A program made the position numbers and the translations under genes. This document shows positions 1-43,094 of a stretch of 43,094 nt of DNA, in pieces. Origin of the DNA: an uncultured Methanosarcinales archaeon (GTDB lineage: Archaea > Nanobdellota > Nanobdellia > Woesearchaeales > CAZYIM01). The stretch is taken from the NCBI GenBank assembly GCA_964647565.1, contig CAZYIM010000012.1, positions 22,414 through 65,507 of the forward strand, in the 5' to 3' direction. The stretch's first letter is position 1; each line of letters starts with the position of its first letter. Under the pieces are notes generated by a model. It did not search any database. It was not told the origin of the DNA and saw only the letters and a program-made list of their open reading frames with translations.

Positions 1-147
1 AAGTTACTTAGAAAGGATGGGGAAGATCTGCTATTTAATCTGGAAGAAGATCCTGAAGAGAATAATAACCTTGCAAACAAAAAACCAAGAATCATTGAAC
101 AACTAAAAGCAATTGCCATTAAATACATTAATAAAGATAAAACCTAA
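1..147 (+). CDS. C-terminal end of a sulfatase-like protein (partial, runs off window start)
   Basis: Frame 1 reads KLLRKDGEDLLFNLEEDPEENNNLANKKPRIIEQLKAIAIKYINKDKT* (TAA 145-147). LFNLxxDPxExxNLA is the typical sulfatase C-terminal motif. Not in the ORF track. Confidence 0.8.
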   Translation, partial: KLLRKDGEDLLFNLEEDPEENNNLANKKPRIIEQLKAIAIKYINKDKT

Positions 148-177
148 AACTTGAACTAAAAGTAAAAAAATAACCAA

Positions 178-1554
178 ATGAATATCTGGAAAAAAACATT
201 ATTGATATTTATACTCATCTCGGTGATGAGTATTTCAAGCTGTCATAAATCAAGTATCAACGAATTTGAATGCAACACATGTAATATTATTCTAATAACA
301 ATCGACACTCTACGCGCTGATCATTTGGGTTGCTATGGATATGAAAGAAATACTAGTCCAACTATTGATCATATAGCAAAAGAATCTTATATTTTTAGAA
401 CTGCCATAAGTCCTAAACCTAGTACTGTACCTGGTATATTCTCTCTTTTTACTGGATTAGAGCCATTTTATGTTGAAAATGGGTATACAATAGAGAGTTA
501 TGGCAACACGATTCCTCAAATTATGAAAAATTCAGGCTATAAGACTATAGGAATTGTTGGTACAAACATATTATCCAGATATTACGGCTTTGACAAAGGA
601 TTTGATATATTTCATGATACTGAAGACTTACCAACACATAAAAATTATTATATGGTAAATGCTTCTGTTCTTGTAGAGAAAGCTATCGAAGCAATTGAAC
701 AAGGAAAAAAACAACACCTATTCTTATGGATCCATTTCAAAGAACCTCACGCAAGATACGATCCTCCAGATAAATATAAACAAATGTTTATTGATTATGG
801 AAATGAGGTAATTCAGATACCCAAAGTCAACCCGGATGCTAGTGATGGAATTGGAGGCGTCTCAAGTTTTGATTATCTAGATAACAGCACAAACCTTTTG
901 TATTATATCTCACAATATGATTCTGAGATCAGATATTGTGATGACCAGATAGGTCTTCTGATAAATAAGTTAAAAGAGCAAGACATGTATAATGATTCAT
1001 TGATCGTGATAGCTTCAGATCATGGAGAGTCATTAGGTGAAAATGAATACTATTTTGGACATGGGGACTTCTTAGATTCTGCAAATGTAGACATTCCCTT
1101 ATTGATTAAAATCCCTGGACAAAAAGAAAAAAAAGAGATAGATGATCTAGTTGTCCTAGCTGATTTGTATGGTTTCTTTAACAATTTTATAGGTCAGGAA
1201 AATCTTGATATAAAATATGACCTCATGAATCTTTTGAAAAATAAAAATTGGCCTGAAAGAACTATTAAATTAGAGAATACTCATACTAATCTGAAAGTTG
1301 AAAAAATATTTGGAATTATGAATAAATCCAAAAGACATATCCTGGTTGATATAACTAATGAAACTTATTATTATGATTTTACAATCTCAGATGAAAAACA
1401 ACATATTATTGGAAATGAGAATATTGTGAATGAACTCGTCCAAACAAGAGTTTATATTAAACAAATACAGGACAATAGGAAGGAACAATACTTAGATAAA
1501 GAAACAATAAAACGACTCCAATCACTAGGATATCTTAACTTAAAGAATGATTAA
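178..1554 (+). CDS. Sulfatase-like hydrolase/transferase (alkaline phosphatase superfamily), putative lipoprotein
   Basis: IDTLRADHLGCYGY, HFKEPH, SDHGE, GHG and C-terminal RLQSLGY. N-terminal hydrophobic segment ending ISSC. Nucleophile region is STVPG rather than CxPxR. Confidence 0.9.
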   Translation: MNIWKKTLLIFILISVMSISSCHKSSINEFECNTCNIILITIDTLRADHLGCYGYERNTSPTIDHIAKESYIFRTAISPKPSTVPGIFSLFTGLEPFYVENGYTIESYGNTIPQIMKNSGYKTIGIVGTNILSRYYGFDKGFDIFHDTEDLPTHKNYYMVNASVLVEKAIEAIEQGKKQHLFLWIHFKEPHARYDPPDKYKQMFIDYGNEVIQIPKVNPDASDGIGGVSSFDYLDNSTNLLYYISQYDSEIRYCDDQIGLLINKLKEQDMYNDSLIVIASDHGESLGENEYYFGHGDFLDSANVDIPLLIKIPGQKEKKEIDDLVVLADLYGFFNNFIGQENLDIKYDLMNLLKNKNWPERTIKLENTHTNLKVEKIFGIMNKSKRHILVDITNETYYYDFTISDEKQHIIGNENIVNELVQTRVYIKQIQDNRKEQYLDKETIKRLQSLGYLNLKND

Positions 1555-2830
1555 ATCATCGAATAAAAAAAAAAGATTTATAATACTTAAAATTTTTGTA
1601 TTATTAGTCCTAGTTGCTTGCCCATTAATACTCTTAATCCAGTCAGCAAATTTTAATAAAATCCAAGATAATAATCCCAAGATATTGATTTTGGGGATCG
1701 ATGGGATGGAGTGGAATATTATCTATCCCTTGATTGAGCAAGGAAAACTACCAAACATAAAAAAACTTATGGATGGAGGTGTATATGGTCCGCTTAAATC
1801 ACTAGAACCATTAAAATCACCTCTTATATGGAATACTATATCCACCGGAAGGACACCTGAAGAGCACGGAATAATTGATTTTTTTATCAACAATCAAACG
1901 TACACATCCAAACATAGAAAAACACCTGCTTTATGGAACCTATTATCTGATAATAACAAGAGTGTTGGTGTAGTGAATTATTGGGCAAGTTGGCCAGCTG
2001 AAGAAGTAAATGGTTTCATTATAAGTGATCGATATGAAAAGTTTTTTTGGAAATTTGCCGAAGGCGAAGAAAATGATACCAATAAAGCCTCTGAATTAAA
2101 TCTTATCCACCCGCCCCATATATTAGACTCATTCATGGAATCTGAAAAAGAAAAATATACTTTTTCAGTGATTTCTGAGGAATTAAATAGATTTTCAAAA
2201 TATAAATTTAGTCAATTACATATGACATATGATATAAACTCTACTGATGATGAGTTTTATAACTATTTATTATCAAGAGTTTATTGGGGATATTTAGAAG
2301 ATAAAACTCGTACTGAGATAATACTACATATCCTAGCAAATCAACAGCAACCAGAATTTTTAATAGTCTATTTAGCAGGTACAGACTATGTTTCCCACAA
2401 ATTCTGGCAATATTACCAACAAGAGATTAATTTCACCCCTTTTAACCAATCTGCACTCGATAAAGAAGAAGAACTATTTAGCAACATGATTCCATTATTT
2501 TATGAATATGTTGATAACAATATTGGAAGGATAATAAGACAAGTGGACAATGATACTAACATTATCATACTATCAGATCATGGCTTTAAGGCTTTTCTAT
2601 TAGATGATTATAGACTTAGAAGATATATTAAAGGCGATCATCGAATATACGGGGTGTTCATAGCAAATGGACCTGAATTTAGAAAAAAAGGCTTAATTGA
2701 TGAATTAAGTGTTTATGATATTACCCCTTTAGTTTTATACCTTAACAATATAAAAAAAGATAAAAAAATGACTGGAAAGATCCCAAAAAAAATCTTAAAC
2801 TCTCAGGGGATATTTGATTATTTAACCTAG
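1547..2830 (+). CDS. Alkaline phosphatase/nucleotide pyrophosphatase-phosphodiesterase superfamily protein, N-terminally membrane anchored
   Basis: ILGIDGMEW, KSPLIWNTISTG, DYVSH, SDHGF and GDH...GVFIANG motifs; N-terminal TM helix. Confidence 0.85.
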   Translation: MIKSSNKKKRFIILKIFVLLVLVACPLILLIQSANFNKIQDNNPKILILGIDGMEWNIIYPLIEQGKLPNIKKLMDGGVYGPLKSLEPLKSPLIWNTISTGRTPEEHGIIDFFINNQTYTSKHRKTPALWNLLSDNNKSVGVVNYWASWPAEEVNGFIISDRYEKFFWKFAEGEENDTNKASELNLIHPPHILDSFMESEKEKYTFSVISEELNRFSKYKFSQLHMTYDINSTDDEFYNYLLSRVYWGYLEDKTRTEIILHILANQQQPEFLIVYLAGTDYVSHKFWQYYQQEINFTPFNQSALDKEEELFSNMIPLFYEYVDNNIGRIIRQVDNDTNIIILSDHGFKAFLLDDYRLRRYIKGDHRIYGVFIANGPEFRKKGLIDELSVYDITPLVLYLNNIKKDKKMTGKIPKKILNSQGIFDYLT

Positions 2831-2931
2831 CCTAATTTTTTCATAAATAAAATTAATAAATTATTTAAGCACATATATGAATATTTAAATAAATAAAAAT
2901 ATATAAAAAACCACTAGTTGAGATATTCTTG

Positions 2932-4347
2932 ATGAAAAAAAAAAAAATTGAAATTATTCTTGGCATCATCATTATCTTAGGTATATTTCTATTAAAGCTA
3001 AACATCCTTAATGAGCCGTATTATTATATGGAAATGAGAAATATGAATTGGGCACTTAAACAAATGGATGAATTTAATCTATCTTATGATAAAATCCACC
3101 CACCAGGACAGGAAATAATTTTTGCTATGTCATGGAATGTATTAGGGTATTCAATAGTAAGCTCTCATTCATTAAACATATTCCTCGGAATTATTGGCTT
3201 GGCGTACTTATATTTGTTAGGTAAACATATAGTAAACTCAAGAGTTGGACTGGGAGCAGTCATCCTACTAATTTTCAATCAAATATTTTTTACAAACCTT
3301 GGTATTTCCGAAGAATTTATGCTTCTAACAACACTAGGTATAATTACAGTTTATTATTATCTTAAAAAAAAGAACATTCTATTCACCATATTTGCTACAA
3401 CCATGCTTATGACTAGAGAGACTTCTGCTTTAATTATCTTATCGATAGGAATACATTATTTATTAATCCGATTACAAAAAAATAAAAAAATAAGGTTTAA
3501 AGATATAAAGTCTTGTTGGTTTATTTTTGTACCAATACTCCCGCTTCTAGCAATTGCAATCGCTCAATTAACAAATGTTGGATTAGTATTCAGGGCAGAT
3601 AGGTTTTTACTCAAAACAGAATTTGTACAGCCGTTCATAATGTTCATATTCACACATTTGTTTCATGATTCCTCGATAGCTAACGTAAACAAATTCAATT
3701 TCATAATCTTTGTTTGTATTATTGTAAGCCAAATTATGCTGATAAGATCAAAAATATCAGAAAAAAAACCCGGCTTACATTTTTTATTTTGGTTAATATT
3801 GATTTTGCATATGGCCTTATTTTCATATGTGGCACCCCAACCTAAAAGAATTCTGCCTGTTTTACCCTTTTTTTATATGTTAGGAGCATATTCAATTTAT
3901 ATCCTTACCTTAAAATTCAAATATAAAAAAATAATTTATGCAATATTTATCTTTTTTTGTGTATTATTATTTACCACTAATTATGCTGGAACCAGAATTA
4001 CAAAACCCGAAGAATTACAATCTAATATGGATTACTTAGATGAAATTCACATACAAAAAGAAGCCATTAGATATTTAGAGACTAAATTTTCAAATGAAAC
4101 TATTATGGCAATTTGGCCCATGTATGATAAAATGGTTCATATGGAATATGGATATATAACAAAAAGATTAGAAGTGTATGATGATAGACATTTATCGATT
4201 TTTTATGAGGGATTATTTATTCATCTTCCAAGAGCAAGATGGTCAAACTGGCTTAAAGAAATATTGGAAAAAGACGATCTAGAGTTAGTTCATAAATTTG
4301 AAAAAAATGGAAAAGTTATTGAGATTTATAATTATTCTAGACGTTAG
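2932..4347 (+). CDS. GT-C (ArnT/PMT-like) multi-pass membrane glycosyltransferase
   Basis: Many hydrophobic helices, HPPG motif in first external loop, soluble C-terminal domain. ATG at 2932 preferred over TTG at 2929. Confidence 0.7.
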   Translation: MKKKKIEIILGIIIILGIFLLKLNILNEPYYYMEMRNMNWALKQMDEFNLSYDKIHPPGQEIIFAMSWNVLGYSIVSSHSLNIFLGIIGLAYLYLLGKHIVNSRVGLGAVILLIFNQIFFTNLGISEEFMLLTTLGIITVYYYLKKKNILFTIFATTMLMTRETSALIILSIGIHYLLIRLQKNKKIRFKDIKSCWFIFVPILPLLAIAIAQLTNVGLVFRADRFLLKTEFVQPFIMFIFTHLFHDSSIANVNKFNFIIFVCIIVSQIMLIRSKISEKKPGLHFLFWLILILHMALFSYVAPQPKRILPVLPFFYMLGAYSIYILTLKFKYKKIIYAIFIFFCVLLFTTNYAGTRITKPEELQSNMDYLDEIHIQKEAIRYLETKFSNETIMAIWPMYDKMVHMEYGYITKRLEVYDDRHLSIFYEGLFIHLPRARWSNWLKEILEKDDLELVHKFEKNGKVIEIYNYSRR

Positions 4348-5024
4348 AAAAAATTTTTAATGAGAGAGTATAGATATCTCCACCCATCTCGCAAGATACT
4401 GATACTGGAAATCCCATATTTCCTTTTTAGTTCTTTACATGGAACTTCAACAATTGTATAGCCTTTCTTTAAAATCTTCATAGTCATTTCAGTTTCAATC
4501 TCTGTATGTGTCGATTCAAGCTTCAAACTATGAAAAACAGATGCTTTTATTGCTCGAAATCCATTTTGGGTGTCTGTTAATGATTGCTTGAATCGCAAAT
4601 TGATGACTGCATTAATACAACTAGATAAGAAATTTCTAACTAAATTATTAAAACTGCCGCTCAATTCTTCAGATCCCCCTAAGAATCTAGATCCAATAAC
4701 CATATCGGCTTTATTAGTTATTATAGGTTTTATTAGTTTAGGTATATCTTCAGTAATATGTGATCCGTCAGCATCAATGAAAATAATAATACCTTCAGTT
4801 ATTTTTTTTGTAGCACATTTAAGCCCATCACCTTTTCCTAGCCCGTTATCAACAATAATCTCAACATCTGAAGATTCTGCCAGTTGTTTTGTCCGATCAT
4901 AAGAATTTTTTGCTAAAGCAACTATTATTTTATCACATAAAGGTTTAGCTCCCTTAATTATGTTATTAATTGTATTTTCTTCATTCAACGCAGGTATAAC
5001 AGCAACAATTTTTTGATTTTTCAT
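4344..5024 (-). CDS. GT2 glycosyltransferase, DPM1-like (polyprenol-phosphate glycosyltransferase)
   Basis: VIPALNEE, GKG, FIDADGSH, VIGSRF, DTQNGFRA, RKYGISSI motifs. Confidence 0.9.
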   Translation of the reverse strand: MKNQKIVAVIPALNEENTINNIIKGAKPLCDKIIVALAKNSYDRTKQLAESSDVEIIVDNGLGKGDGLKCATKKITEGIIIFIDADGSHITEDIPKLIKPIITNKADMVIGSRFLGGSEELSGSFNNLVRNFLSSCINAVINLRFKQSLTDTQNGFRAIKASVFHSLKLESTHTEIETEMTMKILKKGYTIVEVPCKELKRKYGISSISILRDGWRYLYSLIKNFF

Positions 5025-5051
5025 ATCTTGATAGTTTCTTTTTGATAGTAC

Positions 5052-5066
5052 TATAAAAAGTTTGCT
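5052..5066 (-). promoter_or_regulatory. Putative archaeal BRE/TATA promoter for the GT2 gene
   Basis: Minus strand GCAAAC-TTTTTATA, 28 nt upstream of the ATG at 5024. Confidence 0.45.
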
Positions 5067-5150
5067 GAAGCTAATGATTAGAACATTAAAGTAAATTATT
5101 TAAACAGTCAAAACAGGAATAAATAAATTGCTGAGATCGTATATAAGAAA

Positions 5151-6494
5151 ATGAATATAATAAAAGGTTTAATAATTATTATGCTGTGTACTATTTTCCT
5201 ATTAAATTCTTGCTATAACCCAAACTTGTCTGAGTCTAATTATGAAGAAATAAAAAGCGAACTTATTTGTGAGGAATGCAATGTCATAATAATCGTCATC
5301 GATGCACTAAGACCGGATCATTTAGGATGTTATGGATATATAAGAGAAACAAGTCCAAATATAGATTCATTATGTAAGAAAAGTATTGTTTTTGAAAATG
5401 CAATCGCTCAATCAACATGGACCAAACCTTCAGTCACTTCACTCTTTGTCTCAAATTATGTCAAACACCATAAGATAACTTCAGGTTCTCCTTATTATGG
5501 TGATAATGACAACTCCAGTTTCCTTCCTGATTCGGCACTCACTATTGCAAAGGTCCTATCTTCTTATGAATACAAGACAAAAGCTCTAACAAGCAATCTC
5601 TTTATCCAAAGGAGTTTTGGCCTGGAACAAGGTTTTGATGAATACATACTTACGGAGAATGATAAGGAAATAACTAAAAATACAATTGAATGGATATCTC
5701 AGAATAAAGATAATAAAATATTCCTTTATCTGCATTACATGGCGCCGCATGCAGATTATGATCCTCCTGCAAAGGATCGATTATTTTTCAAGAAAGATTA
5801 CAGCGGATCTATTAATTTCGCTGGAAAACATCAGAAGTACTTCAATTCCGAAGTAAAGATGAGTGATGAGGATATTGAAGAGCTTGTAGCAAGATATGAT
5901 GGTGAAATCAGGTTCATAGACAGAGAAATCCAGAAAATATTAACTTCACTTAAAGAACAAAATCTATCAGATAAAACAATCATCTTACTAACAGCAGATC
6001 ATGGAGAACTCTTAGGCGAGAATGGTGAATTCGGCCACTTGATCCCCCATAATAAGGTAGTGCATATACCCTTATTAATCCACATCCCGGGGATGGCTCG
6101 AAGAGAAGATAAAGTGAGAATAGCTGAACTGATAGATATAGCACCCACGTTACTAAATATTCTACAATTTGAAATACCTAATAGGTTCAGGGGTATTGAC
6201 CTTTTATCAGTAAAGAATAGAAAAGAATACGGATTTTCAGAGATAAGAAACTGGACCTTGATTAAGAATCAAGAATTTATATTTAAAACAGATAAAAAAG
6301 GATTTGAACTTTACAATATTCAAGATGATCCTTTTGAGCTAGTTGATTTAAGTAATGATAAACCTGAAATTGTTCAAAAGTTCCAAATTGTCTTAAGGGC
6401 TTTTAATGAATCTGAAACTAAGCAAAAGTTGGGATCTAAAGGGGTCAACCAAGACATTTTAAATAGGCTAAAAGCATTAGGATATGTTAATTAG
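5151..6494 (+). CDS. Sulfatase-like hydrolase/transferase, putative lipoprotein
   Basis: IDALRPDHLGCYGY, WTKPSVTSLF, HYMAPH, TADHGE, ELYNIQDDPFE, C-terminal RLKALGYV; signal ending LLNSC. Confidence 0.9.
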   Translation: MNIIKGLIIIMLCTIFLLNSCYNPNLSESNYEEIKSELICEECNVIIIVIDALRPDHLGCYGYIRETSPNIDSLCKKSIVFENAIAQSTWTKPSVTSLFVSNYVKHHKITSGSPYYGDNDNSSFLPDSALTIAKVLSSYEYKTKALTSNLFIQRSFGLEQGFDEYILTENDKEITKNTIEWISQNKDNKIFLYLHYMAPHADYDPPAKDRLFFKKDYSGSINFAGKHQKYFNSEVKMSDEDIEELVARYDGEIRFIDREIQKILTSLKEQNLSDKTIILLTADHGELLGENGEFGHLIPHNKVVHIPLLIHIPGMARREDKVRIAELIDIAPTLLNILQFEIPNRFRGIDLLSVKNRKEYGFSEIRNWTLIKNQEFIFKTDKKGFELYNIQDDPFELVDLSNDKPEIVQKFQIVLRAFNESETKQKLGSKGVNQDILNRLKALGYVN

Positions 6495-7474
6495 TTCTTA
6501 ATAATCCCATAAATTAATCCTATCGCATAAGAAATGTGAGTGCACGGGAATAGTACGATAAGAAGTGGAACTGATAACAGTTTTTTTTCTGTAAACGCTT
6601 TCTTAAAAGAAACAATAATATCTAATAATGCATAACTCCCTAAAGGTATAAAATAAAATAGTGGATTGTAAAAAACAAGCGAAATCAGATAAATCAAGAA
6701 AATTAACGGAATTACAAAAATCAAAGAAAAAGACTTTGGAAGCTTCTTAATATGCTGCATCCTACCTTTACCATAAAAAAAGATTTGTCTCATAAATGAG
6801 AAAATAGACTTTCTCCTGTGATGATAAACTATCAATTCAGGACAGTAAAGCATCTTTTGTCCAAAATCAGTTAACCTATTCAACAATATATTCTCTTCAT
6901 TGCACAAAACATCTTCATCAAATTTAACCTTATTGAATAATTCCATATTAATAGCCAGGTTACAAAGTATCAAAGATTTCTCATCTGCATAGGACCCTCT
7001 TTTTCTCGATACATATCTAGCGCTCATAGGTCCGGTTCCAAAGAATGACTCAAAAATATATCCAGTACTTTGTTGAATAAATCCATCAGAATGAGGCGTA
7101 AGATTCGGCCCTCCAAGTATATTGATTGAAGGATTTTTCTTAATTTTTTTCCAGAGAACATCTAATGTGTTTTCAGCGATAAAGGTATCATCATCAAGAA
7201 AATAGATAAATTGTCCATTAGCTTTTTTTAATCCATAGTTGCGAGCAGATCCATTGCTTGATTGCTTGATTTGTTTAAAATTAAGATGTGATGTAATCTG
7301 GGAGTAATTTTTTAAAAAGTCAATTGTCTTCTTATCGACACCATTAATAATGATGACTATTTGTATCGAACAGGGTTTGACTGCTTTCTCAATGCTCTTA
7401 AGGCACTGCTTTAACATCTGCAGTCTATTTCGTGTTAATATGAGAATGGTCAAATCAGAATTCTTTTTTTGCAT
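6491..7474 (-). CDS. GT2 glycosyltransferase with C-terminal TM helices
   Basis: ARNYG, FLDDDT (DxD), CNLA, VYHHRR, QIFFYGKGR, then hydrophobic helices. Confidence 0.9.
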   Translation of the reverse strand: MQKKNSDLTILILTRNRLQMLKQCLKSIEKAVKPCSIQIVIIINGVDKKTIDFLKNYSQITSHLNFKQIKQSSNGSARNYGLKKANGQFIYFLDDDTFIAENTLDVLWKKIKKNPSINILGGPNLTPHSDGFIQQSTGYIFESFFGTGPMSARYVSRKRGSYADEKSLILCNLAINMELFNKVKFDEDVLCNEENILLNRLTDFGQKMLYCPELIVYHHRRKSIFSFMRQIFFYGKGRMQHIKKLPKSFSLIFVIPLIFLIYLISLVFYNPLFYFIPLGSYALLDIIVSFKKAFTEKKLLSVPLLIVLFPCTHISYAIGLIYGIIKN

Positions 7475-7490
7475 CTTAAATAGGCTTGTT

Positions 7491-7886
7491 TCAATATAGT
7501 TTCATAGAACTAATTTGCATCTGTATAAAACTCTTGGTTTTCTCCCATAATTTTGAAGGATAACGATAATTGTTAATAAATTCAGTATAAAGGAAAATAT
7601 CAGGATCTATTTTCAATAATAACCGTTTTAGCCGTGCTTTGGTAGCAGACTCTTTTGAGGCATTTTGATATTCTGTCCAATCCTGAAAATAGAAACCCGA
7701 AGGTGTTAAGAATTCTTTCAGATGATGCTTCCAAATATTCAGATTCAATATGCAAACATCAAAACCCTTCTGTTTAAGGAAAGAGGAAATATATCCTAAT
7801 CCTAACAAACATCTAGTTGGTAATGAAACTAAGCTCGGTGAATTAATTAAAAGAATTTTTTTCTTGGCTTGCATAGTCAAATACAC
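7491..7886 (-). pseudogene. Truncated B12-binding radical SAM gene (N-terminal B12-binding fragment only)
   Basis: KILLINSP...LGLGYISSFLKQKGFDVCILNLN...IDPDIF matches the start of the four intact B12-rSAMs here. The ORF stops at 131 aa with no GG motif and no CxxxCxxC. Confidence 0.65.
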
Positions 7887-7965
7887 CCCCTTACAAGAAC
7901 TATAATCAAAACTTATTTATAACTGTTTAGTTTTTTGGGATCATGTTCAAAGGGGTTTTGTTTTA

Positions 7966-8826
7966 ATGAAAAAAGATTTTAGCATTAAGATTGCTGTTGC
8001 AGGTATATGCTGTTTAATTAAATTAGTAAGAGTTCCATATCATACACCCGCCAAATCATTTTTCAAGACCTTTATTTCAACTACGCAACCAAAGATAAAA
8101 ATAACTATTTATCCTCAAGTTTCAAAGCAATTTCGGAATCTTGTCAAGAAGAATGGAAAAACAGTTGACATCAAAGAGCCTGAACAGGTTTCTATTAAAA
8201 AAGATCTAGCCACAGTTTCTGCAGAAGCATTTCAAGGCACTTTTAACAGAAAGAAAAAGGAGGGTATATTTTATGTTTCAATGAGCAAGGACATTGTCTT
8301 AATTGCAGTCAGAAATATTATCAGGCTCTGTTATGCCTTGACGCTTTTAGACATGGAAGGATGCTTAATCCACGGAGCAGGGATCAAAACTGGACGCAAT
8401 GGATATCTTATGGTCGGCGGGGCTTCTTCGGGAAAATCTACAGCTGCAGGCCTTATAGGCAAAATCATACTCAATGATGAATTTGTAGTTGTCCGAAGAG
8501 TTAACCATAGATTGCGGATTTTTGGAACTCCTTTTGGAGGCGATCACCCACCCTCAAACCAAGAAGTAAGATTAACACACGTTTTTTTCCTCAATAAGAG
8601 CAGACATGAAAAAATCATCAAAAACAACCCAATTGAGGGTATAAAAAAGATTCTTGCAAATGAGTTCTTATTTATGACCTTAATAGGAAAAAAAGAAAAA
8701 TCTACAATGAAGAAAACTTTTAAATTGATATCTGATTTATTGCAGAATAAACCTTCGTTTGATTTATTTTTTAAAAGGGATTCAAACATCAGGAGAATGA
8801 TAGATGGACTTGAAAAAAAAGCCTAA
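7966..8826 (+). CDS. HPr kinase-like P-loop protein (ScmC/PadeK-like putative peptide kinase)
   Basis: LIHGAG, Walker A-like GGASSGKST, ILNDEFVVV and IFGTPFGG, the pattern of HprK-related kinases found beside PqqD genes. Confidence 0.8.
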   Translation: MKKDFSIKIAVAGICCLIKLVRVPYHTPAKSFFKTFISTTQPKIKITIYPQVSKQFRNLVKKNGKTVDIKEPEQVSIKKDLATVSAEAFQGTFNRKKKEGIFYVSMSKDIVLIAVRNIIRLCYALTLLDMEGCLIHGAGIKTGRNGYLMVGGASSGKSTAAGLIGKIILNDEFVVVRRVNHRLRIFGTPFGGDHPPSNQEVRLTHVFFLNKSRHEKIIKNNPIEGIKKILANEFLFMTLIGKKEKSTMKKTFKLISDLLQNKPSFDLFFKRDSNIRRMIDGLEKKA

Positions 8827-9070
8827 ACTGATAAAGGATGTTGAGTATAAGGAAATTGATAATGAGACCTTGATTTTCTTGCCAGATGAAGGAACATTCT
8901 TTGAGCTCAATCAAGTTGGTTCAATAGTTTGGAACTTGTGCACAGGAAAAAACACAGTTCAATCAATAATACATACAATCACTAATGAGTTCGATATTAA
9001 CTATACCTTATGTAAGAAAGATGTGACTGGATATCTTAATGAATTGGTAAGAAAGGGCTTAATTAAATAA
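8804..9070 (+). CDS. PqqD-family RiPP recognition element (stand-alone RRE)
   Basis: 88 aa; FFELNQVGSIVWNLCTG...NEFDI...KKDVTGYLNELVRKGLI matches the PqqD consensus (LN..G..IW...DG...DV..FL..L...GLI). Confidence 0.93.
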   Translation: MDLKKKPKLIKDVEYKEIDNETLIFLPDEGTFFELNQVGSIVWNLCTGKNTVQSIIHTITNEFDINYTLCKKDVTGYLNELVRKGLIK

Positions 9071-9079
9071 TAGATTAGT

Positions 9080-9118
9080 CGCTTCTTGCAACTAAAATCC
9101 GCTTCTTGCAACTAAGAT
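9080..9118. repeat. Tandem direct repeat, 20-bp period (cgcttcttgcaactaa[a/g]at x2)
   Basis: 9080-9098 vs 9100-9118 match at 18/19 positions. The repeat overlaps the 3' end of the precursor-like ORF. Confidence 0.9.
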
Positions 9119-9199
9119 GTTTGATAGATTGTTAAGAGTTTCAACTGATTTTATCTCAGGCTTTTCATATTTCTTTTTCATACAAGCTTCTTTTTCCAT
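9092..9199 (-). CDS. Putative RiPP precursor peptide (MEKEAC)MKKKYEKPEIKSVETLNNLSNILVARSGF*
   Basis: Hand-translated: ATG 9199 (35 aa) or ATG 9181 (29 aa) to TAG 9094-9092. KKKYEKPEI fits the YxxPxL/I RRE-binding leader motif. It lies between the RRE and peptidase genes with a TATA box 24 nt upstream. Absent from the ORF track. Confidence 0.75.
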   Translation of the reverse strand: MEKEACMKKKYEKPEIKSVETLNNLSNILVARSGF

Positions 9200-9217
9200 C
9201 GATCCATTTTATTATAA

Positions 9218-9238
9218 CAAACTATATAAATTTTTTCT
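9218..9238. promoter_or_regulatory. Putative bidirectional archaeal TATA promoter (precursor peptide / S26 peptidase)
   Basis: tatataaa at 9223-9230. On minus it reads GAAAAAA-TTTATATA, 24 nt before ATG 9199. On plus it ends 22 nt before ATG 9252. Confidence 0.5.
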
Positions 9239-9251
9239 TTTTAAATAAAGT

Positions 9252-9686
9252 ATGAATAAAAATCAGGAATACCAAAAGCTAGTACAACAAGCGATAATAA
9301 ATAATAATGAAACCACCTTACCTATTAAGGGGATGAGTATGTACCCTACTATTAAACACGGCGATAAGATCACCCTGAAAAGAGCTGACATCTCACAACT
9401 TAGTATTGGTGATGTTATCGCAGTTAGAGAAGGGCAAAAACTCCAAGTTCACAGAATAGTCTGGAAAAAAAGATCCCTTTTCGTTACTAAAGGAGACCAT
9501 AATTTTCATTTTGATTCAAAGGTTAAAAAAAACCAGATAATTGGTTTAGTGACCCAAATCAATAGAAGAGATAATAGAAGGTTCAAATATCGAACCAAAG
9601 CACAGATAATAGCAATAATCTCCCTTTGTTTTGGTTTGATTCATAGGCTTTATTACAGTATTAGGAAGTTCATCTCCAAAGCATAA
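9252..9686 (+). CDS. S26/S24-family peptidase (Ser-His, Sec11/SipW-type), putative leader peptidase
   Basis: KGMSMYPTIKHGD (catalytic Ser), VHRIV (His), TKGDHN...D, IIGLV. No N-terminal TM anchor. Confidence 0.88.
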   Translation: MNKNQEYQKLVQQAIINNNETTLPIKGMSMYPTIKHGDKITLKRADISQLSIGDVIAVREGQKLQVHRIVWKKRSLFVTKGDHNFHFDSKVKKNQIIGLVTQINRRDNRRFKYRTKAQIIAIISLCFGLIHRLYYSIRKFISKA

Positions 9687-10701
9687 CCCAGCATTCTTTG
9701 AGCTTATCCTTAAAAGGTTTTTCATATAAGCCTCCTATGATGCAGCATTTAGAGCAAAAAGCTGCCTTGTGTTTTAGTTCGGCCTTGCTTTTTTTGAAGA
9801 GGTTTTTAATGTTAGTCTGAGTTACATTTCCCATCTGAGGCATCAAGCAGGAATTGAGAGTACCGTCAGGATCGACGGAAAGTACATTCAAAGCGCTTCG
9901 GCAAAGATTGTCTGCCCGCTTTGGTTGAAGTAAATTATCTTCTATGTAGTAATCCAGAATAAGTCTCAGATTTTTTTCAGCATTATTGATGTGTGCGTCC
10001 TTTTGTTTTAATCCAATCAGCTTATTTATCAAGTTTTTGAGATCATCATACTGCTTTGGCTGAATCCATATATCCTTATATCTATCCTTCCATTTATTGA
10101 ACAGGGGCCTGACTATGATGCCGTCTAAATTTTCTTTTCTTACAAATTGAACCAAATCAATAATCTGGTCTAGATTGTTAGACATAAGGATAGACCTAAG
10201 ATAAATCTTCATATCAGAGCCGTATTTGGAGCGAGCTGCTTTCAGATGTTGTATCGCTGAAAGTGCTTTTTTCAGGGAATTTTCTTTCTGTGTTATTTCA
10301 TTATTGACCTTAGAATCAAGGCTTTGTATAGAGATGACAATAGAATTAAGACCAGAATCAGTCAATTTTTTCGCCATGATTTGATCTATGAAGAATCCGT
10401 TTGAATCAATATTGGTTATTAAACCTTTTTTGGAAGCATACATTAAGATGTCTGTTGTGTCCTTCCTTAACAATGGTTCGCCACCTGAAAATGAGATAAA
10501 ACAGCTACCCAACCATTTGCTTATCTGTTGAATAAAAAGTTTCCATTGCTCTTTACTCAACTCTTTTGATTCAAGCTCTTGATAGAAGCACATCTGACAG
10601 TTATAGTTGCATCTGTTTGTCAGATCAACACAAACCAAGGTGGGACGCTTAATCAACCTCGAAACTATCAGGTGCCTGAGCTTTAAGAAACTTTTTTTCA
10701 T
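9670..10701 (-). CDS. Radical SAM protein with SPASM/Twitch domain
   Basis: CNYNCQMC, SGGEPLL, SNG; C-terminal C...DPDGTLNSC...GNV...CSKCC. Confidence 0.92.
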   Translation of the reverse strand: MKKSFLKLRHLIVSRLIKRPTLVCVDLTNRCNYNCQMCFYQELESKELSKEQWKLFIQQISKWLGSCFISFSGGEPLLRKDTTDILMYASKKGLITNIDSNGFFIDQIMAKKLTDSGLNSIVISIQSLDSKVNNEITQKENSLKKALSAIQHLKAARSKYGSDMKIYLRSILMSNNLDQIIDLVQFVRKENLDGIIVRPLFNKWKDRYKDIWIQPKQYDDLKNLINKLIGLKQKDAHINNAEKNLRLILDYYIEDNLLQPKRADNLCRSALNVLSVDPDGTLNSCLMPQMGNVTQTNIKNLFKKSKAELKHKAAFCSKCCIIGGLYEKPFKDKLKECWVMLWR

Positions 10702-10724
10702 CGATATAAAAGAAAAGCATTAAT

Positions 10725-10759
10725 TATATAAAGGTTATTATCAAACAAAATGAGGGGGT
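10725..10759. promoter_or_regulatory. Divergent TATA box (10725-10732) and purine-rich RBS GAGGGGGT (10752-10759)
   Basis: tatataaa lies 24 nt upstream of the minus-strand ATG 10701. On plus it is followed by GAGGGGGT-AAAA-ATA, in frame with the nucleotidyltransferase. Confidence 0.5.
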
Positions 10760-10763
10760 AAAA

Positions 10764-11831
10764 ATAGGAAAAATAGAAGAAGAACTGATACTTGCTTGTC
10801 TTAATGATGACCAGAATAGAATTGGTAATATTATTAAATCTGAATTAGATTGGATGTCTTTTCTTGATCTTTGCGAATATCATATGATCTGGTCAAATAT
10901 TTATAACAATGTCAAGAGCAGAAAAGATATCCCGATAAAAGTGATTAGACATCTTAAAGAATTGGTTGTTTCAAACACTATACAAAATATGGTATTGTTT
11001 CAAGAAACCAAGATGATTTTCTCAAATCTCAACTGTTTCAGAGAGAAAGCAATCCTACTTAAAGGATTCTCTATTTCTGAAAAGACAAATGAAGACTATA
11101 CCTTCAGATTTACATCAGATATTGATATTCTAGTTCCCGAAGGCAGAATTGCTCAAGTTGGCAAAAGATTAAAAGAACTGGATTATGCCAAAAACTCAGA
11201 TTATATAAATAATTATTGGAATGCTTGGGATGAGGCGAAATCCCATCATGATCTTCCATTGACAAAAAAAATAAAGGATATGAAGGTTTGTGTTGAGCTT
11301 CACAATGGATTAGTTTTTACTAACAGCCCTTTTAATATCAGCAATAAAAGATTGTGGGAACAAAAAGATTCAATTAAGTTAGGAAATATAAAAATTCCAT
11401 CATTATCAACAGAGCACATGTTGATTCATATGTGTCTGCAGCTGGCTTACCAGCATAGCTTCAGGACTGCAATCCGAGACCTGCTAGACATATCAGCCAT
11501 ATTGAAAAAGAAGAAGATAAGATGGGATTCAATTGTTAAGGATGCGGTTGACTGGGGTGCTTCAGCCTTTGTTTATAGATGTTTAGAGCTTACAGTTCTG
11601 TTCTTTAGGATTGATATACCTAAAAAAGTTCTGGAACATCTGAGGAAAAAATCAAAAAAGAATCAACTTTGGTTGATTAACCACTTCAACAAGAAAAGCA
11701 TCCTGAAAATCAGGGCAGACTCAGAATATAAATTAATGCACTGGGGCCTTCAGTTCCTTTTTGCAGAAGATTTCAAGAATAAATTGGCTGTAATCAGAAA
11801 AGGACTGCTTTTTGTAAAAGAGAAAATATGA
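10764..11831 (+). CDS. Nucleotidyltransferase family protein (NTP_transf_5-like); probable non-ATG start upstream of the first ATG at 10854
   Basis: ILLKG, RFTSDIDILV, VELH, IRDLLDI motifs. The frame is open upstream of 10854 and reads IGKIEEELILACL...ELDW, the usual N-terminus of this family. Confidence 0.85.
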   Translation: MGKIEEELILACLNDDQNRIGNIIKSELDWMSFLDLCEYHMIWSNIYNNVKSRKDIPIKVIRHLKELVVSNTIQNMVLFQETKMIFSNLNCFREKAILLKGFSISEKTNEDYTFRFTSDIDILVPEGRIAQVGKRLKELDYAKNSDYINNYWNAWDEAKSHHDLPLTKKIKDMKVCVELHNGLVFTNSPFNISNKRLWEQKDSIKLGNIKIPSLSTEHMLIHMCLQLAYQHSFRTAIRDLLDISAILKKKKIRWDSIVKDAVDWGASAFVYRCLELTVLFFRIDIPKKVLEHLRKKSKKNQLWLINHFNKKSILKIRADSEYKLMHWGLQFLFAEDFKNKLAVIRKGLLFVKEKI

Positions 11832-13264
11832 ACAAAAAAAAACATCAAGGAAAAAAATTGAAAATTGCTTTCATAAACACATATACAGACCCAACAGAAT
11901 CAGCTCTATTTGGAAGCTTTTCAAGCAGATTAGTACCGATGGGAATACTTCTATTAGCTTCGATTATTCGAAAACAAGGGCATGTTATTAGTATTGTAGA
12001 TTATAATCATGAAAAAGAACAGAATACCCTGAATGATATCTTTAAAAAAAAACCAGATATTGTATTATTTAGTTCAACCACCCCTTTAATCGAATATGCA
12101 GTCAATCTTGCAAAAAAGATCAAAGCCTATGATAACAGCATCATCATTATAATCGGAGGCCCCCACATCAGTGTCTGCCCAAAAGAGACCTTGGAAAAAT
12201 ATCCTTCTTTTGACCTAGGTTTGACCGGGCAAAGCGAACAAAGCCTGATTAAGCTATTAGAACTCATGAAAAAAAAGAAGATACTCACAGAATTACCTGG
12301 GCTCGTATATAGACAAAAAAACCACATTGTCTATAATCCTCCCAGAACATATTCAAAATCTCTTGACGATCTCCCTTTCCCAGCTTGGGACCTGTTAAAA
12401 GGATTCCCTGACAAATATCAACCTACAATAACCAGCATAAAACAATCCCCTGCAGCATCCCTAATCACATCAAGAGGCTGCCCCTATAATTGCAAATTCT
12501 GTGATAAATCAATATTTGGAAGCCATTATCACGCAGAATCAGTCTCGCAGACAGTAGAAAAAATAAAATATCTGAATAAACGATTTGGAATCCAAGACAT
12601 ATTTTTCCTGGATGATGATTTTCTAATAGATAAAGAAAGGGTAAAACAAATTTGCCAAAGGATACTAGAACTAAAAATTAAAATCTCCTGGTCCTGCATT
12701 ACACGTGCATCTAATATAGAATCTGACTTGTTAAAACTCATGAAAATTGCAGGATGTTGGCAGCTTTCTTTCGGAGTCGAAAGCGGCTCCCAAACGATAT
12801 TGAACCTTATAAGCAAAGGAATTAGTGTAGAAAGTGCTAAAAAAAGCATACAAGAAACAAAAAAGGCAGGGATGAGTGCAAGGATATTCATAATGATAGG
12901 CTGTCCAGGCGAGACTATCAGCACTCTCAAAGAGACCATGAAATTCCTCAAGTTAACAGATCCAGATGATATAGTGCTTGGTTACTTTACACCCATCTGC
13001 GGTTCTGAGTTGAGCCAGGATTATGAAAAGTACGGTAAATTCGATTACTCGTGGAAGAATATGGATTTCTATAAACCTAATTTTATTCCACATTGTCTGG
13101 ATGTGAGCAATTTAATCGAGTATTACCGTAAGATTTTAATCAGTTTCTACCTAAAACCTAGGATCCTTGGACATTACCTGTTTAAGAAAAAACTAATATT
13201 TAATCCAAGTTTCATTATGGAAGGATTTAAAACAATCATGAAACTACTCGTTCCAGGGACATAA
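11828..13264 (+). CDS. B12-binding domain radical SAM protein
   Basis: PMGILLLAS, IGGPH, LDDLPFPAW, TSRGCPYNCKFC, FLDDDF, FGVESGS, IGCPGET. Confidence 0.93.
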   Translation: MNKKKHQGKKLKIAFINTYTDPTESALFGSFSSRLVPMGILLLASIIRKQGHVISIVDYNHEKEQNTLNDIFKKKPDIVLFSSTTPLIEYAVNLAKKIKAYDNSIIIIIGGPHISVCPKETLEKYPSFDLGLTGQSEQSLIKLLELMKKKKILTELPGLVYRQKNHIVYNPPRTYSKSLDDLPFPAWDLLKGFPDKYQPTITSIKQSPAASLITSRGCPYNCKFCDKSIFGSHYHAESVSQTVEKIKYLNKRFGIQDIFFLDDDFLIDKERVKQICQRILELKIKISWSCITRASNIESDLLKLMKIAGCWQLSFGVESGSQTILNLISKGISVESAKKSIQETKKAGMSARIFIMIGCPGETISTLKETMKFLKLTDPDDIVLGYFTPICGSELSQDYEKYGKFDYSWKNMDFYKPNFIPHCLDVSNLIEYYRKILISFYLKPRILGHYLFKKKLIFNPSFIMEGFKTIMKLLVPGT

Positions 13265-13265
13265 A

Positions 13266-13964
13266 ATGCAATTATCACTGATCGTGCCAATGTTTAACGA
13301 GGAAGCTGTAGCCAAGATAAGCCATAAACGGATAAAATATGCTTTAAAAAATTATAAGAAATGTTACGAAATAATTTTTTGTGATGACGGTAGCATTGAC
13401 AAAACTAAACTGATTCTTCAGGACTTAGCTAAAACTGATCCACACACTAAAATGGTCTCCTATAAAGTGAACAGGGGAGTAGGATATGCGTATAGACAAG
13501 GACTCAAAATAGCTAAAGGCAAAAACATTATTTTCATGGATGCGGATCTGGCCATCAATCCTAATATAATAACAAAATTTGAAACTCAGCTAAATAGTTC
13601 AGATCTAGTGATTGCGTCTAGATACAAAGGAATCTCGCCGGATTATCCGCTTGGAAGGAAGCTGGCGAGCTATATCTATTATTTTATTAATAAGTTTATT
13701 TTCAGGCTGGATATCCGCGACACTCAAAGCGGATTCTTTGCAATAAAAAAGGAAGTCTTAAAAAGGATTGAGACCTTTTCAGATGGATTTGATATCTACA
13801 TTGAGATGTTCTATAAACTCAAGAAGAGGGGTATCAGAATAAAGGAGATTCCTGCCAAGTTTATACATCGGAAAGGAGGTAGTTTCAGTGTGCTTAAAGA
13901 TGGCCCAAAATTACTATTCGACACCCTAACCCTCTATTTAAAACTAAATAAATTAACAAAATGA
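13266..13964 (+). CDS. GT2 glycosyltransferase, polyprenol/dolichol-phosphate glycosyltransferase-like
   Basis: IVPMFNEE, CDDGS, FMDADL, IASRY, DTQSGF, HRKGGS. Confidence 0.9.
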   Translation: MQLSLIVPMFNEEAVAKISHKRIKYALKNYKKCYEIIFCDDGSIDKTKLILQDLAKTDPHTKMVSYKVNRGVGYAYRQGLKIAKGKNIIFMDADLAINPNIITKFETQLNSSDLVIASRYKGISPDYPLGRKLASYIYYFINKFIFRLDIRDTQSGFFAIKKEVLKRIETFSDGFDIYIEMFYKLKKRGIRIKEIPAKFIHRKGGSFSVLKDGPKLLFDTLTLYLKLNKLTK

Positions 13965-14977
13965 ATCCGTTCACCCAGAACAAACTATTAAGCTGCTATA
14001 ATGAGATAAAACAGATCAAACAGGGGAAAATCCCAGTTCCTCGCACAGTAGAGTTTTTTATTTCTAACAAATGTCAGCATGCCTGCCAAGATTGTCATTC
14101 CACCAGCCTGCATAATATCCAGCCCCATTTTATTGACACAAAAAAAACTAAAGAGATCTTGAGTGAACTCAAAGAACTGGGAGTTGAAGGCCTAGAGATT
14201 AGCGGGGGAGGAGAGCCTTTGCTCCATCCAGATTTCATTGAGATTATCAAGGATGCCAAAATCAAGGGATTCAAATTAGGACTATTTACCAACGGGATTC
14301 ATCTAGATAACCAATTAAGTGAACTTATACTTCAAAATTTTCTTTTTGTCAGAATAGCTTTAGACTCAGCTACCAGCACTACTTATTTGAAAGTTCATAA
14401 TGCTGATGACTTTAAAAAACTGGTCAAGAAGATCAAACAGCTGATAAGCCTTAAGAAGCAAATGGGCTCACAAACCACAATAGGCCTTAAATTCCTGATT
14501 TCAAAATTGAATGCGCATGAAGTTGACCTTACAATACAACTAGCTGAAAAAATCGGATCTGATTACTTACAGTTTAAATCATTAAGGAACAGTATTCAAG
14601 AACTGGAAGCTGACCAAGCCAAATTGATTCAAACCAAGATTGACGACGCCAAGAAAACCAGCAGCATCAATCTTTTCGGTAGCTTAATCAAAAGCAATAT
14701 AGACGAACCATGCAGTTTGAATCCATTGCACCCTCTCATAAATGCCACAGGGGATATTTTTCTTTGTGCATTTTTTCAACACAGAAAAGACAGCCACGCA
14801 ATAGGTAATATCCATAATGAGTCTTTTAAGAAAATCTGGTTTGGTAACAAACACAAGGAAGCTATCCGCAACTTAAAAATTGAAGAATGCAATATCTATG
14901 ATTGCCCATTCCACAGGCTTCAAAATTATTACAAGCAACATATTGAACCTAACAAATCACATTTTGAATTTATCTGA
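13961..14977 (+). CDS. Radical SAM protein with Twitch/SPASM domain
   Basis: CQHACQDC, SGGGEPLL, FTNG; C-terminal C...ATGDIFLC...IGNI...IW...ECNIYDC. Confidence 0.92.
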   Translation: MNPFTQNKLLSCYNEIKQIKQGKIPVPRTVEFFISNKCQHACQDCHSTSLHNIQPHFIDTKKTKEILSELKELGVEGLEISGGGEPLLHPDFIEIIKDAKIKGFKLGLFTNGIHLDNQLSELILQNFLFVRIALDSATSTTYLKVHNADDFKKLVKKIKQLISLKKQMGSQTTIGLKFLISKLNAHEVDLTIQLAEKIGSDYLQFKSLRNSIQELEADQAKLIQTKIDDAKKTSSINLFGSLIKSNIDEPCSLNPLHPLINATGDIFLCAFFQHRKDSHAIGNIHNESFKKIWFGNKHKEAIRNLKIEECNIYDCPFHRLQNYYKQHIEPNKSHFEFI

Positions 14978-14985
14978 ATGAAAAG

Positions 14986-16086
14986 ATGATACGATCTTAT
15001 AACAAAATAAGGCATCTGCTCCAAATCTTTATTTCCAGGCATACCCGAAAAACTGTCAATGCACCATTTATTCTTTATATGATTCTTACTTCCCGATGCA
15101 ACCTGCAATGCGTAATGTGCGACATCTGGAAAAAGAATCGCAATATTTCTAAGAAAAATCAGAATAAGGAACTCTCAACAGAAGAAGTGCTTGATGTCAT
15201 TAGGGATGTATCAGATATGGGCTGTAAGATTTTTTCAATTTCAGGAGGAGAACCTTTGCTTAGGAAGGACATCTGCACCATTATTAAGGAAATCAAGAAC
15301 CTCGGAGGTTATGCCGTTCTGGATACAAATGGAACCTTGATAAATGCAAAAAGAGCAAAAGAATTGGCACATGCAGGATTAGATAAAGCAGCAATATCTT
15401 TGGATAGTTCTATATCTGACAAGCACGACCAGATACGCGGAAAAAAAGGTGTTTTCCAAGATGTTAAAAATGCAGTTGGTTTGCTTAAAAAAGAAAAAAT
15501 ATCTGTATCATTTAACGTATGTGTCATGAAGAGTAATGCTGATGAAATGGTCTCAATGGTGAAATTATGCAAGCAACTTGGAGTTAAGGATTTAAGATTC
15601 ATACCTATCTTGAAGGGATTTCACTATAATGATCCAAAATCATTTAATAATGATGAACATGAATGGTCAGAAAACCGTCTTAAGAACTTCAGACAGCAGA
15701 TTAAACTAGCAGAGGAGTATGCAGGAAAAAACAATATCTCCATCGGATCAAAACAGTATGTTAATGGAATGATAGGATTTTTCAATGGACGGCAAAAAAT
15801 ACCCGAGTGTTACGCAGGTTATCTTTATGCTTTAGTTGATTCGGGAGGCTATGTGCTACCGTGCACTAATCTCAAAACTTTGAAGAGCTGCAATATACGG
15901 CAACATCCATTCAAGAATATCTGGAACAGCAAGGATTTTGAAAAATTAAGAGCTCGAGTTAAGAATGGGGATTGTAAAGATTGTTGGGACTTCTGCTACA
16001 CAGAGCCTAACCTCAGATATTCTCTGCTATCTGTTTTTAAGAATCCTTCTTTAGCATTTAAAGAGATCAAAACATTTCTTCGGTAA
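14986..16086 (+). CDS. Radical SAM protein with SPASM/Twitch domain
   Basis: CNLQCVMC, SGGEPLLR, TNG, SLDS...HDQIRG; C-terminal CYAG...GYVLPC...CKDCWDFC. Confidence 0.93.
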   Translation: MIRSYNKIRHLLQIFISRHTRKTVNAPFILYMILTSRCNLQCVMCDIWKKNRNISKKNQNKELSTEEVLDVIRDVSDMGCKIFSISGGEPLLRKDICTIIKEIKNLGGYAVLDTNGTLINAKRAKELAHAGLDKAAISLDSSISDKHDQIRGKKGVFQDVKNAVGLLKKEKISVSFNVCVMKSNADEMVSMVKLCKQLGVKDLRFIPILKGFHYNDPKSFNNDEHEWSENRLKNFRQQIKLAEEYAGKNNISIGSKQYVNGMIGFFNGRQKIPECYAGYLYALVDSGGYVLPCTNLKTLKSCNIRQHPFKNIWNSKDFEKLRARVKNGDCKDCWDFCYTEPNLRYSLLSVFKNPSLAFKEIKTFLR

Positions 16087-16091
16087 CCTGA

Positions 16092-17582
16092 CTAGATCTT
16101 AAATAATGCCCTTTTTAGCTGGAAGAGATAGTATTTAAGATAAATCCATGCATCGTCATTTTTAGCTTTTAGACTGGCTAAAAGATAAAGAGGAAACACA
16201 AACCAACCAGGCATCCATCGAAAAACTAAATAGGCTCTTAATCTAACGATAATCTTTCTTTTCCAAACTGGAATGATTGGCATTATCTTAAAAAAAACCT
16301 CAAACTGCCTAAATTTCTTCTGAAGACGTCTGTCTTTCACTGATCCAAAACTCCACGGAAGTTGTTCATGACCTAAATTGATATTTTTAATATCATCTTC
16401 TGATAGTAATTTGTGTTCTTTAGCAAACTCAATAATCTTCGTTTGCGGCAGATACATTAACCAGAAACAATCTATTCTGCAATATTTTAAGGGAGAAAAC
16501 AGGTTTGCCGCTTTGTTGAGTGATCTAGTCGTCTCATAAGGAAGTCCAAAAATATAGTCTACAACATAATTTATTTCAAGTGATTCGCAAATAGAGAATA
16601 TTTTATTTATTTGGGCATCTGATTCATTCCTGTTTAGGATATTTTTACGTATCTTTTCAGATGCAGATTGTAATCCAAATCCTATATGAGTACAACCCGC
16701 CTTTTTTAATAATACCAATAACGGGCGATCTACTGTATCGAAATGCGCTAAGCACTGAAAAGGAAGTTTTATTTTTTTCTTGTACTGCATAAGAAATTTC
16801 AAGAGCCAAGGCCTATCAATTGTAAAGATATCATCAAAAAAATGGACTTTTTTAATTTTATACTTCTTTTTTGCATCAATTAGCTCGAGTATAACATTCT
16901 CCACAGATCTTCTTCGATAATATTTCCCTTTCCCATTATATATTTCTTTATAAAAACTATTGAAACAAAAACTGCAGGAATAAGGACACCCTCTGCCAGT
17001 CATAATAGTATATTCGTTAAAGATTGGAAATTCTGTTAAAAACAATTTTTTATCTGGAAAAGGTCGACTATCCAGATCATTAGCTAAAGATCTCAGATCA
17101 TTCTTGATTATCTGGCCGTTATCCTTAAACCAAAGGTTCTTGATATGATAATAAGTTTTTTGTTCAGATAAAGCTTCAGCCAATTCAACAACAGCCTCTT
17201 CTGCTTCTCCAATACAAATCATATCTACAAAATCATTTTTGATCACTACATCAGGCACTGAAGATACATGTATACCTCCAAAAATCACTGGCACATCTGA
17301 GTGACGCTTCAGTTCTTTTGCAATTGAACAAGCCCAATTATAGCTGTATGTAAAGACAGAAAACATAACTAACTCTGGTTTAGCTCTGAGGATGTCCTCA
17401 ACCACCTTTTTACGCTTATTAAACAGCTTAGCCAACCATTTAATGGACAAATACCTCTTGTCATCAAAGAGATTATGATCAAAAACAAGTGAAGTCTGAT
17501 GACCTACCTTCTTAAGAACAGAAGAAAGATACTCTATACCGATGCTCTCAGAAGCACCTGTCCAAACAAAGACCACCCTCAT
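16092..17582 (-). CDS. B12-binding domain radical SAM protein
   Basis: SIGIEYLSSVLK, FGGIH, IGEAE, TGRGCPYSCSFC, FFDDIF, FGLPYET. Confidence 0.93.
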   Translation of the reverse strand: MRVVFVWTGASESIGIEYLSSVLKKVGHQTSLVFDHNLFDDKRYLSIKWLAKLFNKRKKVVEDILRAKPELVMFSVFTYSYNWACSIAKELKRHSDVPVIFGGIHVSSVPDVVIKNDFVDMICIGEAEEAVVELAEALSEQKTYYHIKNLWFKDNGQIIKNDLRSLANDLDSRPFPDKKLFLTEFPIFNEYTIMTGRGCPYSCSFCFNSFYKEIYNGKGKYYRRRSVENVILELIDAKKKYKIKKVHFFDDIFTIDRPWLLKFLMQYKKKIKLPFQCLAHFDTVDRPLLVLLKKAGCTHIGFGLQSASEKIRKNILNRNESDAQINKIFSICESLEINYVVDYIFGLPYETTRSLNKAANLFSPLKYCRIDCFWLMYLPQTKIIEFAKEHKLLSEDDIKNINLGHEQLPWSFGSVKDRRLQKKFRQFEVFFKIMPIIPVWKRKIIVRLRAYLVFRWMPGWFVFPLYLLASLKAKNDDAWIYLKYYLFQLKRALFKI

Positions 17583-17607
17583 TAATAAAGGAGCGGTTTT
17601 GAACTAT

Positions 17608-18216
17608 TTATACCTTTTTATTTTCCAATATAAAAACACTATATTCCCAAAATCCACTTCGCATAAAATATTGTTTCCCAACATAAAAAAAATCTGAGAA
17701 TAAAGATGCATACTGTTTTATTGCTCGAATTGAAGCACCCCTATCAAATTTTTGAAGTAAATGCCCTACAAGATTTGATTTTGGAATGGGTATATCTTCC
17801 ATTACAAGCAACTTACCTCCAGGTTTCAGCACTCTTTTAACTTCTTGGAGAGTCTTCAACAGATCCCTCTCGTTTAAATGATGCAGTACACCTATAGAGA
17901 AAACTTTATCAAAAGAGCCATTCTTGAAAGATAATTTCCTGATATCCATGATACGAAAATCATAGTTTGACTTGCGTTTGGCATAATTAATGAACTTAGG
18001 TGTTATATCTACCCCTATATAAGCATCCTTTTTAAAGAATTTAGCATATCGCCCCGTACCACAGCCTATCTCAAGCACGTTTCTTGTATTATTGACCTCT
18101 ATTTTAACAAAATCCTTTTGGGCCTTGAATGCTGCCTCTAGTATATAACCTGTTAGATTAAACACCCAAGGAAGATCAAAGAATCGATCAAATAAGTGGC
18201 ATAATTTCTTTCTCAT
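17608..18216 (-). CDS. Class I SAM-dependent methyltransferase
   Basis: VLEIGCGTG, GVDI, FDKVFSIGVLHH, RVLKPGG. ATG 18216 follows a GGGTTGGGA RBS; the track's start is a TTG at 18228. Confidence 0.9.
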   Translation of the reverse strand: MRKKLCHLFDRFFDLPWVFNLTGYILEAAFKAQKDFVKIEVNNTRNVLEIGCGTGRYAKFFKKDAYIGVDITPKFINYAKRKSNYDFRIMDIRKLSFKNGSFDKVFSIGVLHHLNERDLLKTLQEVKRVLKPGGKLLVMEDIPIPKSNLVGHLLQKFDRGASIRAIKQYASLFSDFFYVGKQYFMRSGFWEYSVFILENKKV

Positions 18217-18297
18217 TGTTAATCCCAACCCATATAGTGGCAGGATGTATAAAAATATTTATATATTCACCTAATTAATTAAAAGAAGGGTGGGTTT

Positions 18298-19668
18298 GTG
18301 AAGGTTAAAACTGAATTGATTTTATTTATGCTATCTTTGGCAGTCTGTGTTATCTTTATCCATACTCAAATCTTGACCTGGAGCGATGGTACTAGAATAG
18401 CTGCTACTGAAGCCTTGGTTAAACAAAAAGTATTTTATATAGAAAACACCTCTGTTTACGAACTTGCGGGAGGGGACAAGTTTTATGTTAATGGCCATTT
18501 CTATGCCTCTGACAATCCGATGATCTCAATCATCGGAGCAGTTCCTTACTCTATATTAAATATAATATTTGGGGAAAGTAGAGGAATTAACGATTGGCCG
18601 AACTATTTCTTGGTGGTTTTTTTTACAATAGGTATTAGTGCATCCTTATTAGTATTCTTTTTTTATAGATCCTTGAAATTCTTCAAATTGAGAGAGTATC
18701 AAAGGATAATACTTTCATTCTCTGTCTTGTTTAGCACTCTGATTTTCAGTTATTCTGGCCACTTCATGAAGCATGCGCCTGCCGCCTTATTCATGTTCCT
18801 CTCATTTTATTATCTTATTAAACCAAGATTTGTCAATTGCTCAAAAAGGTGCTCTTATATGCTCTCAGGTCTGTTTGCAGCTCTTACCTTCAACCTAGAT
18901 ATGCCCGCGGGTCTAATGTTCCTAGCCTTGTTTCTAGGGTATTTGCTGATGACCAAGAAGCTAAGAAAATATTGCTCATTCTATATTATGGGCACAATAA
19001 TTCCTCTTATATTCTATTTGGTACTGAATATGTATATATTTTCAACAGTAACACCCCCTCAGATACATGATGAATATGTCATATACCCAGGATCAAGATG
19101 GCTGAGAAATCCCGCATCAGTCCCTTTCGGATCTGAAAGCGATCTGATCGAAATCCTACAAAAGCAATCAATTCCTAAAAACAAGATAAACCAAGTAATA
19201 GCCAAATATCATGAAGAATATGATGAATATAATAGTCCAACAGCAAAAGCAGTAACTGCTTTTTGGTACAGTTTTGGAAGGAATGGTTTTTTCTCCTACA
19301 GCCCCATTCTTATTTTTTCATTCATATTTATGATGACTGCCCTTTTGAAAAAGAAGTACAAACTGAGAAAAGAAGCATTCATTATTCTCGTAGGAAGTTT
19401 AATTACAACAAGTTTTTATACATTTGTTCCCGCGATTCCAGTCGCAGGTTGCTCATATGGACCCCGGCACATGATCTCAATCATTCCACTGGTATTTTTC
19501 TTTACAGGGATTATATATAAAGAAAGAAGAACCAAGATAGTAATGATCTTGTTCTACCTAGTTTTAGCTATATCTAGCATAGTTGCGTTCATCGGCACCA
19601 TAAATCCCGCAGTTTGCGACACATTTCCTATCTTGAAGATAATATCAAACTTAATAGGTAAACCATGA
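18298..19668 (+). CDS. Multi-pass membrane protein, probable GT-C-fold glycosyltransferase
   Basis: About 10-11 TM segments, first external loop WSDG...GDKFYVNGHFY, GFFSYSP and YGPRH motifs; glycan-locus context. Confidence 0.55.
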   Translation: MKVKTELILFMLSLAVCVIFIHTQILTWSDGTRIAATEALVKQKVFYIENTSVYELAGGDKFYVNGHFYASDNPMISIIGAVPYSILNIIFGESRGINDWPNYFLVVFFTIGISASLLVFFFYRSLKFFKLREYQRIILSFSVLFSTLIFSYSGHFMKHAPAALFMFLSFYYLIKPRFVNCSKRCSYMLSGLFAALTFNLDMPAGLMFLALFLGYLLMTKKLRKYCSFYIMGTIIPLIFYLVLNMYIFSTVTPPQIHDEYVIYPGSRWLRNPASVPFGSESDLIEILQKQSIPKNKINQVIAKYHEEYDEYNSPTAKAVTAFWYSFGRNGFFSYSPILIFSFIFMMTALLKKKYKLRKEAFIILVGSLITTSFYTFVPAIPVAGCSYGPRHMISIIPLVFFFTGIIYKERRTKIVMILFYLVLAISSIVAFIGTINPAVCDTFPILKIISNLIGKP

Positions 19669-21083
19669 AAAACATTATACTAATCAGACCTCCAGAAACA
19701 TATCGCTTTTATTGTGATGTACCTGAGAAAGTTGAAAGTTCAGTAGGTTGTTTTCCGTCTTTGGGCATCATGTATATAGCTTCCTATCTTGAGCAAACTG
19801 TAAATGTAAGAGTCAACATTCTAGATATGAATGCTGAAAAGACTTCACAGAGTAAATTAAGGAGTTATATTACCCAAAAAAGACCTGAATTAATTGGCAT
19901 TCAAACTACATCATACACCTATATCGACGCTTTGTTTATTGCTAAGCTAATCAAACAAGTTGATCCTGCAATCAAAGTTGTTTTAGGCGGAGTACAGCCC
20001 ACCATGTTTCCTGTTGAAACACTCATGCAGGCCAATGTTGACTTCATAATAGCAGGAGAGGCAGAGCTATCATTTGCAGAGTTGGTCAAGCTGCTTGACT
20101 CTCCTGATCAATGGGATAATATTGAGGGTTTAGGATACAAACTAAAAAATGATGAACCAAGAATTAGTAAAAAAAGGGGTTATATAAAAGATTTAGATAC
20201 GTTGCCATTTCCTGCAAGATACCTAACCAAGTATAAAAAATATTACTCTGTTTTGGCCGAAAAAAAACCAATAACCTCCATCATTTCAAGCAGAGGATGT
20301 CCCTTCAGGTGCACTTTTTGCGATAGGCCTAGATTAGATCCAATTTACAGACCAAGGAAAATTGGGAGTGTTATTGCCGAACTCAATCAATGTGTTGAAA
20401 TGGGAATCAGAGAATTCTCATTCTATGACAATACCTTCACAGTTGACAGAAAAAGAACAATGCTTCTGTGCAAGGAGATCATAAAAAATAAATTAGATAT
20501 AAATTTCGATATTAAAACGCGAACGGATTGCGTTGACAAGAGTATACTTTCAAAGTTAAGCAAGACAGGTTGCAAGAGAATCTATTATGGTATTGAGTCG
20601 AGTAACCAAGAGAACCTTAATACAGTCAATAAAAACAATAATATGCATTCTATAAAAAAAGCTATCAAGCTAACCAAGCAGGCAGGCATTAATATACTTG
20701 CATATTACATGATCGGATTGCCAGGTGAAACCCGCAAAAATATATTCGAAACAATCAAGTTTGCAAAAGAATTGAATACAGATTACGCCCTCTTTTCGAT
20801 TTTTACACCACTTCCATCTACACAAGTTTATGAAGAAGCACTAGAAAATGAGTTTTACGAAGAAGATTTCTGGAGATCCTTTGCCAAGAATCCCAATCAG
20901 GATTTTAAGCCAAAACTATGGACAGAATTCATGAATGAAAAAGAACTAAATAAGCTGGAAACCAAAGCATACAATTCATTCTATTATAGGCCTGAATATT
21001 TTATCAATAGATTACTGAAAATCAAGACGTTGCATGAGTTCAGGACTCAGATCAAGGCAGGTGTCAAGATGTTGGGGTTATAA
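19665..21083 (+). CDS. B12-binding domain radical SAM protein
   Basis: PSLGIMYIASYL, LGGVQ, AGEAE, LDTLPFPAR, SSRGCPFRCTFC, YGIES, IGLPGET. Confidence 0.93.
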   Translation: MKNIILIRPPETYRFYCDVPEKVESSVGCFPSLGIMYIASYLEQTVNVRVNILDMNAEKTSQSKLRSYITQKRPELIGIQTTSYTYIDALFIAKLIKQVDPAIKVVLGGVQPTMFPVETLMQANVDFIIAGEAELSFAELVKLLDSPDQWDNIEGLGYKLKNDEPRISKKRGYIKDLDTLPFPARYLTKYKKYYSVLAEKKPITSIISSRGCPFRCTFCDRPRLDPIYRPRKIGSVIAELNQCVEMGIREFSFYDNTFTVDRKRTMLLCKEIIKNKLDINFDIKTRTDCVDKSILSKLSKTGCKRIYYGIESSNQENLNTVNKNNNMHSIKKAIKLTKQAGINILAYYMIGLPGETRKNIFETIKFAKELNTDYALFSIFTPLPSTQVYEEALENEFYEEDFWRSFAKNPNQDFKPKLWTEFMNEKELNKLETKAYNSFYYRPEYFINRLLKIKTLHEFRTQIKAGVKMLGL

Positions 21084-21086
21084 ATT

Positions 21087-22700
21087 ATGAAAAAACAGAA
21101 CAAGAAGTTGAAAATGGAAACAATATTTATTGTGGTATTATTGGCAATTGCATTTACTGTCAGGGTTATTAATATTGGATCCTATGATATAGGTTCTTGT
21201 TGGGATGAAGGTTATGATGCAATCGTCACAAGAAACATGATTGAGGATTCAAAAAACCTTCTTTATCCATCTATGTTTAACGAAAATTTTAAAGGGTTGC
21301 TGTATAATAAGCCCCCTGTTTTTTTTTGGATAGGTGCTTTATCTCTAAAATTATTTGGCGTTCATGAGTTTAGCTACCGTATTGTCTCTGTACTAGCCGG
21401 AACATTAGCTGTGTTTATCTTCTATTTATTGACCAAACTCTTGTTTAGAAAAAGAATGGTAATAATTGCAGCAGTAATATTCGCTTTCTTTCCTCTCCAC
21501 ATTGTTTTTTCAAGGGTTTACCAGAAAGATATGTTCGTCCTTATGCTAACACTCTTTACGGCGTATCTATTAATTAGGGGAGTGGCGGAAAAAAGGAAGA
21601 TATTTCTTTGGTTGAGTGCTTTATTAATAGGAATAAATTTATTAACAAAATTCTGGCAAGGGATTCTTCCAATAATTGCAGTGATAGTCTGGTTGTTCAT
21701 AAAGCATTTTAAGAAAAAAGAATACAGATTGTTAGCAATAAAACCAATTTTTGCACTAATCGGAGGGTTTTTGTTATTTCTAATTTGGCCGATCATCCTC
21801 TGGCTCACACCAAAACAGTACAACAATTTTCTTCATTCATCTAATAACGTGTGGGATATGGTATTCGGCTTCAATTTGGTCGGAAAACTTGAAGGTTTAA
21901 ATATTTACAAATACCTTCAGAATATACTTAATTTTAATTATCTGGGATATGGGAACTTCCTGTCCAAACATGTCCTCCCTCCCCTCTTCCTGATATTCCT
22001 GATTGCAGGAATCCTACTTCTAGTTATCAGTATTGGCCAATCAATCCGTAAAAAAAAGCTATTAGACTATGATATCTTATTTCTTTTGTTATGGCTGCTC
22101 TCATTTCTACCAATACACATGCACAGGAACCATTTCATGGCCTTCTTGTTAGCAGTTTCGCCTGTTTTCTGCTGGATTATTGCTAAAAGCATAGATGGCT
22201 TGTCACGACTGAGACTATCAAAGAAAGTGGTTGTTATAATAACCATAGTTGTACTTTTAGCCATGACAACGGTCTCAACCTATAACGTCCACTCTGGAAA
22301 GGAAATACTTTATCGTACGTATTATAAAGAGATGGGTGCGTATGTAAAACCCAAAATAGTAGATTATGAATATAGTGCATTCTGCAGGTATATGCCTGGT
22401 TTTACATATTATGCGGGAAAACTGTGCATACGACCAGATTTCATCAGACCACATCCAGTCGATCAAAAAACATCAGATTGGGGAGGGCTTCCTGAACAGA
22501 AAGATTTAAAAGAATACTATAAAGACGAAGATATTAGATTTTTCGAATTTGACGAGAGAAGTATTGATTACTTCTTGAATAAAGAACAAAAAGCATGGGT
22601 ATATCAGAACTGTATCCTTATCGATCAAAAAGCAAGTATTCCATCCATAAGTCACCACCACCTGTATGATTGTCATTCTGATCTAAATGGAGGAAAGTAA
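21087..22700 (+). CDS. ArnT/PMT-family (GT39/GT83-like) membrane glycosyltransferase
   Basis: WDEG acidic motif, NKPPVFFWI, LFGVHEFSYR, LTK; many TM helices and a soluble C-terminal domain. Confidence 0.85.
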   Translation: MKKQNKKLKMETIFIVVLLAIAFTVRVINIGSYDIGSCWDEGYDAIVTRNMIEDSKNLLYPSMFNENFKGLLYNKPPVFFWIGALSLKLFGVHEFSYRIVSVLAGTLAVFIFYLLTKLLFRKRMVIIAAVIFAFFPLHIVFSRVYQKDMFVLMLTLFTAYLLIRGVAEKRKIFLWLSALLIGINLLTKFWQGILPIIAVIVWLFIKHFKKKEYRLLAIKPIFALIGGFLLFLIWPIILWLTPKQYNNFLHSSNNVWDMVFGFNLVGKLEGLNIYKYLQNILNFNYLGYGNFLSKHVLPPLFLIFLIAGILLLVISIGQSIRKKKLLDYDILFLLLWLLSFLPIHMHRNHFMAFLLAVSPVFCWIIAKSIDGLSRLRLSKKVVVIITIVVLLAMTTVSTYNVHSGKEILYRTYYKEMGAYVKPKIVDYEYSAFCRYMPGFTYYAGKLCIRPDFIRPHPVDQKTSDWGGLPEQKDLKEYYKDEDIRFFEFDERSIDYFLNKEQKAWVYQNCILIDQKASIPSISHHHLYDCHSDLNGGK

Positions 22701-22702
22701 GA

Positions 22703-23704
22703 ATGAGTAAAGTTACAAAAGTTATTCTTAGATTTTTAATGAATTTAAGGAATAAGCTAAAGAGATTTAATTTCATTCAACAAGATTTAATGGAGATAGG
22801 GCAGGAACAGGTTTTTTCAGGGCTTGACATTCATGAAAAGATGCTAGCAGATCAGGTAAGAACAGAAGCTTATCGAGCGGCTATAGAAAAGTATGTAAAA
22901 CCCAGCGACGTTGTTGTTGATCTTGGAGCAGGTACAGGAATACTATCGTTCTTAGCAGCACAGAAAAAGCCAAAAAAAATATTCGCTTTGGAGAAAACTG
23001 ACATTATTGAAAAAGCAAAGCTGATTGCGAAGTATAATAAGATAGACAACATTATCTTCATAAAAAAAGATAGTAGAAAGTTAACTCTTCCAAAAAAGGC
23101 AAATATAATTCTGCATGATCAGATTGGTAATTTTTTATTTAATGAAGGAATGGTGTCATCTGTTATTGATTTAAAAGATAGGTTACTTTTAAAAGAAGGA
23201 AAGATATTACCTGGCAAATTTGAGTTGTTCATCGAACCAGTAAAGATTAAAGATGAATATCACATTCCCTTTTTATGGGAGCAAGAGATTGATAACATTA
23301 AATTCGATTGTTTAAAGCAATATAAGGATTATTTTAGAAAAATAAGACAGATAAATGGGTATGAAGTTGAGAGGTTACTAAGCGAACCAAAACCTGTTAT
23401 GACAATTGACCTAGAAACTGTTACTGCCAAAGATCTCCCAAAACACATCTATTGTATTAAGAAAATTAATGCAAATTCACGATTTGATGGCTTTTGCCTA
23501 TACTTCAAAGCAATTTTTGATGATGAGATTTATCTCACCACATCGCCATTTGAAAAACCTACCCAATGGTCTCCGATGCTCTTGAGATCAAAGGGTATCA
23601 AATGTAAAAAAAATGATAAGATGGAATTTCAGCTTATATTTAAAGATTTAACTAATGCCCATAGCTGGAAGTGGAAAGTTAAGATGATGGTTGAAAAAAA
23701 ATGA
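22703..23704 (+). CDS. PRMT-like (protein arginine methyltransferase-fold) SAM-dependent methyltransferase
   Basis: IHEKMLADQVRTEAY, VVDLGAGTGILS, double-E-loop-like HDQIGNFLFNEGM, DGFCLYF, THW-loop-like TSPFEKPTQW. Confidence 0.8.
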   Translation: MSKVTKVILRFLMNLRNKLKRFNFIQQDLMEIGQEQVFSGLDIHEKMLADQVRTEAYRAAIEKYVKPSDVVVDLGAGTGILSFLAAQKKPKKIFALEKTDIIEKAKLIAKYNKIDNIIFIKKDSRKLTLPKKANIILHDQIGNFLFNEGMVSSVIDLKDRLLLKEGKILPGKFELFIEPVKIKDEYHIPFLWEQEIDNIKFDCLKQYKDYFRKIRQINGYEVERLLSEPKPVMTIDLETVTAKDLPKHIYCIKKINANSRFDGFCLYFKAIFDDEIYLTTSPFEKPTQWSPMLLRSKGIKCKKNDKMEFQLIFKDLTNAHSWKWKVKMMVEKK

Positions 23705-25026
23705 GCATACCAAAGAACTCATCAATAATACTCATACAACCTACAATAATAAAAAATCCCAGAATCTTAATAATAAAGAAACTTATATTCCCTTCAGTTC
23801 CTTTGGCATATATGGGGGCATATCTTCGTCATAAAGGACTACGAGTTATTTACATTGACCAAAATTACCAGAATCAGAATCCTTTCTTTGCATTAAAAAA
23901 AAATAATCCCACACTCGTAGGAATATGTACAGAATCAGCTAGTCTTCCATTAGTATTAAAAATTGCAAGTTACGCAAAAAGAAGAGGACATACAGTGGTT
24001 CTAGGGGGCATTCATGTATCTGCTATTAAGGAAAAGATCTTAAGATATCCTTATGTTGATTTCGCCATACATGGCGAAGGAGAAATTCCTTTGCATAAGC
24101 TAGCACTAGCATTGCAAAATAAAACAAGCCTAAAACAGGTTCCTGGATTAATTTATCGGCATAAGGGTATAATACAGATCAATAAACCTATACAAGCAAA
24201 CTTGAACAATTTTCCAATTCCTGATTACTCTTTTGTCAAACATAAAAAGATTGATTATTTTCCTATTTCAACCAGTAGAGGCTGCCCATATGATTGCACA
24301 TTCTGTCCATCCGGATCAACATATAAATATTGGAACAAGAAAAATATATCTAAGGTCCTAGAAGAAATTGAGTTTGCCAATAAAAAGTTTAAAATAAAAA
24401 AATTTTTTATAACTGATGAGAATTTTGGTCATGATATTTCCAGAGTAAAAGAATTTTGTAAAACCTTGATAAAATCCTCATTAAAAATAAAGTGGAAAGT
24501 CATGGAAGGAGTAAGAGCTGACAGTGTTGACAGTGAATTGCTGGATTTGATGAAAGCATCTGGTTGTTCTTCTATTGCAATAGGAATTCAAACAATTGAT
24601 TCAGATGTTTTTCGTGAATTTAAAAAAGGAGAAAATCTAACTACAAATTTAGAGGTTATTGCTCTGGCTAAAGAAAAAGGTTTCACAATAGGCGCCCACT
24701 TCATAATAGGCCTTCCAAACTCCACATTCAAAACTGACATGAAATCATTCCGTTTTGCTATAAAAAATTTAGACTATGCCCGATTTTTTATGTATATCCC
24801 TTATTATGGAACTCCACTTTACCAACATGTAAAAAACAGACATGAACTCCTAAGAGAACCGATCGGAAAGAACCTTATAGGCGCTATTTGGCAAAAACCG
24901 TTCATAAAAACAAAAAAATACTCAAGTACGTCCATCTTTATTATGCATTTTATAGCAAGATCCTATTTTTTAACTACTGTGGTTAAGGATATGTTTAGAA
25001 AAGCTATTAATTTTATATATCCTTGA
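23701..25026 (+). CDS. B12-binding domain radical SAM protein
   Basis: LAYMGAYL, LGGIH, HGEGE, TSRGCPYDCTFC, ITDENF, IIGLP. Confidence 0.92.
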   Translation: MSIPKNSSIILIQPTIIKNPRILIIKKLIFPSVPLAYMGAYLRHKGLRVIYIDQNYQNQNPFFALKKNNPTLVGICTESASLPLVLKIASYAKRRGHTVVLGGIHVSAIKEKILRYPYVDFAIHGEGEIPLHKLALALQNKTSLKQVPGLIYRHKGIIQINKPIQANLNNFPIPDYSFVKHKKIDYFPISTSRGCPYDCTFCPSGSTYKYWNKKNISKVLEEIEFANKKFKIKKFFITDENFGHDISRVKEFCKTLIKSSLKIKWKVMEGVRADSVDSELLDLMKASGCSSIAIGIQTIDSDVFREFKKGENLTTNLEVIALAKEKGFTIGAHFIIGLPNSTFKTDMKSFRFAIKNLDYARFFMYIPYYGTPLYQHVKNRHELLREPIGKNLIGAIWQKPFIKTKKYSSTSIFIMHFIARSYFLTTVVKDMFRKAINFIYP

Positions 25027-26487
25027 ATGATAATGAACAATAATAAAATCATCAAAAAAATAAATAGTAATAAAGTGTTAATTCTGATCATTTTAATTGT
25101 AATATTACTTAGATTTCTATGGATAGGGACCTTAATCGAAAGGGATGAAGGCACATTCGGGCAGATTGCTTGGAGAATGACTGAAGGAGAGATGCTCTAC
25201 AAGAATGTGTTTGGAGTCCATCCACCGGGAATATACATAATATATAATGTAGGTATAGAATTATTCGGGAACTCCATCGAGCCAATTAGGATCATGAATA
25301 ATCTTCTTTTTTTTATTTCTATAGTTTTCTTATATGTTCTCATTAAAAAGCTATATGGTGAAAAAACAGCTCTGTTCTCCAGTATGTTCTATGGAATAGC
25401 AATGAATGTGCCTGCATTAGAGGCTCATCTTGCAATGAGCGAATCTTTCATGATTCCTCTAATCATTATTGCAGCATATTTCTTTCTAAAGTTTAGAGAA
25501 GAAAATAGGATTGGATGGCTCTTACTCTCTTCGCTATTCATGTGTTTAGTTGCAATGATAAGACTATCTGGACTAATGGGTTTAATTACATTGCTACTTT
25601 GGATTTTAATATTTAATAAAAGAAAAAAGAAAAAATCTAAGTTTATCCTAGTTGTCTTAGCACCAGTTTTATTGATATTCTCATCTTTATTAGGTTTTTT
25701 CTTTATAAAAGGAGGGTTGCTTTCAGATATAATAGATACTTTTGTTTATTTATATATTAGGCCCCAAATATCCAAAGGCATTTATAACTATATGCCGTGG
25801 GAACACTATCTTTTAATTTTCAGTGAAGTCCTATTCTTATTAATTCCTGCTATCATAGGTATTGTTATTCTGTTCCGTCATAAAGCCAAAAAGAAATTCA
25901 TCTTAGTTTGGTTGGTCTGTTTTCTTATAGTAACTCTAATACCACCTGCATTTGGACATTATTTTATCCAAATCATCCCGCCCTTAGCAGTCTTAGCTGC
26001 CATTGGAACAATACAGGTCATTGAACAACGAAAAAATAAGACAATTTCATTGATAGTTATCCTTGTAATTATAATCTCATTTGGAATATCAGGTTTCATG
26101 ATGACAAAACATGTTCCTGATATGAATGTTAAGTACGGTTCTATCGAAGTCTATTATTCTGAGTTTAAAAGTAGAGCACAACAAGAAAAACTTGTAGACT
26201 ATATTAAGAGTAATACCAATGAAAATGATTCTATTCTGGTTTTCTCATGGTCTCCTTTTGTTTATTGGTTAACAGAGAAGCACCCTCCCTTTAATGGAAC
26301 AGCCATATTGAAAGAAGATATGATACTTAATATGGTTTCAGACAAAAATGTAAAATACATAATTATTCCGAAGAGGCCTTTACCTTTGAAAATGCACTTA
26401 TTATTAGACAATGAGAGTGTAAGAAAAGTTTTCAATGAGTATAGATTACAATATCTTGACGGTATCGAGATTTATGAGAAAAAATAA
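25027..26487 (+). CDS. ArnT/PMT-family GT-C membrane glycosyltransferase
   Basis: ERDEG and HPPG motifs, ELFG, GHYFIQIIPP; many TM helices. Confidence 0.82.
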   Translation: MIMNNNKIIKKINSNKVLILIILIVILLRFLWIGTLIERDEGTFGQIAWRMTEGEMLYKNVFGVHPPGIYIIYNVGIELFGNSIEPIRIMNNLLFFISIVFLYVLIKKLYGEKTALFSSMFYGIAMNVPALEAHLAMSESFMIPLIIIAAYFFLKFREENRIGWLLLSSLFMCLVAMIRLSGLMGLITLLLWILIFNKRKKKKSKFILVVLAPVLLIFSSLLGFFFIKGGLLSDIIDTFVYLYIRPQISKGIYNYMPWEHYLLIFSEVLFLLIPAIIGIVILFRHKAKKKFILVWLVCFLIVTLIPPAFGHYFIQIIPPLAVLAAIGTIQVIEQRKNKTISLIVILVIIISFGISGFMMTKHVPDMNVKYGSIEVYYSEFKSRAQQEKLVDYIKSNTNENDSILVFSWSPFVYWLTEKHPPFNGTAILKEDMILNMVSDKNVKYIIIPKRPLPLKMHLLLDNESVRKVFNEYRLQYLDGIEIYEKK

Positions 26488-26489
26488 AA

Positions 26490-27719
26490 ATGGAAATCCG
26501 CGGAATAATCAGAAATGCATCTCACTTGATTTCGGCACAAATAATCAGCAAAATTCTATATTTAATACAGATAATCATCTTATCTAGATACCTTGGTACT
26601 AAGGGCCTGGGTATTTATTCATTCATATTTTCATTTGGACTAATATTTGTTTTGCTATCAGATTTAGGATTAGATGAATATATTATTAGACTTATCGCAA
26701 GAAATAAAAATAAAACAGATGTCGTGTTGGGTAATGTTCTTGTTATAAAGGGTCTATTATTCCTAATATTCATTCCTATTATGATGGTATCACTCAGATT
26801 GTTCTCCAATCAACAAGATATAATTCAAATCGCGTATCTTTATGTAATATATTATTTTCTCCATGTCTTAAGCTCTACAAACATTACTATTTTCAGAGCT
26901 TTCGAGGTCAACAAATACGAAGCCATTGTAATTTTACTGAGGGATTTCATAATTATAACATTAAACATGGTTTTTTTAATTTCAGGATATGGTATTGCAC
27001 ACATTTTCCTAGGTTTCATTGTTGGTACAATGGTTGGTTTCATTGTAGGTTCGATAATAGTCTTAAAAAAAATTACAAAGCCGATTTTTATAATCCAAAT
27101 TAGCAAATGGAAAAATTGGTTCAAAGACTCCTTTGGCTTTCTGGCAAATAGTTTAATGTTATTATTAATCCTAAAATTAAGCATGCTTATCTTAATAAAA
27201 TATCACCCCATAGAAGCAGTGGGTTTATTTGGATCTGTCATGGCTGTAATAGAAAACAGTATTACTCTTTTTGTATTGTTAGGGATTACATCTTACCCTG
27301 TTTTCTCAAGATTATTTATTAAATCAAAATTAGAACTGATAAAAACGTACAAGCAAGTACGGAATTATGCAGTAATAGGGGGATTATTGGCCACTTTAGC
27401 ATTATTGATATTTACGGTTCCTATCATCAAAATCCTCTTTGGTCAAGAGTTCTTGGGTGCTGTAATGGGATTAAGAATTCTTTCCATCGGAATCATTTTC
27501 TTTTTCCTCAATAGCTTAAATAAGTTTTTCCTCTTCGGGATCAATAAACAAATGTATAACATTCGAATATTGTCTGCAGTTTTATTAATAACCATTATTT
27601 TGGGTTTTGCTATCATCCCAACATATGGATTTATTGGTGCCATATTTACTTCATTGATATCCCAAGCAGTCCTATTTTTATTACAGTACCTTTATATCTC
27701 TAGAAACATAACAAATTGA
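26490..27719 (+). CDS. Wzx/MOP-superfamily polysaccharide flippase
   Basis: RYLGTKGLGIYS, SDLGL, YPVFSRL, LFGQEF, IPTYGFIGA; about 12 TM helices. Confidence 0.9.
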   Translation: MEIRGIIRNASHLISAQIISKILYLIQIIILSRYLGTKGLGIYSFIFSFGLIFVLLSDLGLDEYIIRLIARNKNKTDVVLGNVLVIKGLLFLIFIPIMMVSLRLFSNQQDIIQIAYLYVIYYFLHVLSSTNITIFRAFEVNKYEAIVILLRDFIIITLNMVFLISGYGIAHIFLGFIVGTMVGFIVGSIIVLKKITKPIFIIQISKWKNWFKDSFGFLANSLMLLLILKLSMLILIKYHPIEAVGLFGSVMAVIENSITLFVLLGITSYPVFSRLFIKSKLELIKTYKQVRNYAVIGGLLATLALLIFTVPIIKILFGQEFLGAVMGLRILSIGIIFFFLNSLNKFFLFGINKQMYNIRILSAVLLITIILGFAIIPTYGFIGAIFTSLISQAVLFLLQYLYISRNITN

Positions 27720-27744
27720 GAAAGAAATAAATAAGATAACGCAG

Positions 27745-28824
27745 CTATTTCCAAAGATACTGCCTTATCTTCTCACTCTCTACATGCACATTAGCACAGC
27801 AGCGTTTGCAGTAGTTCAGCAGGTTCTTTTTCAGAAGTCTCTCCCGAATCATGTTGAAAGCGTCTCCATACCAGACATCCTCTAAAGATTTTTCAGAAAC
27901 ATTATCTCCGTCTTTTCCTCCAGATATACTACACTGAGCAGCCTTACCATCAGGTAGTATGATCATGTTGTACCAAGGCTCAAAGCAAGGCAAAGAGAGA
28001 AATGGATCCTTAATGGTTTTCGTCTTCTTCGCGATTCGAGTGTCCATACTCTGCTCAGAATCCGATATTAGATCATCATCAATAAAGGCAGACAGGTTGT
28101 TGTATATATTTACCTTGTCCATTGCGGCCTTAGCTTGTTTGAGATTAGTTTGGACAGCTTTCTTCTGGGACACTCCCAACTTCAGCTTTTCTCCTTCATC
28201 TCCCCACACAGTCATGGATTGCAATTGCCAATCCTGACAACCCAGCTCACTAAATAACTTTGCCATCTCTTCAAGCTTATCGAAGTTTCTATTAGACAAG
28301 ACTGAGTTGATGCGGATTATAGGGACATTAGAACCAACCTCTTTCTTCAGCTTGTTAAAAGACTTTATCGCATTAAGGGTCTTTGAAAAAGAGCCTTTGA
28401 CGCCTCTCAGATAATCATTAGTTTTAGCATCTGGCCCATCAATGCTAAAGGTAATGCAGTCCCACCCAAGATCAATAAGTTTACGTATGGATCTCTCAGT
28501 AAAAAGTGTGCCATTAGTTATTAGCAATCCGCGCATGTTCTTTTCTTTTATTCGGAACATCAACTCAAACAAATCTTTCCTGACCAAAGGCTCACCAGCC
28601 CCAGGAATCCTTACCTCTTTAACACCAAGATCCGCAGCCTGATCAATAATAGAAAAAAACTTTTCTGGCTTGAGCTCGTTTCGGATATCAACCGGAAAAG
28701 CCCTTTGCCAACAACTCAAACATTTGAGGTTGCAGCGATTGGTTGGATTCAGTTCAAGGACAACAGGACCTTGTGGCTTACCTCCTCTCCAGCTTTGCAA
28801 CCGATTTATTTTCTCTTCATGCAT
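27745..28824 (-). CDS. Radical SAM protein with Twitch domain (paralog group A)
   Basis: PTNRCNLKCLSCWQ, GAGEP, TNG, CFEPWY...DGKAAQC...YCKRC. Confidence 0.92.
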   Translation of the reverse strand: MHEEKINRLQSWRGGKPQGPVVLELNPTNRCNLKCLSCWQRAFPVDIRNELKPEKFFSIIDQAADLGVKEVRIPGAGEPLVRKDLFELMFRIKEKNMRGLLITNGTLFTERSIRKLIDLGWDCITFSIDGPDAKTNDYLRGVKGSFSKTLNAIKSFNKLKKEVGSNVPIIRINSVLSNRNFDKLEEMAKLFSELGCQDWQLQSMTVWGDEGEKLKLGVSQKKAVQTNLKQAKAAMDKVNIYNNLSAFIDDDLISDSEQSMDTRIAKKTKTIKDPFLSLPCFEPWYNMIILPDGKAAQCSISGGKDGDNVSEKSLEDVWYGDAFNMIRERLLKKNLLNYCKRCCANVHVESEKIRQYLWK

Positions 28825-29903
28825 TTCTGCAAAGCCTCCTTAATCTTCTTGTTCTCTATGAATTCATTAGAGCTGCATTCTGCACAATAATCAGGCACAT
28901 CATGCTCTTCCAGACGTTTCCTTGCATTCCCAAAATATTCACCAAACCAGACTTCTTTTAGGGTTTTATCATGTATCTTCACACCATCATCCCTAAAGAG
29001 CCTACAGGATCCTGCAATCCCAAATGGTCGTATTGTAACAAGCAGCCAGGGCTCATAACATGATGCATTCTCAATTCCTTTTTCATTTGATTCCATAAGC
29101 GGCTTCATTCCGCTTTGGATATTGGATTTTTCAACCAGGTCTTGATCAAGATACGCATCAAGATTAGTGTGAATCTTATATTTTTTAGCTAATTTAAGAG
29201 ATTCCTTGATAATGCCTTGGAATTCTTTTCGCTGATTCTCATCCAGCGCCCATTTCTTTTCTGCCTCATCAAAAAGGATGACACTTTGAACATTCATCAG
29301 ACAGCCATCTAAATCATGTACCAATTTCATCATCTCAGGAAAATGCATGTAGTCCTGGCTGTTGATGACTGTGTTAAAGCCCAATTCAGGTAATTTCTTC
29401 TTGAGTTTCTTTTTCCATTTAGCAAATAACTTCATTGCTGCAATTGCCTTATCAAAAGCACCCTTTTTAGAAACAACAAAGTCATGCACCTTGGCATCAG
29501 GACCATTCATACTAAAACGAACTCGATCCCAACCTAGTTCAACAAGCTCTTTAATATCATTCTCATTAAATAATGTACCATTAGTTATTATGTCTCCGTG
29601 CATACCATGTTGCTTAATCATCCTCATCATATCAAGAGTTGCTTCTTTCCTGACAAGCGGCTCTCCACCACCAGATATCAGCCATTCCCTTACACCTAGA
29701 TCTGCTGCTTCTTTAACAAGAGACTTAAGCTTTTGATCAGAAAGCTCCTCATCATACTTAATCCATCCTAATCGTTCATGACTCCTCTGCCAGCAGAACT
29801 TGCATTTAAGATTGCACTTATTAGTAGGATCAATATGAATGCTAAGGGGGCCTTGAGGATTGCCCTTGGCCCATGCCAAAAGACGCTTTATGTTTTCATC
29901 CAT
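28806..29903 (-). CDS. Radical SAM protein with Twitch domain (paralog group A)
   Basis: PTNKCNLKCKFCWQ, SGGGEP, CYEPW...GSC...YCAEC. Start placed at ATG 29903 (MDENIKR), matching paralog length; the track's start is a TTG at 29918. Confidence 0.92.
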   Translation of the reverse strand: MDENIKRLLAWAKGNPQGPLSIHIDPTNKCNLKCKFCWQRSHERLGWIKYDEELSDQKLKSLVKEAADLGVREWLISGGGEPLVRKEATLDMMRMIKQHGMHGDIITNGTLFNENDIKELVELGWDRVRFSMNGPDAKVHDFVVSKKGAFDKAIAAMKLFAKWKKKLKKKLPELGFNTVINSQDYMHFPEMMKLVHDLDGCLMNVQSVILFDEAEKKWALDENQRKEFQGIIKESLKLAKKYKIHTNLDAYLDQDLVEKSNIQSGMKPLMESNEKGIENASCYEPWLLVTIRPFGIAGSCRLFRDDGVKIHDKTLKEVWFGEYFGNARKRLEEHDVPDYCAECSSNEFIENKKIKEALQKCMKRK

Positions 29904-29914
29904 CTGTTTCCGCT

Positions 29915-30099
29915 CCAATCACCGCATACAAATTATTCCTATCAATATTCTCATCCCACCCAAACCTTATCAGGTTTGATCGAGCTCTGCGACATTCGCA
30001 AGTTAAAAATACTTGCTCAGTCCCACCCAAAAAATTAAGATACTGTTCCACCACCAATCACCGCATACAAATTATTCCTATCAATATTCTCATCCCACC
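29915..30099. repeat. 46-bp exact direct repeat (29915-29960 = 30054-30099) flanking a 93-bp hairpin-rich insert
   Basis: ccaatcaccgcatacaaattattcctatcaatattctcatcccacc occurs twice, 139 bp apart. The spacer holds CAAACCT-tatc-AGGTTTG, TGCGA-cat-TCGCA and GCAAGT-N7-ACTTGC. Confidence 0.92.
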
Positions 30100-31312
30100 A
30101 CCAGGGCATAACTGCAATAGCTCCGGCTTGTCTTGCCCTCTCAATAAACAGCTTCATCAGGCTTGCATTGGCATCAGTAGGGCCCAGCTTGCCATTGTTG
30201 GTTAGTCCAAATTCCTCGACAAGAATAGGCTTATTAAATGGTTTGTGAAGACTGATCAATTCCTCGATTTCACTAAGTGCATCATCTGAATATATATGTA
30301 TAGTAATAATATCAACATCTGTGCTATTCCAAAAATCCAGGGCATTATTGGCATTAGCAAAGCTGGTAGTGATAAGATGATCATAACTATCTTTCTTGCT
30401 CAAATAATCTATCATCTCATCATGCCATAAATAAACAGCAGTTTTATTGTAACGATCTGTAATATCGACCTCATTCCAGAATTCCCACGCTAAGATGTTA
30501 GGATAGGCCGCCCAACGATTAACAATAAGATCAAGCTTCTGCTTATATTGTTCTTTTGACTCGTTGTGGGTAAAGAAATCAGGGGGATTATCTAGGAATC
30601 CCCCATTCTTAAGATTCCAGGGATGGATATCCCAAAGCTTTTCTCGAGGGTCGTCACTTTTAGATCTTAGTTCGCCATATATATCAAAAGATAAAATTAC
30701 ATAGATATCTTTCTTTCTCGCGGTCTCAAGAATGGCGTCAAGATGATAGGCATTCTCCTGCGTGCTGCCTTTTGCATAGGGACTATTAACTGAATCCCAG
30801 CCCAAGTCCAGACTCCAGGGAGCCATCACAATTCTCATCAGGTTTATATTGTTCTTTGCCATCTTATAGATGTAAGACTCATATTCAGAAGGATCTCCCG
30901 CATACCAAGCCAAATTCATCCCGCTTAATTCTAAGAGATCGCCATCAGATCCTAATAAATTCTCACCAGATGTTTCTTTAACAAAACAGGTGTCATTACC
31001 CCGCACCACAAATGTCATATTACCCACTCTAGTTTCCCTTAAAAAAACATCCATATAATAAATACCACGTTGTTCAGGAGTGAACCTGAATGCTATACCC
31101 TGCTCCTTTTTGAAAGGAGAAATATTGAACAATCCATACGGAGATTCTATCTCCATTCTACCATTAATCATCTCGGGCTTTTCAAACTTTATAGTCAAGA
31201 TACTACATTTCGAGATCTCATCAGGAAATGGTATCTGGAAATCCTCCTCTTCCTGAGGAGTACAGGAAGTCAATAAAATCAAAAATAGAGTTAACAGGAG
31301 TATTCTTTTCAT
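30035..31312 (-). CDS. Clan GH-A (GH5-like) glycoside hydrolase, putative lipoprotein
   Basis: Lipobox-like LLTSC, NLMRI, WEFWNEVD (acid/base), TIHIY, KPILVEEFG (nucleophile), WWWD. Confidence 0.85.
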   Translation of the reverse strand: MKRILLLTLFLILLTSCTPQEEEDFQIPFPDEISKCSILTIKFEKPEMINGRMEIESPYGLFNISPFKKEQGIAFRFTPEQRGIYYMDVFLRETRVGNMTFVVRGNDTCFVKETSGENLLGSDGDLLELSGMNLAWYAGDPSEYESYIYKMAKNNINLMRIVMAPWSLDLGWDSVNSPYAKGSTQENAYHLDAILETARKKDIYVILSFDIYGELRSKSDDPREKLWDIHPWNLKNGGFLDNPPDFFTHNESKEQYKQKLDLIVNRWAAYPNILAWEFWNEVDITDRYNKTAVYLWHDEMIDYLSKKDSYDHLITTSFANANNALDFWNSTDVDIITIHIYSDDALSEIEELISLHKPFNKPILVEEFGLTNNGKLGPTDANASLMKLFIERARQAGAIAVMPWWWDENIDRNNLYAVIGGGTVS

Positions 31313-32439
31313 TTAGTATGCACCATCCTCTTTATTATTCGTCTAGGAGATATTTTATGTTTAAGTATTTCTGTTTTAAGGCTTTTTCTGATTTCTTTAT
31401 TGTCCATGACAACCACAACACTACATTTCTTACAATATTCAGGCAGCTGATGCGACAACACATCTTCCCTTATATTATTGAACAATTTACCAAACCAAAT
31501 TTCTTTTAATGACTTATCTTGTAAATACTCACCCTGTTCAAATGTAGAACAACAACCCGCCATTCCACAACCTTTTATACCCATCAAATACCACGGCTGA
31601 TAGCAAGGTGCAGAAATATACGTATCGTCGGATGTTTCTGTTTCCCGAATCACAACATTCCCAAAATCCTGCTTATCAACAAGCTCAGTCCTCATGAAAC
31701 GATCTGCATTGGTTGCAATCCCAAGTTTTTCAGCTAGTTTTTTTGCCTTCTTGGCCGCTTTCTCAAGAACCTGTTTTTCTTTATCATTTAGCTCAAGCCG
31801 AATTTTTGATACATAACCCACGTACACAGGTTCAAAAAAGACAAGGTCAAATCCCACTTCCTTACCAAGCCTAATCATATCACATAGCTTATCATAGTTC
31901 TTGGCTGTGATACATGTGTTAAAGCCCAAATAAGGCTTGTTAGAGCCTTTTTTGGATCTATATTGAGCTAGGAGTTTGGCATTGCCTATAGCTTGTTTAA
32001 AGGCATTTTTACCCCTCCTCAAAAAGTCATGGGTTTTAGCATCAGGAGAATCAACACTGAACTGGATCTGATCCCAACCAATATCCACCAGGGTCTTTAC
32101 ATCGCTCTTTTTTAGGAGCACACCATTAGTGGTAAGCTGCCCCCACATACCCTGCGCCTTTATGAGTTTCATGATCTTCAATGAAACCTCTGGTCGCATA
32201 AAGGGTTCACCACCCCCCGAGATAATCCATTCCTTGACACCAAGTTCAGCAGCCTCACCAACAAGTTCAATAAGCCTTTCATCAGGAATTTCGTATTTAA
32301 CATCTTCTGGCTTGGATATAGTCTGCCAGCAAAATCTACATCTAAGATTACATCTGTTGGTGGGATGCAGCTCTATCCTCACAGGGCCAAGAGGTTTCCC
32401 CAATCTCCAAGAGTTTATACGTCGAGCTTTAAGTTTCAT
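31309..32439 (-). CDS. Radical SAM protein with Twitch domain (paralog group A)
   Basis: PTNRCNLRCRFCWQ, SGGGEP, CYQPWY...GCC...YCKKC. Confidence 0.92.
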   Translation of the reverse strand: MKLKARRINSWRLGKPLGPVRIELHPTNRCNLRCRFCWQTISKPEDVKYEIPDERLIELVGEAAELGVKEWIISGGGEPFMRPEVSLKIMKLIKAQGMWGQLTTNGVLLKKSDVKTLVDIGWDQIQFSVDSPDAKTHDFLRRGKNAFKQAIGNAKLLAQYRSKKGSNKPYLGFNTCITAKNYDKLCDMIRLGKEVGFDLVFFEPVYVGYVSKIRLELNDKEKQVLEKAAKKAKKLAEKLGIATNADRFMRTELVDKQDFGNVVIRETETSDDTYISAPCYQPWYLMGIKGCGMAGCCSTFEQGEYLQDKSLKEIWFGKLFNNIREDVLSHQLPEYCKKCSVVVVMDNKEIRKSLKTEILKHKISPRRIIKRMVHTK

Positions 32440-32441
32440 TT

Positions 32442-33446
32442 TTAATCATAATTGCAATTTAACAAGTCACAGTTTCGTTTGCAATTGCTGATCTGTTTTC
32501 TTAATCTATCTGCATTTGCAGATATCCATATCTTTTCAGGTTTGGTTTTTGTTATGTTACCCACTTTTTTAAAAAAGAAGCATATAAGCACATTTCCATA
32601 TTCATCAATAGCAAAATTATTTTGTCCAACATTACAGTTCAGCTTGGCATGTTCGAGAGGATTATTAAAATAAGCCTTCATGAGATGAAGCTGTTGTACT
32701 GTATTATGAATTTTGCCTCCATTGTGTTTCTTTCTGATAAGTTCATCAATCACTCTATATAACTGACTGAGCTGCTCAGGGTTTGGCCAAAATGCACTTT
32801 GTTCGTGCCATCCAGGTTCATACTCTGTTGCAAAGTTATTTATCAACGGTTGAAAATTGATGCCGTCAAGATTATTCGCTTCCACCAAGTCAAGAAGGGA
32901 TAGCAGCGTATGAGCATTAAAACCCATCATCACAGTCGCTATATTGACACTAAGATCTTTTTTAATGGCGTTGAGATAAAGCACATTTTTGATTGTGAGC
33001 TTATGAAGCCCTTCTTTATTCCGAATATGATCATGGATTTCATGATCTGTGCTGTCAAGCGATATGCTGATCGCATTAAGACCTGATTCAACAAGTTTAT
33101 TTGCAACAGATTTCGTGATGTGAATCCCATTAGAGGTCATGTTCACAAGAATTCCTTTCTGCCTCGCATATTTGATGATTTCGAAAATACCCTTATGCAA
33201 TAAAGGTTCACCACCTGCAATATTCATCTCGAAGCTTCCCAGCCAGGAATGCAGATCAGATACTGCTTGTTTAATCTGGCTAGTTGTCAGCTGCTTGTCT
33301 TTTGGCAGTTTCCAGATATCACAGATCTTACATTGAAGAGAACAATTATGGGTTATTGAGATGCTTATGAATGAGGGTTTGCTCTTTAAACCAACACAAG
33401 ATTTCACTTTTTCCAGCTTCCTTTTTATTGCAACTGTTTTTATCAT
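32442..33446 (-). CDS. Radical SAM protein with SPASM/Twitch domain (paralog group B)
   Basis: CSLQCKIC, AGGEPLL, SLDS...HDHIR, CNVG...GNVLIC...CKRNCDLLNC. Confidence 0.92.
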   Translation of the reverse strand: MIKTVAIKRKLEKVKSCVGLKSKPSFISISITHNCSLQCKICDIWKLPKDKQLTTSQIKQAVSDLHSWLGSFEMNIAGGEPLLHKGIFEIIKYARQKGILVNMTSNGIHITKSVANKLVESGLNAISISLDSTDHEIHDHIRNKEGLHKLTIKNVLYLNAIKKDLSVNIATVMMGFNAHTLLSLLDLVEANNLDGINFQPLINNFATEYEPGWHEQSAFWPNPEQLSQLYRVIDELIRKKHNGGKIHNTVQQLHLMKAYFNNPLEHAKLNCNVGQNNFAIDEYGNVLICFFFKKVGNITKTKPEKIWISANADRLRKQISNCKRNCDLLNCNYD

Positions 33447-33447
33447 C

Positions 33448-34758
33448 TTATATCAAGTCAAAGCAATTATTCAAGCAGGGCATGCGACATTGACCTGTTT
33501 TTACTCTAGTCTGCCAAAAATAGTAGTTGTTCCATATCTGTCGGATATCACAATCTTTTATGTTAAGGCCAGGTCCCTTGCCGCAGACAGTAACTTCTCC
33601 AAAATTGGTTATATGAAAATAATTATAGCCTGCTAGGCAAAAACCTTTTTGAAAGTTCCTTTTTTTCTTGAAATAATCTGGAATGGCCTCCAACTGTGAA
33701 ATGCTGTTAGTGATTACAGGAACCTTGTTTTGTTTTTTCAAATCGACCAATTGCTTTACCGACCGTTTCAATGCAGGAATATTCGTTTTAGTAATCCAAA
33801 ACTCATCATCCTCATAATCAAGATTTTTCTTGAAAAAATAAGAGTTGTCAATTGTGTAGGGGTTATAGTTGACACAATCAACACCTAATTTGTTTGCAAA
33901 CTCATGAAAGGTCAGGATATCCTTAAAATTTAGATTGGTGATTACAAAAGTTAATGCGATAGATACTTTGGACTTCTGAAGCTTTTTCTGCTTGACCAGA
34001 TTTTTAACACCCTCTATGATTTGTTTATGTGCTCCTTTTTTATTCCGAATGTGGTCATGCATAGGAGCTTTTATTGAATCCAAAGATATTGAAATGTGAT
34101 TAAAGTTGAAAGATATCAACTTAGTTGCCAGTTCATCGGTTAATAACATTCCGTTAGTGCTTAGAGCAAGTGTTACCCCTTTTTTTGTACCATAGTTTAA
34201 AACAGGCAATAGCAACTCGGTATTCAACAAAGGCTCTTGGCCACTGAATTCAAGAAATGTATTCGGAAAGTACTCTGAAATCTGGTCTATCAGCTTTTTA
34301 ATATCTCCAACAGTTAGTTTGACATATTCATTCTTATCTCTCCATTGGTTGCAAATTCTGCATCGCAGATTACATTTTGTGCTTGTGTCCAAGGAGATAT
34401 TCTTAGGATGTAAAAAAGGGATTGTTGTATGATATGAGAATAAGTATCTTAATTTTTTATTTGTCATCTCATCAACATCAAAACTGTTAACCAAATGTTC
34501 AAGCTCACCTATAAAAACTGAACTTTCGCTTGCTGGAGTCAAAGTGAGAATCTTCTTAACAGCGTTCTTTTGTTCATCTGTTAATTTCTTTATGTTGAGA
34601 TCTTTAAGAGTTGTGGATAAATCCTGATCCAGGAAGGTTTGAGTCTTAGCTAATTGAATTTTATACTGCTCTTTTTGCGCTTTTCTTGTATCTGCAGAAC
34701 ACTTTATAGAATATCCTGCTTTCTTTTTAAACCTTAAGATCGATTTTTTAATCACCAA
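33448..34758 (-). CDS. Radical SAM protein with SPASM/Twitch domain and a ~115-aa N-terminal extension
   Basis: CNLRCRIC, SGQEPLL, SLDS...HDHIRN, CLAG...GEVTVC...CRMPCLNNC; GGGGG RBS upstream. Confidence 0.9.
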   Translation of the reverse strand: MVIKKSILRFKKKAGYSIKCSADTRKAQKEQYKIQLAKTQTFLDQDLSTTLKDLNIKKLTDEQKNAVKKILTLTPASESSVFIGELEHLVNSFDVDEMTNKKLRYLFSYHTTIPFLHPKNISLDTSTKCNLRCRICNQWRDKNEYVKLTVGDIKKLIDQISEYFPNTFLEFSGQEPLLNTELLLPVLNYGTKKGVTLALSTNGMLLTDELATKLISFNFNHISISLDSIKAPMHDHIRNKKGAHKQIIEGVKNLVKQKKLQKSKVSIALTFVITNLNFKDILTFHEFANKLGVDCVNYNPYTIDNSYFFKKNLDYEDDEFWITKTNIPALKRSVKQLVDLKKQNKVPVITNSISQLEAIPDYFKKKRNFQKGFCLAGYNYFHITNFGEVTVCGKGPGLNIKDCDIRQIWNNYYFWQTRVKTGQCRMPCLNNCFDLI

Positions 34759-34790
34759 AACCCCCTTATCAATGTATTTTAATGGGATTT

Positions 34791-37169
34791 TTAATTCTTT
34801 CTATTCATTCGTGTAAATAAGCTCTGTTTTAGAAGGTACATTTCATAGAAAATTGAGGCCTTTATGGTCTTTAGTTCTTGAGATTTTTTATTAAGTTCTG
34901 ACTTAAGAAACTCATTCTCATTATCTAAGACATTCTTTTCATCATGGATATTCTTGATTTCCATCTTCTTCTCAATCACTTGATTGCTAAAATCCAGGAA
35001 CTTCTCACTAAACCGCTCCTCGTAGTCTTGCTTCACACCAACCAGTTCAGTATTTTTCTCCAAGATTTGATGTCTTAACTCTGTTTCTAGCTTTTGCAGG
35101 TTAAATAAATCCTGCTTTAGTTTTTTAGCATCTTCCTTAAGTTCCTTATTCTGATAACGGAACTGATGCAGTTCTCTTAACCCATCATTCAATTGCTTGT
35201 CATGACTTTGTTTATTTTGTAGGATCTCAATATCTTTTTTTGATAATCTTTCTTTTAAGTTCGATATTTCATTTTTATGCTTTTTAGACTTATTTGATAG
35301 GACCTTTATTTGATTTTTCAATTGAATACGCTCTTTTTTAAAAGAATTTTCTAGTTCTTTCTTTAACTGTTTTTGTGAGTTGTCCTTCTTCTTAAGCTGC
35401 AAATCTTTGTCTTTAAGCTGTTTTTCAGTTTCTTTAAGTTGTAAGTCTATAGACTTTTCCAGCTTACGTTTTTCTTCTAAGAACTGTTTCTCTTGTTTAT
35501 TGAACTCTTCTTTGAATGTCTCTTTTAACTCATTCTTAAATATTCTGTTAGTATCATTTATCTCTTTAAGCTTGTTTTGCATAGACAACTCTAACTGTTT
35601 TTTTTCATCTTTTAAGGCTAAACGAGCCGTGTCTTGCTTCTGAGACTCCTTCGCAAAAGACTCCTTCAAATCAGTAATCAACCCAGTATATCTCTCCTTA
35701 ACCTCCTTAAGCTGCTTCTCCACCAAAAGTTCCCGTTGCTGCTTATCAGTAAAATGCAACTTATCTTGTTTCTGGAGTTCCTCTTTATACGTACTCACCA
35801 ATTTCTTATTTTCAGAAAGAAACAGTTTTTCTTGTTTCTGAAACTCTTTTTCCCTTAATGCCATCAATTGTTTGTTTTCTTTTTCTTGTTTTGCTTGTGA
35901 ACTAAGTTGTGATTTCAGTTCCTTTTCAACTGTTTGAGATGTGTATTTTAACTCTCGCTTCAAATCCGCAATTTTATTATCCTTGGATTTCAATTCTTGT
36001 TCTCTAATATTAAGCCATTTCTTCAATTGGGCGAGTTGCTCTTTTAGTTGGGTTTGAACATTAACTAAATCTTTCTCAAATGAAATGATTTTCTTAAAGT
36101 TGGTAAAAAAATCAGATAAAACAGACCTCACCTTTGCAGGTTTATGTGATTCAATAAGTTTCATTAATAAAATTCCGAGATTGTCATAAAGAAGATCATA
36201 GTTCTTATCGATATAAAAAAAAGCAGAAGTGGACAAAGCATCTGCTAATTTTTCAGGAAAATGTTTAGCAATAAACAACAATCTGTTCCTTTCGACAAAT
36301 CTTTTTTCGACTTTATCAGGATCGTCAGGGTTTAATACATAAGAAGTACCGTGGTTGAAATGATAAACCACGCTTTTAGGCGTGTACACAATTTTCCACC
36401 CCCTCTCCCTACATCGATGGGCTAGATCCACATCTTCAACATACATGACAAAATCTTCATCAAAAAGACCCACATGCTCAAAGCATTTTCTTCTGTACAT
36501 TACTGCAACGCCACATAGGGAAGTCATCTCTTCTGTCTTATCATATTGTTCTTTATCTGTTTCTTTATAACCTCTGTCACCCCAGTAAAAATTAGGATAT
36601 TCTTGATGTCCCGTACTGTTTATTTTTCCATTTTCAAAAAGAATTTTACCGCCTACAGCTCCAATTTTAGGATCTTGTTGAATGGTCTGTAAAAGGCCTT
36701 TTAGCCAGTTATGGGTAACCTGGGTATCGTTGTTTAAAAGAACAATATATTCTCCTTTGGCTTCTTGAATACCAATGTTATTGGCTTTACAATAATTATT
36801 AACATTATTAACAAAAATTCTGGCTTTTTTATATTTCTCCTTGACTAATTTCACAGAATTGTCAACTGAAGCGTTATCCAGAAAAATTACATCCAATTTA
36901 TCTTTAGGATAATTTGTTGAAAAAACCGAAGAAAGGCATTTTTTTAGAAATTTCTCACCATTATGGTTGACTATGACTATACTAATAATGGGAAACTGAT
37001 CTATAGCTTTTTTCTTGCCTGCTTTTGTTAGAGATTTAGATTTGATTTTAGCTGCAGGCCTAGAAATTTTTCTTAAGGATTTTTTTGGCTTAGATCGTTT
37101 TGATGCTTTGTTAACTCCCTTTATCTTAATAGTTTTAGATTTTAATCTATTTTTTATCTTCTTAACCAC
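34791..37169 (-). CDS. GT2 glycosyltransferase fused to a long C-terminal coiled coil, with a Lys-rich N-terminal tail
   Basis: IVIVNHNG, DNAS, LLNNDT, MYVEDVDL, RNRL motifs, then about 400 aa of K/E/L/Q heptad-rich sequence. GTG start after a GGGGGA RBS. Confidence 0.88.
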   Translation of the reverse strand: MVKKIKNRLKSKTIKIKGVNKASKRSKPKKSLRKISRPAAKIKSKSLTKAGKKKAIDQFPIISIVIVNHNGEKFLKKCLSSVFSTNYPKDKLDVIFLDNASVDNSVKLVKEKYKKARIFVNNVNNYCKANNIGIQEAKGEYIVLLNNDTQVTHNWLKGLLQTIQQDPKIGAVGGKILFENGKINSTGHQEYPNFYWGDRGYKETDKEQYDKTEEMTSLCGVAVMYRRKCFEHVGLFDEDFVMYVEDVDLAHRCRERGWKIVYTPKSVVYHFNHGTSYVLNPDDPDKVEKRFVERNRLLFIAKHFPEKLADALSTSAFFYIDKNYDLLYDNLGILLMKLIESHKPAKVRSVLSDFFTNFKKIISFEKDLVNVQTQLKEQLAQLKKWLNIREQELKSKDNKIADLKRELKYTSQTVEKELKSQLSSQAKQEKENKQLMALREKEFQKQEKLFLSENKKLVSTYKEELQKQDKLHFTDKQQRELLVEKQLKEVKERYTGLITDLKESFAKESQKQDTARLALKDEKKQLELSMQNKLKEINDTNRIFKNELKETFKEEFNKQEKQFLEEKRKLEKSIDLQLKETEKQLKDKDLQLKKKDNSQKQLKKELENSFKKERIQLKNQIKVLSNKSKKHKNEISNLKERLSKKDIEILQNKQSHDKQLNDGLRELHQFRYQNKELKEDAKKLKQDLFNLQKLETELRHQILEKNTELVGVKQDYEERFSEKFLDFSNQVIEKKMEIKNIHDEKNVLDNENEFLKSELNKKSQELKTIKASIFYEMYLLKQSLFTRMNRKN

Positions 37170-37230
37170 CTAAATCCCCCGATATGTTAATAGGATAGTG
37201 ACTGATTATTTAAAATTTTTGAATTATCCG

Positions 37231-38061
37231 TTAATTTAAGCTAAATTTAAGGTCTATAATCCCAGAAGGTGCGTCTTTTTCAGAAATGATATTAAAAATA
37301 TACTTTTTGTAATGATGATTAAATGGATAAGAAATAGCATCATCATATGCTGCAACAGATAAAAAGTAAGTTCCCGTTAACATAGGCAATTTATTGATTT
37401 TAAATATCATTTCGCCTTCACCTTGAAGAGATCCGATTTTCTTCTTAATATGATTGTTATTGGCACCGAAAATCAACACCCCATCATAGCTGTGAATGGC
37501 AAATCCAATAACAGGGTTATCTATCTTATCCTTAGCATAATAGTCAATTTTGATTTTAAGCGCATCTCCTGTATGAAAAATAACCGATTCTACATTCTTT
37601 CTTAGCAATTGGACATTCCTGATAACCAACTCTTTAAAACCCCATGTTCGGGATTCTGCTTTTTCGCATGAACAAAAAGAATATGTAAACGTTAAGGTTT
37701 CAAGAATTAAATTTTCAAGATCATTTAATTCCTTAAGAACAGGATCATCCTTTTTTAAACCATGCTTAGAACTATCTAAAGCCGATAAGCAATTTCTAAG
37801 ATGGAATCCTATCTGCTGTTCAATAAAATCTTTATTTGAAATTACAGATTGGGGACTACCTTTTTGAAGATATTTAAAAAAATTTGTTAAGAATTCAGAA
37901 GCTTCTTTAAAGAGTCCTTGTTGAAAAAGAGATTCAATATTATTAAGAAATTCCGAGATACTAGCACGAATGTTGGGATAATCCTTTAATAAAGATACTT
38001 GAGTTGAAAAAACAGAACAGGCTTCTTTAATAAGCGATATCTTCCCATTATTAGATTGCAT
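37231..38061 (-). CDS. Stand-alone Wzt C-terminal (carbohydrate-binding) domain protein with helical N-terminus
   Basis: WGFKELVIRNVQLL...FHTGD...NPVIGFAI...DGVLIFG...LPMLTGTYFLSVAAYD...GII, the Ig-like Wzt_C pattern. Confidence 0.8.
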   Translation of the reverse strand: MQSNNGKISLIKEACSVFSTQVSLLKDYPNIRASISEFLNNIESLFQQGLFKEASEFLTNFFKYLQKGSPQSVISNKDFIEQQIGFHLRNCLSALDSSKHGLKKDDPVLKELNDLENLILETLTFTYSFCSCEKAESRTWGFKELVIRNVQLLRKNVESVIFHTGDALKIKIDYYAKDKIDNPVIGFAIHSYDGVLIFGANNNHIKKKIGSLQGEGEMIFKINKLPMLTGTYFLSVAAYDDAISYPFNHHYKKYIFNIISEKDAPSGIIDLKFSLN

Positions 38062-38062
38062 T

Positions 38063-38359
38063 TCAATATTGGCTCTTAATCTCAGCCATAATAATACTCT
38101 GGAGTGCTGTAACCAGTTTCGCCCTTACATTTTCAGGAAGTTTGTTAGAAAGCTCTTTTTTAATCATGTTCTTACATCGCAATATTATTTCCCTTTCTTG
38201 ACTCAAGCCCCCCGCTTTATCAATATAATCAATAATTGCATCCCCCAAGTCAGAAATCAGTTTCTGGCGCCTTATAGGATCTTTGGTTTTGGATAATTCT
38301 GTAGTGAGAACTTCTATTAGTTCAGTAAGTAAAGAATTGATTGATTCTTCTTCAGTCAT
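38063..38359 (-). CDS. Small helical-repeat protein related to the Wzt C-terminal tail
   Basis: 98 aa with GGGGG RBS and TATA upstream; 24-aa periodicity resembling Wzt residues 404-499. Confidence 0.7.
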   Translation of the reverse strand: MTEEESINSLLTELIEVLTTELSKTKDPIRRQKLISDLGDAIIDYIDKAGGLSQEREIILRCKNMIKKELSNKLPENVRAKLVTALQSIIMAEIKSQY

Positions 38360-38392
38360 TTAAAACCCCCAACACAGATAGAAAGAAAGGAT

Positions 38393-38407
38393 TATAAAAA
38401 GGTTTCT
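38393..38407 (-). promoter_or_regulatory. Putative archaeal BRE/TATA promoter
   Basis: Minus strand AGAAACC-TTTTTATA, 34 nt upstream of ATG 38359, with a GGGGG RBS at 38366-38370. Confidence 0.5.
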
Positions 38408-38569
38408 ATTTTAGAGGGGAATCAGGTTTAGTGACAAATATGCTAGATATTAGCATCATTGGCCCAACGAACATCTTATACGTGAGTTTTCTTACCAAAT
38501 GGAAAAAAACAGCCTTGGCTGAAAGTGATTTTGCTGCTGAATAAAATTGTTTATTTTATCAGTTGTATA

Positions 38570-40102
38570 TTAAAAAACAGAATCAGATATAACTGAACGT
38601 TTAATGCTGTCTGAAACCAAATCTTTTAATTCGTTAATTAATCTGGCTTTATGTAAAGCATCAGGAGTGGCATCTATTTGCTGACGGAGTAACTCTTCAA
38701 GTTCTATTTTCATCTTCTTACGATATACGTCATCAATTGCAAAGTCTAATTGGAAATAAAGAAGGTTTTTAACCTCTTCCCTAAGGCGATCTGCATACTT
38801 TTTATTTTTTGCAGTGTTCAATAAGGTTCGAAAGAAACTCTTTAGCTCATTTAATAAATTGTTTCTATAGTCTGAATCTTGAGTTTTAGTAATTTCAAAT
38901 TTGAGCAATCCTTCAATTTCTTGAGTAGATTCATCAAAATCTGTCTTAGGGACTTCATTTTTTATCAATAAAACTAATTCTTGAAAGAATTTTTGTTTTG
39001 AATTTAATAACTCACTCCTTCGTTTCTCCAACTCGCTCAATTGGCACTCTTCCTCCGCCTTTTTTTCACGCTCACCTAAATATTTCAGTTTGTTTTTTAA
39101 AAGTGCGATCTCATTGGTATACTCCAGAATCAGGCTCTCAGTTGATTTCAATTTCTCCTTGATTAATTTTTTCAGATCTTTTATTAAATTAAGTTTTGAA
39201 TCCCTCAGTATCTCTAACTCTCGTTGTATAATCATCAATTCTTCTTGCGGTGGCGGATTAGAAATCTTAATTAATTTATTATATTTTGATTGTAACTCTT
39301 CAATCATTTGTTCCTTTTTAAGTAACTTCTCTTCAAATGATTGCTTATCCTCTAGATATATTTGGCCAAGGTAATGATCAATCACTAATTCTGTTTTCCC
39401 AATCATATCTATAGTACCTCCACTTATGAGTAAAGCTCGATCACAGATTGATTTTACTTCTGGAAGACTATGAGAGACAAAGATTACAGTTTTACCATTT
39501 TTAATAAATTCGAGCATTTTGTTAAGACTCCTCTTCCTAAATGTTTCATCTCCAACAGCCAAAATTTCATCAATTAGAAGTATATCTGGGTCCTGCAGCA
39601 ACGCAGTTGCAAAAGCAAGTCGAACTTCCATGCCAGATGAATAGTTTTTCAGTTTGGTATCAATAAAATTTTCTAATTGAGCAAATTCTACAATCTCTTC
39701 AAATTTTAAATCGATATATTCTTTGGACAGGCCAAGAATGGCACCATAAAGATATATATTCTCCTTGCCTGTGAGCTCAGGATTAAAACCAACTCCTAAC
39801 TCTATAAACGGCATGATCTTACCCACAGTTTTAATTTCTCCAGAAGTAGGTTTAAGAATATTTGCTATGATTTTCAGAAGTGTAGTTTTACCGCTACCAT
39901 TCCTGCCAATCACACCAATGCATTCTCCCTCTTGAATACTAAGATTAATATCATTTAAGACGTGAAACTTTTCTATATCTGAAGAGCCTTTAAAGATGGT
40001 TATCATTTGATCAAGAAGAGTGTCCCTTTTTTCATGGCAGATATTAAAGAACTTATTGATATTCTTTAATTTAATTACTTCCATATTATACCTCTTCTGC
40101 AA
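38570..40102 (-). CDS. wzt: Polysaccharide ABC exporter ATP-binding protein (Wzt/TagH-like) with coiled-coil and helical-repeat C-terminal extension
   Basis: Walker A GRNGSGKTT, GFNPELTGKEN, signature YSSGM, Walker B LLIDE, VSH; then about 260 aa of helical sequence. Confidence 0.92.
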   Translation of the reverse strand: MQKRYNMEVIKLKNINKFFNICHEKRDTLLDQMITIFKGSSDIEKFHVLNDINLSIQEGECIGVIGRNGSGKTTLLKIIANILKPTSGEIKTVGKIMPFIELGVGFNPELTGKENIYLYGAILGLSKEYIDLKFEEIVEFAQLENFIDTKLKNYSSGMEVRLAFATALLQDPDILLIDEILAVGDETFRKRSLNKMLEFIKNGKTVIFVSHSLPEVKSICDRALLISGGTIDMIGKTELVIDHYLGQIYLEDKQSFEEKLLKKEQMIEELQSKYNKLIKISNPPPQEELMIIQRELEILRDSKLNLIKDLKKLIKEKLKSTESLILEYTNEIALLKNKLKYLGEREKKAEEECQLSELEKRRSELLNSKQKFFQELVLLIKNEVPKTDFDESTQEIEGLLKFEITKTQDSDYRNNLLNELKSFFRTLLNTAKNKKYADRLREEVKNLLYFQLDFAIDDVYRKKMKIELEELLRQQIDATPDALHKARLINELKDLVSDSIKRSVISDSVF

Positions 40103-40982
40103 AGTGGGAAGCCCTCTTTTTAAATATTGCGTAGCCTATGATGAACACGCCAATACACATAAGCAAGGTGATACCCAGATGCTTGATGGTCCCAAAGGCA
40201 AATAGGTTTGGCACATGATGAAAAATCAAAGCATCTCTTGAGCCATCAATGATTCTTGCCATGGGATTTAAAAGATAAAATTTAATGTATTTATAGTCGA
40301 TTTGGGTTATGGGATAAATGATGGGGGTTATCCAAAAGCCTATTATCAAAAAGATTTCCCAGATGTGAGATATATCACGATATTTCATATTTAATGCAGA
40401 TAAACCAAAACTGAAACCAAGCACTAAGAATATTAAGTTGATCAGATAGAATAAAAACATGAGTATAGTCCAGGAAAAACTGACTTTGAAAATCACCATA
40501 AAAATGAAAAATACAATCATGTTCAGCCCAAGGGTAAATAACGAGGTCAAACAGGAGCTCAGCACTATAATTCGTTTTGAAAAATTAATTTTTTTCAATA
40601 AATTTTCCTTACTTTTCAAAGAATGCATACTTTCCCTCGTAGCATCTCCAAAGAAATTCCATAAGAGAATACCAAGCAGCAGAAATAACTGATAGTGCTC
40701 TACTTTTAGTTTCATTATGATTGAAAACACAACATAAAGAGTTGCCAGCATTAGTAAAGGAACTAAAAGACTCCACAGATAACCAATCACAGAATTCTTA
40801 TATTTTACCTTAAAATCAGATATAGCCAATTGTTTTATCAGATACCACGAATTACTCGTCCGAAACTCATCCATACCGGCTGTTCTTTCTAAATTAGTTT
40901 CCTCATCGACTGTTTTCCAAGGATTAATATTGTTAAAGCTAGAAAACAGACTGTAAAAAATACCACCCTTACGTTTCTCCAT
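40086..40982 (-). CDS. wzm: Polysaccharide ABC exporter permease (Wzm/TagG-like)
   Basis: DFKVKYKNSVIGYLWSLLVP, YRDI, TPIIYP, LNPM motifs; 6 TM helices; adjacent to wzt. Confidence 0.93.
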   Translation of the reverse strand: MEKRKGGIFYSLFSSFNNINPWKTVDEETNLERTAGMDEFRTSNSWYLIKQLAISDFKVKYKNSVIGYLWSLLVPLLMLATLYVVFSIIMKLKVEHYQLFLLLGILLWNFFGDATRESMHSLKSKENLLKKINFSKRIIVLSSCLTSLFTLGLNMIVFFIFMVIFKVSFSWTILMFLFYLINLIFLVLGFSFGLSALNMKYRDISHIWEIFLIIGFWITPIIYPITQIDYKYIKFYLLNPMARIIDGSRDALIFHHVPNLFAFGTIKHLGITLLMCIGVFIIGYAIFKKRASHFAEEV

Positions 40983-41020
40983 ACTAACACTTTATTAGTG
41001 CATATCCTAAATAAAGTTTT

Positions 41021-42181
41021 CTATACAAGAGAATACAATCGATCCATTTTAGCTGTAACAGTTTCGTTGGAAAACTCCTTAAGAACATGTTTCCTGCCAC
41101 AGATCCCTATTTTATTGGCAAATTCAGGATTTTTAAGAAGCTGGCGTATTTGTCTTGGAAATGATTCGATATTCACAATTATTAACTCTTTATTGGAACG
41201 TGTCTTTAAGCCGCGTGATCCAACTCTTGTCGAAATAACCGGTAATGCACAGGACATGAACTCCAAGGTTTTTAGGCTTGTACCGGTCCCAGAAACCAAT
41301 GGAATAATTGCCAAGTCTGCTGCTTGATAATAAGGAAGAACATCTTTAACAAATCCTGTGTAATATATGTTTTTTTCTTGTTTCTTTTTTGAAACATGAC
41401 CAACAACCACAAACAAAATATCTTTCCTCTTTTCAAATGCAGGGGCTATTTTATCTTCGATAATTCTAAGGGCTTCTTGATTGGGAGGATGTTTTGAGCC
41501 TGCAAATAAAATCAAAGTTTTATTGCCAAATCCAAGCTGGCTCTTAAGCACAGATTTATTTTTAACAGGCACATACTTCTTTACATTGACTGGATTTGGA
41601 ACAATATTAACTATAGAGGGATTAATATCAAAATATTGAGCAAGATTCTGCCTGTCTTCTTGTGAACAGCAAAAAATCAAGTCAGCTTGTCTGACCGCGT
41701 CAGACTCGATTGTTCTCACAATCTTGACAATTGACCTGTCGTTTACCAAAGAACAAGCATTCAAAGTTTGATAGGTCACAGTCTCAATATTGTGTTCAAC
41801 CAACACAATCGGTTTTTCTGGAAAATGCCTTTTAACCCATGAAAAAAGCCAAGGGTGCTCGACTTGGACTACGTCTGCCTGCGACACCTCTACACACATC
41901 ATTTGTGAAGGCCTAATAAACTTAAAAATCATAGGTAAGATAAAATCATAGGAGTATAATCTAAAAAATTTTAACAGAATAACCCCTAAAGTAAACACCA
42001 ACTTAGGCGTCACCTGCTCAGTATAATAGCCATAATCATATTGTTTCTTCTTAATTAACAAAGGAGTGAAAGAAAATTGCATAATCTGATGTTTTGAAAA
42101 ATAATTTAGATTAAAAACCCTGACTGCTCCTCCATGAACAGGATTTGATGCAATATATGCGCAAAAATCAACAATTTTCAT
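41021..42181 (-). CDS. GT4 glycosyltransferase
   Basis: GGAVR, VEHNIE, IVPNPV, LFAGS, GFVKDV, ADLAIIPL, GTSLKTLEFMSCALPVIS. Confidence 0.92.
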   Translation of the reverse strand: MKIVDFCAYIASNPVHGGAVRVFNLNYFSKHQIMQFSFTPLLIKKKQYDYGYYTEQVTPKLVFTLGVILLKFFRLYSYDFILPMIFKFIRPSQMMCVEVSQADVVQVEHPWLFSWVKRHFPEKPIVLVEHNIETVTYQTLNACSLVNDRSIVKIVRTIESDAVRQADLIFCCSQEDRQNLAQYFDINPSIVNIVPNPVNVKKYVPVKNKSVLKSQLGFGNKTLILFAGSKHPPNQEALRIIEDKIAPAFEKRKDILFVVVGHVSKKKQEKNIYYTGFVKDVLPYYQAADLAIIPLVSGTGTSLKTLEFMSCALPVISTRVGSRGLKTRSNKELIIVNIESFPRQIRQLLKNPEFANKIGICGRKHVLKEFSNETVTAKMDRLYSLV

Positions 42182-43094
42182 TTTCTTCAGCGGTTCTGCA
42201 ATGTATTAAAGGATATATCATCATCAACATCATCAAAGGATAATAATAGTAGTTGAACACATGAAAGTTAAACAGTATCAATGCCAGATAGATGAATGAA
42301 AAAAATAAAATGGCATTCTTCTTTGATTGTAATTTAAACAAAGCAAGAATGAAAATCAAAAGGAATAAAATAATCTCAAGAAATAACAGCATATTTGTTT
42401 GTTCCATTAAGAAAAAAAGTGGTGTAAAACTTATCACGGCCAACCCACCCGTATTACCAATAAAATCTTCATAAGCCATATTATAATGGTCGCTTATAGA
42501 TAAAACTGAATTTACATAGTGAACCGGACTGCTTAATACTGGTGGCAAGATACATAAAATTAATGTTAAAATGAAAATCAAAGAGATTATCAGGACTTTT
42601 TTAAGAGGATATCGCTTAAACAAATAAATCAGAAAAAATGGAAGCAAGACAAGCGCAAGCTGTCTTGACGATATCAAAATCGCGAGGAAAATAGCAGTTC
42701 CAAAAATATTATTTTTAGTAAAAAAATAAAGGAAAAGACTGAAAAATAACCAATAGACAGGTACATGTGAAAAACCTATCAGTCTTAGTGTGAATGGAGA
42801 AAGCATGAAAAAGATAAGCAATAAAAAAACTAGCTTGTTGCCATTATGATTCTTATAAGTCTGAATTTGGTATATTCTCCATAATAACATTGATGTAACA
42901 AGAAACCCTAAAACATTGATGATTCTTAAATCCAGGTTGAAAATATGGGCGGGCAGGTATCCAAGCCAAAGTGTGGGAAGCACTTGATGATACTTGATAT
43001 CGTTAGTAAAAAGAATGTTCCTATCATCTGAGTAATCAACAGAAATCTTTTCAAAGGGATCTCCGCCCTCAACCAATACTTTATTTGATCCAGT
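42168..43094 (-). CDS. Multi-pass membrane protein, GT-C/GT87-like (partial, begins beyond window end)
   Basis: Frame open to the window edge (TGSNKVLVEGGDPF...). Many TM helices, SSRQ and YYY motifs; glycan-locus context. Confidence 0.55.
   Translation of the reverse strand, partial: TGSNKVLVEGGDPFEKISVDYSDDRNILFTNDIKYHQVLPTLWLGYLPAHIFNLDLRIINVLGFLVTSMLLWRIYQIQTYKNHNGNKLVFLLLIFFMLSPFTLRLIGFSHVPVYWLFFSLFLYFFTKNNIFGTAIFLAILISSRQLALVLLPFFLIYLFKRYPLKKVLIISLIFILTLILCILPPVLSSPVHYVNSVLSISDHYNMAYEDFIGNTGGLAVISFTPLFFLMEQTNMLLFLEIILFLLIFILALFKLQSKKNAILFFSFIYLALILFNFHVFNYYYYPLMMLMMIYPLIHCRTAEENENC

Follow-up and report, generated by a model that had tools for sequence, protein, structure and literature searches.

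A predicted peptide-modification cassette resembling linear polyphosphorylated peptide clusters in an archaeal glycan island

Gene content of the cassette

The window, by which we mean the whole 43,094-nucleotide stretch of archaeal DNA analysed here, comes from a genome of 2.68 Mb (87% complete) and carries an island of 43 kb that contains 12 radical SAM genes, four GT2 and one GT4 glycosyltransferase genes, three PMT_2 genes, a flippase and an ABC-2/Wzt exporter. Within this island, six adjoining genes encode a ScmC-type P-loop protein, a PqqD protein, a short peptide, an S24/S26 peptidase, a radical SAM enzyme and an NTP_transf_5 protein, with all six open reading frames present and positioned as in the initial annotation. 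The unit probably does not end there as that annotation had it, but extends to about position 16086, based on the tight packing of the downstream genes (NTP_transf_5, B12-binding radical SAM, GT2 and two radical SAM/SPASM genes), which are joined by 4-base overlaps or separated by gaps of 1 and 8 bases. The features are as follows.

7966..8826, + strand: P-loop kinase-like protein (PF27840 ScmC; HprK/PEPCK fold), 286 aa; assigned by precomputed Pfam, family profiles and fold
8804..9070, + strand: discrete PqqD-type RiPP recognition element (RRE), 88 aa; PF05402, E 2.7e-15; 23-base overlap with the kinase gene
9080..9118, no strand: two copies of a 19-nt direct repeat, 20 nt spacing, across the peptide stop codon
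9092..9199, − strand: precursor peptide MEKEACMKKKYEKPEIKSVETLNNLSNILVARSGF; open reading frame with homologous peptides in five other archaeal loci
9252..9686, + strand: signal peptidase I (SpI) paralogue of the SipW/archaeal type, predicted leader peptidase; TIGR02228, Pfam S24
9670..10701, − strand: radical SAM enzyme with Cys-rich C-terminal (SPASM/twitch-like) region; PF04055, E 2.4e-20
10854..11831, + strand: NTP_transf_5 (PF14907) protein with a D89-x-D91 motif; E 5.3e-37
11828..13264, + strand: B12-binding radical SAM enzyme, probable methyltransferase; PF02310 and PF04055; overlaps the NTP_transf_5 gene by 4 bases
13266..13964, + strand: GT2 glycosyltransferase inside the tightly packed string; PF00535, E 1e-26
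13961..14977, + strand: radical SAM/SPASM enzyme; PF04055 and PF13186; 4-base overlap with the GT2 gene
14986..16086, + strand: radical SAM/SPASM enzyme, final gene of the co-directional string; PF04055 and PF13186

The reading of the first gene product as an HprK-like kinase holds at the level of family and fold, whereas its single-sequence profile matches are not significant. Neither the Pfam-A copy nor NCBIfam gave a significant match for the protein alone; the best single-sequence matches were ScmC (E 0.022) and HprK_rel_B (E 0.024), and the curated HprK-related and ScmC models gave it only 11–14 bits. Among the 81 members of its family, ScmC was matched by 64, HprK_rel_A by 64 and HprK_rel_B by 59. 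The supplement of the report on linear polyphosphorylated peptides (LPP; lppA-K-B-S-D-N) in Bacillota (Popov et al., Nat Commun 2026, PMC13381572) assigns LppK to TIGR04352, LppS to TIGR02228 and LppN to PF14907; TIGR04352 was matched by 64 of the 81 family members at E <= 0.01 and by the window protein alone at E 0.14. An AF2 model has pLDDT 94.7, and the fold evidence includes PEPCK at Z 14.8 and HPr kinase 1knx at E 2.2e-5. Recognisable motifs are H136, G151-T159 (GGASSGKST) and D171-E172.

The PqqD protein is the only one found genome-wide. Its nearest solved structures are LppB (9x8z_B, E 4.4e-9) followed by the lasso RREs TbiB1 (1.6e-6) and PbaB1 (2.6e-4), and its N36 and D73 occupy the aligned positions of the two residues by which LppB holds the leader Pro and Tyr in its solved complex (PMC13381572). 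Co-folding gave weak support to the earlier suggestion that the RRE binds the peptide, with a score of 0.56 compared with 0.02 for the best of three controls; 51 of 78 solved complexes attained the mark used, as did 2 of 108 mismatched pairs, and passing scores of 0.60 or under came from only 5 of the 78 solved complexes and from all four passing mismatches (of 180). The runs shared at least 82% of contacts with a partner pLDDT of at least 56, and because RRE–leader complexes have already been solved, the pass may reflect likeness only.

The peptidase scored 57.9 bits against TIGR02228 sigpep_I_arch (cut-off 51.85) and 25.8 bits against Pfam S24 (cut-off 23.3), and motif alignment places its S29, H67 and D82 against S29/H68/D93 of LppS as given in the LPP report. 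It had been described as unanchored, which is borne out at the N-terminus, unlike in the genome's two other SpI homologues, both of which have N-terminal hydrophobic helices, but residues 119-137 (mean Kyte-Doolittle 1.75) could be a C-terminal tail anchor. The SPASM match of the 9670..10701 radical SAM enzyme (18.6 bits) falls under the 21.5 cut-off, and the NTP_transf_5 protein, of the same family as LppN, was found in single copy in the genome. The island's twelve radical SAM genes may act on glycans or lipids instead of the peptide.

The precursor peptide and recurrence of the gene set

The peptide gene encodes 35 aa from its first ATG and 29 aa from a second ATG at 9181, with YEKPEI inside, and comparison with homologues suggests the second ATG as the likely start. 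All six archaeal loci compared (the window, L016, L017, L018, L021 and L022) carry a Y-x-x-P-x-[IL] peptide, in agreement with the proposal that a short peptide is conserved in homologous cassettes. A leave-one-out HMM built from the other five peptides, searched against 100,013 six-frame segments of the 2.68 Mb genome, returned the window peptide as its sole match (E 4.4e-5; next best E 1.2). If the spacing from leader Tyr to cut reported for LppA, Y(-16) to -1 (PMC13381572), applies here, the leader would be cut after ...NLS, leaving NILVARSGF, in which the Ser of ...ARSGF would be the only candidate hydroxyl residue. Ser or Thr occurs within the last five residues of five of the six peptides, an arrangement that chance alone would give about half the time per peptide. 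The window peptide lacks Cys, so the usual SPASM thioether chemistry cannot apply, and past the leader motif it has no Asp or Glu available for macrolactam closure. The direct repeat across its stop codon is unchanged in contigs of four public runs.

The kinase-like gene is present in all six archaeal loci by construction. Its companions recur in five of six each: the S24/S26 peptidase (not found in L021 with the queries used), PqqD (not found in L016 with the queries used) and PF14907 (not found with the queries used in L022, which is truncated by a contig end). Homologues of the B12-binding radical SAM enzyme occur in all six (tblastn E <= 2e-6), and no orthologue of the SPASM-type enzyme was seen in L016, L017 or L022 (tblastn E <= 1e-3). 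In L021, the gene immediately upstream of the peptide gene, in the same orientation, encodes a homologue (34% identical) of the 9670..10701 enzyme, the PqqD gene stands between two homologues of the B12-binding enzyme of the window, and a homologue of the 13961..14977 enzyme comes after a GT2. The gene set recurs in five other archaeal genomes, and its link to sugars is supported by glycosyltransferase genes in 5/6 loci. In a relative (P0007), a GT2 is fused to the kinase, the GT2 part sharing 43% identity with the cassette GT2 of L016. In bacteria, one locus (L023) likewise combines S24, PF14907, the kinase-like gene, PqqD and a radical SAM gene. The spread is patchy, with matches in 4 of 400 other genomes of the phylum, three of them good, and one good match among 60 genomes of the same order.

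Relation to known peptide pathways

Phosphorylation and RRE-dependent SpI cleavage have been demonstrated experimentally in the LPP system, and LppN gave no detectable product (PMC13381572). As LPP clusters are described there, they share with the window an HprK-related kinase, a discrete PqqD RRE, a PF14907 protein, a YxxPx[V/I/L] leader, the lack of a cyclase, a location within polysaccharide loci and, serving as leader peptidase, a signal peptidase I of archaeal type with a near-identically placed Ser/His/Asp triad. The description of the pathway as uncharacterised has been out of date since May 2026, given this common core of kinase, RRE, SpI peptidase and PF14907 protein. Its proposed logic, in which the RRE presents the peptide, the S26 enzyme trims the leader and the core is decorated by a kinase and an NTP-transferase in a cluster linked to glycan genes, matches what was shown for LPP, apart from an NTP-transferase product. 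In contrast to the LPPs of that report, the host is an archaeon rather than a member of the Bacillota, the precursors are shorter (25-47 aa compared with 35-200 aa), and the loci add B12-binding and SPASM-type radical SAM enzymes. Beyond YxxPx[IL] the rest of the leader consensus (..HQxIxFETxxS) is missing, as is the Ser that is phosphorylated at core position 3 of LPPs. For the window kinase, the fit to the ScmC profile is at least as good as that to HprK_rel_A. A gene for an MsbA-like exporter was not seen in the window, which has only an ABC-2/Wzt-type system about 27 kb off.

Lasso peptides of the paeninodin/pseudomycoidin type, according to the sources cited here, likewise combine a kinase, a nucleotidyltransferase-like protein and a discrete RRE for a [Y/W]xxP leader, and their kinases (PadeK, PsmK) act on Ser at or near the C-terminus (PMC6993621). 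The window differs from them in having neither macrolactam cyclase nor B2 cysteine protease, a serine peptidase for leader removal and no acidic residue in the core for a ring. SynChlorMet cassettes, defined computationally by TIGR04248 (ScmD), TIGR04249 (ScmC), TIGR04250 (ScmE) and TIGR04251 (ScmF), resemble the window in placing an ScmC-family protein (PF27840, as is the kinase-like protein here), a PqqD-related protein and radical SAM/SPASM enzymes side by side; a full-text literature search for the name found no paper. However, four window proteins fall far under the equivalog cut-offs (14 vs 125, 43 vs 100, 51 vs 400 and 57 vs 400 bits), and the named models include neither an S26 peptidase nor a PF14907 protein. 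PqqD–PqqE of PQQ biosynthesis and other RRE-dependent radical SAM maturases also pair a discrete PqqD chaperone with a radical SAM enzyme and a short peptide; the PqqE model matches at E 4e-25, yet with 88 bits against a cut-off of 381, and the window differs in lacking a Glu-X3-Tyr type motif in its peptide and in having a kinase, a peptidase and a PF14907 protein.

Proposed pathway and alternatives

We consider it on balance probable that the cluster makes a leader-trimmed, phosphate-decorated, probably sugar-capped tiny peptide and represents the LPP type in an archaeal form rich in radical SAM enzymes. A precursor of 29-35 aa would be bound by the discrete PqqD via its N-terminal K-K-x-Y-x-K-P-x-I leader, the ScmC/HprK-like P-loop kinase would add one or more phosphates to a hydroxyl-bearing residue in the short core at the C-terminus, and the signal-peptidase-I paralogue without an N-terminal anchor (S29/H67/D82) would remove the leader in an RRE-dependent manner. 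The PF14907 protein, probably together with neighbouring glycosyltransferases, would cap the phosphate with a sugar, and the B12-binding and SPASM-type radical SAM enzymes may add further changes, for example C-methylation, epimerisation or cross-linking. A nucleotidylated core, offered by the initial annotation alongside a phosphorylated one, appears less likely than sugar-on-phosphate, judging from PsmN, which is required for the hexose on pseudomycoidin phosphate (PMC6993621).

The main modification could instead be the work of the radical SAM/SPASM and B12-binding enzymes in a SynChlorMet-like pathway, with the ScmC-like protein serving another ATP-dependent role (activation, scaffolding) than Ser kinase and the S26 enzyme still trimming the leader. 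Membership of the kinase-like protein in Pfam ScmC, whose cassette is defined by PqqD plus two radical SAM/SPASM proteins, is consistent with this, as are the B12-binding homologues in all six loci and the arrangement of radical SAM genes around the peptide and PqqD genes in L021. We nevertheless think it unlikely, given that HprK-like catalytic-type residues are kept (H136, P-loop, D171-E172), that LppK and PsmK, the closest characterised relatives in the sources cited, are peptide Ser kinases, and that the SPASM-type enzyme has no visible orthologue in three loci. This pathway and the LPP type are not mutually exclusive. It is more doubtful still that the enzymes act on sugars or lipids of the glycan island and that the short ORF, instead of encoding their substrate, is a regulator or an unrelated small protein or has arisen by chance. 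The island is rich in radical SAM, GT, PMT_2 and export genes, and NTP_transf_5, B12-binding radical SAM, GT2 and two radical SAM genes form one tight string, but discrete PqqD RREs are modules for binding peptides, the short peptide is kept beside the cassette in all six loci and is the sole genome-wide leave-one-out match, and it bears the YxxPx[IL] motif that the RREs of lasso and LPP systems recognise (PMC13381572).

Chance adjacency, or a decaying horizontally acquired remnant without product, would fit the patchy distribution and a 20-nt tandem duplication that changes the peptide gene at its 3' end. Every ORF is intact, catalytic motifs included, gene content is conserved across distant lineages and the sequence is identical in contigs of the four runs; recurrence of the gene set with a homologous short peptide in other genomes argues against chance adjacency, and we regard this explanation as very improbable. 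The slightest chance is given to an accessory role in a lasso pathway with cyclase and B2 protease elsewhere in the genome. Kinase, PF14907 protein and discrete RRE are typical of paeninodin-type clusters as described, and the genome is only 87% complete; however, the B2 protease family PF13471 was found in none of the six archaeal cassette genomes, three of which are 95-99% complete, and the NF033535 cut-off for a lasso cyclase was passed in none of the five searched (G217, 97% complete, having only a 20-bit match), in line with the non-lasso reading of the initial annotation. The Asn-synthase homologues encoded in the genome have higher scores as ordinary amidotransferases, and the absence of Asp or Glu after the leader motif also speaks against a macrolactam.

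LPPs have been described as restricted to Bacillota (PMC13381572). New with respect to that system are the archaeal host, the very short cores (predicted NILVARSGF, with one Ser) and the B12-binding radical SAM homologues in all six loci, along with the lack of a visible MsbA-like exporter gene in the window and the fusion of GT2 and kinase in a relative.

Organization of the cassette and of the surrounding glycan island

All six ORFs that the initial annotation had grouped as a peptide-modification cassette were found at the places it gave. The description of the first radical SAM enzyme as a SPASM/Twitch protein had to be narrowed: it is a radical SAM enzyme, with a SPASM match (18.6 bits) under the Pfam cut-off of 21.5. 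The cassette genes and the string packed behind them are as follows.

7966–8826, + strand: P-loop kinase-like protein (286 aa)
8804–9070, + strand: PqqD (88 aa; PF05402, E 2.7e-15)
9092–9199, − strand: short peptide ORF
9252–9686, + strand: S24/S26 peptidase (144 aa; TIGR02228 sigpep_I_arch, 57.9 bits vs cut-off 51.85)
9670–10701, − strand: radical SAM enzyme (343 aa)
10854–11831, + strand: NTP_transf_5 (325 aa; PF14907, E 5.3e-37, 128 bits vs cut-off 31.2)
11828–13264, + strand: B12-binding radical SAM enzyme, packed string
13266–13964: GT2 glycosyltransferase, packed string
13961–14977: radical SAM/SPASM gene, packed string
14986–16086: radical SAM/SPASM gene, packed string

From the NTP_transf_5 gene through the second radical SAM/SPASM gene, neighbours are spaced by 4-base overlaps or by 1- and 8-base gaps, and this tight packing indicates that the unit probably extends to about 16086. 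The proposed placement inside a glycan island was borne out, the whole window being of glycan type by Pfam gene content. Its 43 kb (1–43094) hold 12 radical SAM genes, four with a B12-binding domain and six with SPASM above the Pfam cut-off, interleaved with genes for glycosyltransferases (four GT2 and one GT4), three PMT_2 proteins, two methyltransferases, a Polysacc_synt flippase and an ABC-2/Wzt exporter. The island is thus unusually dense in radical SAM genes. A similar gene make-up is seen in L021, a cassette locus from a Woesearchaeota MAG.

Three sulfatase/phosphodiesterase-family genes (178–6494) flank the island; their products belong to the alkaline-phosphatase superfamily, have weak EptA/LtaS-like matches, and could attach or strip phospho-substituents on surface polymers. 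The ORF at 7491–7886 (− strand, 131 aa) has no significant family match; at the N-terminus it is similar to the beginning of B12-binding radical SAM proteins (17 aa, 70% identity to one in L021), and it may be a truncated remnant. The source genome (2.68 Mb, 87% complete, window on contig C12) has an SSU rRNA scoring 1405 bits with the archaeal model vs 1048 bits with the bacterial model. It is larger than every same-order genome listed (0.6–2.1 Mb), and the collection contains no other genome of its family.

Lasso, SynChlorMet and polyphosphorylated peptide pathways compared

Three known systems share parts of this gene set: lasso peptide clusters, the computationally defined SynChlorMet cassette and the linear polyphosphorylated peptides (LPPs) of Bacillota. 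The lasso peptide reading was rejected for want of a B2 protease, of a cyclase above cut-off and of a ring-closing acid. As the initial annotation had stated for the window, there is no lasso B2 protease: PF13471 has no match in the source genome or in the other five archaeal genomes with the cassette (95–99% complete in three cases). The reported absence of a lasso cyclase likewise extends to the genomes, with NF033535 above its 525-bit cut-off in none of the five searched; the match in G217 (97% complete) reaches only 20 bits, and the best score in the source genome (87% complete) is 281 bits (241 in a genome-wide scan) vs 525. The ORF with that top score is rated higher as an ordinary asparagine synthase, and the asparagine synthase homologues of this genome fit ordinary amidotransferases better, one of them being a Dph6 fusion. 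Beyond the leader motif the window peptide (...LNNLSNILVARSGF) contains neither Asp nor Glu, one of which a lasso core needs at position 7–9 to close its macrolactam. PF14907 is encoded by a single gene in this genome. Overlap with SynChlorMet exists at Pfam level, through the ScmC family PF27840, whereas the equivalog cut-offs are not reached (ScmC 14.1 vs 125, ScmD 42.8 vs 100, ScmE 51.2 vs 400 and ScmF 57.0 vs 400 bits).

Alone, the kinase-like protein has no significant match in the Pfam-A copy or NCBIfam used, its best scores being to ScmC (E 0.022), HprK_rel_B (E 0.024) and HprK_rel_A (TIGR04352, E 0.14); its precomputed label in the protein collection is PF27840, named ScmC by the Atlas, where the nearest clusters score 0.96. 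A word-indexed homologue search returned only the protein itself. An exhaustive run of a profile built from four archaeal homologues (A1) against 1.84 billion representatives matched 15,272 proteins at E <= 1e-3, 4,110 at E <= 1e-10 and just 37 at E <= 1e-30, and the close subfamily is therefore small. When 81 of these proteins (alignment A3) were scored singly, 64 matched ScmC, 64 HprK_rel_A, 59 HprK_rel_B, 16 a PEP carboxykinase model and 7 HPr(Ser) kinase/phosphatase; for TIGR04352, the LppK family, the 64 of 81 were at E <= 0.01. An AlphaFold2 model from A3 (mean pLDDT 94.7, pTM 0.92) retrieved ATP-dependent PEP carboxykinases at the top of a Foldseek search (1oen, E 2.7e-7) and the HPr kinase/phosphatase 1knx at rank 32 (E 2.2e-5), and aligned with the PEP carboxykinase 2pc9_A over 242 residues (VIA-align, Z 14.8, rmsd 4.4 Å); at the sequence level, the kinase profile retrieved only generic P-loop matches among solved structures. 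Conserved H136, P-loop G151–T159 and D171–E172 keep the motif order H-G...GxxGxGKS/T...DE, the same residue order as in the LppK alignment of the available LPP supplement (PMC13381572). We accept 'HprK-like kinase' as a statement of fold and family from profile and model comparisons, kinase activity being putative.

The first description of the LPP family dates only from 2026 (Popov et al., PMC13381572). According to the accessible text of that report, an LPP gene set encodes a discrete RRE (LppB), an HprK-like kinase (LppK, TIGR04352), an NTP-transferase (LppN, PF14907) and an MsbA-like pump (LppD, TIGR02204), and the clusters sit within capsule loci. The precursors have 35–200 aa and the motif YxxPxVLxHQxIxFETxxS; LppK phosphorylates core Ser3, with up to four phosphates, LppS (S29/H68/D93) cuts the leader after T-1 and requires LppB, and deletion of lppN changed nothing detectable (PMC13381572). 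In pseudomycoidin, the C-terminal Ser receives its phosphate from PsmK, and a hexose on that phosphate requires the NTP-transferase-like PsmN, as given in the part of that report consulted (PMC6993621). The window NTP_transf_5 protein is of the same family as LppN, and, like the LPP clusters as reported, the window has no macrolactam cyclase, none passing NF033535 in the genome. The pathway logic of the initial annotation, in which an RRE, a leader cut and a kinase/NTP-transferase pair act on a peptide, agrees with the LPP system, whose publication means that the pathway can no longer be called uncharacterised.

The differences from LPPs, as far as the latter are documented in the accessible text, concern the peptide, the exporter and the host. 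The window peptide shares only YxxPxI with the LPP leader and lacks HQxIxFET, is 29–35 aa long vs 35–200, and has no Ser at position 3 after the spacing-predicted cut. A Pfam scan of 39 window ORFs revealed no MsbA-type ABC membrane domain, the ABC genes of the window being ABC_tran, ABC2_membrane and Wzt_C only (37231–40982). The host is an archaeon rather than a member of the Bacillota, and radical SAM enzymes are added. The window cassette is best explained as a variant of the LPP kind that is archaeal and rich in radical SAM enzymes. The authors call LPPs restricted to Bacillota, and their Supplementary Data 1, in the portion available, lists nine archaeal SpI proteins with an 'other' RRE nearby in two (Zestosphaera and a Bathyarchaeota MAG) and an LPP RRE in none (PMC13381572); neither literature searches nor the accessible text of the LPP paper yielded a description of an archaeal form.

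Precursor peptide, with proposed leader binding and removal

The view that a short YxxPxI peptide belongs to the cassette gained from comparison, a short ORF of this kind adjoining the cassette in every archaeal locus.

Short peptides of the six archaeal cassette loci
Window: MKKKYEKPEIKSVETLNNLSNILVARSGF
L021 (Woesearchaeota MAG): MIKKDSYEKPTIKKIGNLSDLANKVCTTTGTEA
L016: MTSKYIKPKIRTLKDITEIANKIICGSIINS
L022 (Altiarchaeota MAG): MEKVVSDSRKREYHTPSLEPLDKLNKLSSKILTQTCSCDGYVIPVWI
L017: MKKNKYMAPKIKKLDKIEILDARTT
L018: MKKMYQKPSLREVVELEAPVVATASQQ

The six peptides have hydrophobic residues at +5, +8, +11 and mostly +14 from the Tyr, and variable tails. Since the motif by itself is not rare (1–2 unrelated matches per locus in a motif scan), a leave-one-out test was run with a profile built on the five non-window peptides against the 100,013 stop-to-stop segments of at least 15 aa in the source genome; the sole match below E 1 was window 9095–9208 (− strand, E 4.4e-5), the next best having E 1.2. 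If the LppA spacing (Tyr at -16) holds, the cut would follow S, A, A and S in the four peptides that align best, ahead of N, N, N and S, and would yield a predicted window core, NILVARSGF, in which Ser is the sole hydroxyl residue. A conserved Ser/Thr phospho-acceptor could not be identified from the six peptides; Ser or Thr stands among the last five residues in five of them, as in paeninodin-type substrates, which is not evidence because chance gives about half per peptide. Without a Cys in the window peptide, thioether formation by a SPASM-type enzyme is excluded here.

At the gene itself, a direct repeat of 19 nt, its copies spaced 20 nt apart (9080–9098 and 9100–9118; 9080–9118 overall), spans the stop codon, and on removal of one copy the ORF would end ...LVARSD rather than ...LVARSGF. 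Contigs of four public marine/seawater metagenome DNA runs (two studies, possibly including the source; depth about 2–4) had no differences in this stretch, including pieces that span the repeat; the eight public runs listed included no RNA run. Two TATA-like boxes, putative promoter elements by sequence reading, lie 20–50 nt upstream of two candidate start codons.

For leader binding, the closest solved relative of the window RRE is LppB (9x8z_B, E 4.4e-9), followed by TbiB1 (1.6e-6) and PbaB1 (9x90, 2.6e-4). LppB N33 and D70 hold the leader Pro and Tyr (PMC13381572); in the window RRE this Asn and Asp, as numbered in the accessible text, correspond by alignment to N36 and D73, at the same 37-residue spacing. 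The LPP feature of a discrete RRE binding a YxxP leader is thus matched by a PF05402 PqqD, single-copy in the source genome, with both predicted contacts kept. When the 35-aa peptide was co-folded with the RRE, the score was 0.56 (best of three controls, 0.02), with contact agreement of at least 82% and partner pLDDT of at least 56 across runs. In calibration, 51 of 78 solved complexes attained the co-fold mark, as did 2 of 108 mismatched pairs; at scores of 0.60 or less it was attained by only 5 of the 78 and by all 4 passing mismatches (of 180). Co-folding therefore lends weak support to the modelled RRE–peptide pairing, and this pass shows likeness at most, because RRE–leader complexes have already been solved.

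For the proposed leader removal, S29, H67 and D82 of the window peptidase stand in GxSMxP, HR[IVL] and KGD motifs conserved across six homologues. This putative triad compares with S29/H68/D93 of LppS, as given in the LPP text consulted, LppS being of the TIGR02228 family whose cut-off the window peptidase passes. The cassette peptidase has a polar N-terminus, whereas both other SpI homologues of the genome have N-terminal hydrophobic helices, which marks the cassette copy as a dedicated paralogue; a stretch at its C-terminal end is of moderate hydrophobicity (mean Kyte-Doolittle 1.75). Among solved structures, sequence comparison with the peptidase returned only SEC11A (E 0.14).

Recurrence of the cassette and its possible role in glycan synthesis

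Searches with the kinase-like protein gave four matches among 400 other genomes of the phylum, three of them good (G150, G036 and G217), and a good match in G150 only among 60 same-order genomes (one per family). A scan of species-representative genomes (alignment A2) gave four loci: L021, L022, L023 on a short Planctomycetia contig, and L024, which is G150 again; the census of loci is accordingly small. Components were counted in six archaeal loci by tblastn and Pfam.

Cassette components in the six archaeal loci (window, L016, L017, L018, L021, L022)
S24/S26 peptidase: 5 of 6; not found in the 20.8 kb of L021
PqqD: 5 of 6; not found in L016 with the window protein as query
PF14907: 5 of 6; not found in L022, which reaches the contig end
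Homologue of the window B12-binding radical SAM enzyme: 6 of 6 (tblastn E <= 2e-6)
Pfam B12-binding domain proper: 4 of 6
Glycosyltransferase genes: 5 of 6; none among the 6 scanned ORFs of L017

In L021, PqqD stands between two homologues of the window B12-binding radical SAM enzyme, and the gene immediately upstream of that for the peptide encodes a homologue of the window radical SAM enzyme (34% identity over the full length). A single string in the bacterial locus L023 comprises S24, a sigma-54-like gene, PF14907, the kinase-like gene, PqqD and a radical SAM gene; no motif peptide was found in the 6.4 kb of this locus. A relative of the kinase-like protein, P0007, is a 582-aa fusion of a GT2 with an ScmC/HprK-like kinase; its GT2 half has 43% identity to the cassette GT2 of L016 and 21–23% to the window GT2s.

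Individual loci have features of their own. In L016, the 602-aa radical SAM ORF (5940–7748) begins with about 95 residues that nearly match an N-terminal stretch, starting at about residue 40, of the neighbouring NTP_transf_5 protein (7726–8775), a probable internal duplication or fusion in this cassette. In L017, a gene for an AMP-binding (PaaK-like) ligase (10977–12266, − strand) directly adjoins the peptide gene and suggests an additional, different tailoring step there.

In the pathway we propose, PqqD would first bind the leader, the kinase-like protein would then phosphorylate the core Ser, and the peptidase would remove the leader to leave NILVARSGF, after which the PF14907 protein and a glycosyltransferase would cap the phosphate with a sugar; radical SAM enzymes would last make further changes of unspecified kind. 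With nine predicted residues and a single Ser, this core is an unusually simple substrate for probing the kinase and the PF14907 enzyme.

The loci show that the published account understates the age or the mobility of the module of kinase, RRE, SpI peptidase and PF14907 protein, that radical SAM enzymes of the B12-dependent and SPASM types join this module in archaeal loci, and that its link with glycan genes is kept across domains. A further reading, to which we give a low probability, is that the phosphorylated peptide, instead of being the final product, serves as an acceptor on which the glycosyltransferases and radical SAM enzymes of the island build a glycan. This would explain the presence of LPP-type cassettes in glycan loci of both Bacillota and archaea, and the fusion of a GT2 to the kinase in P0007. 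If it is true, a peptide–phosphate–glycan conjugate or peptide 'primer' would link RiPP machinery to archaeal envelope or surface-glycan synthesis, and a small-genome archaeon would be the host of such a tie.

What the first reader, a model, noticed from the sequence alone, without database searches (positions are those of the whole stretch)
9092..9199. Unannotated precursor-like peptide MKKKYEKPEIKSVETLNNLSNILVARSGF hidden between RRE and peptidase
Seen: a 29/35-aa minus-strand ORF below the ORF-track cutoff, convergent on the RRE gene and divergent from the S26 gene, with its own TATA-like box. Known: K-rich YxxPx(L/I) is the leader motif bound by PqqD-type RREs. The putative core has Ser/Thr (kinase acceptors), a near-terminal Arg-Ser-Gly-Phe, no Cys and no Asp/Glu suited to a lasso ring. 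Inference: it is the substrate of the cassette and may represent a new precursor class.
Basis: partly seen in the sequence, partly recalled or inferred. Interest (0 to 1): 0.88.

Follow-up and report, generated by a model that had tools for sequence, protein, structure and literature searches.

The report
Archaeal precursor peptide of kinase cassette
The small hidden gene is very probably real and encodes the short peptide that the neighbouring chaperone, kinase, peptidase and sugar-adding enzymes work on, which makes it an archaeal relative of a bacterial peptide family first described in 2026.

Summary
A 35-codon minus-strand ORF (9092-9199, inner ATG 9181) lies between the PqqD gene and the S26 peptidase gene. 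It is not a chance ORF. Beside homologues of the neighbouring HprK-like kinase, 9 of 10 other archaeal loci carry a similar K-rich [Y/F/W]xxPx[I/L/V] mini-peptide. A profile of those nine scores the window peptide at 28.5 bits, against 12.2 for the best of 67,041 other short frames of the genome. An exact TATA box sits 31 nt before ATG 9199, where this genome's promoters peak, so the 35-aa form is favoured.

The class is only partly new. The gene set (precursor, kinase, RRE, archaeal-type signal peptidase, NTP-transferase, inside a glycan island, no lasso cyclase) matches the linear polyphosphorylated peptides (LPP) of Bacillota (Popov et al. 2026), which that paper calls restricted to the Bacillota. 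This is an archaeal variant with tiny Ser/Thr-rich cores (3-23 aa), a different leader tail, associated radical SAM enzymes and no MsbA-type exporter.

Phosphorylation, cleavage and expression are inferred, not shown. A 20-nt tandem duplication rewrites the peptide's C-terminus. This scan had already noted kinase/PqqD/NTP-transferase cassettes with radical SAM and S26 genes on other DNA; those notes gave me the LPP lead.

The parts
9092..9199 (-). Precursor peptide gene. The 35-aa form starts at ATG 9199 and the 29-aa form at ATG 9181. The proposed leader is residues 1-27: K-rich, with Tyr11-x-x-Pro14-x-Ile16 and a Leu25-Ser26-Asn27 end. The proposed core is Ile28-Phe35 (ILVARSGF), with Ser33 as the only hydroxyl.
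   Evidence: ORF. Family alignment A4/A7. Leave-one-out profile 28.5 bits against a best null of 12.2 among 67,041 frames. Synonymous codon variation at conserved residues. The same 35-aa protein is present unnamed in the public protein collection.
9224..9231 (-). TATA box (TTTATATA on the minus strand), preceded by a purine-rich run GAAAAAA. It starts at -31 from ATG 9199, the geometry of a leaderless transcript.
   Evidence: Genome-wide, TTTAWATA (at most 1 mismatch) peaks at -32..-28 before the first ATG of 2,138 long ORFs, with 462 hits there against about 6-30 per position elsewhere.
9080..9118 (.). Tandem duplication, two 19-nt copies 20 nt apart (18 of 19 identical). On the coding strand the first copy begins exactly at codon 28, the proposed first core codon. 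The second copy is out of frame and supplies Gly34(part)-Phe35-stop. With one copy the ORF would end ...ILVARSD-stop.
   Evidence: repeat; other frame reads ILVARSD*. Codon arithmetic from the coordinates: 9199-9118 = 81 = 27 codons. One contig (run X1, 8697-9261) bridges it with no difference.
7966..8826 (+). HprK/PEPCK-fold P-loop kinase-like protein (286 aa). It overlaps the RRE gene by 23 nt.
   Evidence: No Pfam or NCBIfam hit for the protein itself. Among 30 family members, 20 match TIGR04352 (HprK-related kinase A), 19 match ScmC and 18 match TIGR04355. AlphaFold2 model pLDDT 93.5. Foldseek top hits are PEP carboxykinases (E 1e-7, TMq about 0.5), with HPr kinase 1knx at rank 40. Invariant H136, G156, K157 in alignment A1; also invariant in the 9-sequence alignment A2: T159, D171, E172, T188-P189-F190.
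8804..9070 (+). Discrete PqqD-type RRE (88 aa) of the lasso-B1/LppB kind.
   Evidence: PF05402 E 2.7e-15. Best NCBIfam lasso_PqqD_Bac, 50.3 bits, below its cut-off of 80. Family profile against PDB: TbiB1 4.7e-16, 9x90_B 1.7e-14, 9x8z_B (LppB) 2.4e-12, TfuB1 7e-9. Asn36 is invariant in 10 of 10 and the Asp of K-D-V is present in 8 of 10.
9252..9686 (+). Short archaeal-type signal peptidase I paralogue (144 aa), the proposed leader peptidase. It has no hydrophobic N-terminal anchor.
   Evidence: TIGR02228 57.9 bits (cut-off 51.85) and PF00717 25.8 bits (cut-off 23.3). Ser29, His67-Arg68 and Gly81-Asp82 are invariant in 8 of 8 cassette homologues. It is one of three S26-type genes in the genome.
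9670..10701 (-). Radical SAM/SPASM enzyme (343 aa) without its own RRE domain. It is the peptide's same-strand upstream neighbour, with the S26 gene lying between them here.
   Evidence: Pfam Radical_SAM and SPASM. Orthologues at 34-35% identity (E 1e-58 to 1e-61) lie directly upstream of the peptide gene in L041 and L049.
10854..11831 (+). PF14907 nucleotidyltransferase (NTP_transf_5).
   Evidence: E 5.3e-37. Homologues found in 9 of the 10 other loci.
11828..13264 (+). B12-binding radical SAM enzyme; a possible further tailoring enzyme (membership uncertain).
   Evidence: B12-radical SAM genes recur in the other loci.

Best explanation
The ORF is a real gene for a RiPP-type precursor peptide, and it is the substrate of the surrounding cassette. 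The cassette is an archaeal variant of the LPP (linear polyphosphorylated peptide) pathway.

Proposed course:
1. The gene is transcribed from its own TATA/BRE promoter as a leaderless mRNA that starts at ATG 9199 (inferred from geometry).
2. The PqqD-type RRE binds the leader through Tyr11-x-x-Pro14-x-Ile16. The RRE's conserved Asp takes the Tyr hydroxyl and its invariant Asn fixes the Pro kink (inferred by homology to the solved LppB-LppA complex).
3. The RRE presents the peptide to the HprK-like kinase, whose gene overlaps the RRE gene. The kinase phosphorylates a hydroxyl residue of the short core, here Ser33, possibly several times (by analogy with LppK and PadeK).
4. The PF14907 transferase and the island's glycosyltransferases may extend the phosphate (by analogy with pseudomycoidin's PsmN). 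The RRE-less radical SAM/SPASM enzyme next door adds a further, unknown modification.
5. The short archaeal-type signal peptidase cuts off the leader after the conserved hydrophobic-small-[N/S/A] triplet (Leu25-Ser26-Asn27). This releases an 8-residue modified core, ILVARSGF.

What is shown here: the gene, its family, its synteny, the promoter geometry and the enzyme families. Every chemical step is inferred.
For: Family and synteny. A profile of the kinase family found 22 of 401 genomes of the same order at E<=1e-8, nine of them (including the window's own) at E<=1e-33. A phylum sample added one more (5 of 401 at E<=1e-20), and one metagenome locus was added. In these 11 loci (window included) a K-rich [Y/F/W]xxPx[I/L/V/C] mini-ORF of 25-47 aa lies within the cassette in 10. 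None was found in L046, an 8.5-kb contig.

Leave-one-out profile scores, with the number of 67,041 null frames that reach each score:
- window 28.5 bits (0)
- L041 34.4 (0)
- L049 35.9 (0)
- L044 17.4 (0)
- L045 16.0 (0)
- L051 13.1 (1)
- L047 9.4 (6)
- L043 8.8 (10)
- L048 8.1 (11)
- L042 5.4 (92)

Conserved residues are written with different codons in different loci, for example Pro as CCT/CCG/CCA.

Promoter. A TATA box with at most one mismatch starts at -30..-32 from the ATG in 6 of 10 peptide genes. That is the position where this genome's TATA boxes peak.

Enzymes. KIN is immediately followed by PqqD in 6 of 11 loci. An S26 homologue lies in 8 of 11 loci and directly abuts the peptide gene in 4. 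The catalytic Ser/His/Asp are invariant in 8 of 8. The RRE profile matches lasso B1 proteins and LppB and keeps the equivalents of LppB N33 (10 of 10) and D70 (8 of 10) (PMC13381572 sections 8 and 10). The one RRE without any acidic residue there (L047) pairs with the one peptide that has Phe instead of Tyr.

Cores. Cores are Ser/Thr-rich: 29 of 98 residues, against 23 of 225 in the leaders and 11% in the proteome. Fisher p = 3e-5, with a boundary chosen after seeing the alignment. All 10 cores have at least one Ser or Thr.

Known precedent. The LPP core gene set, its setting in polysaccharide loci, RRE-dependent cleavage by the signal-peptidase-like LppS and Ser polyphosphorylation by LppK were shown experimentally (PMC13381572, sections 6, 7, 11).

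Predicted RRE-peptide complex. Verdict: weak support. Score 0.54, best of 3 controls 0.02. That mark was reached by 116 of 157 solved complexes and 2 of 215 mismatched pairs, but at 0.60 or under by only 18 of those 157 and by both mismatches that passed. The runs agree in at least 89% of contacts, and the partner's pLDDT is 61. Like complexes are solved (5v1v, 6jx3, 9x8z, 9x90), so this pass may reflect likeness to them rather than binding of this copy.
Against: - Nothing on this organism's RNA or proteins was available, and no modification has been observed.
- Four of the ten peptides (L042, L043, L047, L048) are weak by sequence alone and rest on motif plus position. The L047 ORF overlaps the 3' end of its S26 gene by 47 nt. 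L043 has no ATG start.
- The extended LPP consensus after YxxPxV (LxHQxIxFETxxS) is not present, so the cleavage site and the phospho-acceptor are guesses.
- LppK did not accept Thr (PMC13381572 section 7), yet 3 of 10 cores (L041, L042, L045) have Thr only.
- Cores of 3 residues (L045, L047) would be unprecedented for LPP, whose characterised core is 45 aa and whose reported precursors are 35-200 aa.
- No MsbA-type exporter is in the window.
- S26 is missing from 3 of 11 loci. PqqD is 12 kb away in L044 and was not found in L048; no NTP_transf_5 was found in L046 or L048.
- The archaeal RRE profile is no closer to LppB (50 bits) than to TbiB1 (62 bits), so common descent with LPP rather than parallel assembly is open.
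- The 20-nt duplication shows that the 3' end was rewritten recently, which could mean decay.
- The complex prediction gives only weak support.
Confidence: 0.72

Rival explanations
1. The peptide is real, but its defining chemistry is done by the radical SAM/SPASM enzyme with the discrete RRE, as in PQQ, mycofactocin or cross-linked radical SAM RiPPs. The kinase and the PF14907 transferase would then act on something else in the glycan island, or only decorate the product.
For: The peptide gene sits directly beside a radical SAM/SPASM gene in L041, L042, L043 and L049, and one gene away in the window and L048. That enzyme has no RRE domain of its own (its radical SAM domain starts at residue 27), so it would need the discrete PqqD. 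The very short C-terminal cores recall small-molecule precursors such as MftA and PqqA (recalled, not tested). 'Radical SAM' does not occur in the main text of the LPP paper, so this part has no LPP precedent.
Against: The radical SAM enzymes beside the peptide are not one orthologous group across loci; only the window, L041 and L049 share a clear orthologue. L044, L045 and L047 show no SPASM enzyme in the cassette by my BLAST labelling. Kinase and RRE are the constant pair, and their genes overlap. Cores share no fixed residue for a single cross-link: Cys is absent from 5 of 10, and the C-termini are not conserved.
Confidence: 0.15
2. It is a small unmodified protein or regulatory peptide that merely travels with the cassette.
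For: No modification has been observed. The conserved part (K-rich N-terminus and spaced hydrophobic residues) could also be a small structural or membrane-active peptide.
Against: The conserved motif is the one that solved RREs of this clade bind, and the adjacent RRE keeps the residues that bind it (PMC13381572 section 8). A conserved N-terminus with a hypervariable C-terminus is the leader/core pattern.
Confidence: 0.05
3. It is a chance ORF, and the conserved feature is DNA such as a promoter or terminator between convergent and divergent genes.
For: Short ORFs abound in this AT-rich DNA (127 of at least 25 aa in 14 kb). The region also carries a shared TATA region and a DNA repeat.
Against: Leave-one-out score of 28.5 bits against a best null of 12.2 in 67,041 frames. 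Conservation is in one reading frame with synonymous changes. The ORF changes strand and neighbours between loci but stays intact.
Confidence: 0.03
4. It is a lasso peptide precursor whose cyclase and B2 peptidase are encoded elsewhere.
For: YxxPxI is the lasso leader motif. The RRE's best NCBIfam model is a lasso PqqD, and its best PDB match is TbiB1. The genome has Asn-synthase-family genes on other contigs.
Against: No Asn_synthase or transglutaminase-type gene lies in the window or in the nine other loci whose unlabelled ORFs I scanned. PF13471 was not found in the genome, which is 87% complete. The window core has no Asp or Glu, and cores of 3-10 residues cannot form a threaded ring.
Confidence: 0.02

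Closest known systems
Linear polyphosphorylated peptides (LPP; lppA-K-B-S-D-N of Paenibacillus alginolyticus; Popov et al., Nat Commun 2026, PMC13381572; I read sections 6, 7, 8, 11 and 12, find passages, and passages of two supplementary files)
   Same: Both have a precursor with an N-terminal YxxPx[V/I/L] leader and a variable C-terminus, an HprK-like kinase, and a discrete RRE that keeps the Asn and Asp binding the Pro kink and the Tyr. Both have a short archaeal-type signal peptidase I with Ser/His/Asp as the likely leader peptidase and an NTP-transferase. Neither has a macrolactam cyclase or B2 peptidase, and both are embedded in a polysaccharide or glycosyltransferase locus.
   Different: The host is an archaeon, whereas the paper calls LPP restricted to the Bacillota. 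The leader tail differs: K at the position of LppA L-10, and no HQxIxFET. Precursors are 25-47 aa with cores of 3-23 aa, against reported precursors of 35-200 aa and a 45-aa core in the characterised LppA. Three cores have Thr only. Radical SAM/SPASM and B12-radical SAM genes are interleaved. No MsbA-like exporter is present. The RRE profile is not specifically nearest to LppB.
Phosphorylated and phosphoglycosylated lasso peptides (paeninodin PadeK; pseudomycoidin PsmK/PsmN); from passages of the review PMC8498205
   Same: An HPr-kinase homologue acts on a linear precursor, a nucleotidyltransferase can add hexose to the phosphate, and a PqqD-type B1 recognises a [Y/W]xxP leader.
   Different: Those peptides are threaded by a cyclase and cut by a B2 cysteine peptidase, both missing here. 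Their kinases take the C-terminal Ser, and only 3 of the 10 peptides here end in Ser.
NCBIfam 'HprK-related kinase A/B' (TIGR04352, TIGR04355) and 'SynChlorMet cassette' (ScmC, ScmD, ScmE/F) models
   Same: They pair kinase-like and PqqD-like proteins with radical SAM/SPASM partners. Family members match these models weakly (best E about 1e-10). The window's RRE matches ScmD at 4.6e-11 and the GeoRSP PqqD at 1.9e-11, all below cut-off.
   Different: No model reaches its curated cut-off, and the window kinase itself matches none. What these systems do is not in the held literature: 0 papers for 'SynChlorMet'. What I know of their descriptions beyond the names is recalled.
Mycofactocin and PQQ pathways (recalled, not tested)
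   Same: A very short peptide, a discrete PqqD-type RRE, a radical SAM/SPASM enzyme and a peptidase; in mycofactocin also a GT2 glycosyltransferase.
   Different: Their precursors have strictly conserved C-terminal residues, whereas the C-termini here are hypervariable. They also have no kinase and no PF14907 transferase.

Membership tests
LPP (Popov et al. 2026) | Precursor with an N-terminal [Y/W]xxPx[L/V/I/F/A] RRE-binding motif and a variable C-terminus | tested here: met
   Window: Y-E-K-P-E-I. In the family, all 10 have aromatic-x-x-P (8 Tyr, 1 Phe, 1 Trp), 9 of 10 have I/L two residues after Pro (L043 has Cys), and the C-termini are unalignable.
LPP (Popov et al. 2026) | Extended leader consensus YxxPxVLxHQxIxFETxxS, with cleavage after T-1 and phospho-Ser at core position 3 | tested here: not met
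   Alignment A4 has K/R at the L-10 position, no HQ and no FET. It has a hydrophobic-small-[N/S/A] triplet instead. Ser is not at a fixed core position.
LPP (Popov et al. 2026) | HprK-like kinase (LppK) | tested here: inconclusive
   HprK/PEPCK fold and P-loop are confirmed. Activity is not testable here.
LPP (Popov et al. 2026) | Discrete RRE (LppB) with Asn33 (Pro kink) and Asp70 (Tyr hydroxyl) | tested here: met
   The profile hits 9x8z_B (LppB) at 2.4e-12, with the Asn and Asp columns aligned. The Asn is invariant in 10 of 10 and the Asp present in 8 of 10.
LPP (Popov et al. 2026) | Archaeal-type signal peptidase I as leader peptidase (LppS; Ser29, His68, Asp93) | tested here: met
   TIGR02228 is above its cut-off. 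Ser29, His67 and Asp82 are invariant in 8 of 8. It is an extra paralogue. Cleavage itself is not testable here.
LPP (Popov et al. 2026) | NTP-transferase (LppN) | tested here: inconclusive
   A PF14907 protein is present. The paper calls LppN an 'uncharacterized NTP transferase', and I did not verify that it is PF14907.
LPP (Popov et al. 2026) | MsbA-like export pump (LppD) | tested here: not met
   No ABC_membrane-type exporter is among the 38 window ORFs scanned. The only transporter is an ABC-2/Wzt-type one 29 kb away.
LPP (Popov et al. 2026) | No macrolactam cyclase or B2 peptidase in the cluster | tested here: met
   Asn_synthase genes occur only on other contigs.
LPP (Popov et al. 2026) | Polyphosphorylated serine in the product | not testable with these tools
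   Needs expression and mass spectrometry.
Lasso peptides | Asn-synthetase-like macrolactam cyclase (C) and transglutaminase-like leader peptidase (B2) | tested here: not met
   Neither is in the window or in the related loci. PF13471 was not found in the 87%-complete genome.
Lasso peptides | Core of about 15-25 residues with Asp or Glu at position 7-9 for the isopeptide ring | tested here: not met
   The window core ILVARSGF has no acidic residue, and family cores are as short as 3 residues. The defining numbers are recalled.

The most novel reading that the evidence does not exclude
These archaeal mini-precursors may not be antibiotic-like end products. They could be ribosomally made primers: the kinase puts a phosphate on a 3-13-residue core, and the PF14907 transferase, GT2/GT-C glycosyltransferases and radical SAM enzymes of the 43-kb island build a phosphate-linked, heavily tailored glycan on it. 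That would be a peptide-anchored surface polymer in small-genome marine archaea. In the same reading, the LPP system, whose leader peptidase is 'archaeal-type' even in Bacillota, originated in archaea and moved to bacteria.
Probability: 0.12. Interest if true: 0.8.

Novelty: new variant of a known kind. Interest (0 to 1): 0.55.

Why it matters
LPPs were described in 2026, from Bacillota only, and their final product and role are unknown. An archaeal version would show that the kinase/RRE/signal-peptidase logic crosses domains. It bears on where the 'archaeal-type' leader peptidase came from. It also offers natural minimal substrates (cores of 3-13 residues) on which phosphorylation, RRE-dependent cleavage and the still silent NTP-transferase step could be dissected more easily than on a 45-residue core.

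It would add a ribosomal peptide pathway to small-genome archaea of the Woesearchaeota type, for which I found no characterised RiPP in the held literature. The recurrent embedding in glycan islands, in both domains, makes the idea of peptide-linked phosphoglycans testable.

Tried and rejected
- Word-indexed protein search with the kinase found only the protein itself.
With A3 it gave one locus in genome contigs and one in metagenome contigs, because only one narrow pattern could be used.
- The peptide as a direct query in 60 relatives gave only chance-level hits (best E 0.019, with stops inside). The RRE as a query found 1 of 60.
- The peptide-profile search of the 5.8-billion collection returned only three peptides that I already had. 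All are unnamed.
- Kinase against PDB by sequence gave nothing meaningful as a single protein and only P-loop matches as a profile.
- Radical SAM enzyme against PDB gave only generic SPASM and MoaA hits, so there is no clue to its chemistry.
- No peptide candidate was found in L046, an 8.5-kb contig.
- In 14 short loci around weak kinase-like matches (42.7 kb), no convincing peptide was found.
- The best null frames of the genome (for example C7:60806-60934) were inspected and are not peptide genes.
- No RNA holder is listed for this stretch, so expression is untested.
- Read laying used contigs only, all from one study that may include the source sample. Only one contig bridges the duplication with 31 nt or more on both sides; two others cover it with shorter flanks. 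The absence of variants is therefore weak.
- Literature searches that found nothing on this cassette: 'SynChlorMet' gave 0 papers. HprK-related kinase / HPr-rel-A / PF14907 / NTP_transf_5 gave 2 papers (1 listed, unrelated). 'RRE-Finder' with 'HPr kinase' gave 0. LPP terms gave only the Popov paper.
- In the Popov supplements I saw only the fetched passages. 'Archaea' occurs 9 times in file 1. The rows shown are Thermoproteota signal peptidases with empty or 0 fields where a preceding bacterial row carries an RRE accession; I did not see the column headings. 'Radical_SAM' occurs once, as a domain label, in file 2.
- Considered and dropped: read-through of the TAG stop, or a programmed frameshift at the duplication. 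Nothing supports either.
Full report
What is there. The window comes from an archaeal genome: SSU and LSU rRNA match the archaeal models best. The genome is 2.68 Mb, 87% complete and 38% GC; the window is 34% GC. The stretch is held in marine or seawater metagenome runs.

Between the stop of a PqqD-family gene (8804-9070, +) and the start of an S24/S26 peptidase gene (9252-9686, +) lies a minus-strand ORF, 9092-9199. It encodes 35 aa, MEKEACMKKKYEKPEIKSVETLNNLSNILVARSGF, and an inner ATG at 9181 gives 29 aa.

The neighbours are these:
- an HprK-like P-loop protein (7966-8826), which overlaps the PqqD gene by 23 nt;
- a radical SAM/SPASM enzyme (9670-10701, -);
- a PF14907 nucleotidyltransferase (10854-11831);
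- a B12-radical SAM enzyme (11828-13264).

The whole 43-kb window is a glycan-type island. It holds GT2, GT4 and GT-C (PMT_2) glycosyltransferases, a Wzx-like flippase, an ABC-2/Wzt transporter, sulfatases, methyltransferases and twelve radical SAM genes.

Is the ORF more than chance? Its length alone is not, since one search lists 127 ORFs of at least 25 aa in 14 kb.

HMMER against 1.84 billion representative proteins showed that the kinase-like protein belongs to a sizeable family: 2,744 proteins at E<=0.001, 283 at <=1e-10 and 5 at <=1e-30. A profile of 30 members found it in 22 of 401 genomes of the same order at E<=1e-8, nine of them (the window's included) at E<=1e-33. A phylum-wide sample gave 5 of 401 at E<=1e-20 and added one genome. 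Pattern scans of genome and metagenome contigs gave one locus each.

I fetched about 20 kb around each strong hit and labelled the genes by BLAST against the window's proteins. Kinase, PqqD and the PF14907 transferase recur. An S26 homologue is present in 8 of 11 loci, and radical SAM genes in 10 of 11 (L047 shows none by my labelling).

In 10 of 11 loci a mini-ORF of 25-47 aa lies inside the cassette. Each has a K-rich start, an aromatic-x-x-Pro-x-[I/L/V/C] motif, spaced hydrophobic residues, a hydrophobic-small-[N/S/A] triplet and then an unalignable tail. L046, an 8.5-kb contig, has none.

Leave-one-out profiles give the statistics. The window peptide scores 28.5 bits against a profile of the other nine. 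No other short frame among 67,041 in its own genome exceeds 12.2 bits. L041, L049, L044 and L045 are equally clean and L051 nearly so. L047, L043, L048 and above all L042 are weak by sequence and rest on motif and position. Conserved residues use different codons in different loci, so selection acts on the protein. Public gene callers had already predicted three of these ORFs, the window's 35-aa form among them, without a name.

Promoter and start codon. In this genome TTTAWATA (at most one mismatch) peaks sharply at -32..-28 before the first ATG of long ORFs: 462 hits among 2,138 ORFs, against about 6-30 per position elsewhere.

The window ORF has an exact TTTATATA at -31 from ATG 9199, preceded by GAAAAAA. 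The same box lies at -49 from ATG 9181. Six of ten peptide genes have such a box at -30..-32. By eye, L047 and L051 have two-mismatch versions at the same place. So the gene has its own promoter, and in the window the geometry favours the 35-aa product. The family's usual start corresponds to Met7.

What the neighbours are.
- RRE. The family profile matches lasso B1 proteins and the LPP RRE in the PDB: TbiB1 4.7e-16, 9x90_B 1.7e-14, 9x8z_B 2.4e-12, TfuB1 7e-9. PqqD itself matches only at 5e-5.
- Kinase-like protein. It has no Pfam or NCBIfam hit of its own. However, 20 of 30 family members touch TIGR04352 (HprK-related kinase A), 19 touch ScmC and 18 touch TIGR04355. A confident model (pLDDT 93.5) resembles PEP carboxykinases most and also HPr kinase.
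- Peptidase. It passes the archaeal signal peptidase I model. It keeps Ser29, His67 and Asp82 in all eight cassette homologues, has no N-terminal anchor, and is one of three such genes in the genome.
- Lasso enzymes. No Asn-synthase-like cyclase or transglutaminase-like B2 is in the window or in the related loci. PF13471 was not found in the genome. Asn-synthase genes sit on other contigs.

Comparison with what is known. Notes of this scan on other genomes pointed me to Popov et al., Nat Commun 2026 (PMC13381572). I read sections 6, 7, 8, 11 and 12. They describe linear polyphosphorylated peptides (LPP) in Bacillota.

The LPP core set is a precursor with a YxxPxVLxHQxIxFETxxS leader motif, an HprK-like kinase LppK, a discrete RRE LppB, an archaeal-type signal peptidase LppS, an MsbA-like pump and an NTP-transferase LppN. 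The clusters are embedded in capsule loci and have no cyclase.

They showed the following experimentally:
- polyphosphorylation of Ser3 of the core by LppK, with Thr not accepted;
- leader removal by LppS only when LppB presents the peptide;
- crystal structures 9x8z and 9x90, in which LppB Asp70 holds the Tyr hydroxyl and Asn33 fixes the Pro kink.

They state that LPPs are restricted to the Bacillota and that the final product and role are unknown.

The window's cassette has the same logic. In my RRE alignment the Asn is invariant (10 of 10) and the Asp is present in 8 of 10. The HMMER alignment to 9x8z_B puts them on LppB's Asn and Asp, whose chain numbering is offset by 18. The single RRE with no acidic residue there (L047) belongs to the single peptide with Phe in place of Tyr. 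That is one case, so it is only a hint.

By position, the family's hydrophobic-small-[N/S/A] triplet corresponds roughly to LppA's F-3/E-2/T-1. This suggests cleavage after Asn27 and a core ILVARSGF. With that boundary, cores are 30% Ser/Thr (29 of 98), against 10% in the leaders and 11% in the proteome, and every core has at least one. The boundary was chosen after seeing the alignment.

A structure prediction of RRE plus peptide gave weak support: score 0.54 against 0.02 for the best of three controls. That mark was reached by 116 of 157 solved complexes and 2 of 215 mismatches, but at 0.60 or under by only 18 of those 157 and by both mismatches that passed. The runs agree in at least 89% of contacts, and the partner's pLDDT is 61. 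Because like complexes are solved, the pass may come from memory.

Differences from LPP:
- The host is archaeal.
- The extended LPP leader consensus is absent.
- Precursors and cores are far shorter, with cores down to three residues.
- Three cores have only Thr.
- Radical SAM/SPASM and B12-radical SAM genes are interleaved. In the window, L041 and L049 an orthologous SPASM enzyme is the peptide's upstream neighbour. The term 'radical SAM' does not occur in the paper's main text.
- There is no MsbA-type pump.
- The RRE profile is no closer to LppB than to TbiB1.

I therefore file this as a new variant of the LPP kind, not as a member of the LPP clade as defined. Common descent versus parallel assembly stays open.

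The duplication. Two 19-nt copies 20 nt apart (9080-9098 and 9100-9118, 18 of 19 identical) cover the 3' end of the ORF. On the coding strand the first copy starts exactly at codon 28, the proposed first core codon. The second copy is out of frame and supplies the last residues and the stop. With a single copy the ORF would end ...ILVARSD.

One contig from a public run bridges the duplication without a difference, and two more cover it with short flanks. All three come from one study. So the present C-terminus is recent. Whether that is diversification of a hypervariable core or the beginning of decay cannot be told.

Verdict. The ORF is a genuine precursor-type peptide gene of the cassette; I put this part at about 0.9. 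The LPP-like mechanism is the best-supported reading (0.72 for the whole statement). In it the RRE binds the leader, the kinase phosphorylates a core hydroxyl, the S26 peptidase removes the leader, and further decoration follows from the PF14907 transferase, the glycosyltransferases and a radical SAM enzyme. All chemical steps are inferred. The main rival is that the radical SAM enzyme defines the product (0.15).

Noticed in passing
window 9080-9118: A 20-nt tandem duplication whose first copy begins exactly at the predicted first core codon of the peptide. The second, out-of-frame copy supplies the last residues and the stop; a single copy would give ...ILVARSD-stop.
   Followed up: partly
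whole genome G000: TATA-like octamers peak sharply at -30 (range -32..-28) before the first ATG of about a fifth of 2,138 long ORFs, so leaderless transcripts seem to be the rule in this archaeon.
   Followed up: partly
window 9670-34758: Twelve radical SAM genes (seven SPASM-type or plain, five B12-binding) sit in one 43-kb island with GT2/GT4/GT-C transferases, sulfatases, a flippase and a Wzt/ABC-2 exporter. That is far more radical SAM enzymes than one peptide pathway would need.
   Followed up: no
L047 9301-9561 and 10593-10685: The only RRE of the set with no acidic residue at the Tyr-binding position pairs with the only peptide that has Phe instead of Tyr. This may be co-variation, but it is a single case. 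The same peptide ORF overlaps the 3' end of the convergent S26 gene by 47 nt.
   Followed up: no
window 7491-7886 (-): A 131-aa ORF with no family hit. It has a weak likeness (E 0.055) to the N-terminus of a B12-radical SAM protein of the window and may be a truncated remnant.
   Followed up: partly
window 37231-38061 and 38570-40102: The Wzt C-terminal glycan-binding domain is encoded as a separate 276-aa ORF, apart from the ABC ATPase gene.
   Followed up: no
window 9224-9251: The same AT-rich TATA region lies 21-28 nt before the divergent S26 start codon (9252), so one near-palindromic TATA may serve both genes.
   Followed up: no
L043 9982-10125: In the higher-GC relative the peptide frame has no ATG. 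It overlaps the end of the radical SAM/SPASM gene and probably starts at a GTG, and it has by far the longest core (23 aa, three Cys).
   Followed up: no
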